Made by a program: the position numbers and the translations under genes
Notes under the pieces: generated by a model
Databases searched by the model: none
What the model was told of the DNA's origin: nothing
What the model saw: only the letters and a program-made list of their open reading frames with translations
Virus record (IMG/VR): IMGVR_UViG_3300031628_000005
Span: 1 to 49,998 of that record
Strand: one strand, 5' to 3'
DNA from: a virus
Lineage: Duplodnaviria; Caudoviricetes
DNA length: 49,998 bases
Shown here: piece by piece, positions 1 through 49,998 of the stretch
Layout of the letters: each line of letters starts with the position of its first letter
Position numbering within the stretch: position 1 is the first letter of the stretch

Positions 1-193
1 AACTTCTTAGTAATCCTAAAGTTTCTAATCCATCACCTACTCTAATAGCAGAATTTGCTGCTACTCTAGTTAATGCTATTCCATTTATATCTATACCGGT
101 ATCGGTTGTTGTAATAAAATTAGTTGCAGTTGCACTACTAGCTACAGTTAGGCTGCCTTTTACATCTTGATCCGCATAATATATTATAGCCAT
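1..193 (-). CDS. 5' part of a virion/tail-fibre-like protein (runs off the window)
   Basis: ATG at 193 after an A-rich leader. Reads MAIIYYADQDVKGSLTVASSATATNF... with no stop before base 1. N-terminus resembles that of the upstream fibre gene (MAINYYAN). Confidence 0.6.
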   Translation of the reverse strand, partial: MAIIYYADQDVKGSLTVASSATATNFITTTDTGIDINGIALTRVAANSAIRVGDGLETLGLLRS

Positions 194-235
194 GTCTGTT
201 TAGTTTATTAGTTGATTAAATTTAATTGAATTTTA

Positions 236-2233
236 TTATCTCATTCTGTTTATTAGAACTATAACTCCACCTGAAGGGAAAGTACCAGTACCAGAAAGTG
301 TAATTTGGTCTACTGTATTTCTTTCTACTCCCATATGGATTGTGTCTTTTGTAGTTTCATCATAAATTTGCACCATTACATCGAAACTAGCTAAACTATG
401 AGTTATTGCGCCATAAGCAGTTATTGTTCCAGATACAAAAGTATTTAATTGTGAAAAGTCTTCAAGAGATACTTTAACGTTTTCATCTGCCGAATCGTCA
501 TTAACAACCAAATAGGAGTCATCATAATTAAGTTGAGCTTCGGTTCTTTGAGTTAGACCTGCAATATCTAATCCCACGACAACAGCTCCAGTTGTAGGTG
601 TTACTGACATACCATCTAAATTAGCTGCGGTAGATGCTGAAACGCTTGTTACTGCGCTTGTGTTAGTATCAACCCAAGGTACGTTAACTACTAATTTATC
701 ACCTGAATCAACTTGAATCTTATATGTTCTAGCAGCAGTGGTACTTGAATTAGTAGCAGCAACTGATTGCACACCGTCGACGTTAGCGTCTAAGTTATTA
801 CCATTAAGACTTAAACCTACACCAGCGCCTCTTTGTGTGTTTGTGTTTGTTGGAGTAACAAAAGTTCCATCACCTCTTAAGAAAGTAGTAGAAGTTCCTC
901 CAGCGGGAACTACGCCAAGTGTAGAGCCTCCACCGTATATATCAGAAGTAACAAATCCATTTGATGTTACACTAAATGTAGCAGAGTCAAATCCAGCCAC
1001 ACCTTTCTGCGTAGCAGCATCATTTGCTCCTTCGCCAGCAACATTTTGATCTTGTATAACTACTGTATATACTGATTCAGCGGGTGTAGAAGATGCTGCA
1101 ATATTTTGATTAGCATATATTGTATCTCCAATTTCAAGTGTTGTTGTGTAGAAAGCAGTACCCCCTGTAGTTACTACAAAGAAATCCCCAAGATCTAAAG
1201 CAATGTTTGATGCTCCGTCTAAAGAACCATTACCAGCTCCTAAATCTGTTGTTAAACCAGTGGTTGCGTTATACCCTCCTTTAAATAAACCAATACCAGC
1301 TACTAATTCTTGAACTTGCCCTAAATTTACAGAATCATTTGTTGCAGTACCATTGGCTAAATTAGTTATTTTTTTACTATTGAAAGGCACGTTACTTGTA
1401 GGAATACCTAGTACGCTTAAAGGTATATCTACAAACTGAATACTTTTAACTTCGTCTCCGTCGCTGTCATCTTGAAAAAGTATTGCATCATCAGATTCTA
1501 CACCAGTTCCATCGGTGGCATCTTTAATAATACCAGTTCCAGTATAATCTACACTTATTATTGGATCGACCGCTGTTCCAGTTTTTACTAAACCAGCTCC
1601 TGCACTAACACTTTTTACTGTTCCTTGAAATTGATCAGTAGAATTTACTGTTACAGCACCTGTTGCACCACTGACTGTTACATTAGTACCGGCTACAATA
1701 CTTGTTACGCCTGAATTCGTTATTAATAATTTATTCGGAGTTCCTGATGAAACTGCTGTGGTAATTCCAGTGCCACCTTCAAAATCAGCTCTAAGTCCAT
1801 CTGTTATATTTATAGCTGTTCCGCTATCGGCTTCTAAGCTCCAAGATGTATATGATCCTGAGGGTGTTGCCCACACATTGTCACCTCTTAAAAAGTTTGT
1901 GCCGGAAGGGGTTCCAGTTGCAGAAAGATCTGCTGTAACAACAACCGCTCCCGTTGAAGCAGCTTTTGGTGCTAAATCTATAAATGTACCGTCTGTAGTA
2001 TCTACACTTGCTACACCAGACCCAGTTCCATCCATTTCAATCCAAGCAGTTCCGTTAAAGAAGTACATGGTTTTGTCACCTGCTGTTGTATCAAAATACA
2101 TTTGCCCTTCAACAGACGCTCCCACTGCGGGCTGCGTAGCTAAGTTGTCAATGACCGGTAACTTAAGCTCATTTTTGTTCATTTCAATATCGGAACCTAT
2201 CATTCCAATATTAGCGTAATAATTAATTGCCAT
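236..2233 (-). CDS. tail fibre / fibre-like virion protein
   Basis: 665 aa, G/T/S/V/A-rich. Two FLRGD fibre motifs, GVTSI/VTSV repeats and a YadA-stalk-like KITNLANGTATNDSVNLGQV segment. Confidence 0.75.
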   Translation of the reverse strand: MAINYYANIGMIGSDIEMNKNELKLPVIDNLATQPAVGASVEGQMYFDTTAGDKTMYFFNGTAWIEMDGTGSGVASVDTTDGTFIDLAPKAASTGAVVVTADLSATGTPSGTNFLRGDNVWATPSGSYTSWSLEADSGTAINITDGLRADFEGGTGITTAVSSGTPNKLLITNSGVTSIVAGTNVTVSGATGAVTVNSTDQFQGTVKSVSAGAGLVKTGTAVDPIISVDYTGTGIIKDATDGTGVESDDAILFQDDSDGDEVKSIQFVDIPLSVLGIPTSNVPFNSKKITNLANGTATNDSVNLGQVQELVAGIGLFKGGYNATTGLTTDLGAGNGSLDGASNIALDLGDFFVVTTGGTAFYTTTLEIGDTIYANQNIAASSTPAESVYTVVIQDQNVAGEGANDAATQKGVAGFDSATFSVTSNGFVTSDIYGGGSTLGVVPAGGTSTTFLRGDGTFVTPTNTNTQRGAGVGLSLNGNNLDANVDGVQSVAATNSSTTAARTYKIQVDSGDKLVVNVPWVDTNTSAVTSVSASTAANLDGMSVTPTTGAVVVGLDIAGLTQRTEAQLNYDDSYLVVNDDSADENVKVSLEDFSQLNTFVSGTITAYGAITHSLASFDVMVQIYDETTKDTIHMGVERNTVDQITLSGTGTFPSGGVIVLINRMR

Positions 2234-2247
2234 AGTTTTTTGTTAGT

Positions 2248-2949
2248 TTAGTTTAAGATTGATGACCCTGCTATGTTGCTGTTAAAGTCTACTGTTATTG
2301 TTGTTGCGTTTGTGTATTCAACTGCGCCATATATTTCATCCCCTGCATTGTCTATCAATGTTACAGATGGTTCTGCCTTGCTTGTTGTATTGTTAATCAC
2401 CCATTGATTGGATGCATTAAAATTTTGTTTTAAATTAACATCTCCCGATGCTATGTTGAAATCTATTACTGTATATATCGTACCTTCCTCCGCAATAATG
2501 CCATTGCCTCCAATAAAAGTTATGCCTGCTATGTAATAACTAGATGATTGGGGATCGACTACATACGTATCTAGTTTGTAATGCCCAAATTGACTTATTT
2601 GATTACCTTGCCCTATTAGTATATCAGTGCCTATCAAGTACTCAAGGAATTCAACAACACGTTGTCCATTGGTTTCGTTTCTTGAAATTCTTATTGAAGT
2701 TAAAGTATTAAAGTTAGATCCAGATCCACCGCCGCCGGTTTTAGATATTGTACCTAAACCGCCGTTTTGCGTGTCAGACCATTTAAATGACATCTGCCCT
2801 CCAATATTAACTTTACCATTTATATTAAGATAGTTCGCGACAGCTGAAGCAGTAAATTGCTTTGTCTGTCGGTTGCCTGCATTGGTTCCAATCCAAGCGT
2901 CATTGTCTGTTACATTAGTATCAAACGGATACGAACTTATTCTAGCCAT
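2248..2949 (-). CDS. virion structural protein (fibre-associated)
   Basis: 233 aa, beta-rich composition, located in the fibre cluster. Confidence 0.55.
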   Translation of the reverse strand: MARISSYPFDTNVTDNDAWIGTNAGNRQTKQFTASAVANYLNINGKVNIGGQMSFKWSDTQNGGLGTISKTGGGGSGSNFNTLTSIRISRNETNGQRVVEFLEYLIGTDILIGQGNQISQFGHYKLDTYVVDPQSSSYYIAGITFIGGNGIIAEEGTIYTVIDFNIASGDVNLKQNFNASNQWVINNTTSKAEPSVTLIDNAGDEIYGAVEYTNATTITVDFNSNIAGSSILN

Positions 2950-2955
2950 GCGTTA

Positions 2956-3486
2956 TTATATTACTTGATATCTTACTGTAATAGCAACCGTACCGCCGCC
3001 TACATTAGTTGCTGTATTTAAAGTATTAAAATATAAAGGTGCGCTTAATGTTGGTTTTGTAGCTTCTAGTCCAAATATCGATACTTCATTTCCATCTATA
3101 TCTTCAAAATCCTGAGGCAATCTAGCTTGTATGTCTTTTAAAGTAAGAGCTGCTATTGTAGTTCTACTACTTAAAACTAAATCAGAGGTAAATGTAAAGA
3201 CAGGAGTAGAAAATATAAAACTAGCACGCGCGGATACAACTTGTATGTACTTACCTGTTACCGCGGGCACTACTATAATGCCAGTAGCCGGCAAAGCTAT
3301 CCATTCTGCGTTTGTCAATGTTTTTGTTACTTCTAAGAAGCCTCTTGAGACAAGGGCGGCCACATCTTCAATACCAAAGTTTCTGGTTGTAGGCTTTTCA
3401 TTAGTACCTATCGCCGGTACAGATGTGCCTAGCAGTAGATCTCCTGATTTTGGTGTACCCATTGGGTAACTGTTTGCTATAGCCAT
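2956..3486 (-). CDS. virion structural protein
   Basis: 176 aa. N-terminus MAIANSYP...GDLLLGT parallels the neighbour's MARISSYP...NDAWIGT. Confidence 0.55.
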   Translation of the reverse strand: MAIANSYPMGTPKSGDLLLGTSVPAIGTNEKPTTRNFGIEDVAALVSRGFLEVTKTLTNAEWIALPATGIIVVPAVTGKYIQVVSARASFIFSTPVFTFTSDLVLSSRTTIAALTLKDIQARLPQDFEDIDGNEVSIFGLEATKPTLSAPLYFNTLNTATNVGGGTVAITVRYQVI

Positions 3487-3563
3487 TATACGTATTTTTT
3501 AAACATTAGTTTGTATAATAAGCTGTTCCATGCGTGTTGTAGTCTGTCTATAAATTTTTTCAT
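3486..3563 (-). CDS. 25-aa peptide MKKFIDRLQHAWNSLLYKLMFKKYV
   Basis: Exactly fills the gap, overlapping the upstream gene by ATGA and the downstream gene by TAATG (translational coupling). Not in the ORF track. Confidence 0.55.
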   Translation of the reverse strand: MKKFIDRLQHAWNSLLYKLMFKKYV

Positions 3564-3799
3564 GCTGATTGTGTTACTCTGTTAGTATATCGATTGTATA
3601 TGCCCGTGCCACCGGCTCTATCTATAGCTCTTCCTTTTGCATCCATACCGTTTCTTGCTATGCCTAAGTCTGACATGCTACCGTCTGGATTAAAAAAGCC
3701 GTTCTTCTTAGCTAAAGCCATACCAAAACTAGCACTGCCTACCTGAGCCATCAATCTAGGGATCAATTCCCCGGTACCCATAAATGCTTGCGTTTCCAT
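3560..3799 (-). CDS. hypothetical protein, first gene of leftward arm
   Basis: 79-aa ORF starting just downstream of an AT-rich promoter-like stretch. Confidence 0.6.
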   Translation of the reverse strand: METQAFMGTGELIPRLMAQVGSASFGMALAKKNGFFNPDGSMSDLGIARNGMDAKGRAIDRAGGTGIYNRYTNRVTQSA

Positions 3800-3845
3800 A
3801 TGTATATATACTTACATATATAAGAGCATATTTACTTTACGAACC

Positions 3846-3901
3846 TATAGTGTGACAATAGCTTACTATTATTATACTTAAGTACCTAGCGTCGCACTGT
3901 A
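3846..3901. promoter_or_regulatory. spaced inverted repeat / putative operator, copy 1
   Basis: TATAGTGTGAC...GTCGCACTGTA arms. Core is GAC-AATAGCT-N20-ACCTAGC-GTC (3854-3893), with the same 40-bp geometry as 8501-8540. Confidence 0.55.
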
Positions 3902-4088
3902 ATTAAAAAAGTATTGCATATTACTGGCAGTTGGGTTGAATTTTACAAATTTTTGCTTTTTTTTACAGGAAAATCCAATTATTTTAGCCGTCCCCACCCA
4001 CATTTTAATACGTTTTTCCTTATATATCGGCGTTTTTTTTATCACCTTTACCCCAGATATTTACGCTTTTCCCGTACGTTTACGAGTT

Positions 4089-4120
4089 TACAAGCATAAT
4101 ACGATCATCATTGGATAATA
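4089..4120 (+). promoter_or_regulatory. early phage promoter copy 1
   Basis: TACAA-gcat-AATACG-atcatcatt-GGATAATA. Confidence 0.75.
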
Positions 4121-4149
4121 TATATGTAATCAAGCAGACAATAAACTAA

Positions 4150-4201
4150 GACTAATTGTCGTATGACATATCGTCACTGACATTGTGTCATGACATAAGA
4201 C
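4150..4201. repeat. tandem array of GAC-N5-GTC palindromes
   Basis: GACtaattGTC 4150-4160, GACatatcGTC 4165-4175, GACattgtGTC 4179-4189, plus half-sites at 4192 and 4199. Confidence 0.7.
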
Positions 4202-4255
4202 ATTAACTATAAATTAAACCAATAAACAATTATACACCTATAAACAAAAACTATT

Positions 4256-4354
4256 ATGAGAAAATTCAAACACACATTACTACTAAGATTTACACAACTA
4301 AGAACATTTATTAAGAATATTGAAATACAAGGTTTAGACGAAACTACTTGGTAA
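4256..4354 (+). CDS. 32-aa early hypothetical protein
   Basis: MRKFKHTLLLRFTQLRTFIKNIEIQGLDETTW, with A-rich leader AAACAAAAACTATTATG. Confidence 0.55.
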   Translation: MRKFKHTLLLRFTQLRTFIKNIEIQGLDETTW

Positions 4355-4386
4355 TACAAACTAAATACGAATACAAACGGATAATA
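4355..4386 (+). promoter_or_regulatory. early phage promoter copy 2
   Basis: TACAA-acta-AATACG-aatacaaac-GGATAATA, ending 21 nt before ATG 4408. Confidence 0.75.
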
Positions 4387-4407
4387 ATAATGTAACTAAA
4401 AATAACT

Positions 4408-4584
4408 ATGCAATATATACTAACTTGTCAGAACGGCAAACAAATCGACATGACTTCTTACATAAATCTTCAATCAGAAAGTAAACTAACTAGACAAGAT
4501 GTTGTTGACAGAATAGAATTCTACAAATCTACTAACTTAACAAAATCTTCTTCTTATAATCTTTTACAAAATATAATATTATAA
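4408..4584 (+). CDS. 58-aa early hypothetical protein
   Basis: MQYILTCQNGKQIDMTSYINLQ...NIIL, directly after promoter copy 2 with an AAAAATAACTATG leader. Confidence 0.6.
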   Translation: MQYILTCQNGKQIDMTSYINLQSESKLTRQDVVDRIEFYKSTNLTKSSSYNLLQNIIL

Positions 4585-4635
4585 CTAATAAATGGTGACT
4601 ATCCGAACCAGAGTAATACACAAACTGGATAGACA

Positions 4636-4676
4636 AGACATAATGGTTGATGTGAGTTCGATTCTCGCGATGTCTA
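4636..4676 (+). ncRNA. armless tRNA-like element (acceptor stem + T arm only)
   Basis: AGACAT/ATGTCT stem, T arm GTGAG-TTCGATT-CTCGC, ending ACTA like the tRNA-Met. Intergenic, with no D or anticodon arm. Confidence 0.45.
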
Positions 4677-4691
4677 CTAAAATATAATACT

Positions 4692-4895
4692 ATGACTGAA
4701 AAATTTAAAGATTACCCGGCTGATCAAATTAAAGCCAAACTAAAACGAGTTGATGAGTTCGAAGCAAAGTACGGGCCTAAAGCTACAAGTAAATCTTGGC
4801 GTAAATGGTGTACTGACTACAGCTACAGAAAACAAGAATGGCAATTTAGACAAAACTTTGCTAATACAATAATGCAAAATCAAACAACTTACTAA
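4692..4895 (+). CDS. early hypothetical protein
   Basis: 67-aa ORF with A-rich leader. Confidence 0.65.
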   Translation: MTEKFKDYPADQIKAKLKRVDEFEAKYGPKATSKSWRKWCTDYSYRKQEWQFRQNFANTIMQNQTTY

Positions 4896-5059
4896 TGGAA
4901 GTAATGATATTAAACGGTGAAAGATACCTCATCAATACACAAACTCACGACGGCGGCGACCATCAATGTGACTATTTAATAAAACAATTTCCAGATGACG
5001 TTGAAATTGACTGGGATGAAGTGAAGCATTCAGATTTTACAAACAAAATACGATTGTAA
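4895..5059 (+). CDS. 54-aa acidic early hypothetical protein
   Basis: MEVMILNGERYLINTQTHDGGDHQCDYL...KIRL, TAATG overlap with the previous gene. Confidence 0.6.
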   Translation: MEVMILNGERYLINTQTHDGGDHQCDYLIKQFPDDVEIDWDEVKHSDFTNKIRL

Positions 5060-5069
5060 CTGGATAATA
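5038..5069 (+). promoter_or_regulatory. early phage promoter copy 3
   Basis: TACAA-acaa-AATACG-attgtaact-GGATAATA. Confidence 0.75.
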
Positions 5070-5093
5070 TAAATGTAACTAAAAAATAATACT

Positions 5094-5294
5094 ATGAAAA
5101 ACTTTAAAAAAATTAACTCAACAACAATTATGCTTGACAGCAAAAAGTATAAAGGCTATACTGTTGGCGACTTACCTAAAAGATTTGCATTCATTTACAA
5201 TGAAGACAATGACCAAGACGGCATAACTGAATTCTTCAACTACCAAGGCTTAACTTATGTTGAACATAACCCTTCAATCTGGTCTTATGTCTAA
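5094..5294 (+). CDS. early hypothetical protein
   Basis: 66-aa ORF directly after promoter copy 3. Confidence 0.65.
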   Translation: MKNFKKINSTTIMLDSKKYKGYTVGDLPKRFAFIYNEDNDQDGITEFFNYQGLTYVEHNPSIWSYV

Positions 5295-5505
5295 TCCAAC
5301 TAATATGAAAGAATTGTGCGATTATGCAAAACAAGCACAAAAAAACCGTGGTCGCGAGCATAGGCGTGCCCACTCCCATGAGAAGTGTAGCGGACTGACA
5401 GATATTGAGTACAATGCGGTGGTTACACGTCAAAAAAGTACTTTTGCCAAAGGCAAATCATATGCTTACACTGCTCGATGGAGAGCCTTTACAGAAACCC
5501 TTTAA
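5287..5505 (+). CDS. basic early hypothetical protein
   Basis: ATG 5287 (MSNPTNMKEL...) overlaps the previous stop, so it is preferred over the track's start at 5257. Confidence 0.6.
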   Translation: MSNPTNMKELCDYAKQAQKNRGREHRRAHSHEKCSGLTDIEYNAVVTRQKSTFAKGKSYAYTARWRAFTETL

Positions 5506-5514
5506 ACTACAACT

Positions 5515-5694
5515 ATGAGTAAAATGAAACAACTAGACGAAATCGCAGAAGGAATTGCGGAAGTCACCAAAGAACTAATGTATGATTCAATTGACTGGCA
5601 ACTGTCAGATTTTGAACAAGACGGTGATGACTACAACGCTATTCATTCTGAAGTAATGAGATTAGCAATTGAAAAAATGTATTTACAAACGTAA
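5515..5694 (+). CDS. 59-aa acidic early hypothetical protein
   Basis: MSKMKQLDEIAEGIAEVTKELMYDSIDWQLSDFEQDGDDYN...; AAACTACAACTATG leader. Not in the ORF track. Confidence 0.65.
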   Translation: MSKMKQLDEIAEGIAEVTKELMYDSIDWQLSDFEQDGDDYNAIHSEVMRLAIEKMYLQT

Positions 5695-5715
5695 TACGAA
5701 GCTAATTGGATAATA
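5684..5715 (+). promoter_or_regulatory. early phage promoter copy 4
   Basis: TACAA-acgt-AATACG-aagctaatt-GGATAATA. Confidence 0.75.
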
Positions 5716-5744
5716 ATAATGTAACAAATAAAAACAAATAAACT

Positions 5745-5933
5745 ATGTATTGTAAATGCGGTGAAAATGTACATCCTGTACGACTTGAATTAGGCTATAA
5801 CACTTGTATGCCTTGTAGTACAACCCAAACCTATTCATATGTTCCTATAATCGAACATAAAACCGGAAATACAATACAAATTGTCAGCCAAGAAGTAAGT
5901 GCATCTGTGCATCGTGCTTGGCGACGTAAATAA
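5745..5933 (+). CDS. DksA/TraR-like C4 zinc-finger protein
   Basis: CKCGENVHPVRLELGYNTCMPC resembles the C..CG..I...RL......C..C DksA/TraR finger. No N-terminal coiled coil. Confidence 0.55.
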   Translation: MYCKCGENVHPVRLELGYNTCMPCSTTQTYSYVPIIEHKTGNTIQIVSQEVSASVHRAWRRK

Positions 5934-5935
5934 CC

Positions 5936-6013
5936 GGGGGTGACTTGGTATTGACGTGATAGAAAGCCTATATGGAACTATTGCGGAAGACAGTTCGAAT
6001 CTGTCCACCTCCA
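5936..6013 (+). ncRNA. minimal tmRNA: tRNA-like domain only, no tag ORF
   Basis: Acceptor GGGGGTG/CACCTCC-A with G3.U70. Stemless D-loop ACTTGGTATTGA. Helix CGTGATAG/CTATTGCG, GAA linker, T arm GACAG-TTCGAAT-CTGTC. Confidence 0.8.
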
Positions 6014-6022
6014 CTGAAAAAT

Positions 6023-6054
6023 TACAAACAGAATACGACAACTAACGGATAATA
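6023..6054 (+). promoter_or_regulatory. early phage promoter copy 5
   Basis: TACAA-acag-AATACG-acaactaac-GGATAATA. Confidence 0.75.
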
Positions 6055-6076
6055 TAAACGTAACTAATAAATAACT

Positions 6077-6286
6077 ATGACAAAAACACTTTACGAAAGA
6101 ATGAAACCAGAATTTAAAACAACTTTAGCTAAAAAATATGCTGACAGACCACATTCACACGAAGCTTTAATCAGAATGCTTAGCGATGAACACTATTATA
6201 CTGCAATTCCCTACGGCGATGCGTTTGATATCATGGCTTCTTGCGATATAGATTTTCTAGGCGAAGCATTTAAGCAATCAAAATGA
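6077..6286 (+). CDS. early hypothetical protein
   Basis: 69-aa ORF directly after promoter copy 5. Confidence 0.65.
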   Translation: MTKTLYERMKPEFKTTLAKKYADRPHSHEALIRMLSDEHYYTAIPYGDAFDIMASCDIDFLGEAFKQSK

Positions 6287-6510
6287 TTATGTGTGAATGG
6301 GCGCTTGCAGATATTAAGAATAGAGCAAGCAGTAAAGCTTTTGCTAAAGTTACAATACTAAAATTAGATATTGAAGACTATAAGCGAAGCTTAAAACAAG
6401 GAACTTACGGCGGAATTACTTACGAAGAAGCTGAACAAGTACTTGATGGCTACAAAACAGAGCTAAAAGTATGGAATTTTATAGCAGAATTAATAGAAAA
6501 ACAAAGATAA
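6283..6510 (+). CDS. early hypothetical protein (helical)
   Basis: 75 aa, ATGA overlap with the previous gene. Confidence 0.6.
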   Translation: MIMCEWALADIKNRASSKAFAKVTILKLDIEDYKRSLKQGTYGGITYEEAEQVLDGYKTELKVWNFIAELIEKQR

Positions 6511-6959
6511 TGAAAGAAAAACTAATAACAGACGAGCTTATTGAAGCTAAAATGATAAGCTATGGCTTTGGCGAAACAGATTCTCACGATGAAGAATATG
6601 TAAGAAAACTAATACTTGAGCATTACGACGCTGAGCTAACTGATCAGTGGCAAAAAAATTGCGATTACTATATTTACGAAGAATCTACAGCCGATGGCTA
6701 CAGCGTATTTGTAGCTTGCTACGACACTAGCTCTATAAGTGTAAACGAAGACATACATTATTACGACAGTGATCTTAGCGGCAAGCTTGAAAATGCAATT
6801 AGAGACGGCGGTGAAATATACGTTGACGACTATCATCAAGACTTTATTGATGACGCTATGCAAGAATTATATTTATATTTAGCCGAAAGATTTCACCAGC
6901 AAGCAATTGACGAGCTTGAAGATGAAGGCTACAAACAAAATACGGCGGTAGCTGGATAA
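6510..6959 (+). CDS. highly acidic early protein (candidate DNA mimic)
   Basis: Start 6510 via TAATG overlap, 149 aa. Hand count 37 D/E versus 10 K/R, and Tyr-rich. Confidence 0.6.
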   Translation: MKEKLITDELIEAKMISYGFGETDSHDEEYVRKLILEHYDAELTDQWQKNCDYYIYEESTADGYSVFVACYDTSSISVNEDIHYYDSDLSGKLENAIRDGGEIYVDDYHQDFIDDAMQELYLYLAERFHQQAIDELEDEGYKQNTAVAG

Positions 6960-6961
6960 TA
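6930..6961 (+). promoter_or_regulatory. early phage promoter copy 6 (upstream of tRNA)
   Basis: TACAA-acaa-AATACG-gcggtagct-GGATAATA, 11 nt before the tRNA. Confidence 0.7.
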
Positions 6962-6972
6962 TATATACAAAT

Positions 6973-7046
6973 AGCGCTGTAGAGCAGATGGTCAGCTCGC
7001 TAGGCTCATAATCTAGAGGTCGCAGGTTCGAATCCTGCCGGCGCAA
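6973..7046 (+). tRNA. tRNA-Met(CAT), initiator-like
   Basis: Cloverleaf: AGCGCTG/CGGCGCA (1:72 mismatch), D stem GAGC/GCTC, anticodon arm CTAGG-CTCATAA-TCTAG, T arm GCAGG-TTCGAAT-CCTGC. CCA is not encoded. Confidence 0.9.
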
Positions 7047-7068
7047 CTAACTTTAAATACAATAACTT

Positions 7069-7299
7069 ATGAACAAATTAATTTTACCGTTTCAAACTGT
7101 AGAAGTTAACTCTACGGCAATTTCAACTGCTCAATATGAGTACAATGACTACAGATTGACACTAACATTTAATAATGGCACAGCCTATAACTACAATGAT
7201 GTACCAAACTTCGTATTCGAAGGCTTAAGAACATCTGCGTCTAAAGGCAAATTCATTAACAAACACATTTTATCCTCTTATAAATTCAAAAGAGCATAA
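7069..7299 (+). CDS. KTSC-domain protein
   Basis: VNSTAISTAQY...LTLTFNNGTAYNYNDVP...L..SASKGKFINKHI matches the KTSC pattern. Confidence 0.8.
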   Translation: MNKLILPFQTVEVNSTAISTAQYEYNDYRLTLTFNNGTAYNYNDVPNFVFEGLRTSASKGKFINKHILSSYKFKRA

Positions 7300-7578
7300 A
7301 TGACTGAAAACGAAATGAATAGAATAGCTGAAATGGTGGTCGATAAAATTATTGCCCGCCAAAAAGCTCATGACGAAGAGTTTAAAGCTGAAATACAAAG
7401 TATGGTTGATGATGACGCTGAAATTGAATTTGGTACAATTACTGAAGACGAAATTATGGCTGACGAAATAATTAAACTTAACAACAGGCTTTCGCAACTC
7501 GAAGAAAACGAAGACTACGAAGCGGCTAGAATAGTTGCTAACAAAATTAAACACTTAAAAAACAAATACAATTTATGA
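7300..7578 (+). CDS. acidic protein with C-terminal UVR (UvrB/C)-like motif
   Basis: LSQLEENEDYEAARIVANKIKHL resembles the UVR coiled-coil motif (E.YE.AA..RD.I). Confidence 0.55.
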   Translation: MTENEMNRIAEMVVDKIIARQKAHDEEFKAEIQSMVDDDAEIEFGTITEDEIMADEIIKLNNRLSQLEENEDYEAARIVANKIKHLKNKYNL

Positions 7579-8405
7579 TTAAACCAATGCTAGCACAAAA
7601 AGTTAATACAAAACCTATTGACTGGACTAACAAAGTCTTTGTGCAACCTAAGCTTGACGGTGTACGCTGTATCTTTACTAAAGACGGCGCTTACTCACGT
7701 AATCACAAGCAATTCAAAAATGTTGACCACCTGCAAGATGATTTACAAGATTTCTTTAAAAAGTTTCCTGATATTGTTCTTGACGGCGAGCTGTATAATC
7801 ACGCTTTAAAGCAAGATTTCGAAAAGATTATATCATTAGTCAGAAAGCAAAAACCGACTGACGAGGATCGCTCTGAAGCATCTAATCTTGTACAGTATCA
7901 CGTATATGATGTCATCACAGATTTAAATCCTACGTATGAAACTAGATACAACATGCTAGCAACCACTCTACCTATAGCTAAGTCAATGACTCTAATTAAA
8001 AATACTGTTGTTGAAAGCTTAGACGAAGCTAAGATGTTACACGCTGTGCATTTAGCTCAAGGCTACGAAGGCTCAATGCTAAGACTTAATGCTTTTTACG
8101 AACAAAAACGTTCTTACAATTTACAAAAATTCAAAGACTTTGTAGATACCGAAGCAACCATAGTTGGCTATGAAGCTGGTAAAGGCAAATTTGATGGCCT
8201 TATCGGCAAATTCTTAATGCAAGATGATGACGGTAACAAGTTCGGTTGCCCTATCGGCAAAGGCTATAACTTTACAGCTAGACGAAATATACTAGATAAC
8301 ATTCATGACTTCATGGGTCAACGTGCTACATTTACTTATTTTCAGCGCACGAAAGCCGGTAGTTACAGACACCCTTTATTTAAAACCCTTAGAAACTATG
8401 AGTAA
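7575..8405 (+). CDS. lig: ATP-dependent DNA ligase (minimal type)
   Basis: Motif I QPKLDGVR, LDGELY, motif IV GYEGSMLR, LQKFK and a C-terminal OB domain. Confidence 0.92.
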   Translation: MIKPMLAQKVNTKPIDWTNKVFVQPKLDGVRCIFTKDGAYSRNHKQFKNVDHLQDDLQDFFKKFPDIVLDGELYNHALKQDFEKIISLVRKQKPTDEDRSEASNLVQYHVYDVITDLNPTYETRYNMLATTLPIAKSMTLIKNTVVESLDEAKMLHAVHLAQGYEGSMLRLNAFYEQKRSYNLQKFKDFVDTEATIVGYEAGKGKFDGLIGKFLMQDDDGNKFGCPIGKGYNFTARRNILDNIHDFMGQRATFTYFQRTKAGSYRHPLFKTLRNYE

Positions 8406-8499
8406 ACTAATATGGAAGTTGTATAACAACAACATGATCAGTGAAGAAGTTGTACACCAGCTTCTTGATTGTCATTATAACAGAATTAATAACAAATAG
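8398..8499 (+). CDS. 33-aa hypothetical protein
   Basis: MSKLIWKLYNNNMISEEVVHQLLDCHYNRINNK, overlapping the ligase stop. Confidence 0.5.
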   Translation: MSKLIWKLYNNNMISEEVVHQLLDCHYNRINNK

Positions 8500-8542
8500 C
8501 GACGATAGCTATTATAATATAATAATAACAGGCTTATGTCAT
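8499..8542. promoter_or_regulatory. spaced inverted repeat / putative operator, copy 2
   Basis: GAC-GATAGCT-N20(AT-rich)-GGCTTAT-GTC (8501-8540), overlapping the start codon of the HTH gene. Confidence 0.55.
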
Positions 8543-9156
8543 ACGAAAGAAACCTTGATTATTTAGTCAAGAGACGTATTATATACCGTAGAGCTCCAAT
8601 TGAAGACGAACCAACAGAAGTTTTTGATTGGGGTAATTACTACGAAAATGGTACACACGAATGCTACGAATTGTTTCGAAGCAAAGCTAAAATAACAACT
8701 TTTAAGTCACTTAAATGGCACATGTATGTGTTATGGTATTTAAATCCACAAGTAGACCCAGATGAGTTTGAAGGCTTAGTTAAGTATATATGTAATAAAC
8801 GAACAGGCTTTATTACATTTACACCTAGCTCCGCGGTAATTAATTCTATAATTTATGATGTTAGCATGATGGATTTAGAAAAACCACCACCAAACAAATT
8901 GCGTAAAATTATATTTAAAGAATTTAGCGGTTTAACAACTGAAGAAAAATTTAAAATAGTGGGCCAAATGGTTGGTCGATCAAAATCAGTTACAGAATCT
9001 GATATATATCAATGTATGTTAGATCTGCATGATGAAAACAGATTTATAACTATATTAGGCTTAGCTAGAATATTAAGTTGTTCGCCACGCACAATACATC
9101 GAAATATGAGCATGGAACTTAAAAAAGAAAAAGAACTTTTAAATAAAGAAATATGA
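8536..9156 (+). CDS. DNA-binding protein with C-terminal HTH (possible Rep/PriCT-like initiator or regulator)
   Basis: ITILGLARILSCSPRTIHRNM HTH. Central helical region reminiscent of primase C-terminal domains (weak). Confidence 0.55.
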   Translation: MSYERNLDYLVKRRIIYRRAPIEDEPTEVFDWGNYYENGTHECYELFRSKAKITTFKSLKWHMYVLWYLNPQVDPDEFEGLVKYICNKRTGFITFTPSSAVINSIIYDVSMMDLEKPPPNKLRKIIFKEFSGLTTEEKFKIVGQMVGRSKSVTESDIYQCMLDLHDENRFITILGLARILSCSPRTIHRNMSMELKKEKELLNKEI

Positions 9157-9908
9157 AAAAGTACAATGTACAAAACTATATAAGATACAAAGAAGATCTT
9201 AAAGCATCTATGCCTCCTGATAAGTTTTATGATTATTACACTAGAGATCAACTTATTATTAAATTCATGCCTCTTGTTGAAAATTTAGCACGTAAGTTTT
9301 CAACTACACAACAAGCATCTGGCGTATTAAGTATAAATGATTTGCTACAAATTGGCAATGAAGGCTTAATTAAAGCTGTAGATAAACTAGATTGGGATTT
9401 ATTAATTGATTCAGATGATATTGAAAAAACTTTAAAAAGCTTTTTTAGCAAAAGAATTAAAGGCAATATCAGGCGTAGAATTGACATGATGCGAGGCGAT
9501 ATAAGAATACCAGAACACAAGCTGACTGAAATACGTAATAACCCTAAAGATAAAATTATGGTTGCTATGTTTTTTAACAGCGTGTTTTTAAGTATTGATG
9601 CCCAAGTTACAAATGACGATGACGAAAACATGATGCATCAAGTTGAAGATAAATCAGAGCCTTATAATATACAGCTAATGAATGTATATCTTAAAGGCTT
9701 AATGCAAAAATACTTAACAGGTAATGAATACGAAGTGCTGAGATTATCATACGGTTTAGATTGTGATAAACATTCAGCTAAAGAAATTGCAAGCATCTTA
9801 GATATTAAAGGTGTTAGCTCTTATGTAAGAATATCAGAGCTTAAAAAACAAGCAGTACAAAAGCTGATTGACAACGTTGATCATTCTCAAGTACTTGATA
9901 TCCTATAG
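9153..9908 (+). CDS. RNA polymerase sigma70-family factor
   Basis: Region 2 (LIIKFMPLVENLARKF...DLLQIGNEGLIKAVDK), IRIP linker and region 4 (LTGNEYEVLRLSYGL...SAKEIASIL...AVQKL). Confidence 0.88.
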   Translation: MKKYNVQNYIRYKEDLKASMPPDKFYDYYTRDQLIIKFMPLVENLARKFSTTQQASGVLSINDLLQIGNEGLIKAVDKLDWDLLIDSDDIEKTLKSFFSKRIKGNIRRRIDMMRGDIRIPEHKLTEIRNNPKDKIMVAMFFNSVFLSIDAQVTNDDDENMMHQVEDKSEPYNIQLMNVYLKGLMQKYLTGNEYEVLRLSYGLDCDKHSAKEIASILDIKGVSSYVRISELKKQAVQKLIDNVDHSQVLDIL

Positions 9909-9930
9909 TTTAACCACGTAAAACAAAAAC

Positions 9931-9952
9931 ACAATGCGTAATTATATTAATA
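9931..9952 (+). promoter_or_regulatory. putative middle/late-class promoter
   Basis: GCGTAATTATATTAATA, nearly identical to minus-strand ACGTAACTATATTAATA at about 49050-49066. Confidence 0.45.
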
Positions 9953-9968
9953 ACAAACCACATACCAT

Positions 9969-10493
9969 ATGACCTTAAATGAGAAACTGGCAACAATCCA
10001 GACAAAATTTAAATCGAAGAAAAGTAGATTTAATTCATTCGGCAAATACAACTTCAGATCAGCCGAAGACATCCTAGAAGCAACAAAACCTTATCTCTTA
10101 GAGTTAGGAGTTAGCGTAACAATTAACGAACGTTTAATTGAAAGTGAACCATTCCCTATTTTGGAATCAACAGCTACTATTAGTAATGCAACAGACGCTA
10201 TACAAGCTACGGCAATAGTTGGCGTTGATTTAGCTCAAAAGGGTATGCAAATGCCTCAAAAATTCGGTTCCGCATCTAGTTATGGAAAGAAGTATGCTTT
10301 AGGTAATCTATTTTTAATAGATGATACAGCAGACAGTGACGCAACAAATAGTCACGACAAAGGTAATGTAGCCAAACCTAAATTAGAAGGAGCTGCACTA
10401 ACAAAAGCAAAAGCTTTTATTAAATCAGGCGGTAGCATGGAAGCTATTAAAAAGAAATATGACATTCCAGCCGGCGTACTAAATACTTTATAA
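9969..10493 (+). CDS. ERF-family ssDNA annealing protein
   Basis: NSFGKYNFRSAEDIL...QKFGSASSYGKKYALGNLFLIDD..DSD ERF signature. Confidence 0.88.
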   Translation: MTLNEKLATIQTKFKSKKSRFNSFGKYNFRSAEDILEATKPYLLELGVSVTINERLIESEPFPILESTATISNATDAIQATAIVGVDLAQKGMQMPQKFGSASSYGKKYALGNLFLIDDTADSDATNSHDKGNVAKPKLEGAALTKAKAFIKSGGSMEAIKKKYDIPAGVLNTL

Positions 10494-11224
10494 TGAATAG
10501 AAAAGATGAGTTAAACAAGTTGAAGGAAGACGAGCATTATTATGGTAAGTTTGGAAAACAATTTCTAAGCAACTCGGACATATCAACGTTATTAACAAAC
10601 CCTTTGGCGCTTGGAAAACCAATGAAACCAATTCCTGCATTCTTAGTTGGAGGTTACTTTCATACAGCAATACTTGAGCCTCACAAGCTTAAAAGCTTTA
10701 AGATAGTAGAAGCTTCAACTAGGAATACAAAAGCGTACAAAGAGATTTCAAACGGCGAGCTATGTTTATTACAACACGAAGCAGATCAAACAGAATTACT
10801 AGTAGACAAAATGATGTCTAATGAAATTTGCAAAAGTTTGATACGTGGTGAAAATGTAGAATACGAAGTACCTGGAATAGCTGAAATATTTGGCGTTAAC
10901 TGGAAAGGTAAAGCAGACATTATTAATCATGATGAGAAATTAATTATTGATTTAAAAACAACTGCAGACATTTCTAAGTTTAGATATTCAGCAACTAAGT
11001 ACAATTATAACAGTCAAGCTTATATATACCAGAAGTTGTTTGGTTATGAAATGATCTTTATGGTTATTGACAAAAGCACACATCAAATTGGCATATACGA
11101 CTGTTCTGACAAGTTTTTATCTTTTGGTGAAGACAAAGTTCAGGAAGCAGTAGAACAATACAAATTATTTTTTAACAACCCGGAATTTAAGCCGGAAAAT
11201 TATTTTATTAACAAAACCCTATAA
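10493..11224 (+). CDS. PD-(D/E)XK exonuclease (RecE/ExoVIII-like)
   Basis: LSNSDI, G..FHTAILEP, E...WKGKADI...IIDLKTT, Y..QAYIY motifs. Adjacent to ERF. Confidence 0.85.
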   Translation: MNRKDELNKLKEDEHYYGKFGKQFLSNSDISTLLTNPLALGKPMKPIPAFLVGGYFHTAILEPHKLKSFKIVEASTRNTKAYKEISNGELCLLQHEADQTELLVDKMMSNEICKSLIRGENVEYEVPGIAEIFGVNWKGKADIINHDEKLIIDLKTTADISKFRYSATKYNYNSQAYIYQKLFGYEMIFMVIDKSTHQIGIYDCSDKFLSFGEDKVQEAVEQYKLFFNNPEFKPENYFINKTL

Positions 11225-11226
11225 TT

Positions 11227-11535
11227 ATGGCAAGTATTATTAAAGCAAGTATTAACTTGAATGAAATCCCAAAAGATAAAATCTATGTGGGCAAAAAAGG
11301 AAAGTATCTACCTATTACAATAACAATTAACGACGAAGTTGACACATATGGTCAGCAAGGGCCAGTTGTTGTAGAGCAAACAAAAGAAGAACGAGAAGCT
11401 AAAGTAGCTAAAGTTTATCTTGGAAATGTTAAGGTAGTATGGACAAACGGAGAAAATGTAGCAACAGCACCTAGAGATGATCAACCTCAACAAGCAGCGG
11501 CTGCACAACCACAGAGCGATGATTTACCATTTTAA
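11227..11535 (+). CDS. single-stranded DNA-binding protein
   Basis: Small beta-rich domain with a Q/A linker and acidic DDLPF tail, between recombinase and primase. Confidence 0.75.
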   Translation: MASIIKASINLNEIPKDKIYVGKKGKYLPITITINDEVDTYGQQGPVVVEQTKEEREAKVAKVYLGNVKVVWTNGENVATAPRDDQPQQAAAAQPQSDDLPF

Positions 11536-11553
11536 TTAAACTAAATTAAATTA

Positions 11554-13260
11554 ATGCAGACAACAGAGATCAATGGATTTTTGATTGATGAATTCAATCA
11601 ACATAAGCTTGAAGAAGGAAAGAAACAGGGTATATGCCCTAACTGTTCTCCTGATAGAAAACCTAAGAACGTAAAAGCAAAGTGTGCTTCTTACGACTGG
11701 GAACGTGGTCTTGGCACTTGTCACAATTGTAATACATCATTTCAATTACATACGTATCAACGTAAAGGCGCTAGCGAAAAAGTATATGTAAGACCGGTAA
11801 CGATTGAGCCTAAGCTTCCGGCTAGCAAAGTAATTGATTGGTTTAAAACTAGGGGAATATCTCAGCAAACTCTTGTCGATCTTCAAATTGGCGAGGGTCC
11901 TGAGTATATGCCGCAGACCGGTAAGACCGAGAACGTTATAAAGTTTAATTATTTCATGGGCGATCAACTTATCAATGTTAAGTATCGCGATGGACGAAAA
12001 AACTTTAAATTATATAAGGGTGCTGAAAAAGTATTCTATAATATAAATAGTATAATAGGTTATGAGTATTGTGTTATTGTTGAAGGAGAAATGGATGTGT
12101 TAGCACTGCATGAAGCAGGTATACCTAACGCAATATCAGTTCCTAACGGTGCTACATTAAATACAAACAATCTTGAATACTTAGACGCTTGTATTGATTA
12201 CTTTGAAGACAAAGATAAGATTATACTAGCATGCGATTCAGACGAAGCAGGACAAGCCTTACAAGCCGAATTAGTTAGAAGACTAGGCTCTGAGGTGTGC
12301 TACTTAGCGTCGTTCGAAGATTGCAAAGATGCGAATGAATATTTACAAAAGTATGGAAAAGAAAAATTATCAGAGCGTATTACAGGAGCAAGACCAGTAC
12401 CGCTTGAGAATGTTACAACGTTCAGGGATATTGAAGATGAAGTTACAGACTTTGTTCGCAATGGCTTTAAGCCGGGATTCCAAATTGGCCTTCAAAATTT
12501 TGATGATATCTTTTCAACTTACACTGGTCAATTTATTACTGTTACTGGTATTCCGTCTTCAGGTAAATCAGATTTTGTCGACCAAATGGTTGTTGGATAT
12601 AACTCAAACTATGGCTGGAAAACGGCTTTTGCTTCGCCAGAGAATCAACCAACTTATTTACACGCTCATAAGTTAATGCGTAAAACTTGGCAAGGTATGC
12701 CAACAGCTAAAGATATTGATACTGATAAATGGAATCAAATAGCGGATCATTGCAATAGTAATTATTATCATATTGATATGGAACGCTACACGCTTGATTC
12801 TATATTACGTAAAGGAGCTGAGTTGGTTAAACGTAAAGGTATTAAATGCTTAGTTATTGATCCTTTTAATAAAGTTAGAGACGTTGGCGGTTCTGATGAT
12901 GTAAATAGATATACTATGGAATACTTAAGCAAGATAGAAATTTTTGCTAAGAAGTATGATGTGTTAGTATTTATTGTTGCACACCCTACTAAAATGTATA
13001 AAACGCAAGATGGCAAAATTGAAGAGCCCACAATGTACAACATTAAAGGCGGCGGTGAATGGTACGATGCGTCTTATCACGGCATATTAGTTCACAGAGA
13101 TTACGAACAACAAACTGTTAAAGCTAAAGTTTTAAAAGTTAAGTTTCAAAATCTTGGCGAAAACGGTGCTGAAGCTCATTTTAAATGGGAACCGAAGTCA
13201 GGTTGTTTTATACCTCACGAGCAAATTAATGTAGCTGGCGAGAAAATGCCGTGGGAATAA
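11554..13260 (+). CDS. Twinkle/T7 gp4-like primase-helicase
   Basis: Zn ribbon (CPNC...CHNC), TOPRIM (IVEGEMD...DSDEAG), Walker A TGIPSSGKS, LVIDP and VAHP motifs of SF4 helicase. Confidence 0.93.
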   Translation: MQTTEINGFLIDEFNQHKLEEGKKQGICPNCSPDRKPKNVKAKCASYDWERGLGTCHNCNTSFQLHTYQRKGASEKVYVRPVTIEPKLPASKVIDWFKTRGISQQTLVDLQIGEGPEYMPQTGKTENVIKFNYFMGDQLINVKYRDGRKNFKLYKGAEKVFYNINSIIGYEYCVIVEGEMDVLALHEAGIPNAISVPNGATLNTNNLEYLDACIDYFEDKDKIILACDSDEAGQALQAELVRRLGSEVCYLASFEDCKDANEYLQKYGKEKLSERITGARPVPLENVTTFRDIEDEVTDFVRNGFKPGFQIGLQNFDDIFSTYTGQFITVTGIPSSGKSDFVDQMVVGYNSNYGWKTAFASPENQPTYLHAHKLMRKTWQGMPTAKDIDTDKWNQIADHCNSNYYHIDMERYTLDSILRKGAELVKRKGIKCLVIDPFNKVRDVGGSDDVNRYTMEYLSKIEIFAKKYDVLVFIVAHPTKMYKTQDGKIEEPTMYNIKGGGEWYDASYHGILVHRDYEQQTVKAKVLKVKFQNLGENGAEAHFKWEPKSGCFIPHEQINVAGEKMPWE

Positions 13261-13521
13261 ATGGGTAGTGGCTCTAAGAAAAAGAAAGGCCAAATAGATA
13301 TGGGCCAAACAGGTCATAACCCGTTAGATTGGAATGCTTATAGATGGTGTGTTAAAAACAACATAGCTATATCGCCAAAAGCTTATTCTACAACTCAATG
13401 GTATATTGATATAAAGAATAAAAATCAAACGCACACAAGCCCTGAAACGTACGGCAAAACAGAAATTTGGAACAAAATATTTGAATATTGTAAATACTAT
13501 TATGACAAACATAGAAAATGA
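13261..13521 (+). CDS. hypothetical protein
   Basis: 86-aa ORF abutting both neighbours. Confidence 0.65.
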   Translation: MGSGSKKKKGQIDMGQTGHNPLDWNAYRWCVKNNIAISPKAYSTTQWYIDIKNKNQTHTSPETYGKTEIWNKIFEYCKYYYDKHRK

Positions 13522-14332
13522 ATATAAAAAGCTTATGGAAACAATCCTTTACAAAGGATTGGATAAAGCAGATAGAACAGGCACAGGGACAAAGTCTGTC
13601 TTCGGAGCAACGATTAGACATGATATGTCTATGGGCTTCCCTATCCTTACAGGAAAACGCATTAGTTTCAAAGCTGCAAAAACAGAGTTGCTTTGGATCT
13701 TACAAGGAAGAACTGATCTTAAATACCTAGAAGATAACGGCGTTAAGTATTGGCGGCCAGATTATGAGCGTTCAGGCAGAACAGATGAAACATTAGGCCC
13801 TGTATATGGCAAACAATGGCGTGATTTTGGAGGCGTAGATCAACTTTGGCAACTTGTATATAACATTAAGCACAATCCAAGCTCAAGACGTTTAATGGTT
13901 AGCGCATGGAATCCTGCTGAAATGGAAGATATGGTGTTGCCTCCCTGTCATTATGCTTTTCAAGTTTATATAAATGATGGCAAGCTAGATCTTATGTGGC
14001 AACAAAGATCAGCAGATGTTTTTCTTGGTCTACCGTACGATATTGCTATGTATGGCTTATTACTCGAGTTATTAGCCAAAGGCTCTAATATGCAGCCTGG
14101 GCAGCTAATAGGACAGCTTGGCGATTGTCATTTGTACAATAATCATTTAGATCAAGCTGAAATATACTTAAGTAGATCAAAGCGAGCTTTGCCTAAACTA
14201 TCTGTATTAGATGGCGTTAAACTTGATAAAAAAATTCAAAGTCGAATTTGCATACCTCAGCTAAATGAAATTAAATTAATTAACTACAACCCTTATCCTG
14301 CAATTAAAGCAGAATTAAGCGTTGGCAAATAA
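13502..14332 (+). CDS. thyA: thymidylate synthase
   Basis: DRTGTGT, LGPVYGKQWR, LPPCH, QRSADVFLGLPYD and DCHLYNNH motifs. ATG 13502 preferred. Confidence 0.96.
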   Translation: MTNIENEYKKLMETILYKGLDKADRTGTGTKSVFGATIRHDMSMGFPILTGKRISFKAAKTELLWILQGRTDLKYLEDNGVKYWRPDYERSGRTDETLGPVYGKQWRDFGGVDQLWQLVYNIKHNPSSRRLMVSAWNPAEMEDMVLPPCHYAFQVYINDGKLDLMWQQRSADVFLGLPYDIAMYGLLLELLAKGSNMQPGQLIGQLGDCHLYNNHLDQAEIYLSRSKRALPKLSVLDGVKLDKKIQSRICIPQLNEIKLINYNPYPAIKAELSVGK

Positions 14333-14342
14333 AACAAAACAT

Positions 14343-15098
14343 ATGTATTATTTATACCACATACCGGGTAAAAAGATTGGCGTTACACGTGATCTTAATA
14401 CACGGGTTACCCTTATACAAGGTTATAAGGAGAATGAGTATGAAGTTCTTGAACGATCAGACGATATAGATTATATATCAGACCGTGAAATAGAGCTTCA
14501 AAAGTCTTATGGCTATAAAGTTGATAGGACTAAATATAAAAACTTAAATAAAAAATCTAATCAAATGAAAATTAACGCTACAGAGCAGACAAGTACATTT
14601 CCTTGTCCATTAAACAAGCTTAAAGGCCGTCTAATGGACAATATAGGCTTAAGCTGGAAAACATCTCACGGAGTATTTGAAATTAAAACAGAGCATATTA
14701 GCTGGATAGATGCTAATGCTAAAACATCTATGTATAACGATAAAAAATGTTATATATATAATAAAGCTTTTTATGAAGCCTTTTATAATTTAAATGAAGA
14801 CTTAGATAGCTTTGATTTAATAAGAGCCTGGGCTGATGAAAGAGGCATATACAAAGAAGGCAATTCACATACTCAATATGTTAAGCTAATGGAAGAAGCA
14901 GGTGAACTAGCTCAAGCATTACTTAAAAAAGATTCTTACGAAATAAAAGATGCTATTGGTGATATGGTTGTTGTACTAACAAACCTAGCCGCGTTAGAAG
15001 GCATGCAAATTGAAAGCTGTATTGAATCTGCATATAATGAAATTGCTAAACGTAAGGGCAAAATGATTAATGGAACATTTGTAAAAGAAACACTATGA
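14343..15098 (+). CDS. GIY-YIG-like domain fused to MazG-like NTP pyrophosphohydrolase
   Basis: N-term YYLYHI..KKIGVTRDLNTR...RE. C-term KLMEEAGELAQA...IKDAIGDMVVVL (MazG EExxE...DxxxD). Confidence 0.75.
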   Translation: MYYLYHIPGKKIGVTRDLNTRVTLIQGYKENEYEVLERSDDIDYISDREIELQKSYGYKVDRTKYKNLNKKSNQMKINATEQTSTFPCPLNKLKGRLMDNIGLSWKTSHGVFEIKTEHISWIDANAKTSMYNDKKCYIYNKAFYEAFYNLNEDLDSFDLIRAWADERGIYKEGNSHTQYVKLMEEAGELAQALLKKDSYEIKDAIGDMVVVLTNLAALEGMQIESCIESAYNEIAKRKGKMINGTFVKETL

Positions 15099-15328
15099 GC
15101 AAACAAGAAATAGAATTTAGAGATCCAGTTGTTAAGCGTGTTGTAAATAAATTTGTATCAAGATCAGATATAGGTTTTGCTAAGTATGGCGTAACACTTG
15201 ATAAAGATCCATCAGAAATGTTTGAATGGCTCAATCATTTACAAGAAGAGCTTATGGATGCTGTATTGTATTTACAAAAAGCTAAAGAAGTTTACACAGA
15301 AAACCTGCAAGATGAGGAAAACATTTAA
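15095..15328 (+). CDS. small all-alpha NTP-pyrophosphatase-like protein
   Basis: R...G.AKYG.TL...HLQEELMDAVLYL resembles half-MazG-type motifs. Confidence 0.45.
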   Translation: MSKQEIEFRDPVVKRVVNKFVSRSDIGFAKYGVTLDKDPSEMFEWLNHLQEELMDAVLYLQKAKEVYTENLQDEENI

Positions 15329-15770
15329 AAGAAAGTCCGGTAAAAGAGGACCTGTTGTATCAAAGAAAGTTACCTATGATGGTATCAACTTTGCATCAGG
15401 TCTTGAGCGCTATATGTATATGGCTTTAAAAAATGCCGGCATTAAATCAAAGTACGAAGGTGAAACGTTTGTTTTGCTTAATGGTTTTCATTTTGAAAAT
15501 GAAGTATATGAAAGACAAGCTAATGGTAAAGGTGATTATAAAAATAGAGGTTGCAAACGCATATTACCTATTAAGTATACACCAGATTTTATTGGCGACG
15601 ATTTTATTATAGAAACCAAAGGCAGAGCAAATGAATCATTTCCCATGCGGTGGAAGTTATTTAAGCGTTTAATTGTAGAACAATTTCCAGGCATAACATT
15701 ATACAAACCACAAAATCATAAAGAATGCGACGAGACAGTAAAGTTAATCCTTGGGAAGCAAAAAGGATAG
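15312..15770 (+). CDS. T7 endonuclease I-like Holliday junction resolvase
   Basis: FASGLE, YE, YTPDF...IIETKG motifs. ATG 15312 preferred. Confidence 0.82.
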   Translation: MRKTFKRKSGKRGPVVSKKVTYDGINFASGLERYMYMALKNAGIKSKYEGETFVLLNGFHFENEVYERQANGKGDYKNRGCKRILPIKYTPDFIGDDFIIETKGRANESFPMRWKLFKRLIVEQFPGITLYKPQNHKECDETVKLILGKQKG

Positions 15771-15898
15771 CAAGACAAAAATATGCCGAGCGCCAAATTG
15801 ATAAGTTTGTCAAATGGAGCTGGGAAATAAGAGGTAAAATAAAATTTAAAGAATTAGTAGAGCAACAAGATAAATATAACATTAAAGTATATGGATAA
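15725..15898 (+). CDS. 57-aa basic hypothetical protein
   Basis: MRRDSKVNPWEAKRIARQKYAERQIDKFVKWSWE...; fills the gap. Not in the ORF track. Confidence 0.5.
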   Translation: MRRDSKVNPWEAKRIARQKYAERQIDKFVKWSWEIRGKIKFKELVEQQDKYNIKVYG

Positions 15899-16043
15899 CA
15901 AAGAGAAAAAAGTAGCCTGGACTATTGAAATAGGATTTTACCCAGGAATTGTAGTAGGCATAAGAACCTATGAAGAAACAGAACATACAACTTATGTACT
16001 ATATTTACCGTTTGTAGATTTAGCAATTTGCATTTATAAATAA
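15891..16043 (+). CDS. 50-aa hypothetical protein
   Basis: MDNKEKKVAWTIEIGFYPGIVVGIRTY...YLPFVDLAICIYK, TAATG-coupled to nrdB. Confidence 0.6.
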   Translation: MDNKEKKVAWTIEIGFYPGIVVGIRTYEETEHTTYVLYLPFVDLAICIYK

Positions 16044-17011
16044 TGGGATTATTCGATGAGCGCATAGCGTACAAACCATTTGAATATCCTGAATATTACA
16101 CAGAAGGTTGGTTAAAACAAGCACAAGCATTTTGGTTACATACTGAAATCTCAATGCAAAGCGATATAAAAGATTGGAATGAAAAACTTAATAAAAAAGA
16201 AAAACACCTCGTCGGGAACATACTTCTTGGATTCGCACAAACGGAATGCGCGGTATCAGACTATTGGACCCAGAACGTTGTATCGTGGTTTCCTAAGCAC
16301 GAAATAAAACAAATGGCAATGATGTTTGGATCACAGGAAACTGTGCATGCTGTAGCGTACAGCTATCTAAACGAAACTTTAAAATTAGAAAATTATGAAG
16401 CTTTTTTACATGAACCCGCTACTGCTGAGCGGTTTGATAATCTGGTTGCTTACAGCGGTAAGTCTACTATTGGTATTGCGAAATCGTTGGCAGTATTTAG
16501 TGCGTTCGCGGAAGGTGTTAGCTTATATTCTGCTTTTGCTGTACTGTATTCATTTCAGTTACGCAATTTACTTAAAGGTATAGGGCAACAAATGAAATGG
16601 TCAGTAAGAGATGAATCTCTTCATAGCAAAATGGGATGTAAATTATTTCGCGATATGTGCAATGAAGATAATCAATTACTGCATTTGTGCCGAGAAGATA
16701 TAATAAAAGCCGCTGAAACAATGGTAAAACTAGAAGCTAAATACATTGAAAAAATGTTTGAAGCTGGAGACATTGAAGGAATATCAGCAAATGATTTAAA
16801 ACACTTTATAAAAAAGAGAACAAATGAAAAACTTGTGGAACTCGGTTATGTTGACCTTGGATCGTATTTTGCGTATGACGTTAAAGCAGCGGCTAATCTT
16901 GATTGGTTCTATCATCTTACCGGCGGGGTCACTCATACTGATTTTTTCGCGACTAGGCCAACTGATTACTCAAAGGCTGGCGAAGGCGAAGACTTTGAAG
17001 ATATTTGGTAA
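16043..17011 (+). CDS. nrdB: class Ia ribonucleotide reductase beta subunit
   Basis: FW...EI, ETVHAVAYS (radical Tyr), EGVSLYSAF, RDESLH and DFF..R.TDY.K motifs. Confidence 0.95.
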   Translation: MGLFDERIAYKPFEYPEYYTEGWLKQAQAFWLHTEISMQSDIKDWNEKLNKKEKHLVGNILLGFAQTECAVSDYWTQNVVSWFPKHEIKQMAMMFGSQETVHAVAYSYLNETLKLENYEAFLHEPATAERFDNLVAYSGKSTIGIAKSLAVFSAFAEGVSLYSAFAVLYSFQLRNLLKGIGQQMKWSVRDESLHSKMGCKLFRDMCNEDNQLLHLCREDIIKAAETMVKLEAKYIEKMFEAGDIEGISANDLKHFIKKRTNEKLVELGYVDLGSYFAYDVKAAANLDWFYHLTGGVTHTDFFATRPTDYSKAGEGEDFEDIW

Positions 17012-17088
17012 GATTGACATAACTGAAGAAGAAATATACAAAGATCTTAACTGGAATGGCGTGAGAGATTTTGTTAAAAAAAACAACA

Positions 17089-17328
17089 ATGAAAGGACAA
17101 AAACAAAGTAGAACAGATTTATTAGAAAAAAAACAGCAAGCTTTAATTGGTGTTGTACAACAATTATTAGATGAGAATGCTTATATAAAAGACTTAGCTG
17201 TAGGTACATTAGAAACAATTAAACAAATGCCAGATTATGAAAATGCAATTGACAAACTTAAGTCAAAACTTGCTGAAGAATCTAGTAAGGCAGAAGAGGC
17301 TAAGCCCTTGGAAGCGACTAGCGACTAG
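17089..17328 (+). CDS. coiled-coil hypothetical protein
   Basis: ATG 17089 after an A-rich leader, 79 aa. Confidence 0.6.
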   Translation: MKGQKQSRTDLLEKKQQALIGVVQQLLDENAYIKDLAVGTLETIKQMPDYENAIDKLKSKLAEESSKAEEAKPLEATSD

Positions 17329-17503
17329 AGCAGGATATATGGGAGCTGGTTTTTTAATAGCAGCACAATGGACATTAGAACCTAGGCTTTATATCCTAGG
17401 TTTTATATGTGTAATGGTGCAAACAGCTTCAAGAAAACAATGGAATTTAGTAGCTTTAAATCTTAATGGTTTAATAGCTTGGACAAAACACTTTATAGTA
17501 TAA
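17237..17503 (+). CDS. small membrane protein
   Basis: Hydrophobic segments GYMGAGFLIAAQW, LYILGFICVMV and LVALNLNGLIAW. Start uncertain (17237 or 17339). Confidence 0.55.
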   Translation: MKMQLTNLSQNLLKNLVRQKRLSPWKRLATRAGYMGAGFLIAAQWTLEPRLYILGFICVMVQTASRKQWNLVALNLNGLIAWTKHFIV

Positions 17504-17506
17504 AAT

Positions 17507-19225
17507 ATGTGGAATAATGAATGGATTAAAGGAGAAGATTACCCTACGTGGGGTAATACAGACGTATACAAGAAGACTATATCCGGGGGATATTTATTTG
17601 ACGGAGAAACGCCTCGTGAAGCATACACCCGCGTCAGTAAAACAGTTGCTCGTAGACTTTATAAGCCTGAAATGGCTGAAAAGTTTTTTGAGTACATATG
17701 GAATGGCTGGCTTTGTCTTGCTAGTCCAGTGCTTAGTAATACTGGTACTGATAGAGGTCTTCCTATATCATGCTTTGGGATTGATGTGGCAGACAGTATA
17801 CAAGACATAGGTCAAAAGAATTTAGAAATGATGCTACTCGCTAAGCACGGCGGTGGAGTTGGTATCGGTATAAATCAAATAAGACCCGCCGGCGCTAGAA
17901 TTACAGGAAATGGAACATCAGACGGAGTTGTGCCCTTTTGCAAGATATATGACAGCACAATACTTGCAACAAACCAAGGATCAGTCAGAAGAGGTGCTGC
18001 ATCCGTTAATATTAACATTGAGCATGATGATTTTGAAGAATGGCTTGAAATACGGGAGCCCAAAGGAGATGTTAACAGACAAAGCCTTAATTTACACCAA
18101 TGCGCAATTATTGGTGATAAATTTATGCGAAAGCTTGAGCAAGGAGATGCTGAGGCTAGAAATAAATGGAGTAAGTTGCTTAGAAAACGAAAAGCAACTG
18201 GAGAGCCGTATATTATGTTTAAAGGAAACGTTAATAAAAAAAATCCAAAAGCATACAAAGAAAACGGATTAAAAGTACATATGACAAACATATGTTCAGA
18301 AATTGCATTACACACAGATGAAAACCACAGCTTTGTATGTTGTTTATCATCATTAAACTTAGCAAAATATGACGAATGGAAAGACACTAATATTATTTAT
18401 GACGCCATATGGTTTCTTGACGGTGTTATGGAAGAATTTATTCAAAGGGCGAAAGGATTACGCGGCTTCGAAAATTCTATACGATCTGCACAAAAAGGGC
18501 GTGCACTCGGCCTGGGTGTCCTCGGATGGCACACATATTTACAAGAGAAGGGTATTCCTTTCGAAGGTTTATTATCTCAGTTTGAAACTAGGAAAATATT
18601 TTCGCAAATTAAAATTGAAAGTGAAAGAGCTTCCATGGCACTTGCGGAAACTTACGGAGAGCCTTTGTGGTGCGCTGGGACTGGCGTACGTAATACTCAT
18701 CTTCGTGCTGTTGCTCCTACCGTTAGCAATAGTAAGCTCAGTGGCAACGTCTCGGCGGGAATAGAACCTTGGGCTGCTAATGTTTTTACAGAGCAATCAG
18801 CTAAAGGTACTTTTATACGTAAAAACCCTACACTGGTTAAACTTTTAAGAAAACATAAAATAAACACAAATGAAATATGGAATAAGATATTGGCTGACGG
18901 TGGTTCTGTCCAAGATGTTGCTGAGCTTGATAATATTATTATGGGCCACGACATCCCTGCAAAGGAAGTATTTAAAACTTTTAAAGAAATTAATCAACTC
19001 GAATTAGTTAATCAAGCTGGATTGAGACAGCAGTATGTAGATCAATCAGTTAGTTTAAACTTAGCTTTCCCAAGCGTAGCAACGCCTAAATGGCTTAATA
19101 AGGTGCATTTCGAGGCTTGGAAAAAAGGAGTTAAGACTTTATATTATACAAGAACAGAAAGCGTCTTACGGGGCGATATTGCAGCCACAGCAATGAATGA
19201 AGATTGTTTGGCGTGTGATGGTTAA
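17507..19225 (+). CDS. nrdA: class Ia ribonucleotide reductase alpha subunit (no ATP cone)
   Basis: SPVLSN, ISCF, GGGVG, RRGA, TNICSEI, CCLSSLNL, APTVS, KTLYY and C-terminal CLAC. Confidence 0.96.
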   Translation: MWNNEWIKGEDYPTWGNTDVYKKTISGGYLFDGETPREAYTRVSKTVARRLYKPEMAEKFFEYIWNGWLCLASPVLSNTGTDRGLPISCFGIDVADSIQDIGQKNLEMMLLAKHGGGVGIGINQIRPAGARITGNGTSDGVVPFCKIYDSTILATNQGSVRRGAASVNINIEHDDFEEWLEIREPKGDVNRQSLNLHQCAIIGDKFMRKLEQGDAEARNKWSKLLRKRKATGEPYIMFKGNVNKKNPKAYKENGLKVHMTNICSEIALHTDENHSFVCCLSSLNLAKYDEWKDTNIIYDAIWFLDGVMEEFIQRAKGLRGFENSIRSAQKGRALGLGVLGWHTYLQEKGIPFEGLLSQFETRKIFSQIKIESERASMALAETYGEPLWCAGTGVRNTHLRAVAPTVSNSKLSGNVSAGIEPWAANVFTEQSAKGTFIRKNPTLVKLLRKHKINTNEIWNKILADGGSVQDVAELDNIIMGHDIPAKEVFKTFKEINQLELVNQAGLRQQYVDQSVSLNLAFPSVATPKWLNKVHFEAWKKGVKTLYYTRTESVLRGDIAATAMNEDCLACDG

Positions 19226-19229
19226 AATC

Positions 19230-19261
19230 AAAAAAGGGCTCTCGTAATTGAGGGCCCTTTC
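19230..19261. terminator. bidirectional intrinsic terminator between convergent arms
   Basis: AAAAAAGGGCTCTC-GTAATT-GAGGGCCCTTT hairpin just after the nrdA stop. Confidence 0.8.
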
Positions 19262-19311
19262 TGGTTACAGGAACTATTAGGTATGGTACGCCTATTTATC
19301 TTGTTCCTTTT

Positions 19312-19563
19312 TTATTTTTTATATTTACTTACTCTTCCTTTAGTATTTTTTTCTTTTCTAGCCGCAGCTTTTTCAGCAGGAGTTAATTCACTCCAGGTTG
19401 AAGGTGTATCTTTTGATACCTTTACAGTAGGTCTAAAGGTGTTTTCATTTGTTTCGCTATAGTCTTCTTTCCCGCTAGGTGTTTCCCATTTTTCTTTAAA
19501 CCAACGTTTAAGGGCTAAACCTTCTTTAGTTTTTCTAACTTTACTAAATGGTGATTGATACAT
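19312..19563 (-). CDS. small basic late protein
   Basis: 83 aa, K-rich, LKRWFKEKW motif. Confidence 0.65.
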   Translation of the reverse strand: MYQSPFSKVRKTKEGLALKRWFKEKWETPSGKEDYSETNENTFRPTVKVSKDTPSTWSELTPAEKAAARKEKNTKGRVSKYKK

Positions 19564-19808
19564 TATTTTTTACTTTTATTACCCCAGTTAGCAGCACCTA
19601 CTTTTCTACATTTAGCCATAGCACCACTTCTATATGCTGAATTTTTTGGGCCATATCTAGCAACTACTTTTTTGTAGCATGCATCTTTTAATTCTAAAGG
19701 TGATTCCATATCTTTAATATGGCTATCAATTTCTTTAGATTGCTTTAAATGCATTTTAGATGCGCCCTCTAGTTCTTTAACTATTTCTGATAATCTTCCT
19801 TTTTTCAT
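19563..19808 (-). CDS. small basic late protein
   Basis: 81 aa, KDACYKKV..RY..SAY.SGA..KCRK motif. Confidence 0.65.
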   Translation of the reverse strand: MKKGRLSEIVKELEGASKMHLKQSKEIDSHIKDMESPLELKDACYKKVVARYGPKNSAYRSGAMAKCRKVGAANWGNKSKK

Positions 19809-19818
19809 TACTTTATAT

Positions 19819-20172
19819 TTAGTATCCCCAAATTAAATCTTGAGATTTTGTTTTATCGATATCTACATGTATAAATGATCCTGCTATACCCATTCTTCTA
19901 AATCCTGCTTTTAATAATAAATTTACTAGAGCAAATCTATCTTTTGAATTTTTGCAAGATATATCAACGGCTAGCCCTTTTAAATGGGAAGAATTTGGCA
20001 CACCACCTATTTTTTTATTTCTAGCTTCTGTTCGATAACCAGAGTTTATTTTAATAGGTTTTCCGTATTCTTTCCTAACAGCATCTAACATATGCAAAAT
20101 TTCCTTATGCATTTTAGCTCCGCTACCTGGTTCGTCTGACGAATCAAATTCCTCTAATTTAAAATATTTCAT
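19819..20172 (-). CDS. endolysin, peptidase M15 family
   Basis: INSGYRT...N...GG...SSHLKGLAVDI...FIHVD zinc ligands. Confidence 0.88.
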   Translation of the reverse strand: MKYFKLEEFDSSDEPGSGAKMHKEILHMLDAVRKEYGKPIKINSGYRTEARNKKIGGVPNSSHLKGLAVDISCKNSKDRFALVNLLLKAGFRRMGIAGSFIHVDIDKTKSQDLIWGY

Positions 20173-20173
20173 G

Positions 20174-20473
20174 CTAATCTGATATTAAAGCTTGTAAAGA
20201 ATAAGATTTGCCATTATACTCAATGGTAGGAGTTTCAAGACTATCCTTAAAAAACTTATTTTTTTGTGATTTTTTTTCAGAATTAGTCAAGCCTCCTAAA
20301 CGACCGCTACTATTAGCTTCAAAGTTGTTATATTTTTTTATCATACTCATAGCCTTCTCGTACTGAGGATGTGTTTTTTTGTCACCTTCAGGTATTGGAT
20401 TATTATTCCAATTAACCCTTGTGTCTGTGTCTTTCTTTTTACCAATAAATTTTTGATATAATCCTGATTCCAT
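20174..20473 (-). CDS. hypothetical late protein
   Basis: 99-aa K-rich ORF tightly packed in the operon. Confidence 0.6.
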   Translation of the reverse strand: MESGLYQKFIGKKKDTDTRVNWNNNPIPEGDKKTHPQYEKAMSMIKKYNNFEANSSGRLGGLTNSEKKSQKNKFFKDSLETPTIEYNGKSYSLQALISD

Positions 20474-20475
20474 AA

Positions 20476-20763
20476 TTATTTTTTTTCTTTATGTTTATTA
20501 CAGAAGCTGCTAGCCGCTCCAACGCTTCCAAATCCCCATTTTTTTAATGCCATAGCTTTTCTTGTGGGCTCTCCTTTAGCGTCTTTCATAGCTCCAGCCA
20601 TGCCTGCAAATCTGCATGCAAAAGATACTCTACGTTTTCCTGTACCAGATGTTTGTCTAGTCCCTAAAGTTTTACCTGTTTCTTTTTTGTACTTAGATCG
20701 CATTTTGCGATTAGACTTTTCATAAGCTTGCTCTTTTATAAAAAGCGGCGAGTTGTTTTCCAT
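20476..20763 (-). CDS. small basic late protein
   Basis: 95 aa, RRVSFACRF.GM...ALKKW motif. Confidence 0.65.
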   Translation of the reverse strand: MENNSPLFIKEQAYEKSNRKMRSKYKKETGKTLGTRQTSGTGKRRVSFACRFAGMAGAMKDAKGEPTRKAMALKKWGFGSVGAASSFCNKHKEKK

Positions 20764-20766
20764 TAT

Positions 20767-20919
20767 TTATTTTTTTTTAAGTTTTACCCATTTTGTTACT
20801 GTGTATCCAATGGTTACAAGAAGCAAAGTAATTTTTAACCAAGTTTCTATATGACCAAAGGTTGTTATTCCAACAACTCCGAAACTCATTGCATACATTT
20901 TAATATCCGATATACTCAT
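20767..20919 (-). CDS. putative holin (50 aa)
   Basis: MSISDIKMYAMSFGVVGITTFGHIETWLKITLLLVTIGYTVTKWVKLKKK: hydrophobic segments with a basic tail. TAATG-coupled to the giant gene and near the endolysin. Not in the ORF track. Confidence 0.55.
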   Translation of the reverse strand: MSISDIKMYAMSFGVVGITTFGHIETWLKITLLLVTIGYTVTKWVKLKKK

Positions 20920-23900
20920 TATTTGTTTTTAGGCATTAGTTCTAATATTTTATTTACTCTGTTTTTTTCGTATTGTAAAGCTCTTATTTGTTTTTTAGTT
21001 AAACCATATTTAAGTAATGTTTTTACTTGGTCAGGTTTGTTTTCATCTTTAATAGAATCAAATTGTCTTCTAAGCCTTCTTTCAGCACTTTCGTTTTTAG
21101 GTTTTGCTTTTACTTTAGGTGTTGGTTTAGTTTCTTCTTTTATTTCTTCTTTAACTTTAACTTCTTCTTTAGGATTAGCTTCTGCATTTTGCAGCTCTAT
21201 AATTTTTTCAACTCTAACTTGTTCTTTACCTAAAGCTTTTATTTCTTTTTTAGTTAATCCTAAATCTAATAACATATCAATTTGCTCTTTAGTTTTAGTA
21301 AGCTTTTTCATGTCATCAATTTCTTTTACTTTTTCTTCCTCAGGCGTTAATACTTTAGCTGCATCAAATCCTCCGTAATAACCTAAACCTACATCCCAAG
21401 TAGACCAACCAAGACCTAAAGCAACTTTTTGCCAAAGAGAAGACTGTTCGCTTACAATACCTCGCATGCTATTTAGCTTTTTAATAACTCTATCCAGCGG
21501 AATATTAGTAAGACCGGTTGTTATTTGAGCACCTGCTAAATAAGCTGGGTTATCTAAACTTAAACCTTTGTTTTTAATGTCTTTCATGTTCCAGCTAAAG
21601 CTTCTAAGCCCACCGTTTATTTTTTGTATTTTAGAACCAAGTGGTGGTGAAAAACCTAATAAATCAAATACAGCCTCTTCATACGCAGGACGATTCTTAG
21701 CATGCTGCTTACCTAATTCCATCAAAGCACTTTTTATTGCAACTACTGCTGCTCCACCTATGCCTAATCCTTTTAATTGTGAATCAATCATACCGTTAGC
21801 TATTCTTGAAATCTTTTCGCTTTTCTTAGCGTCTTGTTGTTCTTCATCTTCATCTTCACCAAATCCTAAAGCAAATACAGCTTGTTGCAATGCATTAAAT
21901 ATTAAATTTTGCACCGCCCCGTAATAAACAATTTTAGATACATTTGTTTTCCAATCACCTCTGCCATTTGCAATATCCTGCGCTGCTCTTTTTTGTATAC
22001 GAGCATACTGCATTGGTGTATTTGCCCAAGCTAATATAACACGACCTGCTCCAGATGCTTGTTGTTGGCTAATTCTATTCGGATTACTTGATTGCTGACT
22101 TTCTTCTGCTATTTGTCTAAAATCTTCAAAAGCTTGTGCTTCTGCAGCCTTTTGTTCCATCCCTTTAGCAACTAAAGCTTTTACTCTGTTTCTATAAAAT
22201 GTAGAACCACCTGTTGCAATAGCAAAACTATCTGCAAATCTAGTCATAACAAAACCTTTACTTAGTAAAAACGCTATAGCTGATTTAACTTTGTTATTTG
22301 AATCTCTCACAGCATCTGCAATTTCAGATTCACTTACATTAATCTTAAGGCCATTTCTACGTTCAACTAAATAGTCAGAGTTCATTAGCGTCATGAAGTC
22401 ACCCCAAAATTGTTTTTGATTTGCAAATGCTGCACCTGCTTTAACTATATTATTATCACCCCAGTTTATAAAGTTTACCGCAGATATAGTTTGTAAAAGC
22501 GCAGAACGCGTGTTTAAGAACATTACAGCACCCACAGAATTGTTTAGCCAATCTAATATGCCGTCTGTTACACTGTTCCCGCCTGGCGGCCTGTTGCTTC
22601 CAGACTTCATTCTACGTATAGAATCTTCTAAAGCATTACGCCATCTAGTTCCATACGCAGCTTCCATTTTATTTAAATTATCTTCAGAAAATATAATATT
22701 AATGTTTTCTCTCCATTCTTGCTGATATTCAGCTCTGTTAACTTTATTAATATCATTTATAATATCACCAGTAATGTTGCCGCCTAACCAGCTTTTGCCT
22801 GGTTTTGGATATGGTTTACCTTTTTGAATTTTCATTAACTCATCAGTAAAAACGCTAAGCTCAGCATTGTTATCTACAAAATCGTTTAATTCTTTTATAT
22901 CTTTTTTAGATAACCCGGGTATATCCATACCTTGTTTTGACCACACGGCTACACGAACGGCATGCGAAAATGTAAATCCTCCTATACCTGTTGGTTTACT
23001 TAAACTTTTAGGTAAAGTTTTTAAGTTTTGTTTTAATGCTTTAAAATCATTTGCCGCAGCTATCTTAGCTTGCGTTACAGCCGACTCAGCTCTATCATAA
23101 GGATCAAGTAAGTTTGTTTTAAGAAATGCCATTTGAGCATCACCTTTTTTGCCTTTACCTAACATTTTATATAACAAACCTGTAAAGTCTTCAGCGCTTG
23201 CGGGAATAAAGAAATTAAATCGACCTTTACTAGCGCCCACTGTTTGAGCTCTCGCAGCAGAATATTGTTTATATGTTTCAATTCCAGAAGAATCTTCAAT
23301 CATATCATTTACGATAGTATCAAAAGTTTCTAGTTTGCTTTCTTTTGCCAATTGAACTTTAGATTTAACATCAATTTGACTAAGCACATTTTTTACAGCT
23401 TGTACATTTTTAATTGCATCATCTGCAAAGTAAAAATCATTATAGCCTTCTGCGGCTTTACCCATTATCCAGCCAGCTTTTGCTTCAGCTGTACCGTCAC
23501 CTAGACCTGTTATGTTTTTTAAAGGTATATTAATACCGTTTGCTTCCATAAAAGCTTTTATAGGACCATCAGCATTTTGAGGCCTTGCTGTAAGTATAAA
23601 TACATCTTCAGTTCCTCTAGCATCTGCTATTTTTTGAGCAACTTCAAACAAAGGACCTTTTTTGCCTTCGACAACTTTGCTAAATTGTGTAAAATCAAAC
23701 TCAGCACCTTGAGACTCAAGATTTGAGGCTTGTTGAGCAAATTGCGTAGCATTTATTTGATTAGTAGAACCGTCAGGCATATTAACAATAACCATGCTTT
23801 TCGACTTTGCAAGTGTATCATCAAAATCAAACACTCTAATTTTTTTAACAGGAGCGTTTAGTTTTCTAGCATTGTTTAAAGCTTTATCAGTTTTTTCTAA

Positions 23901-26900
23901 TGCGTTTACAGCTTTTTGTACAGTTATAGGATTGTTATATTTTATATCATTTGGTATTAAATCGCTATCAAGTTTAGAAGCCATTGATTTTCCTTCCACC
24001 AAAGGTAATGCCGATTTAATAACTTTTGCTGCATTATAATCAGAGTTCTCTATAGTTCTTAATATGGCTTCGTTTTGAATATTAGAAGCTTGTACTTTTT
24101 CATTAGCATTATATCCATCATATATTTTTGGATCAATACCAAATCCGCTTTCTTCAGCAATTGTTTTTCCTGTGTCAGGATTTTTAAGTGTGTTTAAATC
24201 AATTCCTGCAGCGGCAAGTCTTGTTATAGGGTTATTAAATATACTTTGACCTTCTGCTAATGTAGAATCTAATTTAGCCTGGTCTAATAAATCATCATCA
24301 AATTTAGAAAGTTGTGTTTGATAATAATTTTCTTTTATAGCCTCCATTGTAGGAATAGCAGCATTATTTTTAATAGCTAAAAGTATAGATGCTCCAACTA
24401 CCGAGGCAGGTGGATTATGCTCTTCTCTATATTTTTTACCTTCTCTTTGCTGTTTTTTTGAATTAATACCTCCATATCTCATTTCAATTGAGCGATACTT
24501 AAATTGTGCAGATATTTTTACTAAACCTGTAGTAGCTTGATAACTCTGTATAATAATAGCAGCGCCTATATCTAATGACATACCGCCTGCAACGGCATCG
24601 GTAAGTTGATTAACTACATGATCTAAAACTACCATATTATCTTTAGCTCTTTGCGCAGCTAATTCTCTAACTTTTTTATTTTTAGAAAAAGCTTGAATAG
24701 GCGATACTCGCATAGCTTTAGGGCCATTGTAAGAGTTAGCACTTTTTATTAGTTTTTTGTAAGCGGGATCACTTTTGCCGTAATATAACCTACCAGGTTT
24801 AGCAACCCAGTTTGTTATGCCTTTAGTTGTAATCTCAACAAATTTTCCGTCTTTTGTTTTTCCAAACTTAATAGGTTTTTTTATTCCACCTTCAAAAGCT
24901 TGCTTAGCAGAAGAATACATTTTTCCTCCTTTAACACCATAAAAAGTTTGTTTACCACCACTACCCATTTTACCGGCTTCTATAGTAGTAATGTCTAATC
25001 CATATTCAACAACAGCTTTCTGCATAGCGGTTTGCTGAGCCTTTCTATTAGATTCATTTATAGGTGGAGACTTAAAGTCTAAATCCGCTGCTAATTGTTT
25101 TTTGTTTTTTAAAACAGAAACAGCTTTAAATGAGGTTTTTAGCTTAGGAGGCATACTATCGTAACTTTCTAATTTACTAGCCATAGATGCGTTTTTGCCC
25201 GCAGCAACATCTTGTTTGGTTTCTAAGCTTAAATCAGTATCTGATCTTACAATTTCGTTTGTTACAAGTTTTCCGTATAAATTAGCAATGCCTTTTAAAG
25301 CCTGCGCTTGAGAAGACCTTGCATTAAATCCTTCTTGTTTTTTGCCATCAACGATACCAAATGCTTCCAAAAACTGCGCTTTAGTAATTCCTTTATTTAA
25401 AACAAACGGAGCAAGCCCGGCGCCTTTACCAAGTCTAGCTTTTTTAGTATAAAATGCGTCAAGCAATCCTTTTGGCACGCCTGTAGAGGTACCTAAGAGC
25501 TTCTCTGTTGCAGCTTCTACTACTGCGCCTTGTGGTAATATCTTTAATAGTTTATCAGCGTTCTTATTAACAAATTGCTGTATAGCTGTTGCATCTCCTT
25601 TTGATAAATTAGCAGCGGGTACAGTAAGTTTTTTAACCGGTATACCAATTTCTTCTGCAATAATTTCAGGAGCTAAGTCACCAAGCTTTTTAAACGTTAG
25701 ATTTTTAGGATCAATGCCTTCAATCTTTTCTTGCACCTGCTCTTTAATCTTGCCTACAGCATTGTTAGATATAAGAGAGCTAGGTTTTATTTTTCTTTTT
25801 ACAGGTTTTGGAGTAACTTCTGTTGTTATTTCTTCAGCCATTACGCCTTTAGCCTCCGTAACATCGGTTGTAAATTCTTCTCCTAAAACTCTTTGGGAAG
25901 CTTCTATAGCTCTAGCTGGTAAAAATTTGTTTATATAAGCAGCTAATGGAACACCTGATTCAGGTTTGTACTCTTTAATTAAATCAATTATGCCACGCTT
26001 ACCTGTTTCTATTTCGTCTGTTAAAAGTTGACGATCAAAATTAGGTGCTTCACTTCTTTTTTCTACTATTTTACTTACTATAGGCTTAAATTGCTCTATA
26101 ATTTCAAAAGCCCCATCTTTGCCTTTTGTTTCATAAATAGTTTGCACGTTTTCACTTGCCTTAATATTAGATTCTAGCTTGCTTTCTTTTGCAATTATGT
26201 CTTTTGTTTCGGATTCAACTTTAGCTAGTTGGTTGTCTATTGATTTGGTTTCACGAGCTCCTTTGGTTCTACCGTCAACCTTTTCGACTATTCCATCAAC
26301 TAATTTACCTTTTGCTCCTTCTTTGGCTATCTTAAGCTGAGCTTCATTTAATTTGTTACCAGAGTTAATTGTATCGTTATAGTCTTTTAAAAAATTAAAA
26401 ACATCTAATCCAGTGTTAAACTCAATATTTAATGGCTGTTTTTTATTAGATTTAAAAACATTAGATATTTTATCTCTTAACGCTTCGAAAAAGCCTTTTG
26501 TTTTTTCATTATAAACAATGTCACCATTCGTAATAGCCTCACTAACTAAAGGAATAACTTCCTCATAAGTCATTTCAGCTGAATAATTTTTATCATCTAT
26601 ATAGTCTTGAAGCCTAGCTCTCATTTTATCTCCGCCTTCAATTTGCTTATTGTTTAATATCTCTGTTATTAAAGACTTGCCAAAAGTTATAGCTAGCTCA
26701 GGATTGTTTTGAAATGTTTGTTTAAAAAATGGATGTAAGAGTTCATGCTGGTCAGTAGTATATTTATTTCGTTCTGCAGCAACTCTGTCATTTATTAATA
26801 TAATAGTTTCACCGCCAAACTCAACAGCCTGGCCGTATCCTAATGATTTTTGTACTTTAGCACCCTTATCTGCAAGCTCTTTAACTCTAGCATCGTAAGA

Positions 26901-29567
26901 TTCTTGTGTGCCATAATTTTCAAACTCCGCTCCCAACTGTTCTGCTATTAATCTAGCTCCCTCTCTAGTTTTAGAACTTTCAATATCAATTACTGTGTCT
27001 TGTATAACTAATTCTTGAATTTCTGTTTTTATTTCATTTAACCTAGTTTGATCACCATTACCTTCGGTAATATCAGAGTCATTTATGTCTTTAATTTTTT
27101 GCTGAAGTTTATTTTTTTCTATTAACAATGCAGTTAAAGGGGCTTGACTTTTAAGGTTTACACCAGCTGTATTTAAAGCGTTCGCATTTGATTGAACATC
27201 TAAAAAGTTTTGCTTAATTACATCAGCCTCTCCTTGAGTTATGCTGCCGTTGTTTACTTCTGCTTTTAATTGTGTGTTTAATAAACTTAAAGATCCATTA
27301 ACGCTGGCAAGCTTAACAGAAGTGTCAGATACATTAATATCGCTAAAAGCAGTGTACATAGCATCTACTCCAGAATCATCTAATATGGTGTTAACTCTTC
27401 TATTAGTTGCTGATTGATTTAAGTAAGATCGCCCAGCCCCAACACTTGATAGTTTTGCTCCAAATGCTCCACCAATTAAAAATGTGTCAAATCCTTCTGC
27501 AAACTTTTTATTAAAATCTATTTCTTTTCCTGTGTATAAATATTCAGCTAATTCATTAAGAACAAATGTTCCTGTTTCTGACCCGCCTTCCATTCCAAAC
27601 GCTTTACCTATATCTCCAAAATAATTTGCTATCCCTTTAAAAGAATCATCTAAATTTTTAGGCTTAAAACCAAAAGCTTTTTTAGCTAACCCTCTAGTTA
27701 CAATTTCTAAAGCACCTTCCGATAAGCCAATCATTAAAGAATAACCAGAAAGAGCTAAGCTTAAATCATCACCCTCTTTTTGTTTATCTCTACTAGCAGA
27801 GGAGGCTTCTCCTACTATTAACAAAGGAATACCAATAATAGGTATTGACACCTCAATTAGACTAGTAGCTGAACTTAAAGCATCTGTAGATAATCGCGTC
27901 ATTTGACTTACAAAATCTCTTTGAAAAGCTCCTTCGGTAATGGTTTGATCAAAAGTACGCATAGTAGAATTTATATTATCTACTTCGTCATACATTTTTT
28001 CTGATATATCTAATAGGTAATTAGCTATATCTCCAGAGGGAAGGCCAAATTTAGAAGCCATCTTATTTATAACTTTAGCTCTTTGCTCATAAGGCAATGC
28101 ATTTACTGCTGCTAATGTTTTATCGTCAAAAGCAATAGTAGCTATTTGCTGATTTACCCAGCTAGGTATACCAAGCACCTTGCCCCCTATGCGAGTTAAA
28201 CCCGCTTCAAAGCTTTTTCCTAAACGCGGAGCAAATTCAAGACGTTTGGCGTTTTCTTTATTTTTATTTGTAATAGCAAGTACTGTGTTAAACGGATCTT
28301 GCGCTGCACTAAGTGTGTAATCTTCAGCAGTTAATTCCATAACCGACTTAGCGTCTTTGCCTGTTCTTATTTTATAGTTATTAAAAGCTTGTTGCTGATT
28401 TGCTTTAGGTATTTTTTGCTGTTCTCCTTGTATGTAAAAACCACCGCCTTTTTGCCCATTGCTTGCCGTAAAGCTTTCTACATAAAAAGCTTCCTCAGAA
28501 ACATTTTTTAAAGTACCATCATCTTTACGTAAATTTTGCATTTCAATAATTTCCGCATTGCTTGGAGAATTATCTATTATTTGCTGATATTGGTAATCTG
28601 ATGCTAAGCTATTTCTAGTTTTAATTAAGCTGTTAAAAAAATTTGCTTCTTCTTCAGTATAAATAATTGGCTTACCTTCTTTGTCAAATTCAAAATCATT
28701 TTTAATAATTTTATCATATTTTTCTATTTGAACTTCCAAAGGAACCGGTTTGTATCCAGCGCGATAAGGCCCTACGTAGGGATTATTATCTATTACTATT
28801 TCACCATCAGCTTTTTTGATCCATATATTTGGATCATCACCTTCGGTAATAGGCTCATCCATAGGTATAACTGAAGGCACTAATGTGTCGTCCTTAAGTT
28901 TACTATTTAATTTTGTAATTTCAGCGTTTCTTTTTTCTTGTTTGCGTAATTGTTTTTTATATAACTTTAATGCTTTTTCTTGATCTTCACTTGCATGACC
29001 TAATTCTACCTGTATGCTAGCAATAGAAAGGTTATTTGTTTCTTTTTTCCATTTATCTGTACCTTCTTTTTTTTGATAATATTCTAAATTATTATCTTCA
29101 CCAACATTCCATTTAAAATCGTAAGTGTTAGCATTGTAAGTTTCATTTTTAGAAACAACATTACTCAATTTTGTTTGTTGATCGTCGTAAGCCTTTTTTT
29201 GTTCTTGTTGTTTTTTAAAAGATTTTAAAAATTCACTTTCTTGAAATAAAGATTCTCCATCCCCAAAATTGAATTTCTCGGACATAACCGGTGTAGCTAG
29301 TGCATTGTCCTGTGCAGCAGCATTTTTCTTTTTTTCGTTTACTTTTTCAGCGGCACCTTTAGTTTCTTTAGAAAAAGAATCTACATTTAAAGATCCATCT
29401 TCATTAAATTTAGAAGGCTTTACTTCTTCAACAGCTTTTTCAGCGATTCCATCAACAATTTTTTGAGCAGACTGATCATTTTTATTTTTCCAAGCTTTAG
29501 TTAAAGCAATCTTTTCTGATAAAGATATATCGGAACTTAATGTTTGTACATATTCTAGTAATGTCAT
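20919..29567 (-). CDS. giant multidomain virion (ejected/internal) protein with zincin motif, sigma region-2-like domain and HAD phosphatase
   Basis: 2882 aa, at the internal-protein position after tail genes. HELLH at about aa 941, sigma2-like at about aa 1154-1225, DFDDT at about aa 1914 followed by ILTAR and ADD motifs. Confidence 0.75.
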   Translation of the reverse strand: MTLLEYVQTLSSDISLSEKIALTKAWKNKNDQSAQKIVDGIAEKAVEEVKPSKFNEDGSLNVDSFSKETKGAAEKVNEKKKNAAAQDNALATPVMSEKFNFGDGESLFQESEFLKSFKKQQEQKKAYDDQQTKLSNVVSKNETYNANTYDFKWNVGEDNNLEYYQKKEGTDKWKKETNNLSIASIQVELGHASEDQEKALKLYKKQLRKQEKRNAEITKLNSKLKDDTLVPSVIPMDEPITEGDDPNIWIKKADGEIVIDNNPYVGPYRAGYKPVPLEVQIEKYDKIIKNDFEFDKEGKPIIYTEEEANFFNSLIKTRNSLASDYQYQQIIDNSPSNAEIIEMQNLRKDDGTLKNVSEEAFYVESFTASNGQKGGGFYIQGEQQKIPKANQQQAFNNYKIRTGKDAKSVMELTAEDYTLSAAQDPFNTVLAITNKNKENAKRLEFAPRLGKSFEAGLTRIGGKVLGIPSWVNQQIATIAFDDKTLAAVNALPYEQRAKVINKMASKFGLPSGDIANYLLDISEKMYDEVDNINSTMRTFDQTITEGAFQRDFVSQMTRLSTDALSSATSLIEVSIPIIGIPLLIVGEASSASRDKQKEGDDLSLALSGYSLMIGLSEGALEIVTRGLAKKAFGFKPKNLDDSFKGIANYFGDIGKAFGMEGGSETGTFVLNELAEYLYTGKEIDFNKKFAEGFDTFLIGGAFGAKLSSVGAGRSYLNQSATNRRVNTILDDSGVDAMYTAFSDINVSDTSVKLASVNGSLSLLNTQLKAEVNNGSITQGEADVIKQNFLDVQSNANALNTAGVNLKSQAPLTALLIEKNKLQQKIKDINDSDITEGNGDQTRLNEIKTEIQELVIQDTVIDIESSKTREGARLIAEQLGAEFENYGTQESYDARVKELADKGAKVQKSLGYGQAVEFGGETIILINDRVAAERNKYTTDQHELLHPFFKQTFQNNPELAITFGKSLITEILNNKQIEGGDKMRARLQDYIDDKNYSAEMTYEEVIPLVSEAITNGDIVYNEKTKGFFEALRDKISNVFKSNKKQPLNIEFNTGLDVFNFLKDYNDTINSGNKLNEAQLKIAKEGAKGKLVDGIVEKVDGRTKGARETKSIDNQLAKVESETKDIIAKESKLESNIKASENVQTIYETKGKDGAFEIIEQFKPIVSKIVEKRSEAPNFDRQLLTDEIETGKRGIIDLIKEYKPESGVPLAAYINKFLPARAIEASQRVLGEEFTTDVTEAKGVMAEEITTEVTPKPVKRKIKPSSLISNNAVGKIKEQVQEKIEGIDPKNLTFKKLGDLAPEIIAEEIGIPVKKLTVPAANLSKGDATAIQQFVNKNADKLLKILPQGAVVEAATEKLLGTSTGVPKGLLDAFYTKKARLGKGAGLAPFVLNKGITKAQFLEAFGIVDGKKQEGFNARSSQAQALKGIANLYGKLVTNEIVRSDTDLSLETKQDVAAGKNASMASKLESYDSMPPKLKTSFKAVSVLKNKKQLAADLDFKSPPINESNRKAQQTAMQKAVVEYGLDITTIEAGKMGSGGKQTFYGVKGGKMYSSAKQAFEGGIKKPIKFGKTKDGKFVEITTKGITNWVAKPGRLYYGKSDPAYKKLIKSANSYNGPKAMRVSPIQAFSKNKKVRELAAQRAKDNMVVLDHVVNQLTDAVAGGMSLDIGAAIIIQSYQATTGLVKISAQFKYRSIEMRYGGINSKKQQREGKKYREEHNPPASVVGASILLAIKNNAAIPTMEAIKENYYQTQLSKFDDDLLDQAKLDSTLAEGQSIFNNPITRLAAAGIDLNTLKNPDTGKTIAEESGFGIDPKIYDGYNANEKVQASNIQNEAILRTIENSDYNAAKVIKSALPLVEGKSMASKLDSDLIPNDIKYNNPITVQKAVNALEKTDKALNNARKLNAPVKKIRVFDFDDTLAKSKSMVIVNMPDGSTNQINATQFAQQASNLESQGAEFDFTQFSKVVEGKKGPLFEVAQKIADARGTEDVFILTARPQNADGPIKAFMEANGINIPLKNITGLGDGTAEAKAGWIMGKAAEGYNDFYFADDAIKNVQAVKNVLSQIDVKSKVQLAKESKLETFDTIVNDMIEDSSGIETYKQYSAARAQTVGASKGRFNFFIPASAEDFTGLLYKMLGKGKKGDAQMAFLKTNLLDPYDRAESAVTQAKIAAANDFKALKQNLKTLPKSLSKPTGIGGFTFSHAVRVAVWSKQGMDIPGLSKKDIKELNDFVDNNAELSVFTDELMKIQKGKPYPKPGKSWLGGNITGDIINDINKVNRAEYQQEWRENINIIFSEDNLNKMEAAYGTRWRNALEDSIRRMKSGSNRPPGGNSVTDGILDWLNNSVGAVMFLNTRSALLQTISAVNFINWGDNNIVKAGAAFANQKQFWGDFMTLMNSDYLVERRNGLKINVSESEIADAVRDSNNKVKSAIAFLLSKGFVMTRFADSFAIATGGSTFYRNRVKALVAKGMEQKAAEAQAFEDFRQIAEESQQSSNPNRISQQQASGAGRVILAWANTPMQYARIQKRAAQDIANGRGDWKTNVSKIVYYGAVQNLIFNALQQAVFALGFGEDEDEEQQDAKKSEKISRIANGMIDSQLKGLGIGGAAVVAIKSALMELGKQHAKNRPAYEEAVFDLLGFSPPLGSKIQKINGGLRSFSWNMKDIKNKGLSLDNPAYLAGAQITTGLTNIPLDRVIKKLNSMRGIVSEQSSLWQKVALGLGWSTWDVGLGYYGGFDAAKVLTPEEEKVKEIDDMKKLTKTKEQIDMLLDLGLTKKEIKALGKEQVRVEKIIELQNAEANPKEEVKVKEEIKEETKPTPKVKAKPKNESAERRLRRQFDSIKDENKPDQVKTLLKYGLTKKQIRALQYEKNRVNKILELMPKNK

Positions 29568-29572
29568 TTAAT

Positions 29573-30673
29573 TTAATTTAAATTGTTATCATCTAAAAAT
29601 TTTTGTGCGTCTGCTTTTTTTGATTCTGATAAATCAAATACAGCAGCATCTTCTTTTACTATAGGTGATTGATTTTTAGTAAATTCATTTAAATAATTAT
29701 TCATAAAGTATTCTTTATATTTATTTTCAAATAAAACTTTTTTATCTTGTTGCAAAGGCAAATCTAATTCATAACTCCAACTAGATCCGCCTGCATTAGC
29801 GTTCTGGGCCATTTGGGCGTCCTCATCAACACTTGTGTCTTTAGATATATAAACGTTCCAAGCAGCTACTACGTCTTGCTCAGAGCTCATTAAACCAGCA
29901 ACCTCCGCGTTTATAAAAGGCGTTACTTTTTTTTCAATTTTATTTATATCAAATTTAATAATGTTTTTGCCCATACCATTACCTAAATCTAAAATTTCAT
30001 AATCATAAGATCCATCAGGATTTTTTAATATAAATTCTTCACTTATTTTTGCATTAGGTTTTAATTGACTGTTTTCACCAATCATATCAGAATTAAACAA
30101 ATTAACCTCAGTTAAAAGTCGCAGCATGTCTTTATCTATATTTGGGGTAGATGCAATTAAAGAAGTATCGGAATCTAATAAAGCTTTTAAAGATGCGCTA
30201 TTTATAACTAAAGGAAAACCAAAAGCTGGCCCCATAAAAGATATTTGCTGAGATCCATCTGGTAATAAATCTAAATAAGCATTATACCCATCTGTTTTAG
30301 AAAACCCAGGCTTACCTGCCATTAAACTATTAGCAACCGTGTATCTGTAATTATTGTTAGGATCAAAATTGGATTCTTCTGTAACACTAAGCTCTGAAAT
30401 TAATGAAGATAAAAAATCTAAAGAAGCTTGCGGGGATTCTTCAAGCATTTTTACACCAGCTAATTCTAATGAGCAATCTTCTGAAATACATTTGTTAGAT
30501 TCAATGGCTATTTTTAAATTAGCATATGTTTTACCTGCATGCCTATAAGCGTTGTCTAGCAATTGAAAATTATAATCACTTGCGTTGGCTACAAATCCTT
30601 TACTGTAAGCTATAGCATCACTTTGATTAAACTGCTTTAAGTAAAGATTTTGAAATAAATTTTTGTTTTCCAT
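29573..30673 (-). CDS. hypothetical virion protein
   Basis: 366 aa, between the ejection-type protein and the giant protein. Confidence 0.55.
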   Translation of the reverse strand: MENKNLFQNLYLKQFNQSDAIAYSKGFVANASDYNFQLLDNAYRHAGKTYANLKIAIESNKCISEDCSLELAGVKMLEESPQASLDFLSSLISELSVTEESNFDPNNNYRYTVANSLMAGKPGFSKTDGYNAYLDLLPDGSQQISFMGPAFGFPLVINSASLKALLDSDTSLIASTPNIDKDMLRLLTEVNLFNSDMIGENSQLKPNAKISEEFILKNPDGSYDYEILDLGNGMGKNIIKFDINKIEKKVTPFINAEVAGLMSSEQDVVAAWNVYISKDTSVDEDAQMAQNANAGGSSWSYELDLPLQQDKKVLFENKYKEYFMNNYLNEFTKNQSPIVKEDAAVFDLSESKKADAQKFLDDNNLN

Positions 30674-30693
30674 TTTTGTTTTTTTTAACTCCC

Positions 30694-31362
30694 TTAACTT
30701 CCGTAATATGCTCCAGCCATTCCCCCTAAGGATCCAAGCATATTTGTCATTGCACCTGTTTCATCTGCAGCAGCTTGTGCTTCTGCTTGCTTTGACGCTC
30801 CTAACATAGCCGCAGTTCTATCTAATTCTTGCATTTCCCTACCTTCTCTTGTGCTAAACATAAACTGCTCTCCAGCTACATCTGCTTGTTGAAGTCTTTG
30901 CGCTTCAGCCATTTGCCTTTGTTCCATTTGCTGCTCTCCAGCTGCTCGTTTATCTTCGTTAGTTTTTTCTTGTTGCTCAATACTAGCAGCTACTCCTTGT
31001 TTAGATTTCAAAGCAGCCTGTGCTAAAGCTGTTGCGCCGCCGGCACTTGACCCAGTGGCTCTTATAGTATCTAAAGTATTGGCTAAAGATATATCGGCTT
31101 GTTCAATTTTCATTTCAGCTGCGCCTGTGGCTACTGACAAGTTAGCAAAAGGATTACTTATCATGCCCGACAAATCCATTATTCCTTCATAAGGATTAAT
31201 TATTTCTTGTCTATTGTTCTCTAATTGATTAAGTTTTGCTTGAAGTCTAGATCTTTCTGCTGCTGCGGCTGCTTCTCTTTTTCTAGCCGAACTAGCACCC
31301 ATTAGTCCACCTAGAACTGACAAACCGCCTCCTATTACTGCTGCTGCTATTGGTATTGGCAT
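30694..31362 (-). CDS. internal virion / DNA ejection protein
   Basis: Hydrophobic G/A-rich termini with an A/Q/E coiled-coil core, typical of podovirus ejection proteins. Confidence 0.65.
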   Translation of the reverse strand: MPIPIAAAVIGGGLSVLGGLMGASSARKREAAAAAERSRLQAKLNQLENNRQEIINPYEGIMDLSGMISNPFANLSVATGAAEMKIEQADISLANTLDTIRATGSSAGGATALAQAALKSKQGVAASIEQQEKTNEDKRAAGEQQMEQRQMAEAQRLQQADVAGEQFMFSTREGREMQELDRTAAMLGASKQAEAQAAADETGAMTNMLGSLGGMAGAYYGS

Positions 31363-31374
31363 AGTCTTGTTTTT

Positions 31375-32832
31375 TTATTGTTGATATCCATTGTTTCTTG
31401 TATATTTTGAGCTAACAGAAAATAATTCTTTAATCCCCGTATTGTCGGTTACCCCGTCGGTTTGCATTGTAACTGTTACATAATTACCTTTAATCCCGCT
31501 GATAAAATTTCCAAAAGTAACTTCAGCTTCAGCCGCAGGCGTATTATTTATTAAGTTAGCAACATAAGTATTTTCTTTTCTGTTAAACCCAGCGTAATTT
31601 ATTGGTGGAAATAAAACAGCAGGATACATATTTCCGTAATTATCAAATGCTCCTGTGGTATAGCTTCTTATTAAAGCGGCTTCGTCATTATTAAATACCC
31701 ACCCAATTCCATCAAAACCTATTGTTTCATAAGCGGGTCCAGCCCCGACGGAATCTGAAATTATACTGTTTACTTGCCAACCATTTGTTCCTTCGTAGCT
31801 AATAGTTTCAAAAGATTTACTTTGTTCTGGTTCTGGATTTAAAACAAAAGTTATAGAAGATTGATAAGGTATACTGTAAAACTTTGTAGGTCTACTTGTA
31901 TAATGCTCATAAAGCCTTGCGCCATTTAAAGTATAGGTTTTATTTCTTAAGCTTAATATTTGATCTGGTTGATAATTAAAAAATCCTATCCAACCTTTAA
32001 CTCTTTCGTCCCAAGACAATGTTTCATAAGACGGAGCCTGTAATTGTACATTTTTTTGAATAGATACAACATACTGTTTACTGTATATGTCATATCCTCC
32101 TACTAATTTAGCTGGAAACGAAGGCACAGAAAAAGAATTTATTTTATCTCTAAAAAAATCGACCATTCCAACTGCTGATATTTCAGTTAAGCCATCTTTA
32201 GAAAGTCTTAATATTACATTTTTGTTTGCGTCTGAAAAATATTTTTGATACCCATAAACAGCAAAGCTTTCTGGGTTAGTGCTCATGCCATAATCCCCGG
32301 CATATGCTTGAACAGTACCTATAACTAAATTTGAAGTGGTTACAATACCTCCTCCTTCTGCTGAATAAATTGCATCTTTGTCTATTAAAGCGCGACTTAC
32401 TTTTTGTTCTTGAAATATAATTAATCTATTATCTTCCGCATGTAGCTTTTGTATTGAGCCATTAGCTGGATCTACGGACTTAGTTATGTCTTCGCCTACT
32501 GAAAATACATTGGTTCTATTTATACCTGTTCTAGAGTTAAATATACCAGAATATATCATTGAATTTATTCTGTTAGAAGCATTAGGCTCTTCCTCAACTA
32601 AATAAGCTTTTACTCCAAAATCTACAGTTGTGTTATTATATCCACCTCTAATTCTAGATTCTTCTATAGCCCAATTTCCAGGGTCTGTTAAATTAGATCC
32701 TGCTCTGCTATAACCGCCAATACTTTGAGGCACACCAAAGGAGCCATTCCACACTGCTTTTTCAGGTGGATTGCTTATAGTCTTTTTTAATATAAAAGTG
32801 TTAAAATATTTTACTTCTACTACTGCTCCCAT
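31375..32832 (-). CDS. tail nozzle/muzzle protein, C-terminal-type part
   Basis: GSIQKL...YAGDYGMSTNPESFAVYG...GGYD beta-propeller motifs resembling stabilisation/muzzle proteins. Confidence 0.65.
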   Translation of the reverse strand: MGAVVEVKYFNTFILKKTISNPPEKAVWNGSFGVPQSIGGYSRAGSNLTDPGNWAIEESRIRGGYNNTTVDFGVKAYLVEEEPNASNRINSMIYSGIFNSRTGINRTNVFSVGEDITKSVDPANGSIQKLHAEDNRLIIFQEQKVSRALIDKDAIYSAEGGGIVTTSNLVIGTVQAYAGDYGMSTNPESFAVYGYQKYFSDANKNVILRLSKDGLTEISAVGMVDFFRDKINSFSVPSFPAKLVGGYDIYSKQYVVSIQKNVQLQAPSYETLSWDERVKGWIGFFNYQPDQILSLRNKTYTLNGARLYEHYTSRPTKFYSIPYQSSITFVLNPEPEQSKSFETISYEGTNGWQVNSIISDSVGAGPAYETIGFDGIGWVFNNDEAALIRSYTTGAFDNYGNMYPAVLFPPINYAGFNRKENTYVANLINNTPAAEAEVTFGNFISGIKGNYVTVTMQTDGVTDNTGIKELFSVSSKYTRNNGYQQ

Positions 32833-32855
32833 AGATAATTATTACTTGTTTTTAT
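32833..32855 (-). promoter_or_regulatory. putative late promoter
   Basis: Minus strand AAAAACAAGTAATAATTATC directly before the ATG. Matches AAAAACAAGTAATATTAATA at about 39489-39508. Confidence 0.45.
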
Positions 32856-32857
32856 TG

Positions 32858-35800
32858 CTATGTACATACTACTTGATTTGCTGTACCACAACCTTGACCT
32901 TGGCCACCGCTACCGCCACCTGCTGGTTGAAAGCCTATAAAAGTATAAGGTGGAAATCCGTTTACAGCAACTGGGCAGATAGGTGAATAACATCCACCAT
33001 TGCCAATTGCAGCACAAACTCCTCCACCAGAAACCGCAAATTGCGTAGTTATATTTGCCGCTATTATAGATGTAACTGTTACGAGAACAAGACTACTATA
33101 ATTGTAAATACCTGAACACGCGCTTCCTGCTTGATTTGTCCATGTAACAATTCCCTTTCCAGTTATAAATCTTAATGAAGCTTTATTTGGTATAGTTGAC
33201 CAATCTATTGCGGTTTGCGGTTGTCCTCCTATATTGCTACTAGCTCTCATTTTTATTTGACCGGTAGCGTTGCTTCCAGTTTTATAGTATTGTATAGATA
33301 CGCTTGAGGACCACACTCCGTTTATTTGAACTTGAAGAAAAGATCCTCTAAAAGGGCCAGCTTTTTGTAAATCACCCGCTTGTATATTACCATCTGCTTC
33401 TTGATTGCAATAGCTGTATATGTTTGCAGTAGAATTTGGAATGTTTATACCTTCAATATTTATTATTTGATCTGCGTCAGCATAACTTCCGCTAACAAGT
33501 CCATTAAAAACAGCAGTAGCGTCTATAATAGCAGGCTCCCCATTGTTTAATACTGCGGGTGTAGGTCCTGTTTTAAGTAAATACTGAAATCCATCTACGC
33601 AAGCAGCTTCAATGTCAACATTAAAAGTACAGAGTGATGCGCCTGTTGACAACGACCCTAAATTAACTTCCCCTAAAGCATCTTTTAATGTTACTTCTAA
33701 TGTAAAAATACCTGCTGAAGTTGTGTTTTTAGTTATATTTAATGCGGCAATTTGATCTGTTCCTTCGGCCGGTATAACAGGAGTTCCTGTAAAGGGGCCA
33801 ACTCCATCAGCTAATACTACTCCAGCGGAATCTTTTTGAACTAATTCCCATATTAAATCTTGGCCCGCTAAATTTGCAACAGCAGGCGTTTGACCAGTAG
33901 CATCTTTATAAGCGGATCCATTGTAACCTGTTATTTGTGTTACAAATTCTACATCAATATCAACGACTACAACGGTATTGGCTGGAGGACAAACAATTGC
34001 TGGTATTATATTTATTAATTTTACTTCTTCTATAAATGTGCTTGCAGTTCCGTCTGTTGTTATAACTTTAAATTCAAAAGTAAAAACTCTAGGGGCAGGT
34101 AAAACTCCGTACCAAAATAAATTTTTAGTTTTTATTTGATAAGTTCCATTATTTAAAGATAAATCTAATTCAAAATCAAGAAGTCTATCAACACCATTTC
34201 CATCTGTAACACTTTCTAATAAAAATTCAGTTATATTTGCCTGTGGAATTTGAGCGCCAAAGCTGTCAGTTAAATAAAAAGGAGCTCCGTTTATAACAGT
34301 TCCTATAACTGCATTTTCTTTAAAGTTAGGTGTAGAAAAATTTTCTAAATTTGCACCACCTATTGATTCATCTAATATAGCAGTATTTAAATCGCTTATT
34401 AAACCACTAGTTGAAGTTTCCCAAAATATATCTAGTAAAGATTCTACTGGTTTGGTTTCAAAAACAGCTAAATTTTGTATATTAATAGGAGCAACTTGTG
34501 GTGAAAACAAAAGCAATGTATCGTCCGCTAATGTTTGAGCTTGATTAACTCTAACAGTTCCAATGCCTACAGTAAAACTTACAACTGAAGTGTCTGCTAA
34601 TATACCTGCTCCTGAAACTATATCTCCAGGTTTTGGCTGTAGCGATACATCACTAGAAAAAGCATCTACAGTAATGTCAATGTTATTTGTTATAATCCCA
34701 TTAACAGTAGCTTGAACAACTGTAGCGGGAACACCGAACTGAGTTGTTGTTGATATTCTTCCTATTAAAGGATTAGATTCAAAAAGATAAAACTCTTTAT
34801 AGCCCGCAACTGGATATCCTACTGAGGCTGGATTTAATCCAAACAAATCATTCATGCCAGCTATTGAACTTACTACTTCTGAAACTCTCCCTGGGTAATA
34901 TTGAGTATTTTTATCTGCAGTCCCTGATCCTATATTTAAATTTTCAACTCTTCCAAATAATTCTTCAGAGCTTCTGAACAGTCTTTGTAACGGACCTACT
35001 TCAGTTAAATCTCTAGGAATTTTATTTATATTATCATTGAATAAAACGGTATGTGATGTTTTACCTAATTCAAGCGTATTGTTTTCAGGATAAGCGGCCA
35101 TTACACCAGGCAAGTAAACATTATAATATTCTTGTTCTGTTTGTTTAACAACTATTTTAAAAGAATACCACCCGAGTGGATTGTACTTAGAATTAGTGGA
35201 TTCTCCATTGTAAATTCCAGGCCAGCCTGTTGCAGCGTTACTATCTAAAGGATATATAGGACTATTAAATAATACTTTTAAAGAATCACCTGGCCATTCC
35301 GCCGGAACCACGCCGGCTGATCTATATGGTGAAAATATTGTAGAACCTATATACTCCTGACCATCAACAACTGAACTGGCTAAACTATCTGAAAGTATAA
35401 CAGAAGACTGTCTTCCAAATTTATCAGATAAAACAATGCCCACTTGATAATTTCTATTTTCTTTTAATGAATGATTAGGATATTCAATTTTACTAACGTT
35501 AGCTTCAACATCGGAATTTGCAGTAAATAATAATAAAACACCAGTTGCTAAAGTAACATTGTTTGAGAAAGTCATAGCCAAGCTTGAGGGATCAAAGCTA
35601 ATAACAATTGTATTTGGCGGTATTATAGCACCCGTAACATTTGAAGAAACAAATGATCCAGTAAAAACATCTCCCGTTACATTTGTGTAATTAATAGTAG
35701 CCACGTTATTAAAAGTACCATTAACATTAACGGTACCAGCTTTTAAACTAAAATCAGCTTTAGGGGATGCATTAACATTATAATCTAAAGTTGCAGGAGG

Positions 35801-37408
35801 AGTGTGTTTATCTTGAAAATTAGAATAAACAACTCTATTGCTTATTACTTCTTGGCCAAAAGCTTTTACCGGCACTTTATCATATACTCTTACTATTTCA
35901 CTTTCGGGTAAAGTTTTATAAGGTTTTTTAGATTGATAATTGTATACAAAAAAATTAGGTTCTCCAATTGTAAGTAGTGTTGAATTAGATAAAGTTTGAT
36001 TAACACTCATTGTTATCGTAAAAGTATCTTGATTAAAAGCAACTACAGTGGTGCCGTCAACAACACCTTCTCCATTTACAATGCTTCCTACCTGTATACC
36101 TCCTACTCTATTTCCAACTACAATATCTCTCACTCCTGAAAAATTTCCGCTAACATTGCAGGTGCCTGATTGGCTTGCTACTGTTCCAATAGGTATTGTA
36201 TCTACAACTTTTACTGCTAGTTGGTCTGCCTCTTTATAAAGTATATCAATTTCCGTAACTTTTAAATCACTTTGAAGTAAAGAATTAGTTGACTCTAAAG
36301 GAATTTTTAAAAGTATTTTATCTACTTTATTTTCTACAAATTCAACAATAGTTGTTCTGTATGCTGCTTCTTCATCATCTTGTTCAATACCTGTTGCAGC
36401 CGGTGTTTTTTGCATAAAATAACCATCTTGCTTTGGTATAAATGTTATTTGTGTAAACGGAGCAAAAACTGAATACTCTCCGTCATCATATCTAAATCTA
36501 TAAGAAAATCTTACGAACCTATCTTCTAAATAACTAGGATCCCCATTAAATGTAGATTCATAATAAGGGTTAGCATTAAAAACTAATTCTACATTATTGC
36601 TTAAAGTTTGAGCTTGATTAACTTGTAAGTTTGGTTCATTGTATGCGACAACTGTGGTTCCGGCTGTTACCCCAGTCCCGGTAACTATTGATCCAACAGG
36701 TATAGAACCAATTATATTATCTATTGGAAAAGTTGTCAAAGCTGATACTGCTCCATTAGTTAAAGCCTCTCCTCCATTAGGATAGAACTTAGACGAAACA
36801 TCGTACATAGTTGTTTCATATTCTACCTCAGAAGCTGATGTGCCTAATTGACTTTCTTGCCAAAGCTGCATAGGCTGGTATGGAAAGTTTTTAGCTACGG
36901 ATATTTGTTCTTCTTTTGTGTAATATCCTAGCGTTTCTGTTGCAGTTACTATATTTATTTTTCTTGGCTGGTTTCTATTGTCCGTCCAAAATAATAATTC
37001 TTCTAAAAGATTAACTCCATAAATAGGATTAGATTGAGAAAAATTTAAAAATGCGCCAGAAATAAGCAAATTGCTTTGGCCAGTTAAAGTGTTATAAGAA
37101 TATATACCATGACTTTTACTTGGGTCATATGTTGGACTAGGTTCGTTAGGGTCTAAATAATTTGTTACAAAAACATATACCATAGACGATGAATCGTCTG
37201 CAAAGTACCCTATTGATTGTGATCCACCTCCGGCAAAATCTACAAGTTCGCTATTTCCTAAAACATTTTCTAATGAGCCTACAGTATCACTTTCAGATCT
37301 ACTTATTTGAACATTTAAAGCATTTCTATATTCACCTTGAGGCAATATTCTAGCATCTAGATCTTTATTCATTCTAGACCTTAAAAAATTATTTTTTGCT
37401 TGTGCCAT
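32858..37408 (-). CDS. tail nozzle/muzzle (stabilisation) protein, N-terminal-type part
   Basis: MNKDLDARILPQGEYRNALN, LLFWTDNRNQPRKINI, RFSYRFRYDDGEYS and YQVGIVLSDKFGRQS motifs. Four internal beta repeats. Confidence 0.7.
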   Translation of the reverse strand: MAQAKNNFLRSRMNKDLDARILPQGEYRNALNVQISRSESDTVGSLENVLGNSELVDFAGGGSQSIGYFADDSSSMVYVFVTNYLDPNEPSPTYDPSKSHGIYSYNTLTGQSNLLISGAFLNFSQSNPIYGVNLLEELLFWTDNRNQPRKINIVTATETLGYYTKEEQISVAKNFPYQPMQLWQESQLGTSASEVEYETTMYDVSSKFYPNGGEALTNGAVSALTTFPIDNIIGSIPVGSIVTGTGVTAGTTVVAYNEPNLQVNQAQTLSNNVELVFNANPYYESTFNGDPSYLEDRFVRFSYRFRYDDGEYSVFAPFTQITFIPKQDGYFMQKTPAATGIEQDDEEAAYRTTIVEFVENKVDKILLKIPLESTNSLLQSDLKVTEIDILYKEADQLAVKVVDTIPIGTVASQSGTCNVSGNFSGVRDIVVGNRVGGIQVGSIVNGEGVVDGTTVVAFNQDTFTITMSVNQTLSNSTLLTIGEPNFFVYNYQSKKPYKTLPESEIVRVYDKVPVKAFGQEVISNRVVYSNFQDKHTPPATLDYNVNASPKADFSLKAGTVNVNGTFNNVATINYTNVTGDVFTGSFVSSNVTGAIIPPNTIVISFDPSSLAMTFSNNVTLATGVLLLFTANSDVEANVSKIEYPNHSLKENRNYQVGIVLSDKFGRQSSVILSDSLASSVVDGQEYIGSTIFSPYRSAGVVPAEWPGDSLKVLFNSPIYPLDSNAATGWPGIYNGESTNSKYNPLGWYSFKIVVKQTEQEYYNVYLPGVMAAYPENNTLELGKTSHTVLFNDNINKIPRDLTEVGPLQRLFRSSEELFGRVENLNIGSGTADKNTQYYPGRVSEVVSSIAGMNDLFGLNPASVGYPVAGYKEFYLFESNPLIGRISTTTQFGVPATVVQATVNGIITNNIDITVDAFSSDVSLQPKPGDIVSGAGILADTSVVSFTVGIGTVRVNQAQTLADDTLLLFSPQVAPINIQNLAVFETKPVESLLDIFWETSTSGLISDLNTAILDESIGGANLENFSTPNFKENAVIGTVINGAPFYLTDSFGAQIPQANITEFLLESVTDGNGVDRLLDFELDLSLNNGTYQIKTKNLFWYGVLPAPRVFTFEFKVITTDGTASTFIEEVKLINIIPAIVCPPANTVVVVDIDVEFVTQITGYNGSAYKDATGQTPAVANLAGQDLIWELVQKDSAGVVLADGVGPFTGTPVIPAEGTDQIAALNITKNTTSAGIFTLEVTLKDALGEVNLGSLSTGASLCTFNVDIEAACVDGFQYLLKTGPTPAVLNNGEPAIIDATAVFNGLVSGSYADADQIINIEGINIPNSTANIYSYCNQEADGNIQAGDLQKAGPFRGSFLQVQINGVWSSSVSIQYYKTGSNATGQIKMRASSNIGGQPQTAIDWSTIPNKASLRFITGKGIVTWTNQAGSACSGIYNYSSLVLVTVTSIIAANITTQFAVSGGGVCAAIGNGGCYSPICPVAVNGFPPYTFIGFQPAGGGSGGQGQGCGTANQVVCT

Positions 37409-37414
37409 TTAATT

Positions 37415-38656
37415 TTAGTGTTTAATCCATTTAGATTTTCCTCTCATTACTTGAACTATTTCTTCTAACTTTATATTAGATAATCTAATTTTTGCATTTC
37501 TAAGTTTTGCGGTTTTTTCTTTTTTAAGCCTTTGAACAACATATTCAGGTTGATTAATTCTAGTAGATAATACAGAGTAACTTAAGTAAGCATACATAGC
37601 TTCTTCAGCCATCTTAGGAACTTTAGTGTCTAAATCATAAGCTAATCCATCAGAAATGTATTCTAATACTATAAGCTTTCCAGTTAAATTACTAGAAAAA
37701 GACATTTTGCCTTCTCGTTCATTCATATTAAACCATCCGTTTGTTTGAGCTGTTTGAGGATCCAACCCGTATTGCCTGCCCCAGTTCCAGCTACCTTCAA
37801 AGCCATAAGCATTTTGAAAATCAATAACTTCATCTATATTATTGCCTTGTTGACCGTTTATTAAACTGTCATTAGCTTTTTTCCATCTTTCTTCAGTAAT
37901 AGAAGTTCCTTCTATATTGTCTCCAAAGTTATCGTTTGTCGGAACACCTGCTTGATCTTGTATAGGTGTTTCAAAAGGGCTTATAGTTAAATTGTTAGCT
38001 GGGTATATAGGTCTTTTAACACCCATATTGTCTATCCAAGAAACTGCAACATAATTAACGTAGTCTTGAGGTATAATAACGCTTAAACTAGCGGGTATAG
38101 TAAGCTCTTGAGAGTGAATACTTTTTAAAGTATCATAACTAAACTCTTGCAATCCCCTTTTAGCATGAAATATAAGATCTGTTCGTTTTATGCTTGGTAT
38201 TAATTTACCTGCTCCAACGTATGCTATTAAAAAATTATTTATTATATTGTTTAAAGTTACATAAGCATAGCTTTCATAATTGTCTTCAACCGTTTGGCCA
38301 TAAGCTTTTTCAGCTTCTGTTTGTCCGTACTTACCTCCAGTTAATATTTTTAATTGCACAACCACATAAGTTCCAGCTGGAAGCAAAGCAGTGAAAGTTA
38401 TTCTATTGCCTACAACAGTATACGCTAAAATATATTCAGTATATGTTCCAGGAAAACCATTTGCGCTTGTATAAAGTTTAAAATTATTTAACGCATAGTT
38501 AGCATTGTTAGGATCAAATGTGCTAAAAGCAAGATCTGTATTAAATGTAGTATTAAAAAATTCTCCTGCTACACCTGTCTGAGACACAAAACCTTGAGCA
38601 CCTTCGTAATATTGTTGATTTGTTTCGGTTATTAAACCTCCATTAGGAATTGGCAT
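37415..38656 (-). CDS. tail ring / adaptor structural protein
   Basis: FHAKRGLQEFSYD...PQDYVNYV...LEYISDG. Located between capsid and nozzle genes. Confidence 0.6.
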   Translation of the reverse strand: MPIPNGGLITETNQQYYEGAQGFVSQTGVAGEFFNTTFNTDLAFSTFDPNNANYALNNFKLYTSANGFPGTYTEYILAYTVVGNRITFTALLPAGTYVVVQLKILTGGKYGQTEAEKAYGQTVEDNYESYAYVTLNNIINNFLIAYVGAGKLIPSIKRTDLIFHAKRGLQEFSYDTLKSIHSQELTIPASLSVIIPQDYVNYVAVSWIDNMGVKRPIYPANNLTISPFETPIQDQAGVPTNDNFGDNIEGTSITEERWKKANDSLINGQQGNNIDEVIDFQNAYGFEGSWNWGRQYGLDPQTAQTNGWFNMNEREGKMSFSSNLTGKLIVLEYISDGLAYDLDTKVPKMAEEAMYAYLSYSVLSTRINQPEYVVQRLKKEKTAKLRNAKIRLSNIKLEEIVQVMRGKSKWIKH

Positions 38657-38662
38657 ATCTTA

Positions 38663-39445
38663 TTAGCTTTTTTCGTTTATTTCTTCTTGCTGCACTTTTT
38701 GCGAAGCAATCTGTATTACTGTAGGATCATTTATAATAACGCCTGAATATTGCAATATTTTTAATATTATATTGGTTTGTTCAGAAGCGTCTAGTTCAAA
38801 ATTTCTTGATCCTGTATTTGGAAAAACCGTAGGATCAAATATAGTAATATCATATATGTATTGTCCTAAGTTTCCAACTATAAATCCCCAAATTGGGTCT
38901 AAAGGTTTTCTTATAAAATCTACATTAATAACACCTAAAGCACTTGTAATAGTGCTAGGGCTTATAAAAAGTCTATTATTCTCTAATAAATATGTAGGAA
39001 AATTTTCAGTTGATTTTGTTAATTTTGATTTTTGAATATTATAAAAATCATTTCTTTGCAGTCTTTGTAGTTCAACCGCTTCTCTATTTGTAGGCTGAAA
39101 AGTTACAGCCCCTAATTTATATAACTCTACAGTTTGAGCATATATATCAGTAGTGGGTAAAGCCCAAAAAGGATTAGTGGGTATTGATGCAGAATCATAT
39201 GTAGCTGTTCCAAATGTTTTAAGTATAGAAAGTTTTTCATCTATATTTAAAACTCTGTCAGCATAATCTAAATCTGTTTGAGGCACACGTATTTGTTGGT
39301 TTAAATCTTCAAAATATTTATTGAATATTTCAAGCTGAACCTGTGTAGCAATGTCATTAAACTCTTGTGGAGTTATATATCCTCTTTGTTCTTTGTTTAA
39401 TATTAACAAGACCGTCTGATACACTGTGTTTACGTTTACTGCCAT
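38663..39445 (-). CDS. head-tail adaptor / ring protein
   Basis: LNKEQRGYITPQEFN...Q, FIRKP.DP.W. Position after the capsid module. Confidence 0.6.
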   Translation of the reverse strand: MAVNVNTVYQTVLLILNKEQRGYITPQEFNDIATQVQLEIFNKYFEDLNQQIRVPQTDLDYADRVLNIDEKLSILKTFGTATYDSASIPTNPFWALPTTDIYAQTVELYKLGAVTFQPTNREAVELQRLQRNDFYNIQKSKLTKSTENFPTYLLENNRLFISPSTITSALGVINVDFIRKPLDPIWGFIVGNLGQYIYDITIFDPTVFPNTGSRNFELDASEQTNIILKILQYSGVIINDPTVIQIASQKVQQEEINEKS

Positions 39446-39487
39446 TTTTTATTTTATTATAATATAAGGCCCGAGTAGACGAGCCTC

Positions 39488-39508
39488 ATATTAATATTAC
39501 TTGTTTTT
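39488..39508 (-). promoter_or_regulatory. putative late promoter followed by a short hairpin (39467-39487)
   Basis: Minus strand AAAAACAAGTAATATTAATA, then AGGCTCG-TCTACT-CGGGCCT. Confidence 0.45.
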
Positions 39509-40331
39509 ATAGTTTTTTATCTATAGACTTATAAATTTCTACTCCTTCATCTGTTTTTAAGAAAGCCGCAAACGCCGAGTAAGGGTTTTCATCAAATGGA
39601 ACATTCATTAATTTTCTGTCATTTGTTCCCCATGTGAAAGATCTTTGATCTGCAGATATTTTTATTATACCTATTTCAGTAGCTCTAATTGCAAAGTTTC
39701 TAAGCTGTACATTTTCGTCATTAGCTAAGCTAATAAACAATTCTGGATTAGATCTAGCAAATAATAATAAATCTCTCTTAAGCTCTTTAGAGCTCATTTC
39801 ATTTACTTTAGATCCTAGTTCAACTCTTAATATTGCTTCTCCATGATCTACGTCCATTGCTCTAGCCGCATTTAAAGCATCAATTTGAAGATCTAAAATA
39901 TCTAAATCATCTATTGCTTCATCTTTTGCACTAAACTCTTCGTATAATTTACCTTTTAAAGGGTGATACAAAGATAATAATTTTTGTAAATTTTGTTGAG
40001 CTTTTTTAACAGTTAAAGTTCCATCTCTAAATCTTATATGCCCCATTGTAACTTCCCCTTTTTGTTCATCTACTAAAGGTGAATCTTGATTTGTTGCGTA
40101 TCTTATTTCTCTTTGTTTTCCAGTTTTTTCATCAAAGTAGAGTAAAGCATGTTTTCTTGTATGCTTTCCTGGTATTGTTAATGTAAGAGGATTTTTATTT
40201 CCTTTTAAATAATATACCCTGTCTTTAATTTCCCATTCTGGTTTTGTGGGTTTTACTGGAGTAGCAACTTGTGTTACCACTTCTTCTTGAGGAGCAACCT
40301 CAATTTGCTTTGCTTTAGCTTGTTTAGCCAT
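39507..40331 (-). CDS. hypothetical protein downstream of the major capsid gene
   Basis: 274-aa ORF with A-rich leader. Confidence 0.7.
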   Translation of the reverse strand: MAKQAKAKQIEVAPQEEVVTQVATPVKPTKPEWEIKDRVYYLKGNKNPLTLTIPGKHTRKHALLYFDEKTGKQREIRYATNQDSPLVDEQKGEVTMGHIRFRDGTLTVKKAQQNLQKLLSLYHPLKGKLYEEFSAKDEAIDDLDILDLQIDALNAARAMDVDHGEAILRVELGSKVNEMSSKELKRDLLLFARSNPELFISLANDENVQLRNFAIRATEIGIIKISADQRSFTWGTNDRKLMNVPFDENPYSAFAAFLKTDEGVEIYKSIDKKL

Positions 40332-40356
40332 AATATAATAAAATTAAATAGTTTGT

Positions 40357-40401
40357 AAAAGTAATAATTACCCCCGTTAATGCAACGAGGGTAACAATTA
40401 C
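40357..40401 (-). terminator. intrinsic terminator after the major capsid gene
   Basis: Minus strand GTAATTGTTACCCTCGTT-GCATT-AACGGGGGTAATTATTAC-TTTT. Confidence 0.7.
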
Positions 40402-40417
40402 ATTAATATTGAATCAA

Positions 40418-41893
40418 TTAGATTCCTTTGAATAATACAAAGTTGTTAGCAGCTTGAGTTACTAAACATCTTTCAGATAGGAAGTTAACTTCCATAGCAT
40501 CAAGAGTCGAAGTAAATGCACCACCAGCAGAACCAGTTAGCCAAGATTTCATTCTTCTATCATCAGCTTGTGAAGCTCTATATCTTACGTGTAAGAAAGG
40601 TCTTCTGATGTTAGTTCCTAAAACTTGATCATACACTGTAGAAGTTCCAGCTGGTACTAATACACCTTCAATTGAATTAACTCCAACAATTCCTCCACGA
40701 GTAGAAGCATCATTTAAGTATTTCCAATCAGTTTTGTAAAAGTCATAAGAACCTCTTCTAAATCCAGAGAATCCTAAGTTAAGAGCCATTTCTTCAGAGT
40801 TTTCAAATAATCCAAAAGCAGTACCTCCAGCAAATCCGCCAGAAATAGAAGCTAACATATCGTCAAAATCAAGAGATGTTTGTCTCTGTAAGAATAACAT
40901 GTTTTCTTCAATTGCTCCTTGAGTATCTAAATTCTTAAGGATAGCATCAAATTCATCAAGTCCAGCAGCAGCAGTAAATCCTACTTCTACATTACCTCTT
41001 GATTGAATAGCAGCAAATAAACCTTCAGACCCAGGTAAAGCACCTGCTGGTACAGCAGCTACTTGATTGTATTCGCTTTCAATCATACTCATTTCTAAGT
41101 AATCTTCAAAACGTAATCTAGTTTCAGATTCAGCTTTTAAATACCATAAGTATCCAGATGTTCCGTCTTCAGTTGCAACTTCAACCCATCCAATTTGAGC
41201 CATATCAGATCCAGACACTACGTACTGGCTTCTTAGGATAATTGGTGAATTAGAATATTGTGTAAACTGAGGTTCAACAGAAACTCTTGATCCTGCTGCC
41301 TGTAATCCAGCACCAGTATTTTGAGCTATTGCAGTACCTTTAGAATAAGAAGATCCATATACAAATACTTTTACGTTACCAGTTGTGAATGCCTGTCCAG
41401 CAGTATTCATATTGTTACCGTTAAATAAAGTAACAACAATTGTTCCCGCTACAGCAGCTGTTCCAACTGTACTAGTTGCTACAAGTGCTTTTGCTTCTAA
41501 ACCAGAAACTGTATCTAATATAACTACAGTGTCATTTGGTGAAATAGTGTTTTGCACGCCAGGGAATCCAGCAGCAGGAGCAACAGTAATAGTGTTATTT
41601 CCTGCACCACCAATAGCACAATTGTCATAAGATATGTGTAATCTATTTTGTTCTGACCAAATTACTTGATCACTTGTCATTGGCATTTCAGCGCCAACCA
41701 TTCTTAAGAAGCCAGACAATGTACGGTTTCCGTAACGCTCTACTTCTGCTTCATATACTTCTGGCAAATATTGCTGAGCAAAAGAGTTTGAATCTCCTGC
41801 GTTAGCACCGCCGTTAAATTGTAGATAGTTGCTATTTAATAGCTCCTGTCTAGAGGAAGGGATTAAGCTTCCAAATTGTGGAGTTAAAGCCAT
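40418..41893 (-). CDS. major capsid protein
   Basis: 491 aa after the scaffold-like gene, followed by a terminator. Strongly biased codon usage; WSEQNRLH, SEGLFAAI and LNLGFSGFRRG.YDF segments. Confidence 0.8.
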   Translation of the reverse strand: MALTPQFGSLIPSSRQELLNSNYLQFNGGANAGDSNSFAQQYLPEVYEAEVERYGNRTLSGFLRMVGAEMPMTSDQVIWSEQNRLHISYDNCAIGGAGNNTITVAPAAGFPGVQNTISPNDTVVILDTVSGLEAKALVATSTVGTAAVAGTIVVTLFNGNNMNTAGQAFTTGNVKVFVYGSSYSKGTAIAQNTGAGLQAAGSRVSVEPQFTQYSNSPIILRSQYVVSGSDMAQIGWVEVATEDGTSGYLWYLKAESETRLRFEDYLEMSMIESEYNQVAAVPAGALPGSEGLFAAIQSRGNVEVGFTAAAGLDEFDAILKNLDTQGAIEENMLFLQRQTSLDFDDMLASISGGFAGGTAFGLFENSEEMALNLGFSGFRRGSYDFYKTDWKYLNDASTRGGIVGVNSIEGVLVPAGTSTVYDQVLGTNIRRPFLHVRYRASQADDRRMKSWLTGSAGGAFTSTLDAMEVNFLSERCLVTQAANNFVLFKGI

Positions 41894-41909
41894 AATTTTT
41901 TAGTTTTTT

Positions 41910-43094
41910 TTAGTTAAATTTTTTTGTTTTAATTCGTAAGCTTTTGGAATCAGTACCGCTTATTGCTTTTACCTTAAGTCCATTTATAAACACTTCTCCT
42001 TGAGTAGATCTAGCTTTAGTACTACTTAGGTTTTTAGAACTGTTTACAACTTCTTTTACAGCATCGGCTTTTCCTTGCTCATAAAAATGAGAAGCGATCT
42101 TATCCACGTTGTCAGCAGCATACATAGCTTTATGATAGCCTTTCGTATCTTTAACATTACCTTCAGCGTCTAGGAACTTCCCGACAAGGTTATTAATGTT
42201 TGATTGGCTTTCTGCAACTTTATCACGATTTTGAATATTGTACTTGTAATTTGTTTCACCAACTTTAATATCGAAACCTTCGAAATTATTGCTGAAAAGT
42301 TCTTTAGTACTTTCTTTAAATTGTGTGTGTTGTTGCTTAGACGCTTCTTGCTGCTTGTTATATCGGTTAAAAAAGTCCGTGGCTTTTTGTTGATCTTGAG
42401 TAACGCCCGGTCTCAACTTGATCTCGTCGTAATATTTACTCTTTGTCTCTTCCAAATAGCTTTTGGCTTTTGCAACTTCTTCTTTAAACGCAATTCTTTT
42501 TTTGCGTGCGTCTCTATCCTCATCGACATCTTCGTCAATGACAAAGTCTTCTAAAAGCATATCAACGTCTTCACCTTCTAAATAAGGTTTTTCTTTTTTA
42601 TAGTATTCTTTTAATAATGTAATATCATCTACTTGAGAATAATCAGCATTTAATCTAGTATAATCTTCTATTGTCCCGCCTGTTTCTTCCATAAATGAAA
42701 CTAGCTTTTCAATATTTTCAGGTAAAGCTTTGCCAAGAATTTTTTCATCTTGTATTGCTTTTTCTACTTGAACTTCTGTAACTTTATCCTCAGTTACTTT
42801 TTTGATTGGAGAAAACCCTTCAACATCCTCGTTGGACTTTTGTATAGGTTCTCCCACCTCTGCGCTATCTCCGGATGATTCATCCATAGATACTTTTTCT
42901 GTTTCTCCGATTTGAATGGCATCTTCATTTGGTATTACCACTTTTGTAATCTCTGGTGGTAGCTCAATCAAAGGCTCTTTGATGTTAACTCTTACCGGCT
43001 CATCACTAGGTGTGATTAATTTTTTAGGAGTTTTCTTTTTTAATTTAAACTCACCTTCCTGTTTAACAGGTTCATTTGTTTTTGTTTCTGACAT
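41910..43094 (-). CDS. scaffolding-like protein
   Basis: Acidic low-complexity N-terminus, helical K/E-rich body, between portal and capsid genes. Confidence 0.65.
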   Translation of the reverse strand: MSETKTNEPVKQEGEFKLKKKTPKKLITPSDEPVRVNIKEPLIELPPEITKVVIPNEDAIQIGETEKVSMDESSGDSAEVGEPIQKSNEDVEGFSPIKKVTEDKVTEVQVEKAIQDEKILGKALPENIEKLVSFMEETGGTIEDYTRLNADYSQVDDITLLKEYYKKEKPYLEGEDVDMLLEDFVIDEDVDEDRDARKKRIAFKEEVAKAKSYLEETKSKYYDEIKLRPGVTQDQQKATDFFNRYNKQQEASKQQHTQFKESTKELFSNNFEGFDIKVGETNYKYNIQNRDKVAESQSNINNLVGKFLDAEGNVKDTKGYHKAMYAADNVDKIASHFYEQGKADAVKEVVNSSKNLSSTKARSTQGEVFINGLKVKAISGTDSKSLRIKTKKFN

Positions 43095-43125
43095 AATATA
43101 ATATAATTAAATAATTGTTTACTTT

Positions 43126-45513
43126 CTACATGAAAGCTTGCATGCCCTCTTCGGGCTGACTTTCAAAGTTTATTGGCAAGCCGTCATTTTTTCTTTGACT
43201 TATTAATTCACTTTGTTGTGATGCTTCCATTTTACTACGAGTATCTTTACGATCTTCAATTGCGCCTTCTTTTTGTTGGACGTTTTGAACATCTAATTGT
43301 TTAAGCTTCATATCGTACTGGAATCTTGTTTGCATTTTTTTTGCTTCTAATTGTGCTGCAATTTCCATTCGTTGAATTTCCATTTGATTTTTGGATTGTT
43401 CGAATTGCACGTTGGCACCCATTATAGCTTCTTGTTTTTGCACTTCTGCCATTGCTGTTTTTTCCGCAGTGGATGCTTGAGATTGTCCTTGAGCTGCAAT
43501 ATTAGCTTGTTGATTAGCTTGATCTTGCTTAGCTTTAGCTTTACGCTTAATTTTAAGCATTTGATTTGCTAGCTTAAGATTTTTAATATTCCTTAAATCA
43601 ATAGCATCTTCAAGATCAATACCTCCTTGCTGTAATGCAACTTGTATGTTATTTTCTAATTGAGCTTGTTCTTCATCGTCTGGTTCTAATTCTAAAAATA
43701 TACCAAAATCATGAAGGTTTAAATTTACTATTTCTTCTAATGTTTTAATATTAAATGTAGATATAGAATTTTGTAATGCGCTTTTTGTTAGAGGGAATTC
43801 TAATGCATCAGCTATTTTAAGAGCAATGTTTTCGGCTAGTTTAAGAGTAATATAAAGACTTGACTGGTTAATATGCCTTGTAGCAACATTGGACGCGTTA
43901 GCGGCCATCTTCTGCAGTCCTACTAATGAGTTCTTATCCATAGCTGTTCCGTCTCTTGCTTCATTAAGACCGGTTACATCACGAATCATTTGTAAGTAAT
44001 ATTGATACGTTTGTATAAGAGCATTAATTTTAGATTGACCACTTGAACTATTAAGTTCTTGAATAGGTACTTTACCTGCATTCATATCTCCATCTTGCGT
44101 AAGCGATCTACCAACTATAGAACCTGTTTGGAAATACATATTTAATGCTTCTGCTGGGTTATAATTAGTTCCATTGCCAAGGTCTACTTCTGCTAAGCCG
44201 TCCATATCTAAGTAAACACCATCTGGCACCATACGAGATAAAACTTGTTGCAGTTTTAAATGAGTTAACTGGATCATATCAGCAAACCCAACACATTTGC
44301 TTACAAGAGACTCAATGCGTCCTTTGTACATTCTAGGCGCGCATAAAGCGTAGTTCATTTCTACTTTAGTTGTATCAGCCGTAGGTCTGGACATGTTTTT
44401 TGCTAACTCCCACTTCACCATTTCATTAGAGCCTAATACTTTAGCTCCTGTATATAATACTTCAATGGATCTTGACACTCTTTCAAAGTTATCATTTTCT
44501 GGCGGATTAAATGAATCAGGCTTTTCTAAAGCTTTTAATAATCCTTGGGGAGTTTCTTTTATTTTAAATACTTGATTATGATATGTTTTATAATCAAAAT
44601 ATAAAACTTGAACTGTATTTTTATCATAATTACCCCAGCCAGTTACATATTGACTATTGCCAGGTAATTTTTGAATTCTTGCTAATTCTTTTTCTGAAAT
44701 ATTTGGAAATTCTTTTTTAAGTTCTGGTATAGTTATAGACTTTACTTCTCCTACGTAATATACATCATCAAAGTTAGGGTCTTCCGTATAAGAATAAATA
44801 ACATAAGCAGGATCAACATATTCAACAGTAATTCCTTCAGCGGTATTAAAGCTAGTTTTCGCTACTGCCATGCCTAGTACTGTTAAGTCCATATTTAATC
44901 TTCTTCTTGTAAGATCAAATTTATTTTGAGCAAGCACAGACGAAATAGCTTCTTCTTCTGCTATTTCTATAGATTGCTTATAACTTAATTGCATATGAAG
45001 CTCTAACTCGTCTTTAGACTCAGGTACTATATCAATATTTGGTGTTTGGTATAAATTAATACCTAGTGTTTGTTGAAGACTATCTAGATATTCTTTAGAT
45101 ATCATATCTTCATAAAGCATAGAAGCATAATCAGTTCTTTTCTTTATAGAAGACGGGTCTTGAGCGTAAGCTTTAATATCGTAAGACTTTCCAGATATAC
45201 CATTTACTACGATGTCTACAAATTTAGATAGAATAGGTACTGGCTTCCAGTCCAAGTTTAAATAAGATAAATCACCGTTTATAGATAGCTCATCTTTGTA
45301 CTTTTGTATTGATTGCTCTCCTCTAGCATATAATCTTAATTGATGGAATTGATTCCAGCTAGTTAAATATCTATTACCATTAGTTCGCCCTTGACCAAAC
45401 CACTCGTATTCAATAGCCTGCCCAACTTGCGTCCCGTATTCCAAACTTGCTTTTTCTGCATCACTTACTACTTGACTAGGAAAAGCGCTATTGGTGTTAG
45501 TATATATACTCAT
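43126..45513 (-). CDS. portal protein
   Basis: 795 aa directly after terL. IRDVTGLNEARDG motif and long Q-rich C-terminal barrel helix (P22/crAss-type). Confidence 0.85.
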   Translation of the reverse strand: MSIYTNTNSAFPSQVVSDAEKASLEYGTQVGQAIEYEWFGQGRTNGNRYLTSWNQFHQLRLYARGEQSIQKYKDELSINGDLSYLNLDWKPVPILSKFVDIVVNGISGKSYDIKAYAQDPSSIKKRTDYASMLYEDMISKEYLDSLQQTLGINLYQTPNIDIVPESKDELELHMQLSYKQSIEIAEEEAISSVLAQNKFDLTRRRLNMDLTVLGMAVAKTSFNTAEGITVEYVDPAYVIYSYTEDPNFDDVYYVGEVKSITIPELKKEFPNISEKELARIQKLPGNSQYVTGWGNYDKNTVQVLYFDYKTYHNQVFKIKETPQGLLKALEKPDSFNPPENDNFERVSRSIEVLYTGAKVLGSNEMVKWELAKNMSRPTADTTKVEMNYALCAPRMYKGRIESLVSKCVGFADMIQLTHLKLQQVLSRMVPDGVYLDMDGLAEVDLGNGTNYNPAEALNMYFQTGSIVGRSLTQDGDMNAGKVPIQELNSSSGQSKINALIQTYQYYLQMIRDVTGLNEARDGTAMDKNSLVGLQKMAANASNVATRHINQSSLYITLKLAENIALKIADALEFPLTKSALQNSISTFNIKTLEEIVNLNLHDFGIFLELEPDDEEQAQLENNIQVALQQGGIDLEDAIDLRNIKNLKLANQMLKIKRKAKAKQDQANQQANIAAQGQSQASTAEKTAMAEVQKQEAIMGANVQFEQSKNQMEIQRMEIAAQLEAKKMQTRFQYDMKLKQLDVQNVQQKEGAIEDRKDTRSKMEASQQSELISQRKNDGLPINFESQPEEGMQAFM

Positions 45514-47727
45514 TTAACTTATTATTTTTGATGTTGAACCTTTATTATCGTATTTTTTAATACCTAAATCCACAGGTTGAATTTCTGTTTTAGGCGGATT
45601 AGGTGCATACCTATGTTTGTTGCAAGCCATTAAAGCTAGCCCCGAACTTATAGATGCATCATGCTTTGTTCTGTTGTTAATATCAAACTTTGCCCAGTCT
45701 TCTAATGTTCTTTGAAAATAAACATCACCATAGCCTGTTTCTTTTAAACCTACAAAATCATTTACATATGTTTCTATAGCCGCAGCATGAGCTTGTTTTA
45801 TATCTTCACTAGAGTTTGGTATTCCTCCAAGTTCTCGTTCTGTTATTGAAAGTTTATTATATTTTTTATCAGGCCTATTAATTGAGTAACCTCTATATCC
45901 TCTACGTTTAAAATGATATAATAATCTTGGTTTATTGTTTTCAGCTAGTATTGGCATTCCGTAAAATACACAAGCCATTAAAACATCTTCAAAAAATATT
46001 TCAGCAGTTTGCGGTCTAGCTATATATTCTAAAAAGAAATGATTAGGAGGCACATCCTCCATGCTAAACTTGGTTAAGCCATGAAGAGATCCATTAGATC
46101 CTCTGCCATCTGTAGTGCCCGATATATCGTATGGATCACAACCAAATGCCCCGCAATGCTCATTACCAGGATGATTAGTGCCATTTTTTATATATCTTTT
46201 ATTTTGTAAATTTGCAGGAGGAACCCAAGTTACTAAAAATCTACCGTCTTTATTTGGCACAAATAGTACTTTAGTATCCTTATGACCATTTTCCCATTGG
46301 AAACTTCCTTGCGTTACATTAACTGAGTTCTTAAGATCTTCATTAAAATCTATTTGCTCGTATATCTTTGTTAAATTAAATAAAGATTGTTTAGATTCGT
46401 CTCTAAATGCATGCTTGGTTGTTCGTGGAAACTGTCTGTAGAATTCATTTAAACTATCTTGATCAGACTTTAAGCCTTCTACTTCATTGTCCCAGTATTC
46501 TATTACGCCTTGTGTTATTTTTGTTCCGTGTGGATCTTCAGCGGGCTTTTTTGGTGTAATGAATACAGGTAGGCCATAAGAATCAATGTATCCTTCGTAA
46601 TTCCATTCCATAGGTATGAACAAAGAATAGAGTCCTGAGCGAGTCTGTCCATTGGCGTTTCTTTTGGTAACATCCGAATTTTCATAAAGCTTTTTGAAAT
46701 TAGCACCACCTTTATCAAGTGAATTTGATGTTGATCCCATCATACACTTTCCAATAACTCTACTACCTAATCTAAGGGTGGTTTTTGTAACCCTCCAGTT
46801 GTTAAGGATGTTGTTGGGCCTTTCCCATTTCCCCGATTCATCATGGACGAGGAGCCTGAGCTTCTCCCCATCGTAGGCATTGTCGCCGGTGTTCTTCCAG
46901 TCGATGGTCGTGTCCAGACCGGTAATTTCTTTTTGGGTTTGATTGGAATCAAGTTTTCTACGGGTAAATTTGGAAGCAGGGACTCTGTAGGCAAGCTCGG
47001 TCTTGGGCCTGTCCATACCGTCCTGGATCGGTTTGAAGAAGAATGGATAGTTAACGGATATTGGTACCACTTTATCTGTGAACATCTTCTTAGCATCGGC
47101 ACCAGATTTGGACAATATGCCGTACCGTGAATCCGTGGATATTGTAGCAAGGTTGACCGATTCAGCTGAGGACATAAATGAAAAGCCTGACCGACGGTTT
47201 TTAAGATAACACATTCCATAAGACCGTGTGTCCGATTTACAAGCTTCCCAGAAAATGTAGAATAATCTATTTGATTCTCTAAAGTCCGGTTGCCCGACGT
47301 CAATTTTACTCCACTGCAGGTACATATAATTAGTGCCAGTAATGTAAGTAGGAACACCTTTGCTAGTGAACCAAAAACCTTCTTCACGCCTTGTAAATTC
47401 TTTGTCAATATAGTCATACCATTTTTCTTTAAAGTCTAACGGGTATTCTTCCCAGTCAAACACAGATTTAATTTTACTTAATTCTTTTGGGTATGGTGTA
47501 TAAGTCCACTTGTCTTTTTCAAATTCAACAATATCTTTTACTTTAGGCAAAGCTATTTTAAGATTTTGTATTTCATAAATCTCGCCTATTTCACCTGTTT
47601 TACTTATAACTATTAAATCATGCTCTTCGTTATAACCATAATCCCATTTTTTATACCTATTCATTCTATTAAGAACCTTAGGTTTTACGTAGTCTTTTAA
47701 GACTTTATATAAAGTTTGCTTATACAT
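45514..47727 (-). CDS. terL: terminase large subunit
   Basis: Walker A LKNRRSGFS, Walker B LLVHDESGK, coupling motif MGSTSN, RNase H-like FGCDPYD, AENN and HDASIS. ATG 47727 preferred. Confidence 0.9.
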   Translation of the reverse strand: MYKQTLYKVLKDYVKPKVLNRMNRYKKWDYGYNEEHDLIVISKTGEIGEIYEIQNLKIALPKVKDIVEFEKDKWTYTPYPKELSKIKSVFDWEEYPLDFKEKWYDYIDKEFTRREEGFWFTSKGVPTYITGTNYMYLQWSKIDVGQPDFRESNRLFYIFWEACKSDTRSYGMCYLKNRRSGFSFMSSAESVNLATISTDSRYGILSKSGADAKKMFTDKVVPISVNYPFFFKPIQDGMDRPKTELAYRVPASKFTRRKLDSNQTQKEITGLDTTIDWKNTGDNAYDGEKLRLLVHDESGKWERPNNILNNWRVTKTTLRLGSRVIGKCMMGSTSNSLDKGGANFKKLYENSDVTKRNANGQTRSGLYSLFIPMEWNYEGYIDSYGLPVFITPKKPAEDPHGTKITQGVIEYWDNEVEGLKSDQDSLNEFYRQFPRTTKHAFRDESKQSLFNLTKIYEQIDFNEDLKNSVNVTQGSFQWENGHKDTKVLFVPNKDGRFLVTWVPPANLQNKRYIKNGTNHPGNEHCGAFGCDPYDISGTTDGRGSNGSLHGLTKFSMEDVPPNHFFLEYIARPQTAEIFFEDVLMACVFYGMPILAENNKPRLLYHFKRRGYRGYSINRPDKKYNKLSITERELGGIPNSSEDIKQAHAAAIETYVNDFVGLKETGYGDVYFQRTLEDWAKFDINNRTKHDASISSGLALMACNKHRYAPNPPKTEIQPVDLGIKKYDNKGSTSKIIS

Positions 47728-48001
47728 TTTTAGATCTTCCTTCTGCAAAACCTTTAAAAGATTTTTCTTCTTTTATTTCTTTAGGCTTTTCATTTAATAA
47801 AGCTTCTTCAGCTTCTAATCTATTTAGTATTTCAAAAGCATCAAATATAGCTAGCTTTTTTGTAGCTGCCGCATTCTTTAATCTATCTGCAGTAATATCA
47901 TCCCCTGAATCAACAATAGCTTCTTTAGCTACTTTGATTAGCTCCTCAACTGCTATTTGCCCAGCTTGGATTATATTCAACTTCGTTTCCTTGGTATTCA
48001 T
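47720..48001 (-). CDS. small helical protein, possible terminase small subunit
   Basis: 93 aa overlapping the terL start. Function inferred from position only. Confidence 0.45.
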   Translation of the reverse strand: MNTKETKLNIIQAGQIAVEELIKVAKEAIVDSGDDITADRLKNAAATKKLAIFDAFEILNRLEAEEALLNEKPKEIKEEKSFKGFAEGRSKNV

Positions 48002-48551
48002 ATTTAATTACAATATCATTAGATTTCATACAATATAAACGCTTGCCATCAATTAAAAATTCCCATTCGCTATTAGGTGTATAACCTACTAAGTCTCCTG
48101 GGTTAATATTAAGTGCTTTTAAAGAGCTGTTACCATATTTTAATATACCAACTAAGCTTTGCTCTTTATCTAGCGTTAAAGACTCATTGTCTTTTATCGG
48201 GGTTATAAAACAGCGATCACCAAATGAATGCCAACCTGTTTTATTTTTATATAAATAAATTTGATCTATGGCGCAAAAATGTAAGCTTTCTTTAAACCAA
48301 GATCTGCTTTTTTTCTTATTGCCTTTCATGTCATAAAACGTTCTAAAAACATTCTGATGAATAACAATTATATCTCCTACATTAATACTTGTATTAAAAG
48401 CTTTTGGTGTTTCTAAAACTTTAGCTAATCTATTTACAAATTTAAAATCTTCTATTTTTGTATTTACAATTAACTCTTTATCCCCAATTTTAATTTTATT
48501 ACTGTATTCATCACCTAGTGGTTCTACAATAAAATCATATATACTTTTCAA
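47946..48551 (-). CDS. GroES-like co-chaperonin (two tandem domains)
   Basis: FIVEP...INVGDIIVI and GDRCFITPI...INPGDLVGY...IDGKRLYCMKSNDIV, two GroES-like units. Confidence 0.7.
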   Translation of the reverse strand: MKSIYDFIVEPLGDEYSNKIKIGDKELIVNTKIEDFKFVNRLAKVLETPKAFNTSINVGDIIVIHQNVFRTFYDMKGNKKKSRSWFKESLHFCAIDQIYLYKNKTGWHSFGDRCFITPIKDNESLTLDKEQSLVGILKYGNSSLKALNINPGDLVGYTPNSEWEFLIDGKRLYCMKSNDIVIKYEYQGNEVEYNPSWANSS

Positions 48552-48775
48552 TACTCCAAATCATATTCAACGGATATTGCCATGTTAGAATTAAATTTCT
48601 TCCATGGCATTACCTCATTGCTTTTTTTAATGTAAATATTATAAGAGCCATCAGATTCGTTTAATAAAATATGCGATATCTCGTGACCACCATAAACTTG
48701 CTGCCCAACTGAGTAATGCATTGCTTCATTTTTATAATCAGAACCTATGCTAATTTTTCTTATATTATTCTGCAT
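48548..48775 (-). CDS. hypothetical protein
   Basis: MQNNIRKISIGSDYKNEAMHYSVGQ...; ATG 48775 overlaps the upstream gene end. Confidence 0.65.
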   Translation of the reverse strand: MQNNIRKISIGSDYKNEAMHYSVGQQVYGGHEISHILLNESDGSYNIYIKKSNEVMPWKKFNSNMAISVEYDLEY

Positions 48776-49028
48776 CTTCTTTTTCGATTTCAGTATAACT
48801 TCCATCTTTAAGATCAATGTTTATCTGACCATATTCGTCTTCAAGTTCTTTTTTAGTAGCTTCAATCTCTTTAGATAACTCTGCTATTTGACCGTGAATA
48901 TTTTGTTTTTGAACATCTAATACTCCTAGTGTTCTTAACCCTTCCGTTAACTTAACTTGTTGATCATTAACAGTTTTTAATTGCTTTTCAGTAATCATTG
49001 CTTTAATTTTGTCTTCTGCTTTTTTCAT
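48765..49028 (-). CDS. coiled-coil hypothetical protein
   Basis: 87 aa, heptad pattern ending LEDEYGQINIDLKDG. Confidence 0.65.
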   Translation of the reverse strand: MKKAEDKIKAMITEKQLKTVNDQQVKLTEGLRTLGVLDVQKQNIHGQIAELSKEIEATKKELEDEYGQINIDLKDGSYTEIEKEDAE

Positions 49029-49047
49029 TTGATTTAATTTAATTGTT

Positions 49048-49071
49048 TATATTAATATAGTTACGTGTTTT
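49048..49071 (-). promoter_or_regulatory. putative late promoter for the packaging operon
   Basis: Minus strand AAAACACGTAACTATATTAATA. Confidence 0.45.
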
Positions 49072-49075
49072 ATTA

Positions 49076-49975
49076 TTATTTTAATGCTACTAAATCTGTT
49101 GCGGCGTCTGCTGCTGGGATTATAACATAACTAACTGCCGCTGGTAATATTGTTCCCACTGGAACTGCTTTAAACCTAACAACATCATTTACTCCTGGCA
49201 GTAAGCTTTCAACAGAGCTAACTGCAAATTTACAATCATCCACGTGACCAGTTTGATTTACTGTTATAATATCTCCTACAGAATAGTTAGATCCTGCATT
49301 TCGTATTTTAGGAAATTTAAATGAAGCAAGTGTTACAGCCCCATTTCTAGCTACGGCTATAGTAAGCTCTGCGCTTGTACCGCCTGTAGAAATAACAGTA
49401 ACTACATCTCCTGCGCTATAGCCTGATCCGCCTCTTGTTATAGTAACATCATCTATAGGTCCTGTTGCACCACCTCCTGTGATTGACTCAATTGTGCCAA
49501 TTAAACCCGTTCCCCCAGCTGGAACTACAGTAGTTGTAAAAGCATTTCCTGCAGTATATCCTGAGCCAGCTTCAGTTACATCAACCCCCGGTAAATCCGC
49601 TATTATATCTACTGTTAAACCTGCAGGCACAGTAGCGGGTGAATTAGGTACGGCAGTTACAACTGTTGTTGCTACGTCATTTTGTGTAAAATATCCCGAT
49701 CCCGCTACAAAATTAGCAGGAGAAGGATTAGCTCCTCTGAATATTGTTTCAAAATTAAAACCAGTTACCGTGTCTTGAGCTCCTGTAACGCCTGCTAGTA
49801 TAACATCTACGTTTCCTTCACCCCCAACGTATAGTTGTGATCCTGTATAATTATTACCTAAGGTTGTTTGATTTTCGAACTCCCAAGCAGATCTTGCATC
49901 TAGAGCGCCGATAGCTACTGGTGTAACCGCTAAAGCTTTGCCGAATGTTCCGGCTGTTATTGAGTATTGTCCCAT
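49076..49975 (-). CDS. virion structural protein with G-S-G-Y beta repeats
   Basis: 299 aa. Repeated AGSGY/GGSGYSAGD/AGSNYSVGD units inserted within an LYVG..GNV.V...F.AVP.GT.LP frame. Confidence 0.65.
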   Translation of the reverse strand: MGQYSITAGTFGKALAVTPVAIGALDARSAWEFENQTTLGNNYTGSQLYVGGEGNVDVILAGVTGAQDTVTGFNFETIFRGANPSPANFVAGSGYFTQNDVATTVVTAVPNSPATVPAGLTVDIIADLPGVDVTEAGSGYTAGNAFTTTVVPAGGTGLIGTIESITGGGATGPIDDVTITRGGSGYSAGDVVTVISTGGTSAELTIAVARNGAVTLASFKFPKIRNAGSNYSVGDIITVNQTGHVDDCKFAVSSVESLLPGVNDVVRFKAVPVGTILPAAVSYVIIPAADAATDLVALK

Positions 49976-49998
49976 TTTTTATTTATTACTTATTGATT

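Follow-up and report, generated by a model that had tools for sequence, protein, structure and literature searches.

The closest described relative of the element studied here comes from mycobacteriophage DS6A. Hudson, Lau and Williams (2014) include an entry "Mycobacterium phage DS6A (TLD only)", TLD being the tRNA-like domain of tmRNA, and report that a DS6A-like molecule strongly inhibits tmRNA whether or not it can be charged, perhaps by titrating SmpB (PMC4131195; papers given by PMC number are cited from excerpts). Nawrocki (2025), citing Mao 2009, describes the DS6A form as an inhibitor of endogenous tmRNA in E. coli and counts nine "standard, no CDS" forms among 97,179 tmRNA sequences from NCBI genomes and RefSeq viruses (PMC11915505). 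In the excerpts of these two papers, DS6A is the one phage case named. The literature that we searched, with most subscription papers outside its scope, held no family-level description, only mentions of DS6A. A preliminary description of the present locus had known of no described phage case; the DS6A entry in PMC4131195 is such a case, and the claim of novelty fails.

Standard tmRNA (Rfam RF00023), which phages such as NootNoot and Cellulophaga phage Calle_1 encode in full, shares the whole TLD and helix 2a with our element, but our element has no pseudoknots, resume codon, or tag open reading frame (ORF). The CDS-less tmRNAs of organelles (jakobid and oomycete mitochondria and Mallomonadaceae plastids) have a tag-less TLD in common with it. 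However, the mitochondrial forms mostly come permuted and with a nuclear SmpB dedicated to them (PMC11915505), and they replace tmRNA, whereas our element would coexist with the tmRNA of the host. The role of a tag-less tmRNA in a cell is a question common to phages and mitochondria.

By the window we mean the whole 49,998-nt stretch analyzed, which is identical with its virus record, linear, and estimated to be 78% complete. RF00023 matched this window once, at 5936-6016, with 57.6 bits (gathering score, 47) and an E value of 4.8e-20 over the whole window. The match is to the ends of tmRNA, with 11 nt standing in for 304 model positions. Sequence, model match, and predicted fold therefore agree with the original claim of a 78-nt element that has the TLD of tmRNA and a deleted tag domain. 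A standard full-length tmRNA was ruled out, as the mRNA-like domain with its tag ORF and pseudoknots is missing. A tRNA-Ala was also ruled out: there is no D stem and no 7-nt anticodon loop with NGC, the tRNA model RF00005 matched nothing at the element at E≤1, and ARAGORN did not call it, reporting only a tRNA-Met at 6973-7047 in the window. The better tRNA-Ala fit that had been named as a danger to the claim was absent. Finally, a permuted (two-piece) tmRNA was ruled out because the TLD halves stand in standard order on one molecule and the permuted-tmRNA model RF04321 found nothing at the element.

Table 1. Positions of the mini-tmRNA gene, its parts, and its immediate neighbors in the window.
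Feature	Position	Strand	Basis or remark
TLD-only (tag-less) mini-tmRNA gene, G1 to discriminator A73	5936..6013	+	Rfam match, predicted fold
Acceptor stem, 5' strand (G3 = 5938)	5936..5942	+	Sequence, predicted fold
Stemless D-loop with GG and terminal GA	5943..5954	+	Sequence, Rfam alignment
Helix 2a (8 bp) and cap, in place of pseudoknots and tag ORF	5955..5985	+	Predicted fold, family parse
GAA linker	5986..5988	+	Sequence, family parse
T arm, 5-bp stem, UUCGAAU loop	5989..6005	+	Sequence, predicted fold
Acceptor stem, 3' strand (U70 = 6010), and discriminator A6013	6006..6013	+	Sequence
62-aa ORF, no known family	5745..5933	+	Stop ends 2 nt before G1
Phage repeat (TTACAAAC-NN-AATACG ... 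GGATAATA)	5683..5725	+	Repeat count; promoter role inferred
Next promoter-like repeat copy	6022..6064	+	Starts 8 nt after A6013

All seven acceptor pairs form (5936-5942/6006-6012), including G3.U70, and the 12-nt D-loop has no stem and ends in UUGA. Because CTG directly follows A6013, CCA is not encoded and its addition would fall to the host, for a predicted mature form of about 81 nt. Helix 2a (5955-5962/5978-5985) has eight pairs, two of them G.U, and is capped by an AAAG bulge, a CC/GG hairpin (5967-5975), and AA. It had been noted that 15 nt remain inside helix 2; these are more than an unstructured leftover, as the arrangement of bulge, hairpin, and AA is a hallmark of the family. The predicted fold reproduces the TLD structure at -25.8 kcal/mol (z of -2.23, equalled by 3 of 200 shuffles). 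Model R1, which has the element itself in its seed, scores it at 69.1 bits. The 3-nt linker described as GA-N is present as GAA, but full-length tmRNAs mostly have GAC (102 of 105 sampled, with GAA in none), and GAA is a minority variant in the family too (8 of 103 members).

By its layout, the element belongs to the DS6A kind, and its type was thus already known. It has TLD halves in standard order, G3.U70, A73, a stemless D-loop ending in GA, a 3-nt linker, a T arm, neither anticodon loop nor pseudoknots nor tag ORF, and a helix 2 closed by a DS6A-like short cap. The DS6A element (JN698994, 28478-28557) is like it in gene order, identity pair, discriminator, D-loop, length (78-80 nt), the lack of an encoded CCA, and a helix 2a cap made of an A-rich bulge and a CC/GG hairpin, and both phages are without SmpB. 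The two differ in the hairpin, which in the window has 2 bp and a UAUAU loop in place of the common CCGCACGCGG, in the linker (GAA in the window, CAC in DS6A), and in the early-region location of the window element. They also differ in their phages: the window phage is by terminase kinship a Flavobacteriia-type podovirus, while the host of DS6A is Mycobacterium.

The genes of the window encode portal, terminase, virion proteins, ligase, sigma factor, primase-helicase, and ribonucleotide reductase. Its terminase matches 87 phage records, all but one of them (86) phages of Flavobacterium, Cellulophaga, Tenacibaculum, or Maribacter; the best named relatives stand at 45%. This kinship points to a flavobacterial host, and the virus is likely a phage of marine Flavobacteriia. 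The mini form was absent from five cultured or GenBank terminase relatives, of which Calle_1 has a full tmRNA, and a BLAST search of the element against cultured phages gave no record at 80% coverage.

The element lies among small ORFs with no known family and is flanked by repeat copies at 5683 and 6022. The preliminary description placed it under "early promoter copy 4". The repeat is real (nine matches in the window versus 0.89 expected), with the copy at 5683 as number four of the close plus-strand copies in the cluster at 4088-6929, but that it is a promoter, likely one for the ORF at 5745-5933 and the element together, is our inference. No sigma-70 promoter or terminator was found at 5600-6200. 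Expression was examined in the assembled contigs of six runs, each with less than 0.1 of the words. In two metatranscriptome runs, contigs span 5935-6015/6020 with 0 and 1 differences, showing no ends, strand, or CCA. The high depth in runs X1 and X2 extends to flanks and repeats, and X1 and X2 may be DNA.

Several other features of the window were observed. The tRNA-Met(CAT) at 6973-7047 (+) has an unpaired first position, is likely of the initiator type, and directly follows a promoter-like repeat copy. Close to it, 7069-7299 encodes a KTSC-domain protein; a MazG-like pyrophosphatase (14322-15098) and a GroES-like co-chaperonin (47946-48551) are also present. At 4636-4676 (+) there is a 41-nt minihelix-like element with a 6-bp acceptor-like stem, a short GG-containing loop, a full T arm, and a discriminator A. 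Neither Rfam nor ARAGORN called it, and counterparts with compensatory changes occur in L564-L567 and L572-L574. It is possibly an RNase P site or a second tRNA mimic.

We then asked how common such elements are. A strict pattern found 12 viral loci with near-identical elements in different flanks. A generic pattern with a gap of 25-55 nt matched at least 120 IMG/VR loci, or an estimated ~530 stretches (stored stretches, not species), compared with 3 for a decoy of identical shape. The same search with a gap of 295-325 nt, a 31-nt length band of full tmRNAs, gave an estimate of ~1,300 (again stored stretches rather than species); many of these are close to the end of a record and are possibly host genes at the edge of a prophage. 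With a gap of 56-86 nt there were 43 loci, 38 of them unique, mostly real longer tag-less forms with a few by chance. Mini lengths cluster, with 150 of 162 at 75-83 nt. That an estimated 530 viral stretches carry the mini form turns a curiosity into a common phage trait, one that ARAGORN misses; judged by these patterns, the tag-less mini-tmRNA is widespread in phages and mostly unannotated. Separately, the tag-less TLD forms at loci L253-L295 measure 97-125 nt and have branched arms; among them is one recurring subfamily of 108-111 nt.

The generic pattern leaves the T stem, helix 2a, and linker free, so that each could vary. Among the 103 unique matches listed, the T stem was fully paired (5/5) in all 103, at least 5 of the first 6 helix 2a positions were paired in 94, and the middle A of the linker was kept in 100; one match (L036) is a tRNA-Ala. 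A second pattern leaves the acceptor stem free. Of its 95 unique matches, 88 pair 7/7, and all 88 have G3.U70 and A73. The remaining seven comprise four without a T stem, which look like chance, one that keeps G3.U70 with one mismatch, and two out of register.

Covariation was measured in 105 representatives at <85% identity, one misparsed row having been dropped. Because D-loops of different length put a MAFFT alignment out of register, RNAalifold run on it failed to recover the acceptor stem; therefore, an anchored parse was used, in which acceptor pairs 1 to 3 and the T stem are imposed or filtered and so were not counted as evidence. Helix 2a pairs 2 to 6 form in 96-103 of the 105 rows, compared with shuffle means of 42-53 (the shuffle ignores relatedness, but the diversity of the representatives is high), with 49-68 two-sided changes each. 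Acceptor pairs 4 to 7 swap freely, pair 5 having 53 two-sided changes in 105. The compensatory changes proposed as a check on the locus are thus found in all stems. Within the arm, CC occurs at positions 9-16 in 92 of 105, with a GG partner in 80 of those 92, and 25 of the 105 share the exact DS6A core. Of 105 full tmRNAs, 32 have a GCAYGC-like motif at arm offset 21-23, and 32 of 105 minis have one at 13-16; this is only suggestive of a cap derived from tmRNA helix 2.

These data bear on the view that the element has no function, being a decayed tmRNA, what is left of an integration site, one half of a two-piece tmRNA, or an unusual tRNA-Ala. At 78% completeness, the window record could miss a second piece. 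However, the two TLD strands occur in standard order on a single molecule with helix 2 closed, without an RF04321 or RF00005 match. Moreover, 48 of 50 viral carrier records have a single RF00023 match at E≤1e-12, 30 of the 50 being at least 90% complete, and no integrase was found among 127 ORFs neighboring family members or 38 window ORFs. With its clustered lengths and compensatory changes, the family makes this view extremely improbable, and covariation has largely refuted it.

No SmpB gene was found in any of the 50 viral carrier records, which were chosen for length, or in five of five cultured phages. A full tmRNA accompanies the mini in one of the 50 records, and two minis occur together in one. 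Unannotated copies are present in the cultured Streptomyces phages LuckySocke (at 17977-18054), a phage of Streptomyces lividans, and BRock, and BLAST added GiJojo and pSt2308; phages of S. griseus have copies as well. These copies make phage suppression or rewiring of ribosome rescue directly testable. The Streptomyces phages NootNoot and Samisti12 have, besides their own full tmRNA, a more divergent unannotated mini that deviates from the GA/GAC junction; these minis (L607:2342-2418, or 84341-84417 of NootNoot, and L608:396-472 for Samisti12) both lie within tRNA clusters.

In bacterial genomes, pattern matches were mostly a different, tRNA-like repeat of Eremiobacteraeota, along with scattered minis and a Poribacteria group. 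The former is multicopy and 75 nt long (e.g., L326:156-227 and 853-924 and three copies in L376), with G3.U70, a short D stem, no CCA, and a 3' AGCC, and it forms a family distinct from the TLD minis. The Poribacteria have a TLD-only copy of 85-86 nt (L351:4001-4082(+), L304, L302, and L313), which at the two loci checked adjoins a PLP-dependent decarboxylase-like gene.

Since the carriers have no SmpB, the RNA would use that of the host. Our preferred reading, to which we give a probability of about 0.45, is that the element is an alanine-charged RNA that works with host SmpB, takes over the stalled chain, and leaves it without an SsrA tag. The mini-tmRNA would bind host SmpB, enter stalled ribosomes in competition with host tmRNA, and accept the nascent chain without adding the degradation tag. 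As a net result, SsrA tagging would decrease during infection, and phage proteins would be spared. Cleavage by RNase P, addition of CCA, and the identity rules of alanyl-tRNA synthetase are established. In structures, SmpB contacts A15, U17, G19, and A334 of tmRNA (PMC8363625); by our alignment, U5951 and G5953 of the window are the equivalents of E. coli U17 and G19, and the middle A of the GAA linker is that of A334. In vitro, TLD and SmpB accept a peptide and synthesize polyalanine even when mRNA is absent (Shimizu and Ueda 2006, cited in PMC3929946 and PMC2481249). The reported inhibition of endogenous tmRNA in E. coli by the DS6A element, which has the same layout and apical motif, also counts in favor.

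Could the RNA simply be a passive sponge, with SmpB titration as its only function and charging incidental? DS6A-like molecules inhibit whether chargeable or not, perhaps by such titration (PMC4131195), which means that charging is not needed for inhibition, and 100 of 103 members retain the A of the linker that corresponds to an SmpB contact. However, a sponge needs neither G3.U70 nor A73, and these are invariant in the 88 fully paired members while neighboring pairs vary. This suggests that charging is likely under selection and points to an action on the ribosome, not only to titration. We therefore consider a passive sponge very unlikely.

Some observations fit the preferred reading, that of a charged competitor of host tmRNA, less well. 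The DS6A inhibition came from expression in E. coli. The GAA linker of the window is absent from the sampled full-length tmRNAs. In NootNoot, Samisti12, and the one viral record with both, a mini next to a full tmRNA would be odd for a pure inhibitor, although the two Streptomyces minis deviate at the junction. In addition, alanine tails are themselves degrons in Bacillus (PMC8012679), and so the idea that proteins are spared may be wrong.

We also considered whether the RNA might supplement trans-translation, recycling stalled ribosomes with host SmpB and adding alanine tails. Lacking a single-stranded mRNA domain, it would withstand the nucleases by which host tmRNA is cut. The outcome could resemble that of RqcH in Bacillus ribosome quality control, with mRNA-independent addition of alanine in common, but RqcH is a protein that acts on split 50S subunits with normal tRNA-Ala (PMC8012679), and the likeness is functional and hypothetical. 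This helper function is consistent with the invariant alanine identity, the polyalanine synthesis cited above, and the retention of tag-less mitochondrial tmRNAs with SmpB (PMC11915505); alanine tails can also serve as ClpXP degrons (PMC8012679). A full tmRNA co-occurs with the mini in some phages and in three of four Poribacteria genomes searched, and a tRNA gene lies in the 1.2-1.5 kb flanks of 21 of 92 loci. Against this, we know of no release step for a peptidyl-TLD. The DS6A form is, moreover, reported to inhibit tmRNA (PMC4131195 and PMC11915505), and we regard a helper as unlikely. A broader proposal sees in these elements, across many phage lineages, an alanine-tailing device made of RNA alone, in which charged mini-tmRNA and host SmpB free ribosomes and write alanine tails without mRNA, and which radiated into variants of 68-143 nt in the Flavobacteriia-phage lineage of the window. 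Although doubtful, it would, if true, give trans-translation a third outcome beside tagging and Arf-type release and provide a functional counterpart of RqcH.

Another reading is that the element is a cis-acting RNase P signal that cuts polycistronic phage transcripts. No fixed partner gene was found among the 127 neighboring ORFs, most of which have no Pfam family; only head proteases and NlpC/P60 recur. The window element lies 2 nt downstream of a stop codon, the minihelix-like element at 4636-4676 is conserved in relatives, three minis lie in frame within a portal gene, and several lie between prohead protease and major head genes, all of which would suit a processing signal. However, processing requires neither G3.U70 nor the tmRNA junction, and in the actinophage-like group a -10-like box just 5' of G1, seen by eye, suggests a stand-alone RNA. 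We consider a processing signal highly improbable.

At these loci the following was seen. In L016, L038, L039, L075, L084, and L092, the mini stands between a prohead protease gene and a gene of 360 aa (in L016, the major head protein), with a hairpin and the -10-like box immediately 5' of G1. In L043:1201-1292(-), L048:1201-1292(+), and L069:1201-1274(+), it is in frame within the 3' end of the portal gene, with a Clp-type head protease downstream and mini lengths that differ by 18 nt; RNase P cleavage there would yield a non-stop portal mRNA. G1 completes a stop codon in L019, L034, L055, and L056, but a conserved non-stop-mRNA trick was rejected, as the stop of the related L040 lies entirely before G1.

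To define close relatives of the window phage, we took the 23 of 53 ligase relatives that are at least 54% identical; among them, L567-L569 are one sequence, L559 equals L561, and L554 is identical to the window over the region. In 18 of the 23, a tag-less tRNA-like RNA with G3.U70 and A73 lies upstream of ligase in the early region; in the other five, the upstream DNA was too short (three) or the RNA was not found (two). Only 3 of these 18 RNAs have a DS6A-type cap. The others are 68-143 nt long and have unrelated arms, many with a GGUAAG D-loop and an AAC linker. The best match of three divergent RNAs checked was RF00023, under the gathering score. The constant part in this lineage is the alanine acceptor and T arm. 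The GGUAAG/AAC junctions and unrelated arms mean that SmpB binding may not be the conserved trait of the lineage, which counts against the charged competitor.

A further reading is a decoy for anti-phage defenses that bind tmRNA or alanyl-tRNA, such as tRNA-targeting toxins or CoCoNuTs with their SmpB-like domain. CoCoNuTs have SmpB-like domains predicted to bind tmRNA (PMC11090510). A constant acceptor and T arm with a varying arm is what an arms race would produce, one close relative has two tandem copies, and the window element is located among small early ORFs. However, CoCoNuT targeting is itself only predicted, and many family members are in head-gene operons rather than early regions. 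We consider a decoy quite unlikely. The divergent G3.U70 RNAs of the early region are those of L556, L559-L561, L563-L569, and L571-L574, and the tandem pair is in L566, at 4703-4782 and 4786-4881.

What the first reader, a model, noticed from the sequence alone, without database searches (positions are those of the whole stretch)
25620..26110. Sigma-factor-like domain hidden inside the 2882-aa virion protein: a candidate injected sigma for early transcription
Seen: aa ~1154-1225 read FEIIEQFKPIVSKIVEKRS...LLTDEIETGKRGIIDLIKEYKPESGVPLAAYINKFLPARAIEA. This aligns by eye with the phage's own sigma (QLIIKFMPLVENLARKFS...INDLLQIGNEGLIKAVDK) and with the sigma70 region 2.1-2.4 pattern (G..GL..A...FDP..G..F..Y). 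An HTH-like segment, LAPEIIAEEIGIPVKKL, follows about 70 aa later. Established: N4 and crAss-like phages inject a virion RNA polymerase for early genes, but I see no RNAP catalytic motif in this protein. Inference: this phage instead injects a sigma module, possibly released by proteolysis, that redirects host core RNAP to the six non-host-like early promoters. The stand-alone sigma, itself an early product, would then run middle/late genes.
Basis: partly seen in the sequence, partly recalled or inferred. Interest (0 to 1): 0.85.

Follow-up and report, generated by a model that had tools for sequence, protein, structure and literature searches.

The report
Sigma-like domain inside giant phage protein
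A 2,882-residue protein encoded at the end of this phage's particle genes holds a strongly conserved domain that is predicted to fold like the polymerase-gripping, promoter-opening part of bacterial sigma factors, so the phage would likely carry its own transcription starter into the cell with its DNA, which has not been tested.

Summary
The stretch is there as described: aa 1154-1223 and 1298-1314 of a 2,882-aa ORF (20919-29567, minus strand). Sequence-only tests do not call it a sigma factor. Pfam, PHROGs and searches of solved-structure sequences gave no sigma match, and comparison with the phage's own sigma was not significant. Three other lines agree that aa 1131-1232 are a very diverged sigma-70-family domain 2:
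- profile-profile alignment to E. coli sigmas covers regions 2.1-2.4 in register (E 0.002-0.004);
- a protein-language-model search gave viral Sigma70_r2 clusters at 0.96;
- on an AlphaFold model, the 27 best of 48,161 structural comparisons, and every Foldseek row listed, are sigma factors or sigma-holding complexes (best Z 8.5).

The next 190 residues, which include the "HTH", form a confident compact domain with no known fold. I found no sigma-3 or sigma-4 domain.

The module is the best-conserved part of a large metagenomic family of giant phage proteins. In this protein it sits between two of four copies of a short tag that may mark cleavage sites.

Delivery by the virion, cleavage, polymerase binding and reading of the conserved early motif are all inferred. 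The same scan noted this domain before on other genomes.

The parts
20919..29567 (-). Giant ORF of 2,882 aa (P0001), the last gene of the leftward particle-gene block. It follows the crAss-type muzzle gene and two small genes.
   Evidence: No Pfam or PHROG family matched it, whole or in nine pieces.
25872..26177 (-). Sigma-2-like domain, aa 1131-1232: a long first helix, then the equivalents of regions 2.1-2.4.
   Evidence: AlphaFold model residues 2-103, block pLDDT 73-88. VIA-align Z 8.5, rmsd 3.1 A over 86 residues to the SigB complex entry 8x6g_H; ranks 1-27 are all sigma entries. Foldseek rows are all sigma. hhalign E 0.0036 and 0.0019. ESM Atlas score 0.96 to Sigma70_r2 clusters.
25797..25880 (-). 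Acidic linker predicted to be disordered, aa 1230-1257.
   Evidence: Model residues 101-128 have pLDDT below 50.
25230..25796 (-). Conserved compact domain of unknown fold, aa 1258-1446.
   Evidence: Model of aa 1254-1450 alone: pLDDT 84.7, pTM 0.81. No structural match: Foldseek best E 0.13 and VIA best Z 4.2. Identity among 119 long relatives is 73-83% per 50-aa block.
25626..25676 (-).
   Evidence: hhalign aligns it to RpoD region 3.1 over 19 columns, E 0.032, which is weak.
26169..26186 (-). Tag ESKLES, aa 1128-1133, just before the sigma-like cassette.
   Evidence: One of four matches to [EA]SK[LRK][EDT][ST], all reading [EA]SKL[ED][ST]; 0.014 expected, and 0 of 2000 shuffles had four.
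25164..25181 (-). Tag ASKLES, aa 1463-1468, just after the cassette.
23964..23981 (-). Tag ASKLDS, aa 1863-1868, before the HAD-like cassette.
23325..23342 (-). Tag ESKLET, aa 2076-2081, after the HAD-like cassette.
26733..26747 (-). HELLH (HExxH) motif, aa 941-945: a candidate zincin-type processing peptidase upstream of the cassette.
   Evidence: Motif found. It is conserved in the relatives read. No Pfam match, so this rests on the motif only.
9153..9908 (+). Stand-alone phage sigma factor, 251 aa.
   Evidence: PHROG 351, E 3e-19. PF04542 match at 9255-9395. A homologue of about 250 aa is present in 10 of 11 related records that are at least 90% complete.
4089..6961 (+). Six copies of TACAA-N4-AATACG-N9-GGATAATA in the block of small rightward genes: candidate early promoters.
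   Evidence: The core AATACG-N9-GGATAATA recurs in same-strand clusters in related records.

Best explanation
Residues 1131-1232 of the 2,882-aa late protein are predicted to fold as a sigma-70-family domain 2; this domain is probably cut out as part of a cassette of about 335 residues, is probably delivered with the DNA, would dock on the host RNA polymerase core, and would likely start early transcription at the conserved AATACG-N9-GGATAATA sites. Shown or predicted here: the sigma-2 fold, its strong conservation, its place between repeated tags, the gene's place in the particle-gene block, and the conserved motif clusters that lie upstream of the stand-alone sigma gene. Inferred: packaging and ejection, cutting at the tags by the upstream HExxH domain, binding to the beta-prime clamp helices, promoter reading, and a DNA-contact role for the following 190-aa domain in place of sigma-3/sigma-4. 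The stand-alone sigma would then take over for later genes.
For: Fold. The AlphaFold model of aa 1130-1450 has mean pLDDT 78.3. In VIA-align against 48,161 cluster representatives, ranks 1-27 are sigma factors or sigma-holding complexes: the SigB complex entry 8x6g_H at Z 8.5, rmsd 3.1 A over 86 residues; sigma-28 at 7.5; RpoS regions 1.2+2 at 7.4; sigma-32 at 7.2; SigA domain 2 at 7.0; 1sig at 6.8. The first unrelated row is rank 28 at Z 5.6. All 49 Foldseek PDB rows listed are sigma chains (best E 0.046, probability 0.84). In BFVD, two pieces of uncultured-virus giant proteins come first, and many of the following rows are phage sigma factors.

Sequence. hhalign of the 31-sequence family alignment against RpoD/RpoS/RpoH/FliA/RpoE aligns aa 1149-1216 with regions 2.1-2.4 (E 0.0036, score 28.8). 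Reversed columns scored 16.9, and 1 of 200 column shuffles reached 28.8. The domain alone gave E 0.0019. In that alignment D1184, G1189, G1192, G1205 and Y1211 are identical to RpoD D403, G408, G411, G424 and Y430. The ESM Atlas gave 0.96 with 177 shared features; 25 of 30 hits belong to Sigma70_r2 clusters.

Selection. Blocks 1151-1450 are 73-83% identical among 119 long relatives, against 28-48% for blocks 701-1150.

Cassette. Four tags at aa 1128, 1463, 1863 and 2076 (0.014 expected).

Context. The gene follows the crAss-type muzzle gene. The syntenic giant gene of Flavobacterium phage elemoA is annotated 'structural protein' by its depositors. No T7-type polymerase was found in 5 of 5 records, though that search had no positive control. 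The motif forms same-strand clusters of 5-12 copies in the window and 9 of the 11 related records searched. In the window and 8 of those 9, the stand-alone sigma gene lies 1.5-6 kb downstream on the same strand.
Against: No sequence-to-profile method calls it a sigma. Pfam found no sigma family in the whole protein, in nine pieces, or in any of 31 family members at E up to 10. A six-frame PF04542 search of the window hit only the stand-alone sigma. phmmer and hmmsearch against solved-structure sequences gave no sigma. Structural Z scores of 6-8.5 are middling for helical domains, and no Foldseek match reached E 0.001. The domain after it matched neither sigma-3 nor sigma-4, so the -35-reading part of a normal sigma was not found. 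The syntenic giant proteins of the nearest named phages lack the module, and no GenBank phage record holds it, so no virion proteome bears on this protein. In 25 of 172 family members another sequence stands in its place, and that sequence did not score as sigma-like. Binding to polymerase could not be tested here.
Confidence: 0.35

Rival explanations
1. The sigma-2-like domain binds host core polymerase but gives no promoter specificity. It would either tether the ejected protein and the entering DNA end to the polymerase to help DNA entry, or act as a decoy that keeps host sigma off the core and so shuts off host transcription.
For: Only sigma-2, the main core-binding domain, is recognisable; no sigma-3 or sigma-4 fold was found. 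The phages already encode a complete stand-alone sigma that could read the motifs. In the hhalign register, several RpoD positions that I recall as DNA contacts differ here (W433 is K, Q437 is A).
Against: The aromatic residue equivalent to RpoD Y430 is kept (Y1211), and the conserved 190-aa partner domain suggests more than a docking peg. The stand-alone sigma gene lies downstream of the motif clusters, so something else must read them first.
Confidence: 0.25
2. The fold is a sigma-2 look-alike, or an exapted sigma-2, with a role unrelated to RNA polymerase, for example a helical adaptor within the ejection or assembly machinery.
For: Z scores of 6-8.5 lie in the range the tool warns can reflect common helical arrangements. 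No Pfam or PDB sequence match was found.
Against: The 27 best of 48,161 comparisons all point to one family. An independent sequence-profile alignment falls on the same regions in register, and the language-model search names the same family.
Confidence: 0.15
3. The protein is not packaged. It is made late and its sigma-like cassette acts inside the producing cell, for example as a late-gene specificity factor.
For: The gene is transcribed with late genes (same strand and block as the terminase-to-muzzle genes). Packaging is unproven for this family.
Against: Its size, its position after the muzzle and cargo genes, the 'structural protein' annotation of the syntenic gene in elemo phages, and the polyvalent-protein-like make-up (as a lead; PMC5512222, passages seen) all fit delivered proteins.
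Confidence: 0.12
4. The resemblance is chance, and the model is an over-confident helical bundle.
For: Single-sequence and HMM searches are negative.
Against: Three methods of different kinds agree, and the shuffle control supports the alignment.
Confidence: 0.05

Closest known systems
Sigma-70 family, domain sigma-2 (regions 1.2, 2.1-2.4; Pfam PF04542), e.g. SigB in 8x6g, RpoS 5h6x, sigma-32 8hkc, E. coli sigma-70 1sig
   Same: The predicted fold matches (Z 6.8-8.5, rmsd 2.7-4.1 A over 86-94 residues). The profile alignment to regions 2.1-2.4 is in register, with identities at RpoD D403, G408, G411, G424 and Y430.
   Different: It scores below every Pfam threshold. It is embedded at aa 1131-1232 of a 2,882-aa protein rather than free-standing. 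It is followed by a domain of unknown fold rather than sigma-3/sigma-4.
Phage T4 gp55, a minimal late sigma made essentially of a sigma-2-like domain (function recalled from the literature)
   Same: It offers a working precedent for a sigma with only a sigma-2-type domain that reads a single -10-like element. The entry 7d7d_F (gp45-dependent activation complex) matched at Z 6.6, rmsd 3.4 A over 91 residues.
   Different: gp55 is a free protein made during infection and needs co-activators. Here the domain is part of a giant late protein, and no partner is known.
Virion RNA polymerases of N4-like and crAss-like phages (function recalled; abstracts of PMC13434306 and PMC4496689 seen in the listing)
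   Same: A giant protein encoded with the particle genes is ejected with the DNA to start early transcription from phage-specific promoters. That is the role proposed here.
   Different: Those proteins are polymerases. This one has no DxDGD motif and no T7-type polymerase match. It would borrow the host core enzyme instead.
Polyvalent proteins of phages and conjugative elements (Iyer et al. 2017, PMC5512222; abstract and passages seen)
   Same: It is a very large multi-domain protein with an HExxH motif, variable cassettes and a conserved C-terminal part. The nearest named ESM clusters of that C-terminal part carry LPD39/LPD38, a lead only. That paper proposes processing by zincin-like peptidases and a 'jump-start' of transcription.
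   Different: The word sigma does not occur in that paper's main text (supplements not looked at). No LPD or peptidase Pfam family matched here.

Membership tests
Sigma-70 family (domain sigma-2) | Match to Pfam Sigma70_r2 (PF04542) at or above the gathering score | tested here: not met
   No match in the whole protein or in nine pieces. 0 of 31 family members matched at E up to 10. The six-frame search of the window hit only 9255-9395.
Sigma-70 family (domain sigma-2) | Sigma-2 helical fold | tested here: met
   Tested on a predicted model only. VIA-align ranks 1-27 of 48,161 are sigma entries, best Z 8.5 at rmsd 3.1 A over 86 residues. All Foldseek PDB rows listed are sigma.
Sigma-70 family (domain sigma-2) | Profile-level homology to regions 2.1-2.4 | tested here: inconclusive
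   hhalign E 0.0036, 0.0019 and 0.0022, in register. 1 of 200 shuffles reached the score. The hhalign probability is only 9-14%.
Sigma-70 family (complete sigma) | Sigma-4 domain (regions 4.1-4.2, -35 reading) | tested here: inconclusive
   The model of aa 1254-1450 gave no sigma row (Foldseek best E 0.13, VIA best Z 4.2). No Pfam match.
Sigma-70 family (complete sigma) | Sigma-3 domain (regions 3.0-3.1) | tested here: inconclusive
   Only a 19-column hhalign match of aa 1298-1316 to RpoD region 3.1, E 0.032. No structural match.
Sigma-70 family | Binds the beta-prime clamp helices of core RNA polymerase | not testable with these tools
Sigma-70 family | Directs promoter-specific initiation | not testable with these tools
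   This needs in vitro transcription.
Polyvalent proteins (Iyer et al. 2017) | Many unrelated domains in one giant phage polypeptide | tested here: met
   A sigma-2-like fold, an HExxH motif and a DxDxT motif, and variable cassettes among relatives, some carrying Zeta-toxin/AAA or LysM Pfam domains.
Polyvalent proteins (Iyer et al. 2017) | Zincin-like metallopeptidase and LPD domains recognised by profile | tested here: inconclusive
   No Pfam match. LPD39/LPD38 appear only as the nearest named ESM clusters at 0.94-0.95.
Polyvalent proteins (Iyer et al. 2017) | Packaged in the particle and delivered with the DNA | not testable with these tools
   Only synteny with a gene annotated 'structural protein' in elemo phages. 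That protein shares no module with this one.
Virion RNA polymerase (N4 / crAss type) | Polymerase catalytic motif or domain | tested here: inconclusive
   No D.D[GA]D motif. PF00940 matched in 0 of 5 records, but its control rang nowhere. No profile for the crAss-type enzyme was at hand.

The most novel reading that the evidence does not exclude
This phage group injects a sigma. A cassette of about 335 residues is cut from a giant ejected polyprotein. It consists of a sigma-2 domain plus a new DNA-contact domain that replaces sigma-3/sigma-4. It seizes the host's core RNA polymerase at time zero and reads the phage's own AATACG-N9-GGATAATA promoters. That would be a third way, beside virion polymerases and host-like promoters, to start a phage infection.
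Probability: 0.3. Interest if true: 0.9.

Novelty: new variant of a known kind. Interest (0 to 1): 0.7.

Why it matters
Phages are known to start early transcription in two ways: with promoters that the host holoenzyme reads, or with a polymerase carried in the particle. A sigma-type specificity domain built into a probably ejected giant protein would be a third strategy. It would explain how a phage with non-host-like early promoters and no polymerase of its own gets started. The family is large: 1,202 clusters of long proteins matched, and 253 stretches in IMG/VR. It comes from uncultured phages and is absent from GenBank phage records. The question is directly testable with one recombinant cassette and Flavobacteriia core polymerase. 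The partner domain, confident in the model and without a known fold, is a further target. My paper searches found no description of a packaged or ejected sigma. The polyvalent-protein survey does not mention sigma in its main text.

Tried and rejected
- Pfam and PHROGs on the whole protein and on nine pieces gave nothing relevant. The Pfam scan of all 31 alignment members gave no sigma family.
- phmmer and hmmsearch against PDB sequences gave only chance-level rows: an OmpA-like chain at E 0.78, and Vps41 and Aim18 at E 0.07.
- Domain 2 as sigma-3/sigma-4: Foldseek best rows were P450s (E 0.13, probability 0.2), and VIA best Z was 4.2 with none at 5 or more. A few homeodomain or winged-helix rows at Z 3.1-3.9 are not meaningful.
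- The long Foldseek alignments of the two-domain model (200-260 columns, TM about 0.2) therefore do not show a full sigma.
- Variant sequences that replace the domain in 25 of 172 relatives did not score as sigma-like against E. coli sigmas (E 0.05-0.3). They were not folded.
- blastn and tblastn against 50,697 phage records found no match.
- The giant proteins of MW202828.1 and of the elemo phage carry no module, by BLAST and by the family HMM.
- Exact k-mer counting found no second promoter class in the window.
Full report
**What the window is.** The window is a 49,998-base IMG/VR virus record, estimated 78% complete. It is a podophage of the Flavobacteriia-phage type.
- A leftward block runs from the terminase (45514-47748) and portal (43126-45513), through proteins annotated as virion structural, to a crAss-type muzzle protein (32858-37408; Pfam crAss_MUZ), two small genes, and the 2,882-aa ORF at 20919-29567.
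- A rightward block holds small genes, then a DNA ligase, a 251-aa sigma factor (9153-9908), Erf, an exonuclease, a primase-helicase, thymidylate synthase and ribonucleotide reductase.
- By terminase, the nearest records are MW202828.1 (62% identity), Flavobacterium elemo phages (45%) and Cellulophaga phages.

**The observation.** FEIIEQ...ARAIEA is aa 1154-1223 and LAPEIIAEEIGIPVKKL is aa 1298-1314. The six long motif copies are exact and far beyond chance.

**Sequence tests that failed.**
- Pfam and PHROGs gave nothing for the whole protein or for nine overlapping pieces, even at E 10.
- A six-frame search of the window with Sigma70_r2 hit only the stand-alone sigma.
- phmmer with the stretch, and hmmsearch with a 31-sequence family profile, found no sigma among 177,635 solved-structure sequences.
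- None of the 31 family members matched a sigma Pfam family.

**Tests that support a sigma-2 domain.**
- I aligned E. coli RpoD (C-terminal 244 aa), RpoS, RpoH, FliA and RpoE and compared that profile with the family alignment. hhalign aligned aa 1149-1216 with regions 2.1-2.4 over 64 columns (score 28.8, E 0.0036).
- With the sigma columns reversed the best score was 16.9. Of 200 column shuffles (mean 13.4, sd 9.1), one reached 28.8.
- The first domain alone gave E 0.0019, and E 0.0022 against RpoS+RpoH.
- In this register D1184, G1189, G1192, G1205 and Y1211 are identical to RpoD D403, G408, G411, G424 and Y430. Y1200 and F1215 stand at F419 and W434. The roles of these RpoD residues are recalled, not tested.
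- The ESM Atlas feature search with aa 1140-1240, restricted to named clusters, returned viral Sigma70_r2 clusters at 0.96 with 177 shared features. Of 30 hits, 25 were in that set and 5 in a 'sigma factor' set. This is a lead, not an alignment.

**Fold.** AlphaFold2 on the family alignment of aa 1130-1450 gave mean pLDDT 78.3. It shows a helical domain (model residues 1-100), a disordered acidic linker (101-128) and a second domain (129-317).
- Foldseek against the PDB found no match at E 0.001 or better, but all 49 rows listed are sigma chains (best 5vi5_F, E 0.046, probability 0.84).
- VIA-align does not depend on Foldseek. Against 48,161 cluster representatives, its ranks 1-27 are sigma factors or sigma-holding complexes. 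I judged this from entry titles; I could not check chain identity within complexes.
- The leading rows are 8x6g_H (Z 8.5, rmsd 3.1 A, 86 residues), 6pmj_F (7.5), 5h6x_B (7.4), 8hkc_E (7.2), 4x8k_A (7.0) and 1sig_A (6.8). The first unrelated row is rank 28 at Z 5.6.
- The absolute Z values are middling, as the tool warns for helical domains. The weight lies in how uniform the list is and in its agreement with the sequence alignment.
- BFVD gave two pieces of uncultured-virus giant proteins first, and many of the following rows are phage sigma factors.

**What follows is not a known sigma part.** Folded alone, aa 1254-1450 give a confident compact model (pLDDT 84.7, pTM 0.81). That model matches nothing: Foldseek's best is E 0.13 (P450s), and VIA's best is Z 4.2 with none at 5 or more. 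That match is colinear with the region-2 match but weak. So a sigma-2 domain is supported and a complete sigma is not.

**Family and conservation.**
- The module has 1,202 relatives at E 0.01 or better among proteins of 1,585-5,044 aa, and 241 among shorter, mostly truncated ones. None carries a sigma Pfam annotation.
- IMG/VR holds 253 confirmed stretches. GenBank phage records hold none.
- Among 119 long relatives, blocks 1151-1450 are 73-83% identical, against 28-48% for 701-1150 and 59-86% for 2101-2700. The first 700 residues are mostly unalignable. Coverage of the module itself is by construction, because these relatives were found with it.
- In 25 of 172 members another sequence replaces the domain. 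Those variants did not score as sigma-like and were not folded.

**Cassette structure.** The pattern [EA]SK[LRK][EDT][ST] matches four times, each reading [EA]SKL[ED][ST], at aa 1128, 1463, 1863 and 2076. The expected count is 0.014, and 0 of 2000 shuffles had four.
- The first two copies bracket the sigma-like module plus its partner domain, about 335 residues.
- The last two bracket a stretch with a DxDxT (HAD-like) motif.
- An HExxH motif lies upstream at aa 941.
- Cutting at these tags is an inference.
- Of the nine relatives I checked, tags matching the looser pattern used for them appear at the corresponding joints in the closest relative checked (P0004) and at some of them in P0021 and P0010. 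P0061 and P0097 show one match each, and four more distant relatives show none.

**Is it delivered?** Nothing here shows that directly.
- The gene sits where crAss-like phages keep cargo and virion-polymerase genes; that comparison is recalled.
- The syntenic giant gene of the elemo phage is annotated 'structural protein'.
- That protein and the one in MW202828.1 share no module with this one.
- The C-terminal 676 aa resemble, as a lead only, clusters that carry polyvalent-protein LPD domains.

**Promoter logic.** The core AATACG-N9-GGATAATA, allowing up to 2 mismatches, matched in 12 of 12 module-bearing records searched, the window included.
- Besides the window's 6 copies, 9 of the 11 relatives have same-strand clusters of 5-12 copies; two have only 1-2 matches. 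The reversed-pattern control gave 0-1.
- Combining coordinates, the stand-alone sigma gene lies 1.5-6 kb downstream of the cluster on the same strand in the window and in 8 of those 9 relatives. In the ninth it lies at the other end of a linear record, on the same strand.
- A stand-alone sigma is present in 10 of 11 records that are at least 90% complete.
- This fits a scheme in which something present at time zero reads these sites and the stand-alone sigma comes later. It does not show which factor reads them.

**Literature.** Five full-text searches found no report of a packaged or ejected sigma; from these I saw listings and abstracts only. In the polyvalent-protein survey (PMC5512222; abstract and passages seen) 'sigma' does not occur in the main text; I did not open its supplements. 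In PMC7318152 I read three passages, and none concerns a virion sigma.

**Earlier notes of this scan.** A look-up by sequence returned eight notes from other genomes. Seven describe the same kind of sigma-2-like domain in giant phage proteins, with the same reading. They are not independent evidence. I made this look-up after my own tests were done.

**Verdict.** The sigma-2 fold is well supported as a prediction. The injected-sigma mechanism is plausible, coherent with the context, and untested.

Noticed in passing
window 4089-6961 (+); related records G001-G021: The six long motif copies have a core, AATACG-N9-GGATAATA, that recurs in same-strand clusters of 5-12 copies in 9 of the 11 related records searched. 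In two of them (G018, G020) the last block reads TGATAATA. The stand-alone sigma gene lies downstream of the cluster on the same strand.
   Followed up: partly
window 26169-26186, 25164-25181, 23964-23981, 23325-23342 (-): Four copies of the tag [EA]SKL[ED][ST] lie at module joints of the giant protein (0.014 expected). They may be cleavage sites of a polyprotein.
   Followed up: partly
window 25230-25796 (-): A 190-aa domain is modelled with high confidence (pTM 0.81) and is 73-83% identical per block among relatives. It has no structural match (best Z 4.2) and may be a new fold.
   Followed up: yes
window 23814-23828 (-), aa 1914-1918: VFDFDDTLAK, with LTARP and FADD further on, reads like HAD phosphatase motifs I, II and IV (motifs recalled). 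Pfam gave only DUF2608 at E 0.01.
   Followed up: partly
window 26733-26747 (-), aa 941-945: An HELLH motif sits in a block conserved among relatives (TTDQHELLHPFF) and could be a zincin-type peptidase. It has no Pfam match.
   Followed up: partly
proteins P0010, P0019, P0022, P0119 and others: Some relatives of the giant protein carry extra cassettes with Zeta-toxin/AAA kinase (PF06414, PF13671) or LysM (PF01476) domains, which points to cassette shuffling.
   Followed up: no
proteins P0090-P0121, P0133 and others: In 25 of 172 relatives the sigma-2-like stretch is replaced by other conserved sequences, in at least two recurrent types, while the following domain stays. Their folds are unknown.
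   Followed up: partly
L001 741-12320; L101 83-11167: The nearest named phages have a giant gene (3,859 and 3,694 aa) at the same position, with almost no sequence similarity to this one. The slot is conserved but its content is not.
   Followed up: yes
window 47946-48551 (-): A 201-aa protein next to the terminase gene matches a PHROG named co-chaperonin GroES (E 3e-24). Relatives encode GroEL/GroES as well.
   Followed up: no
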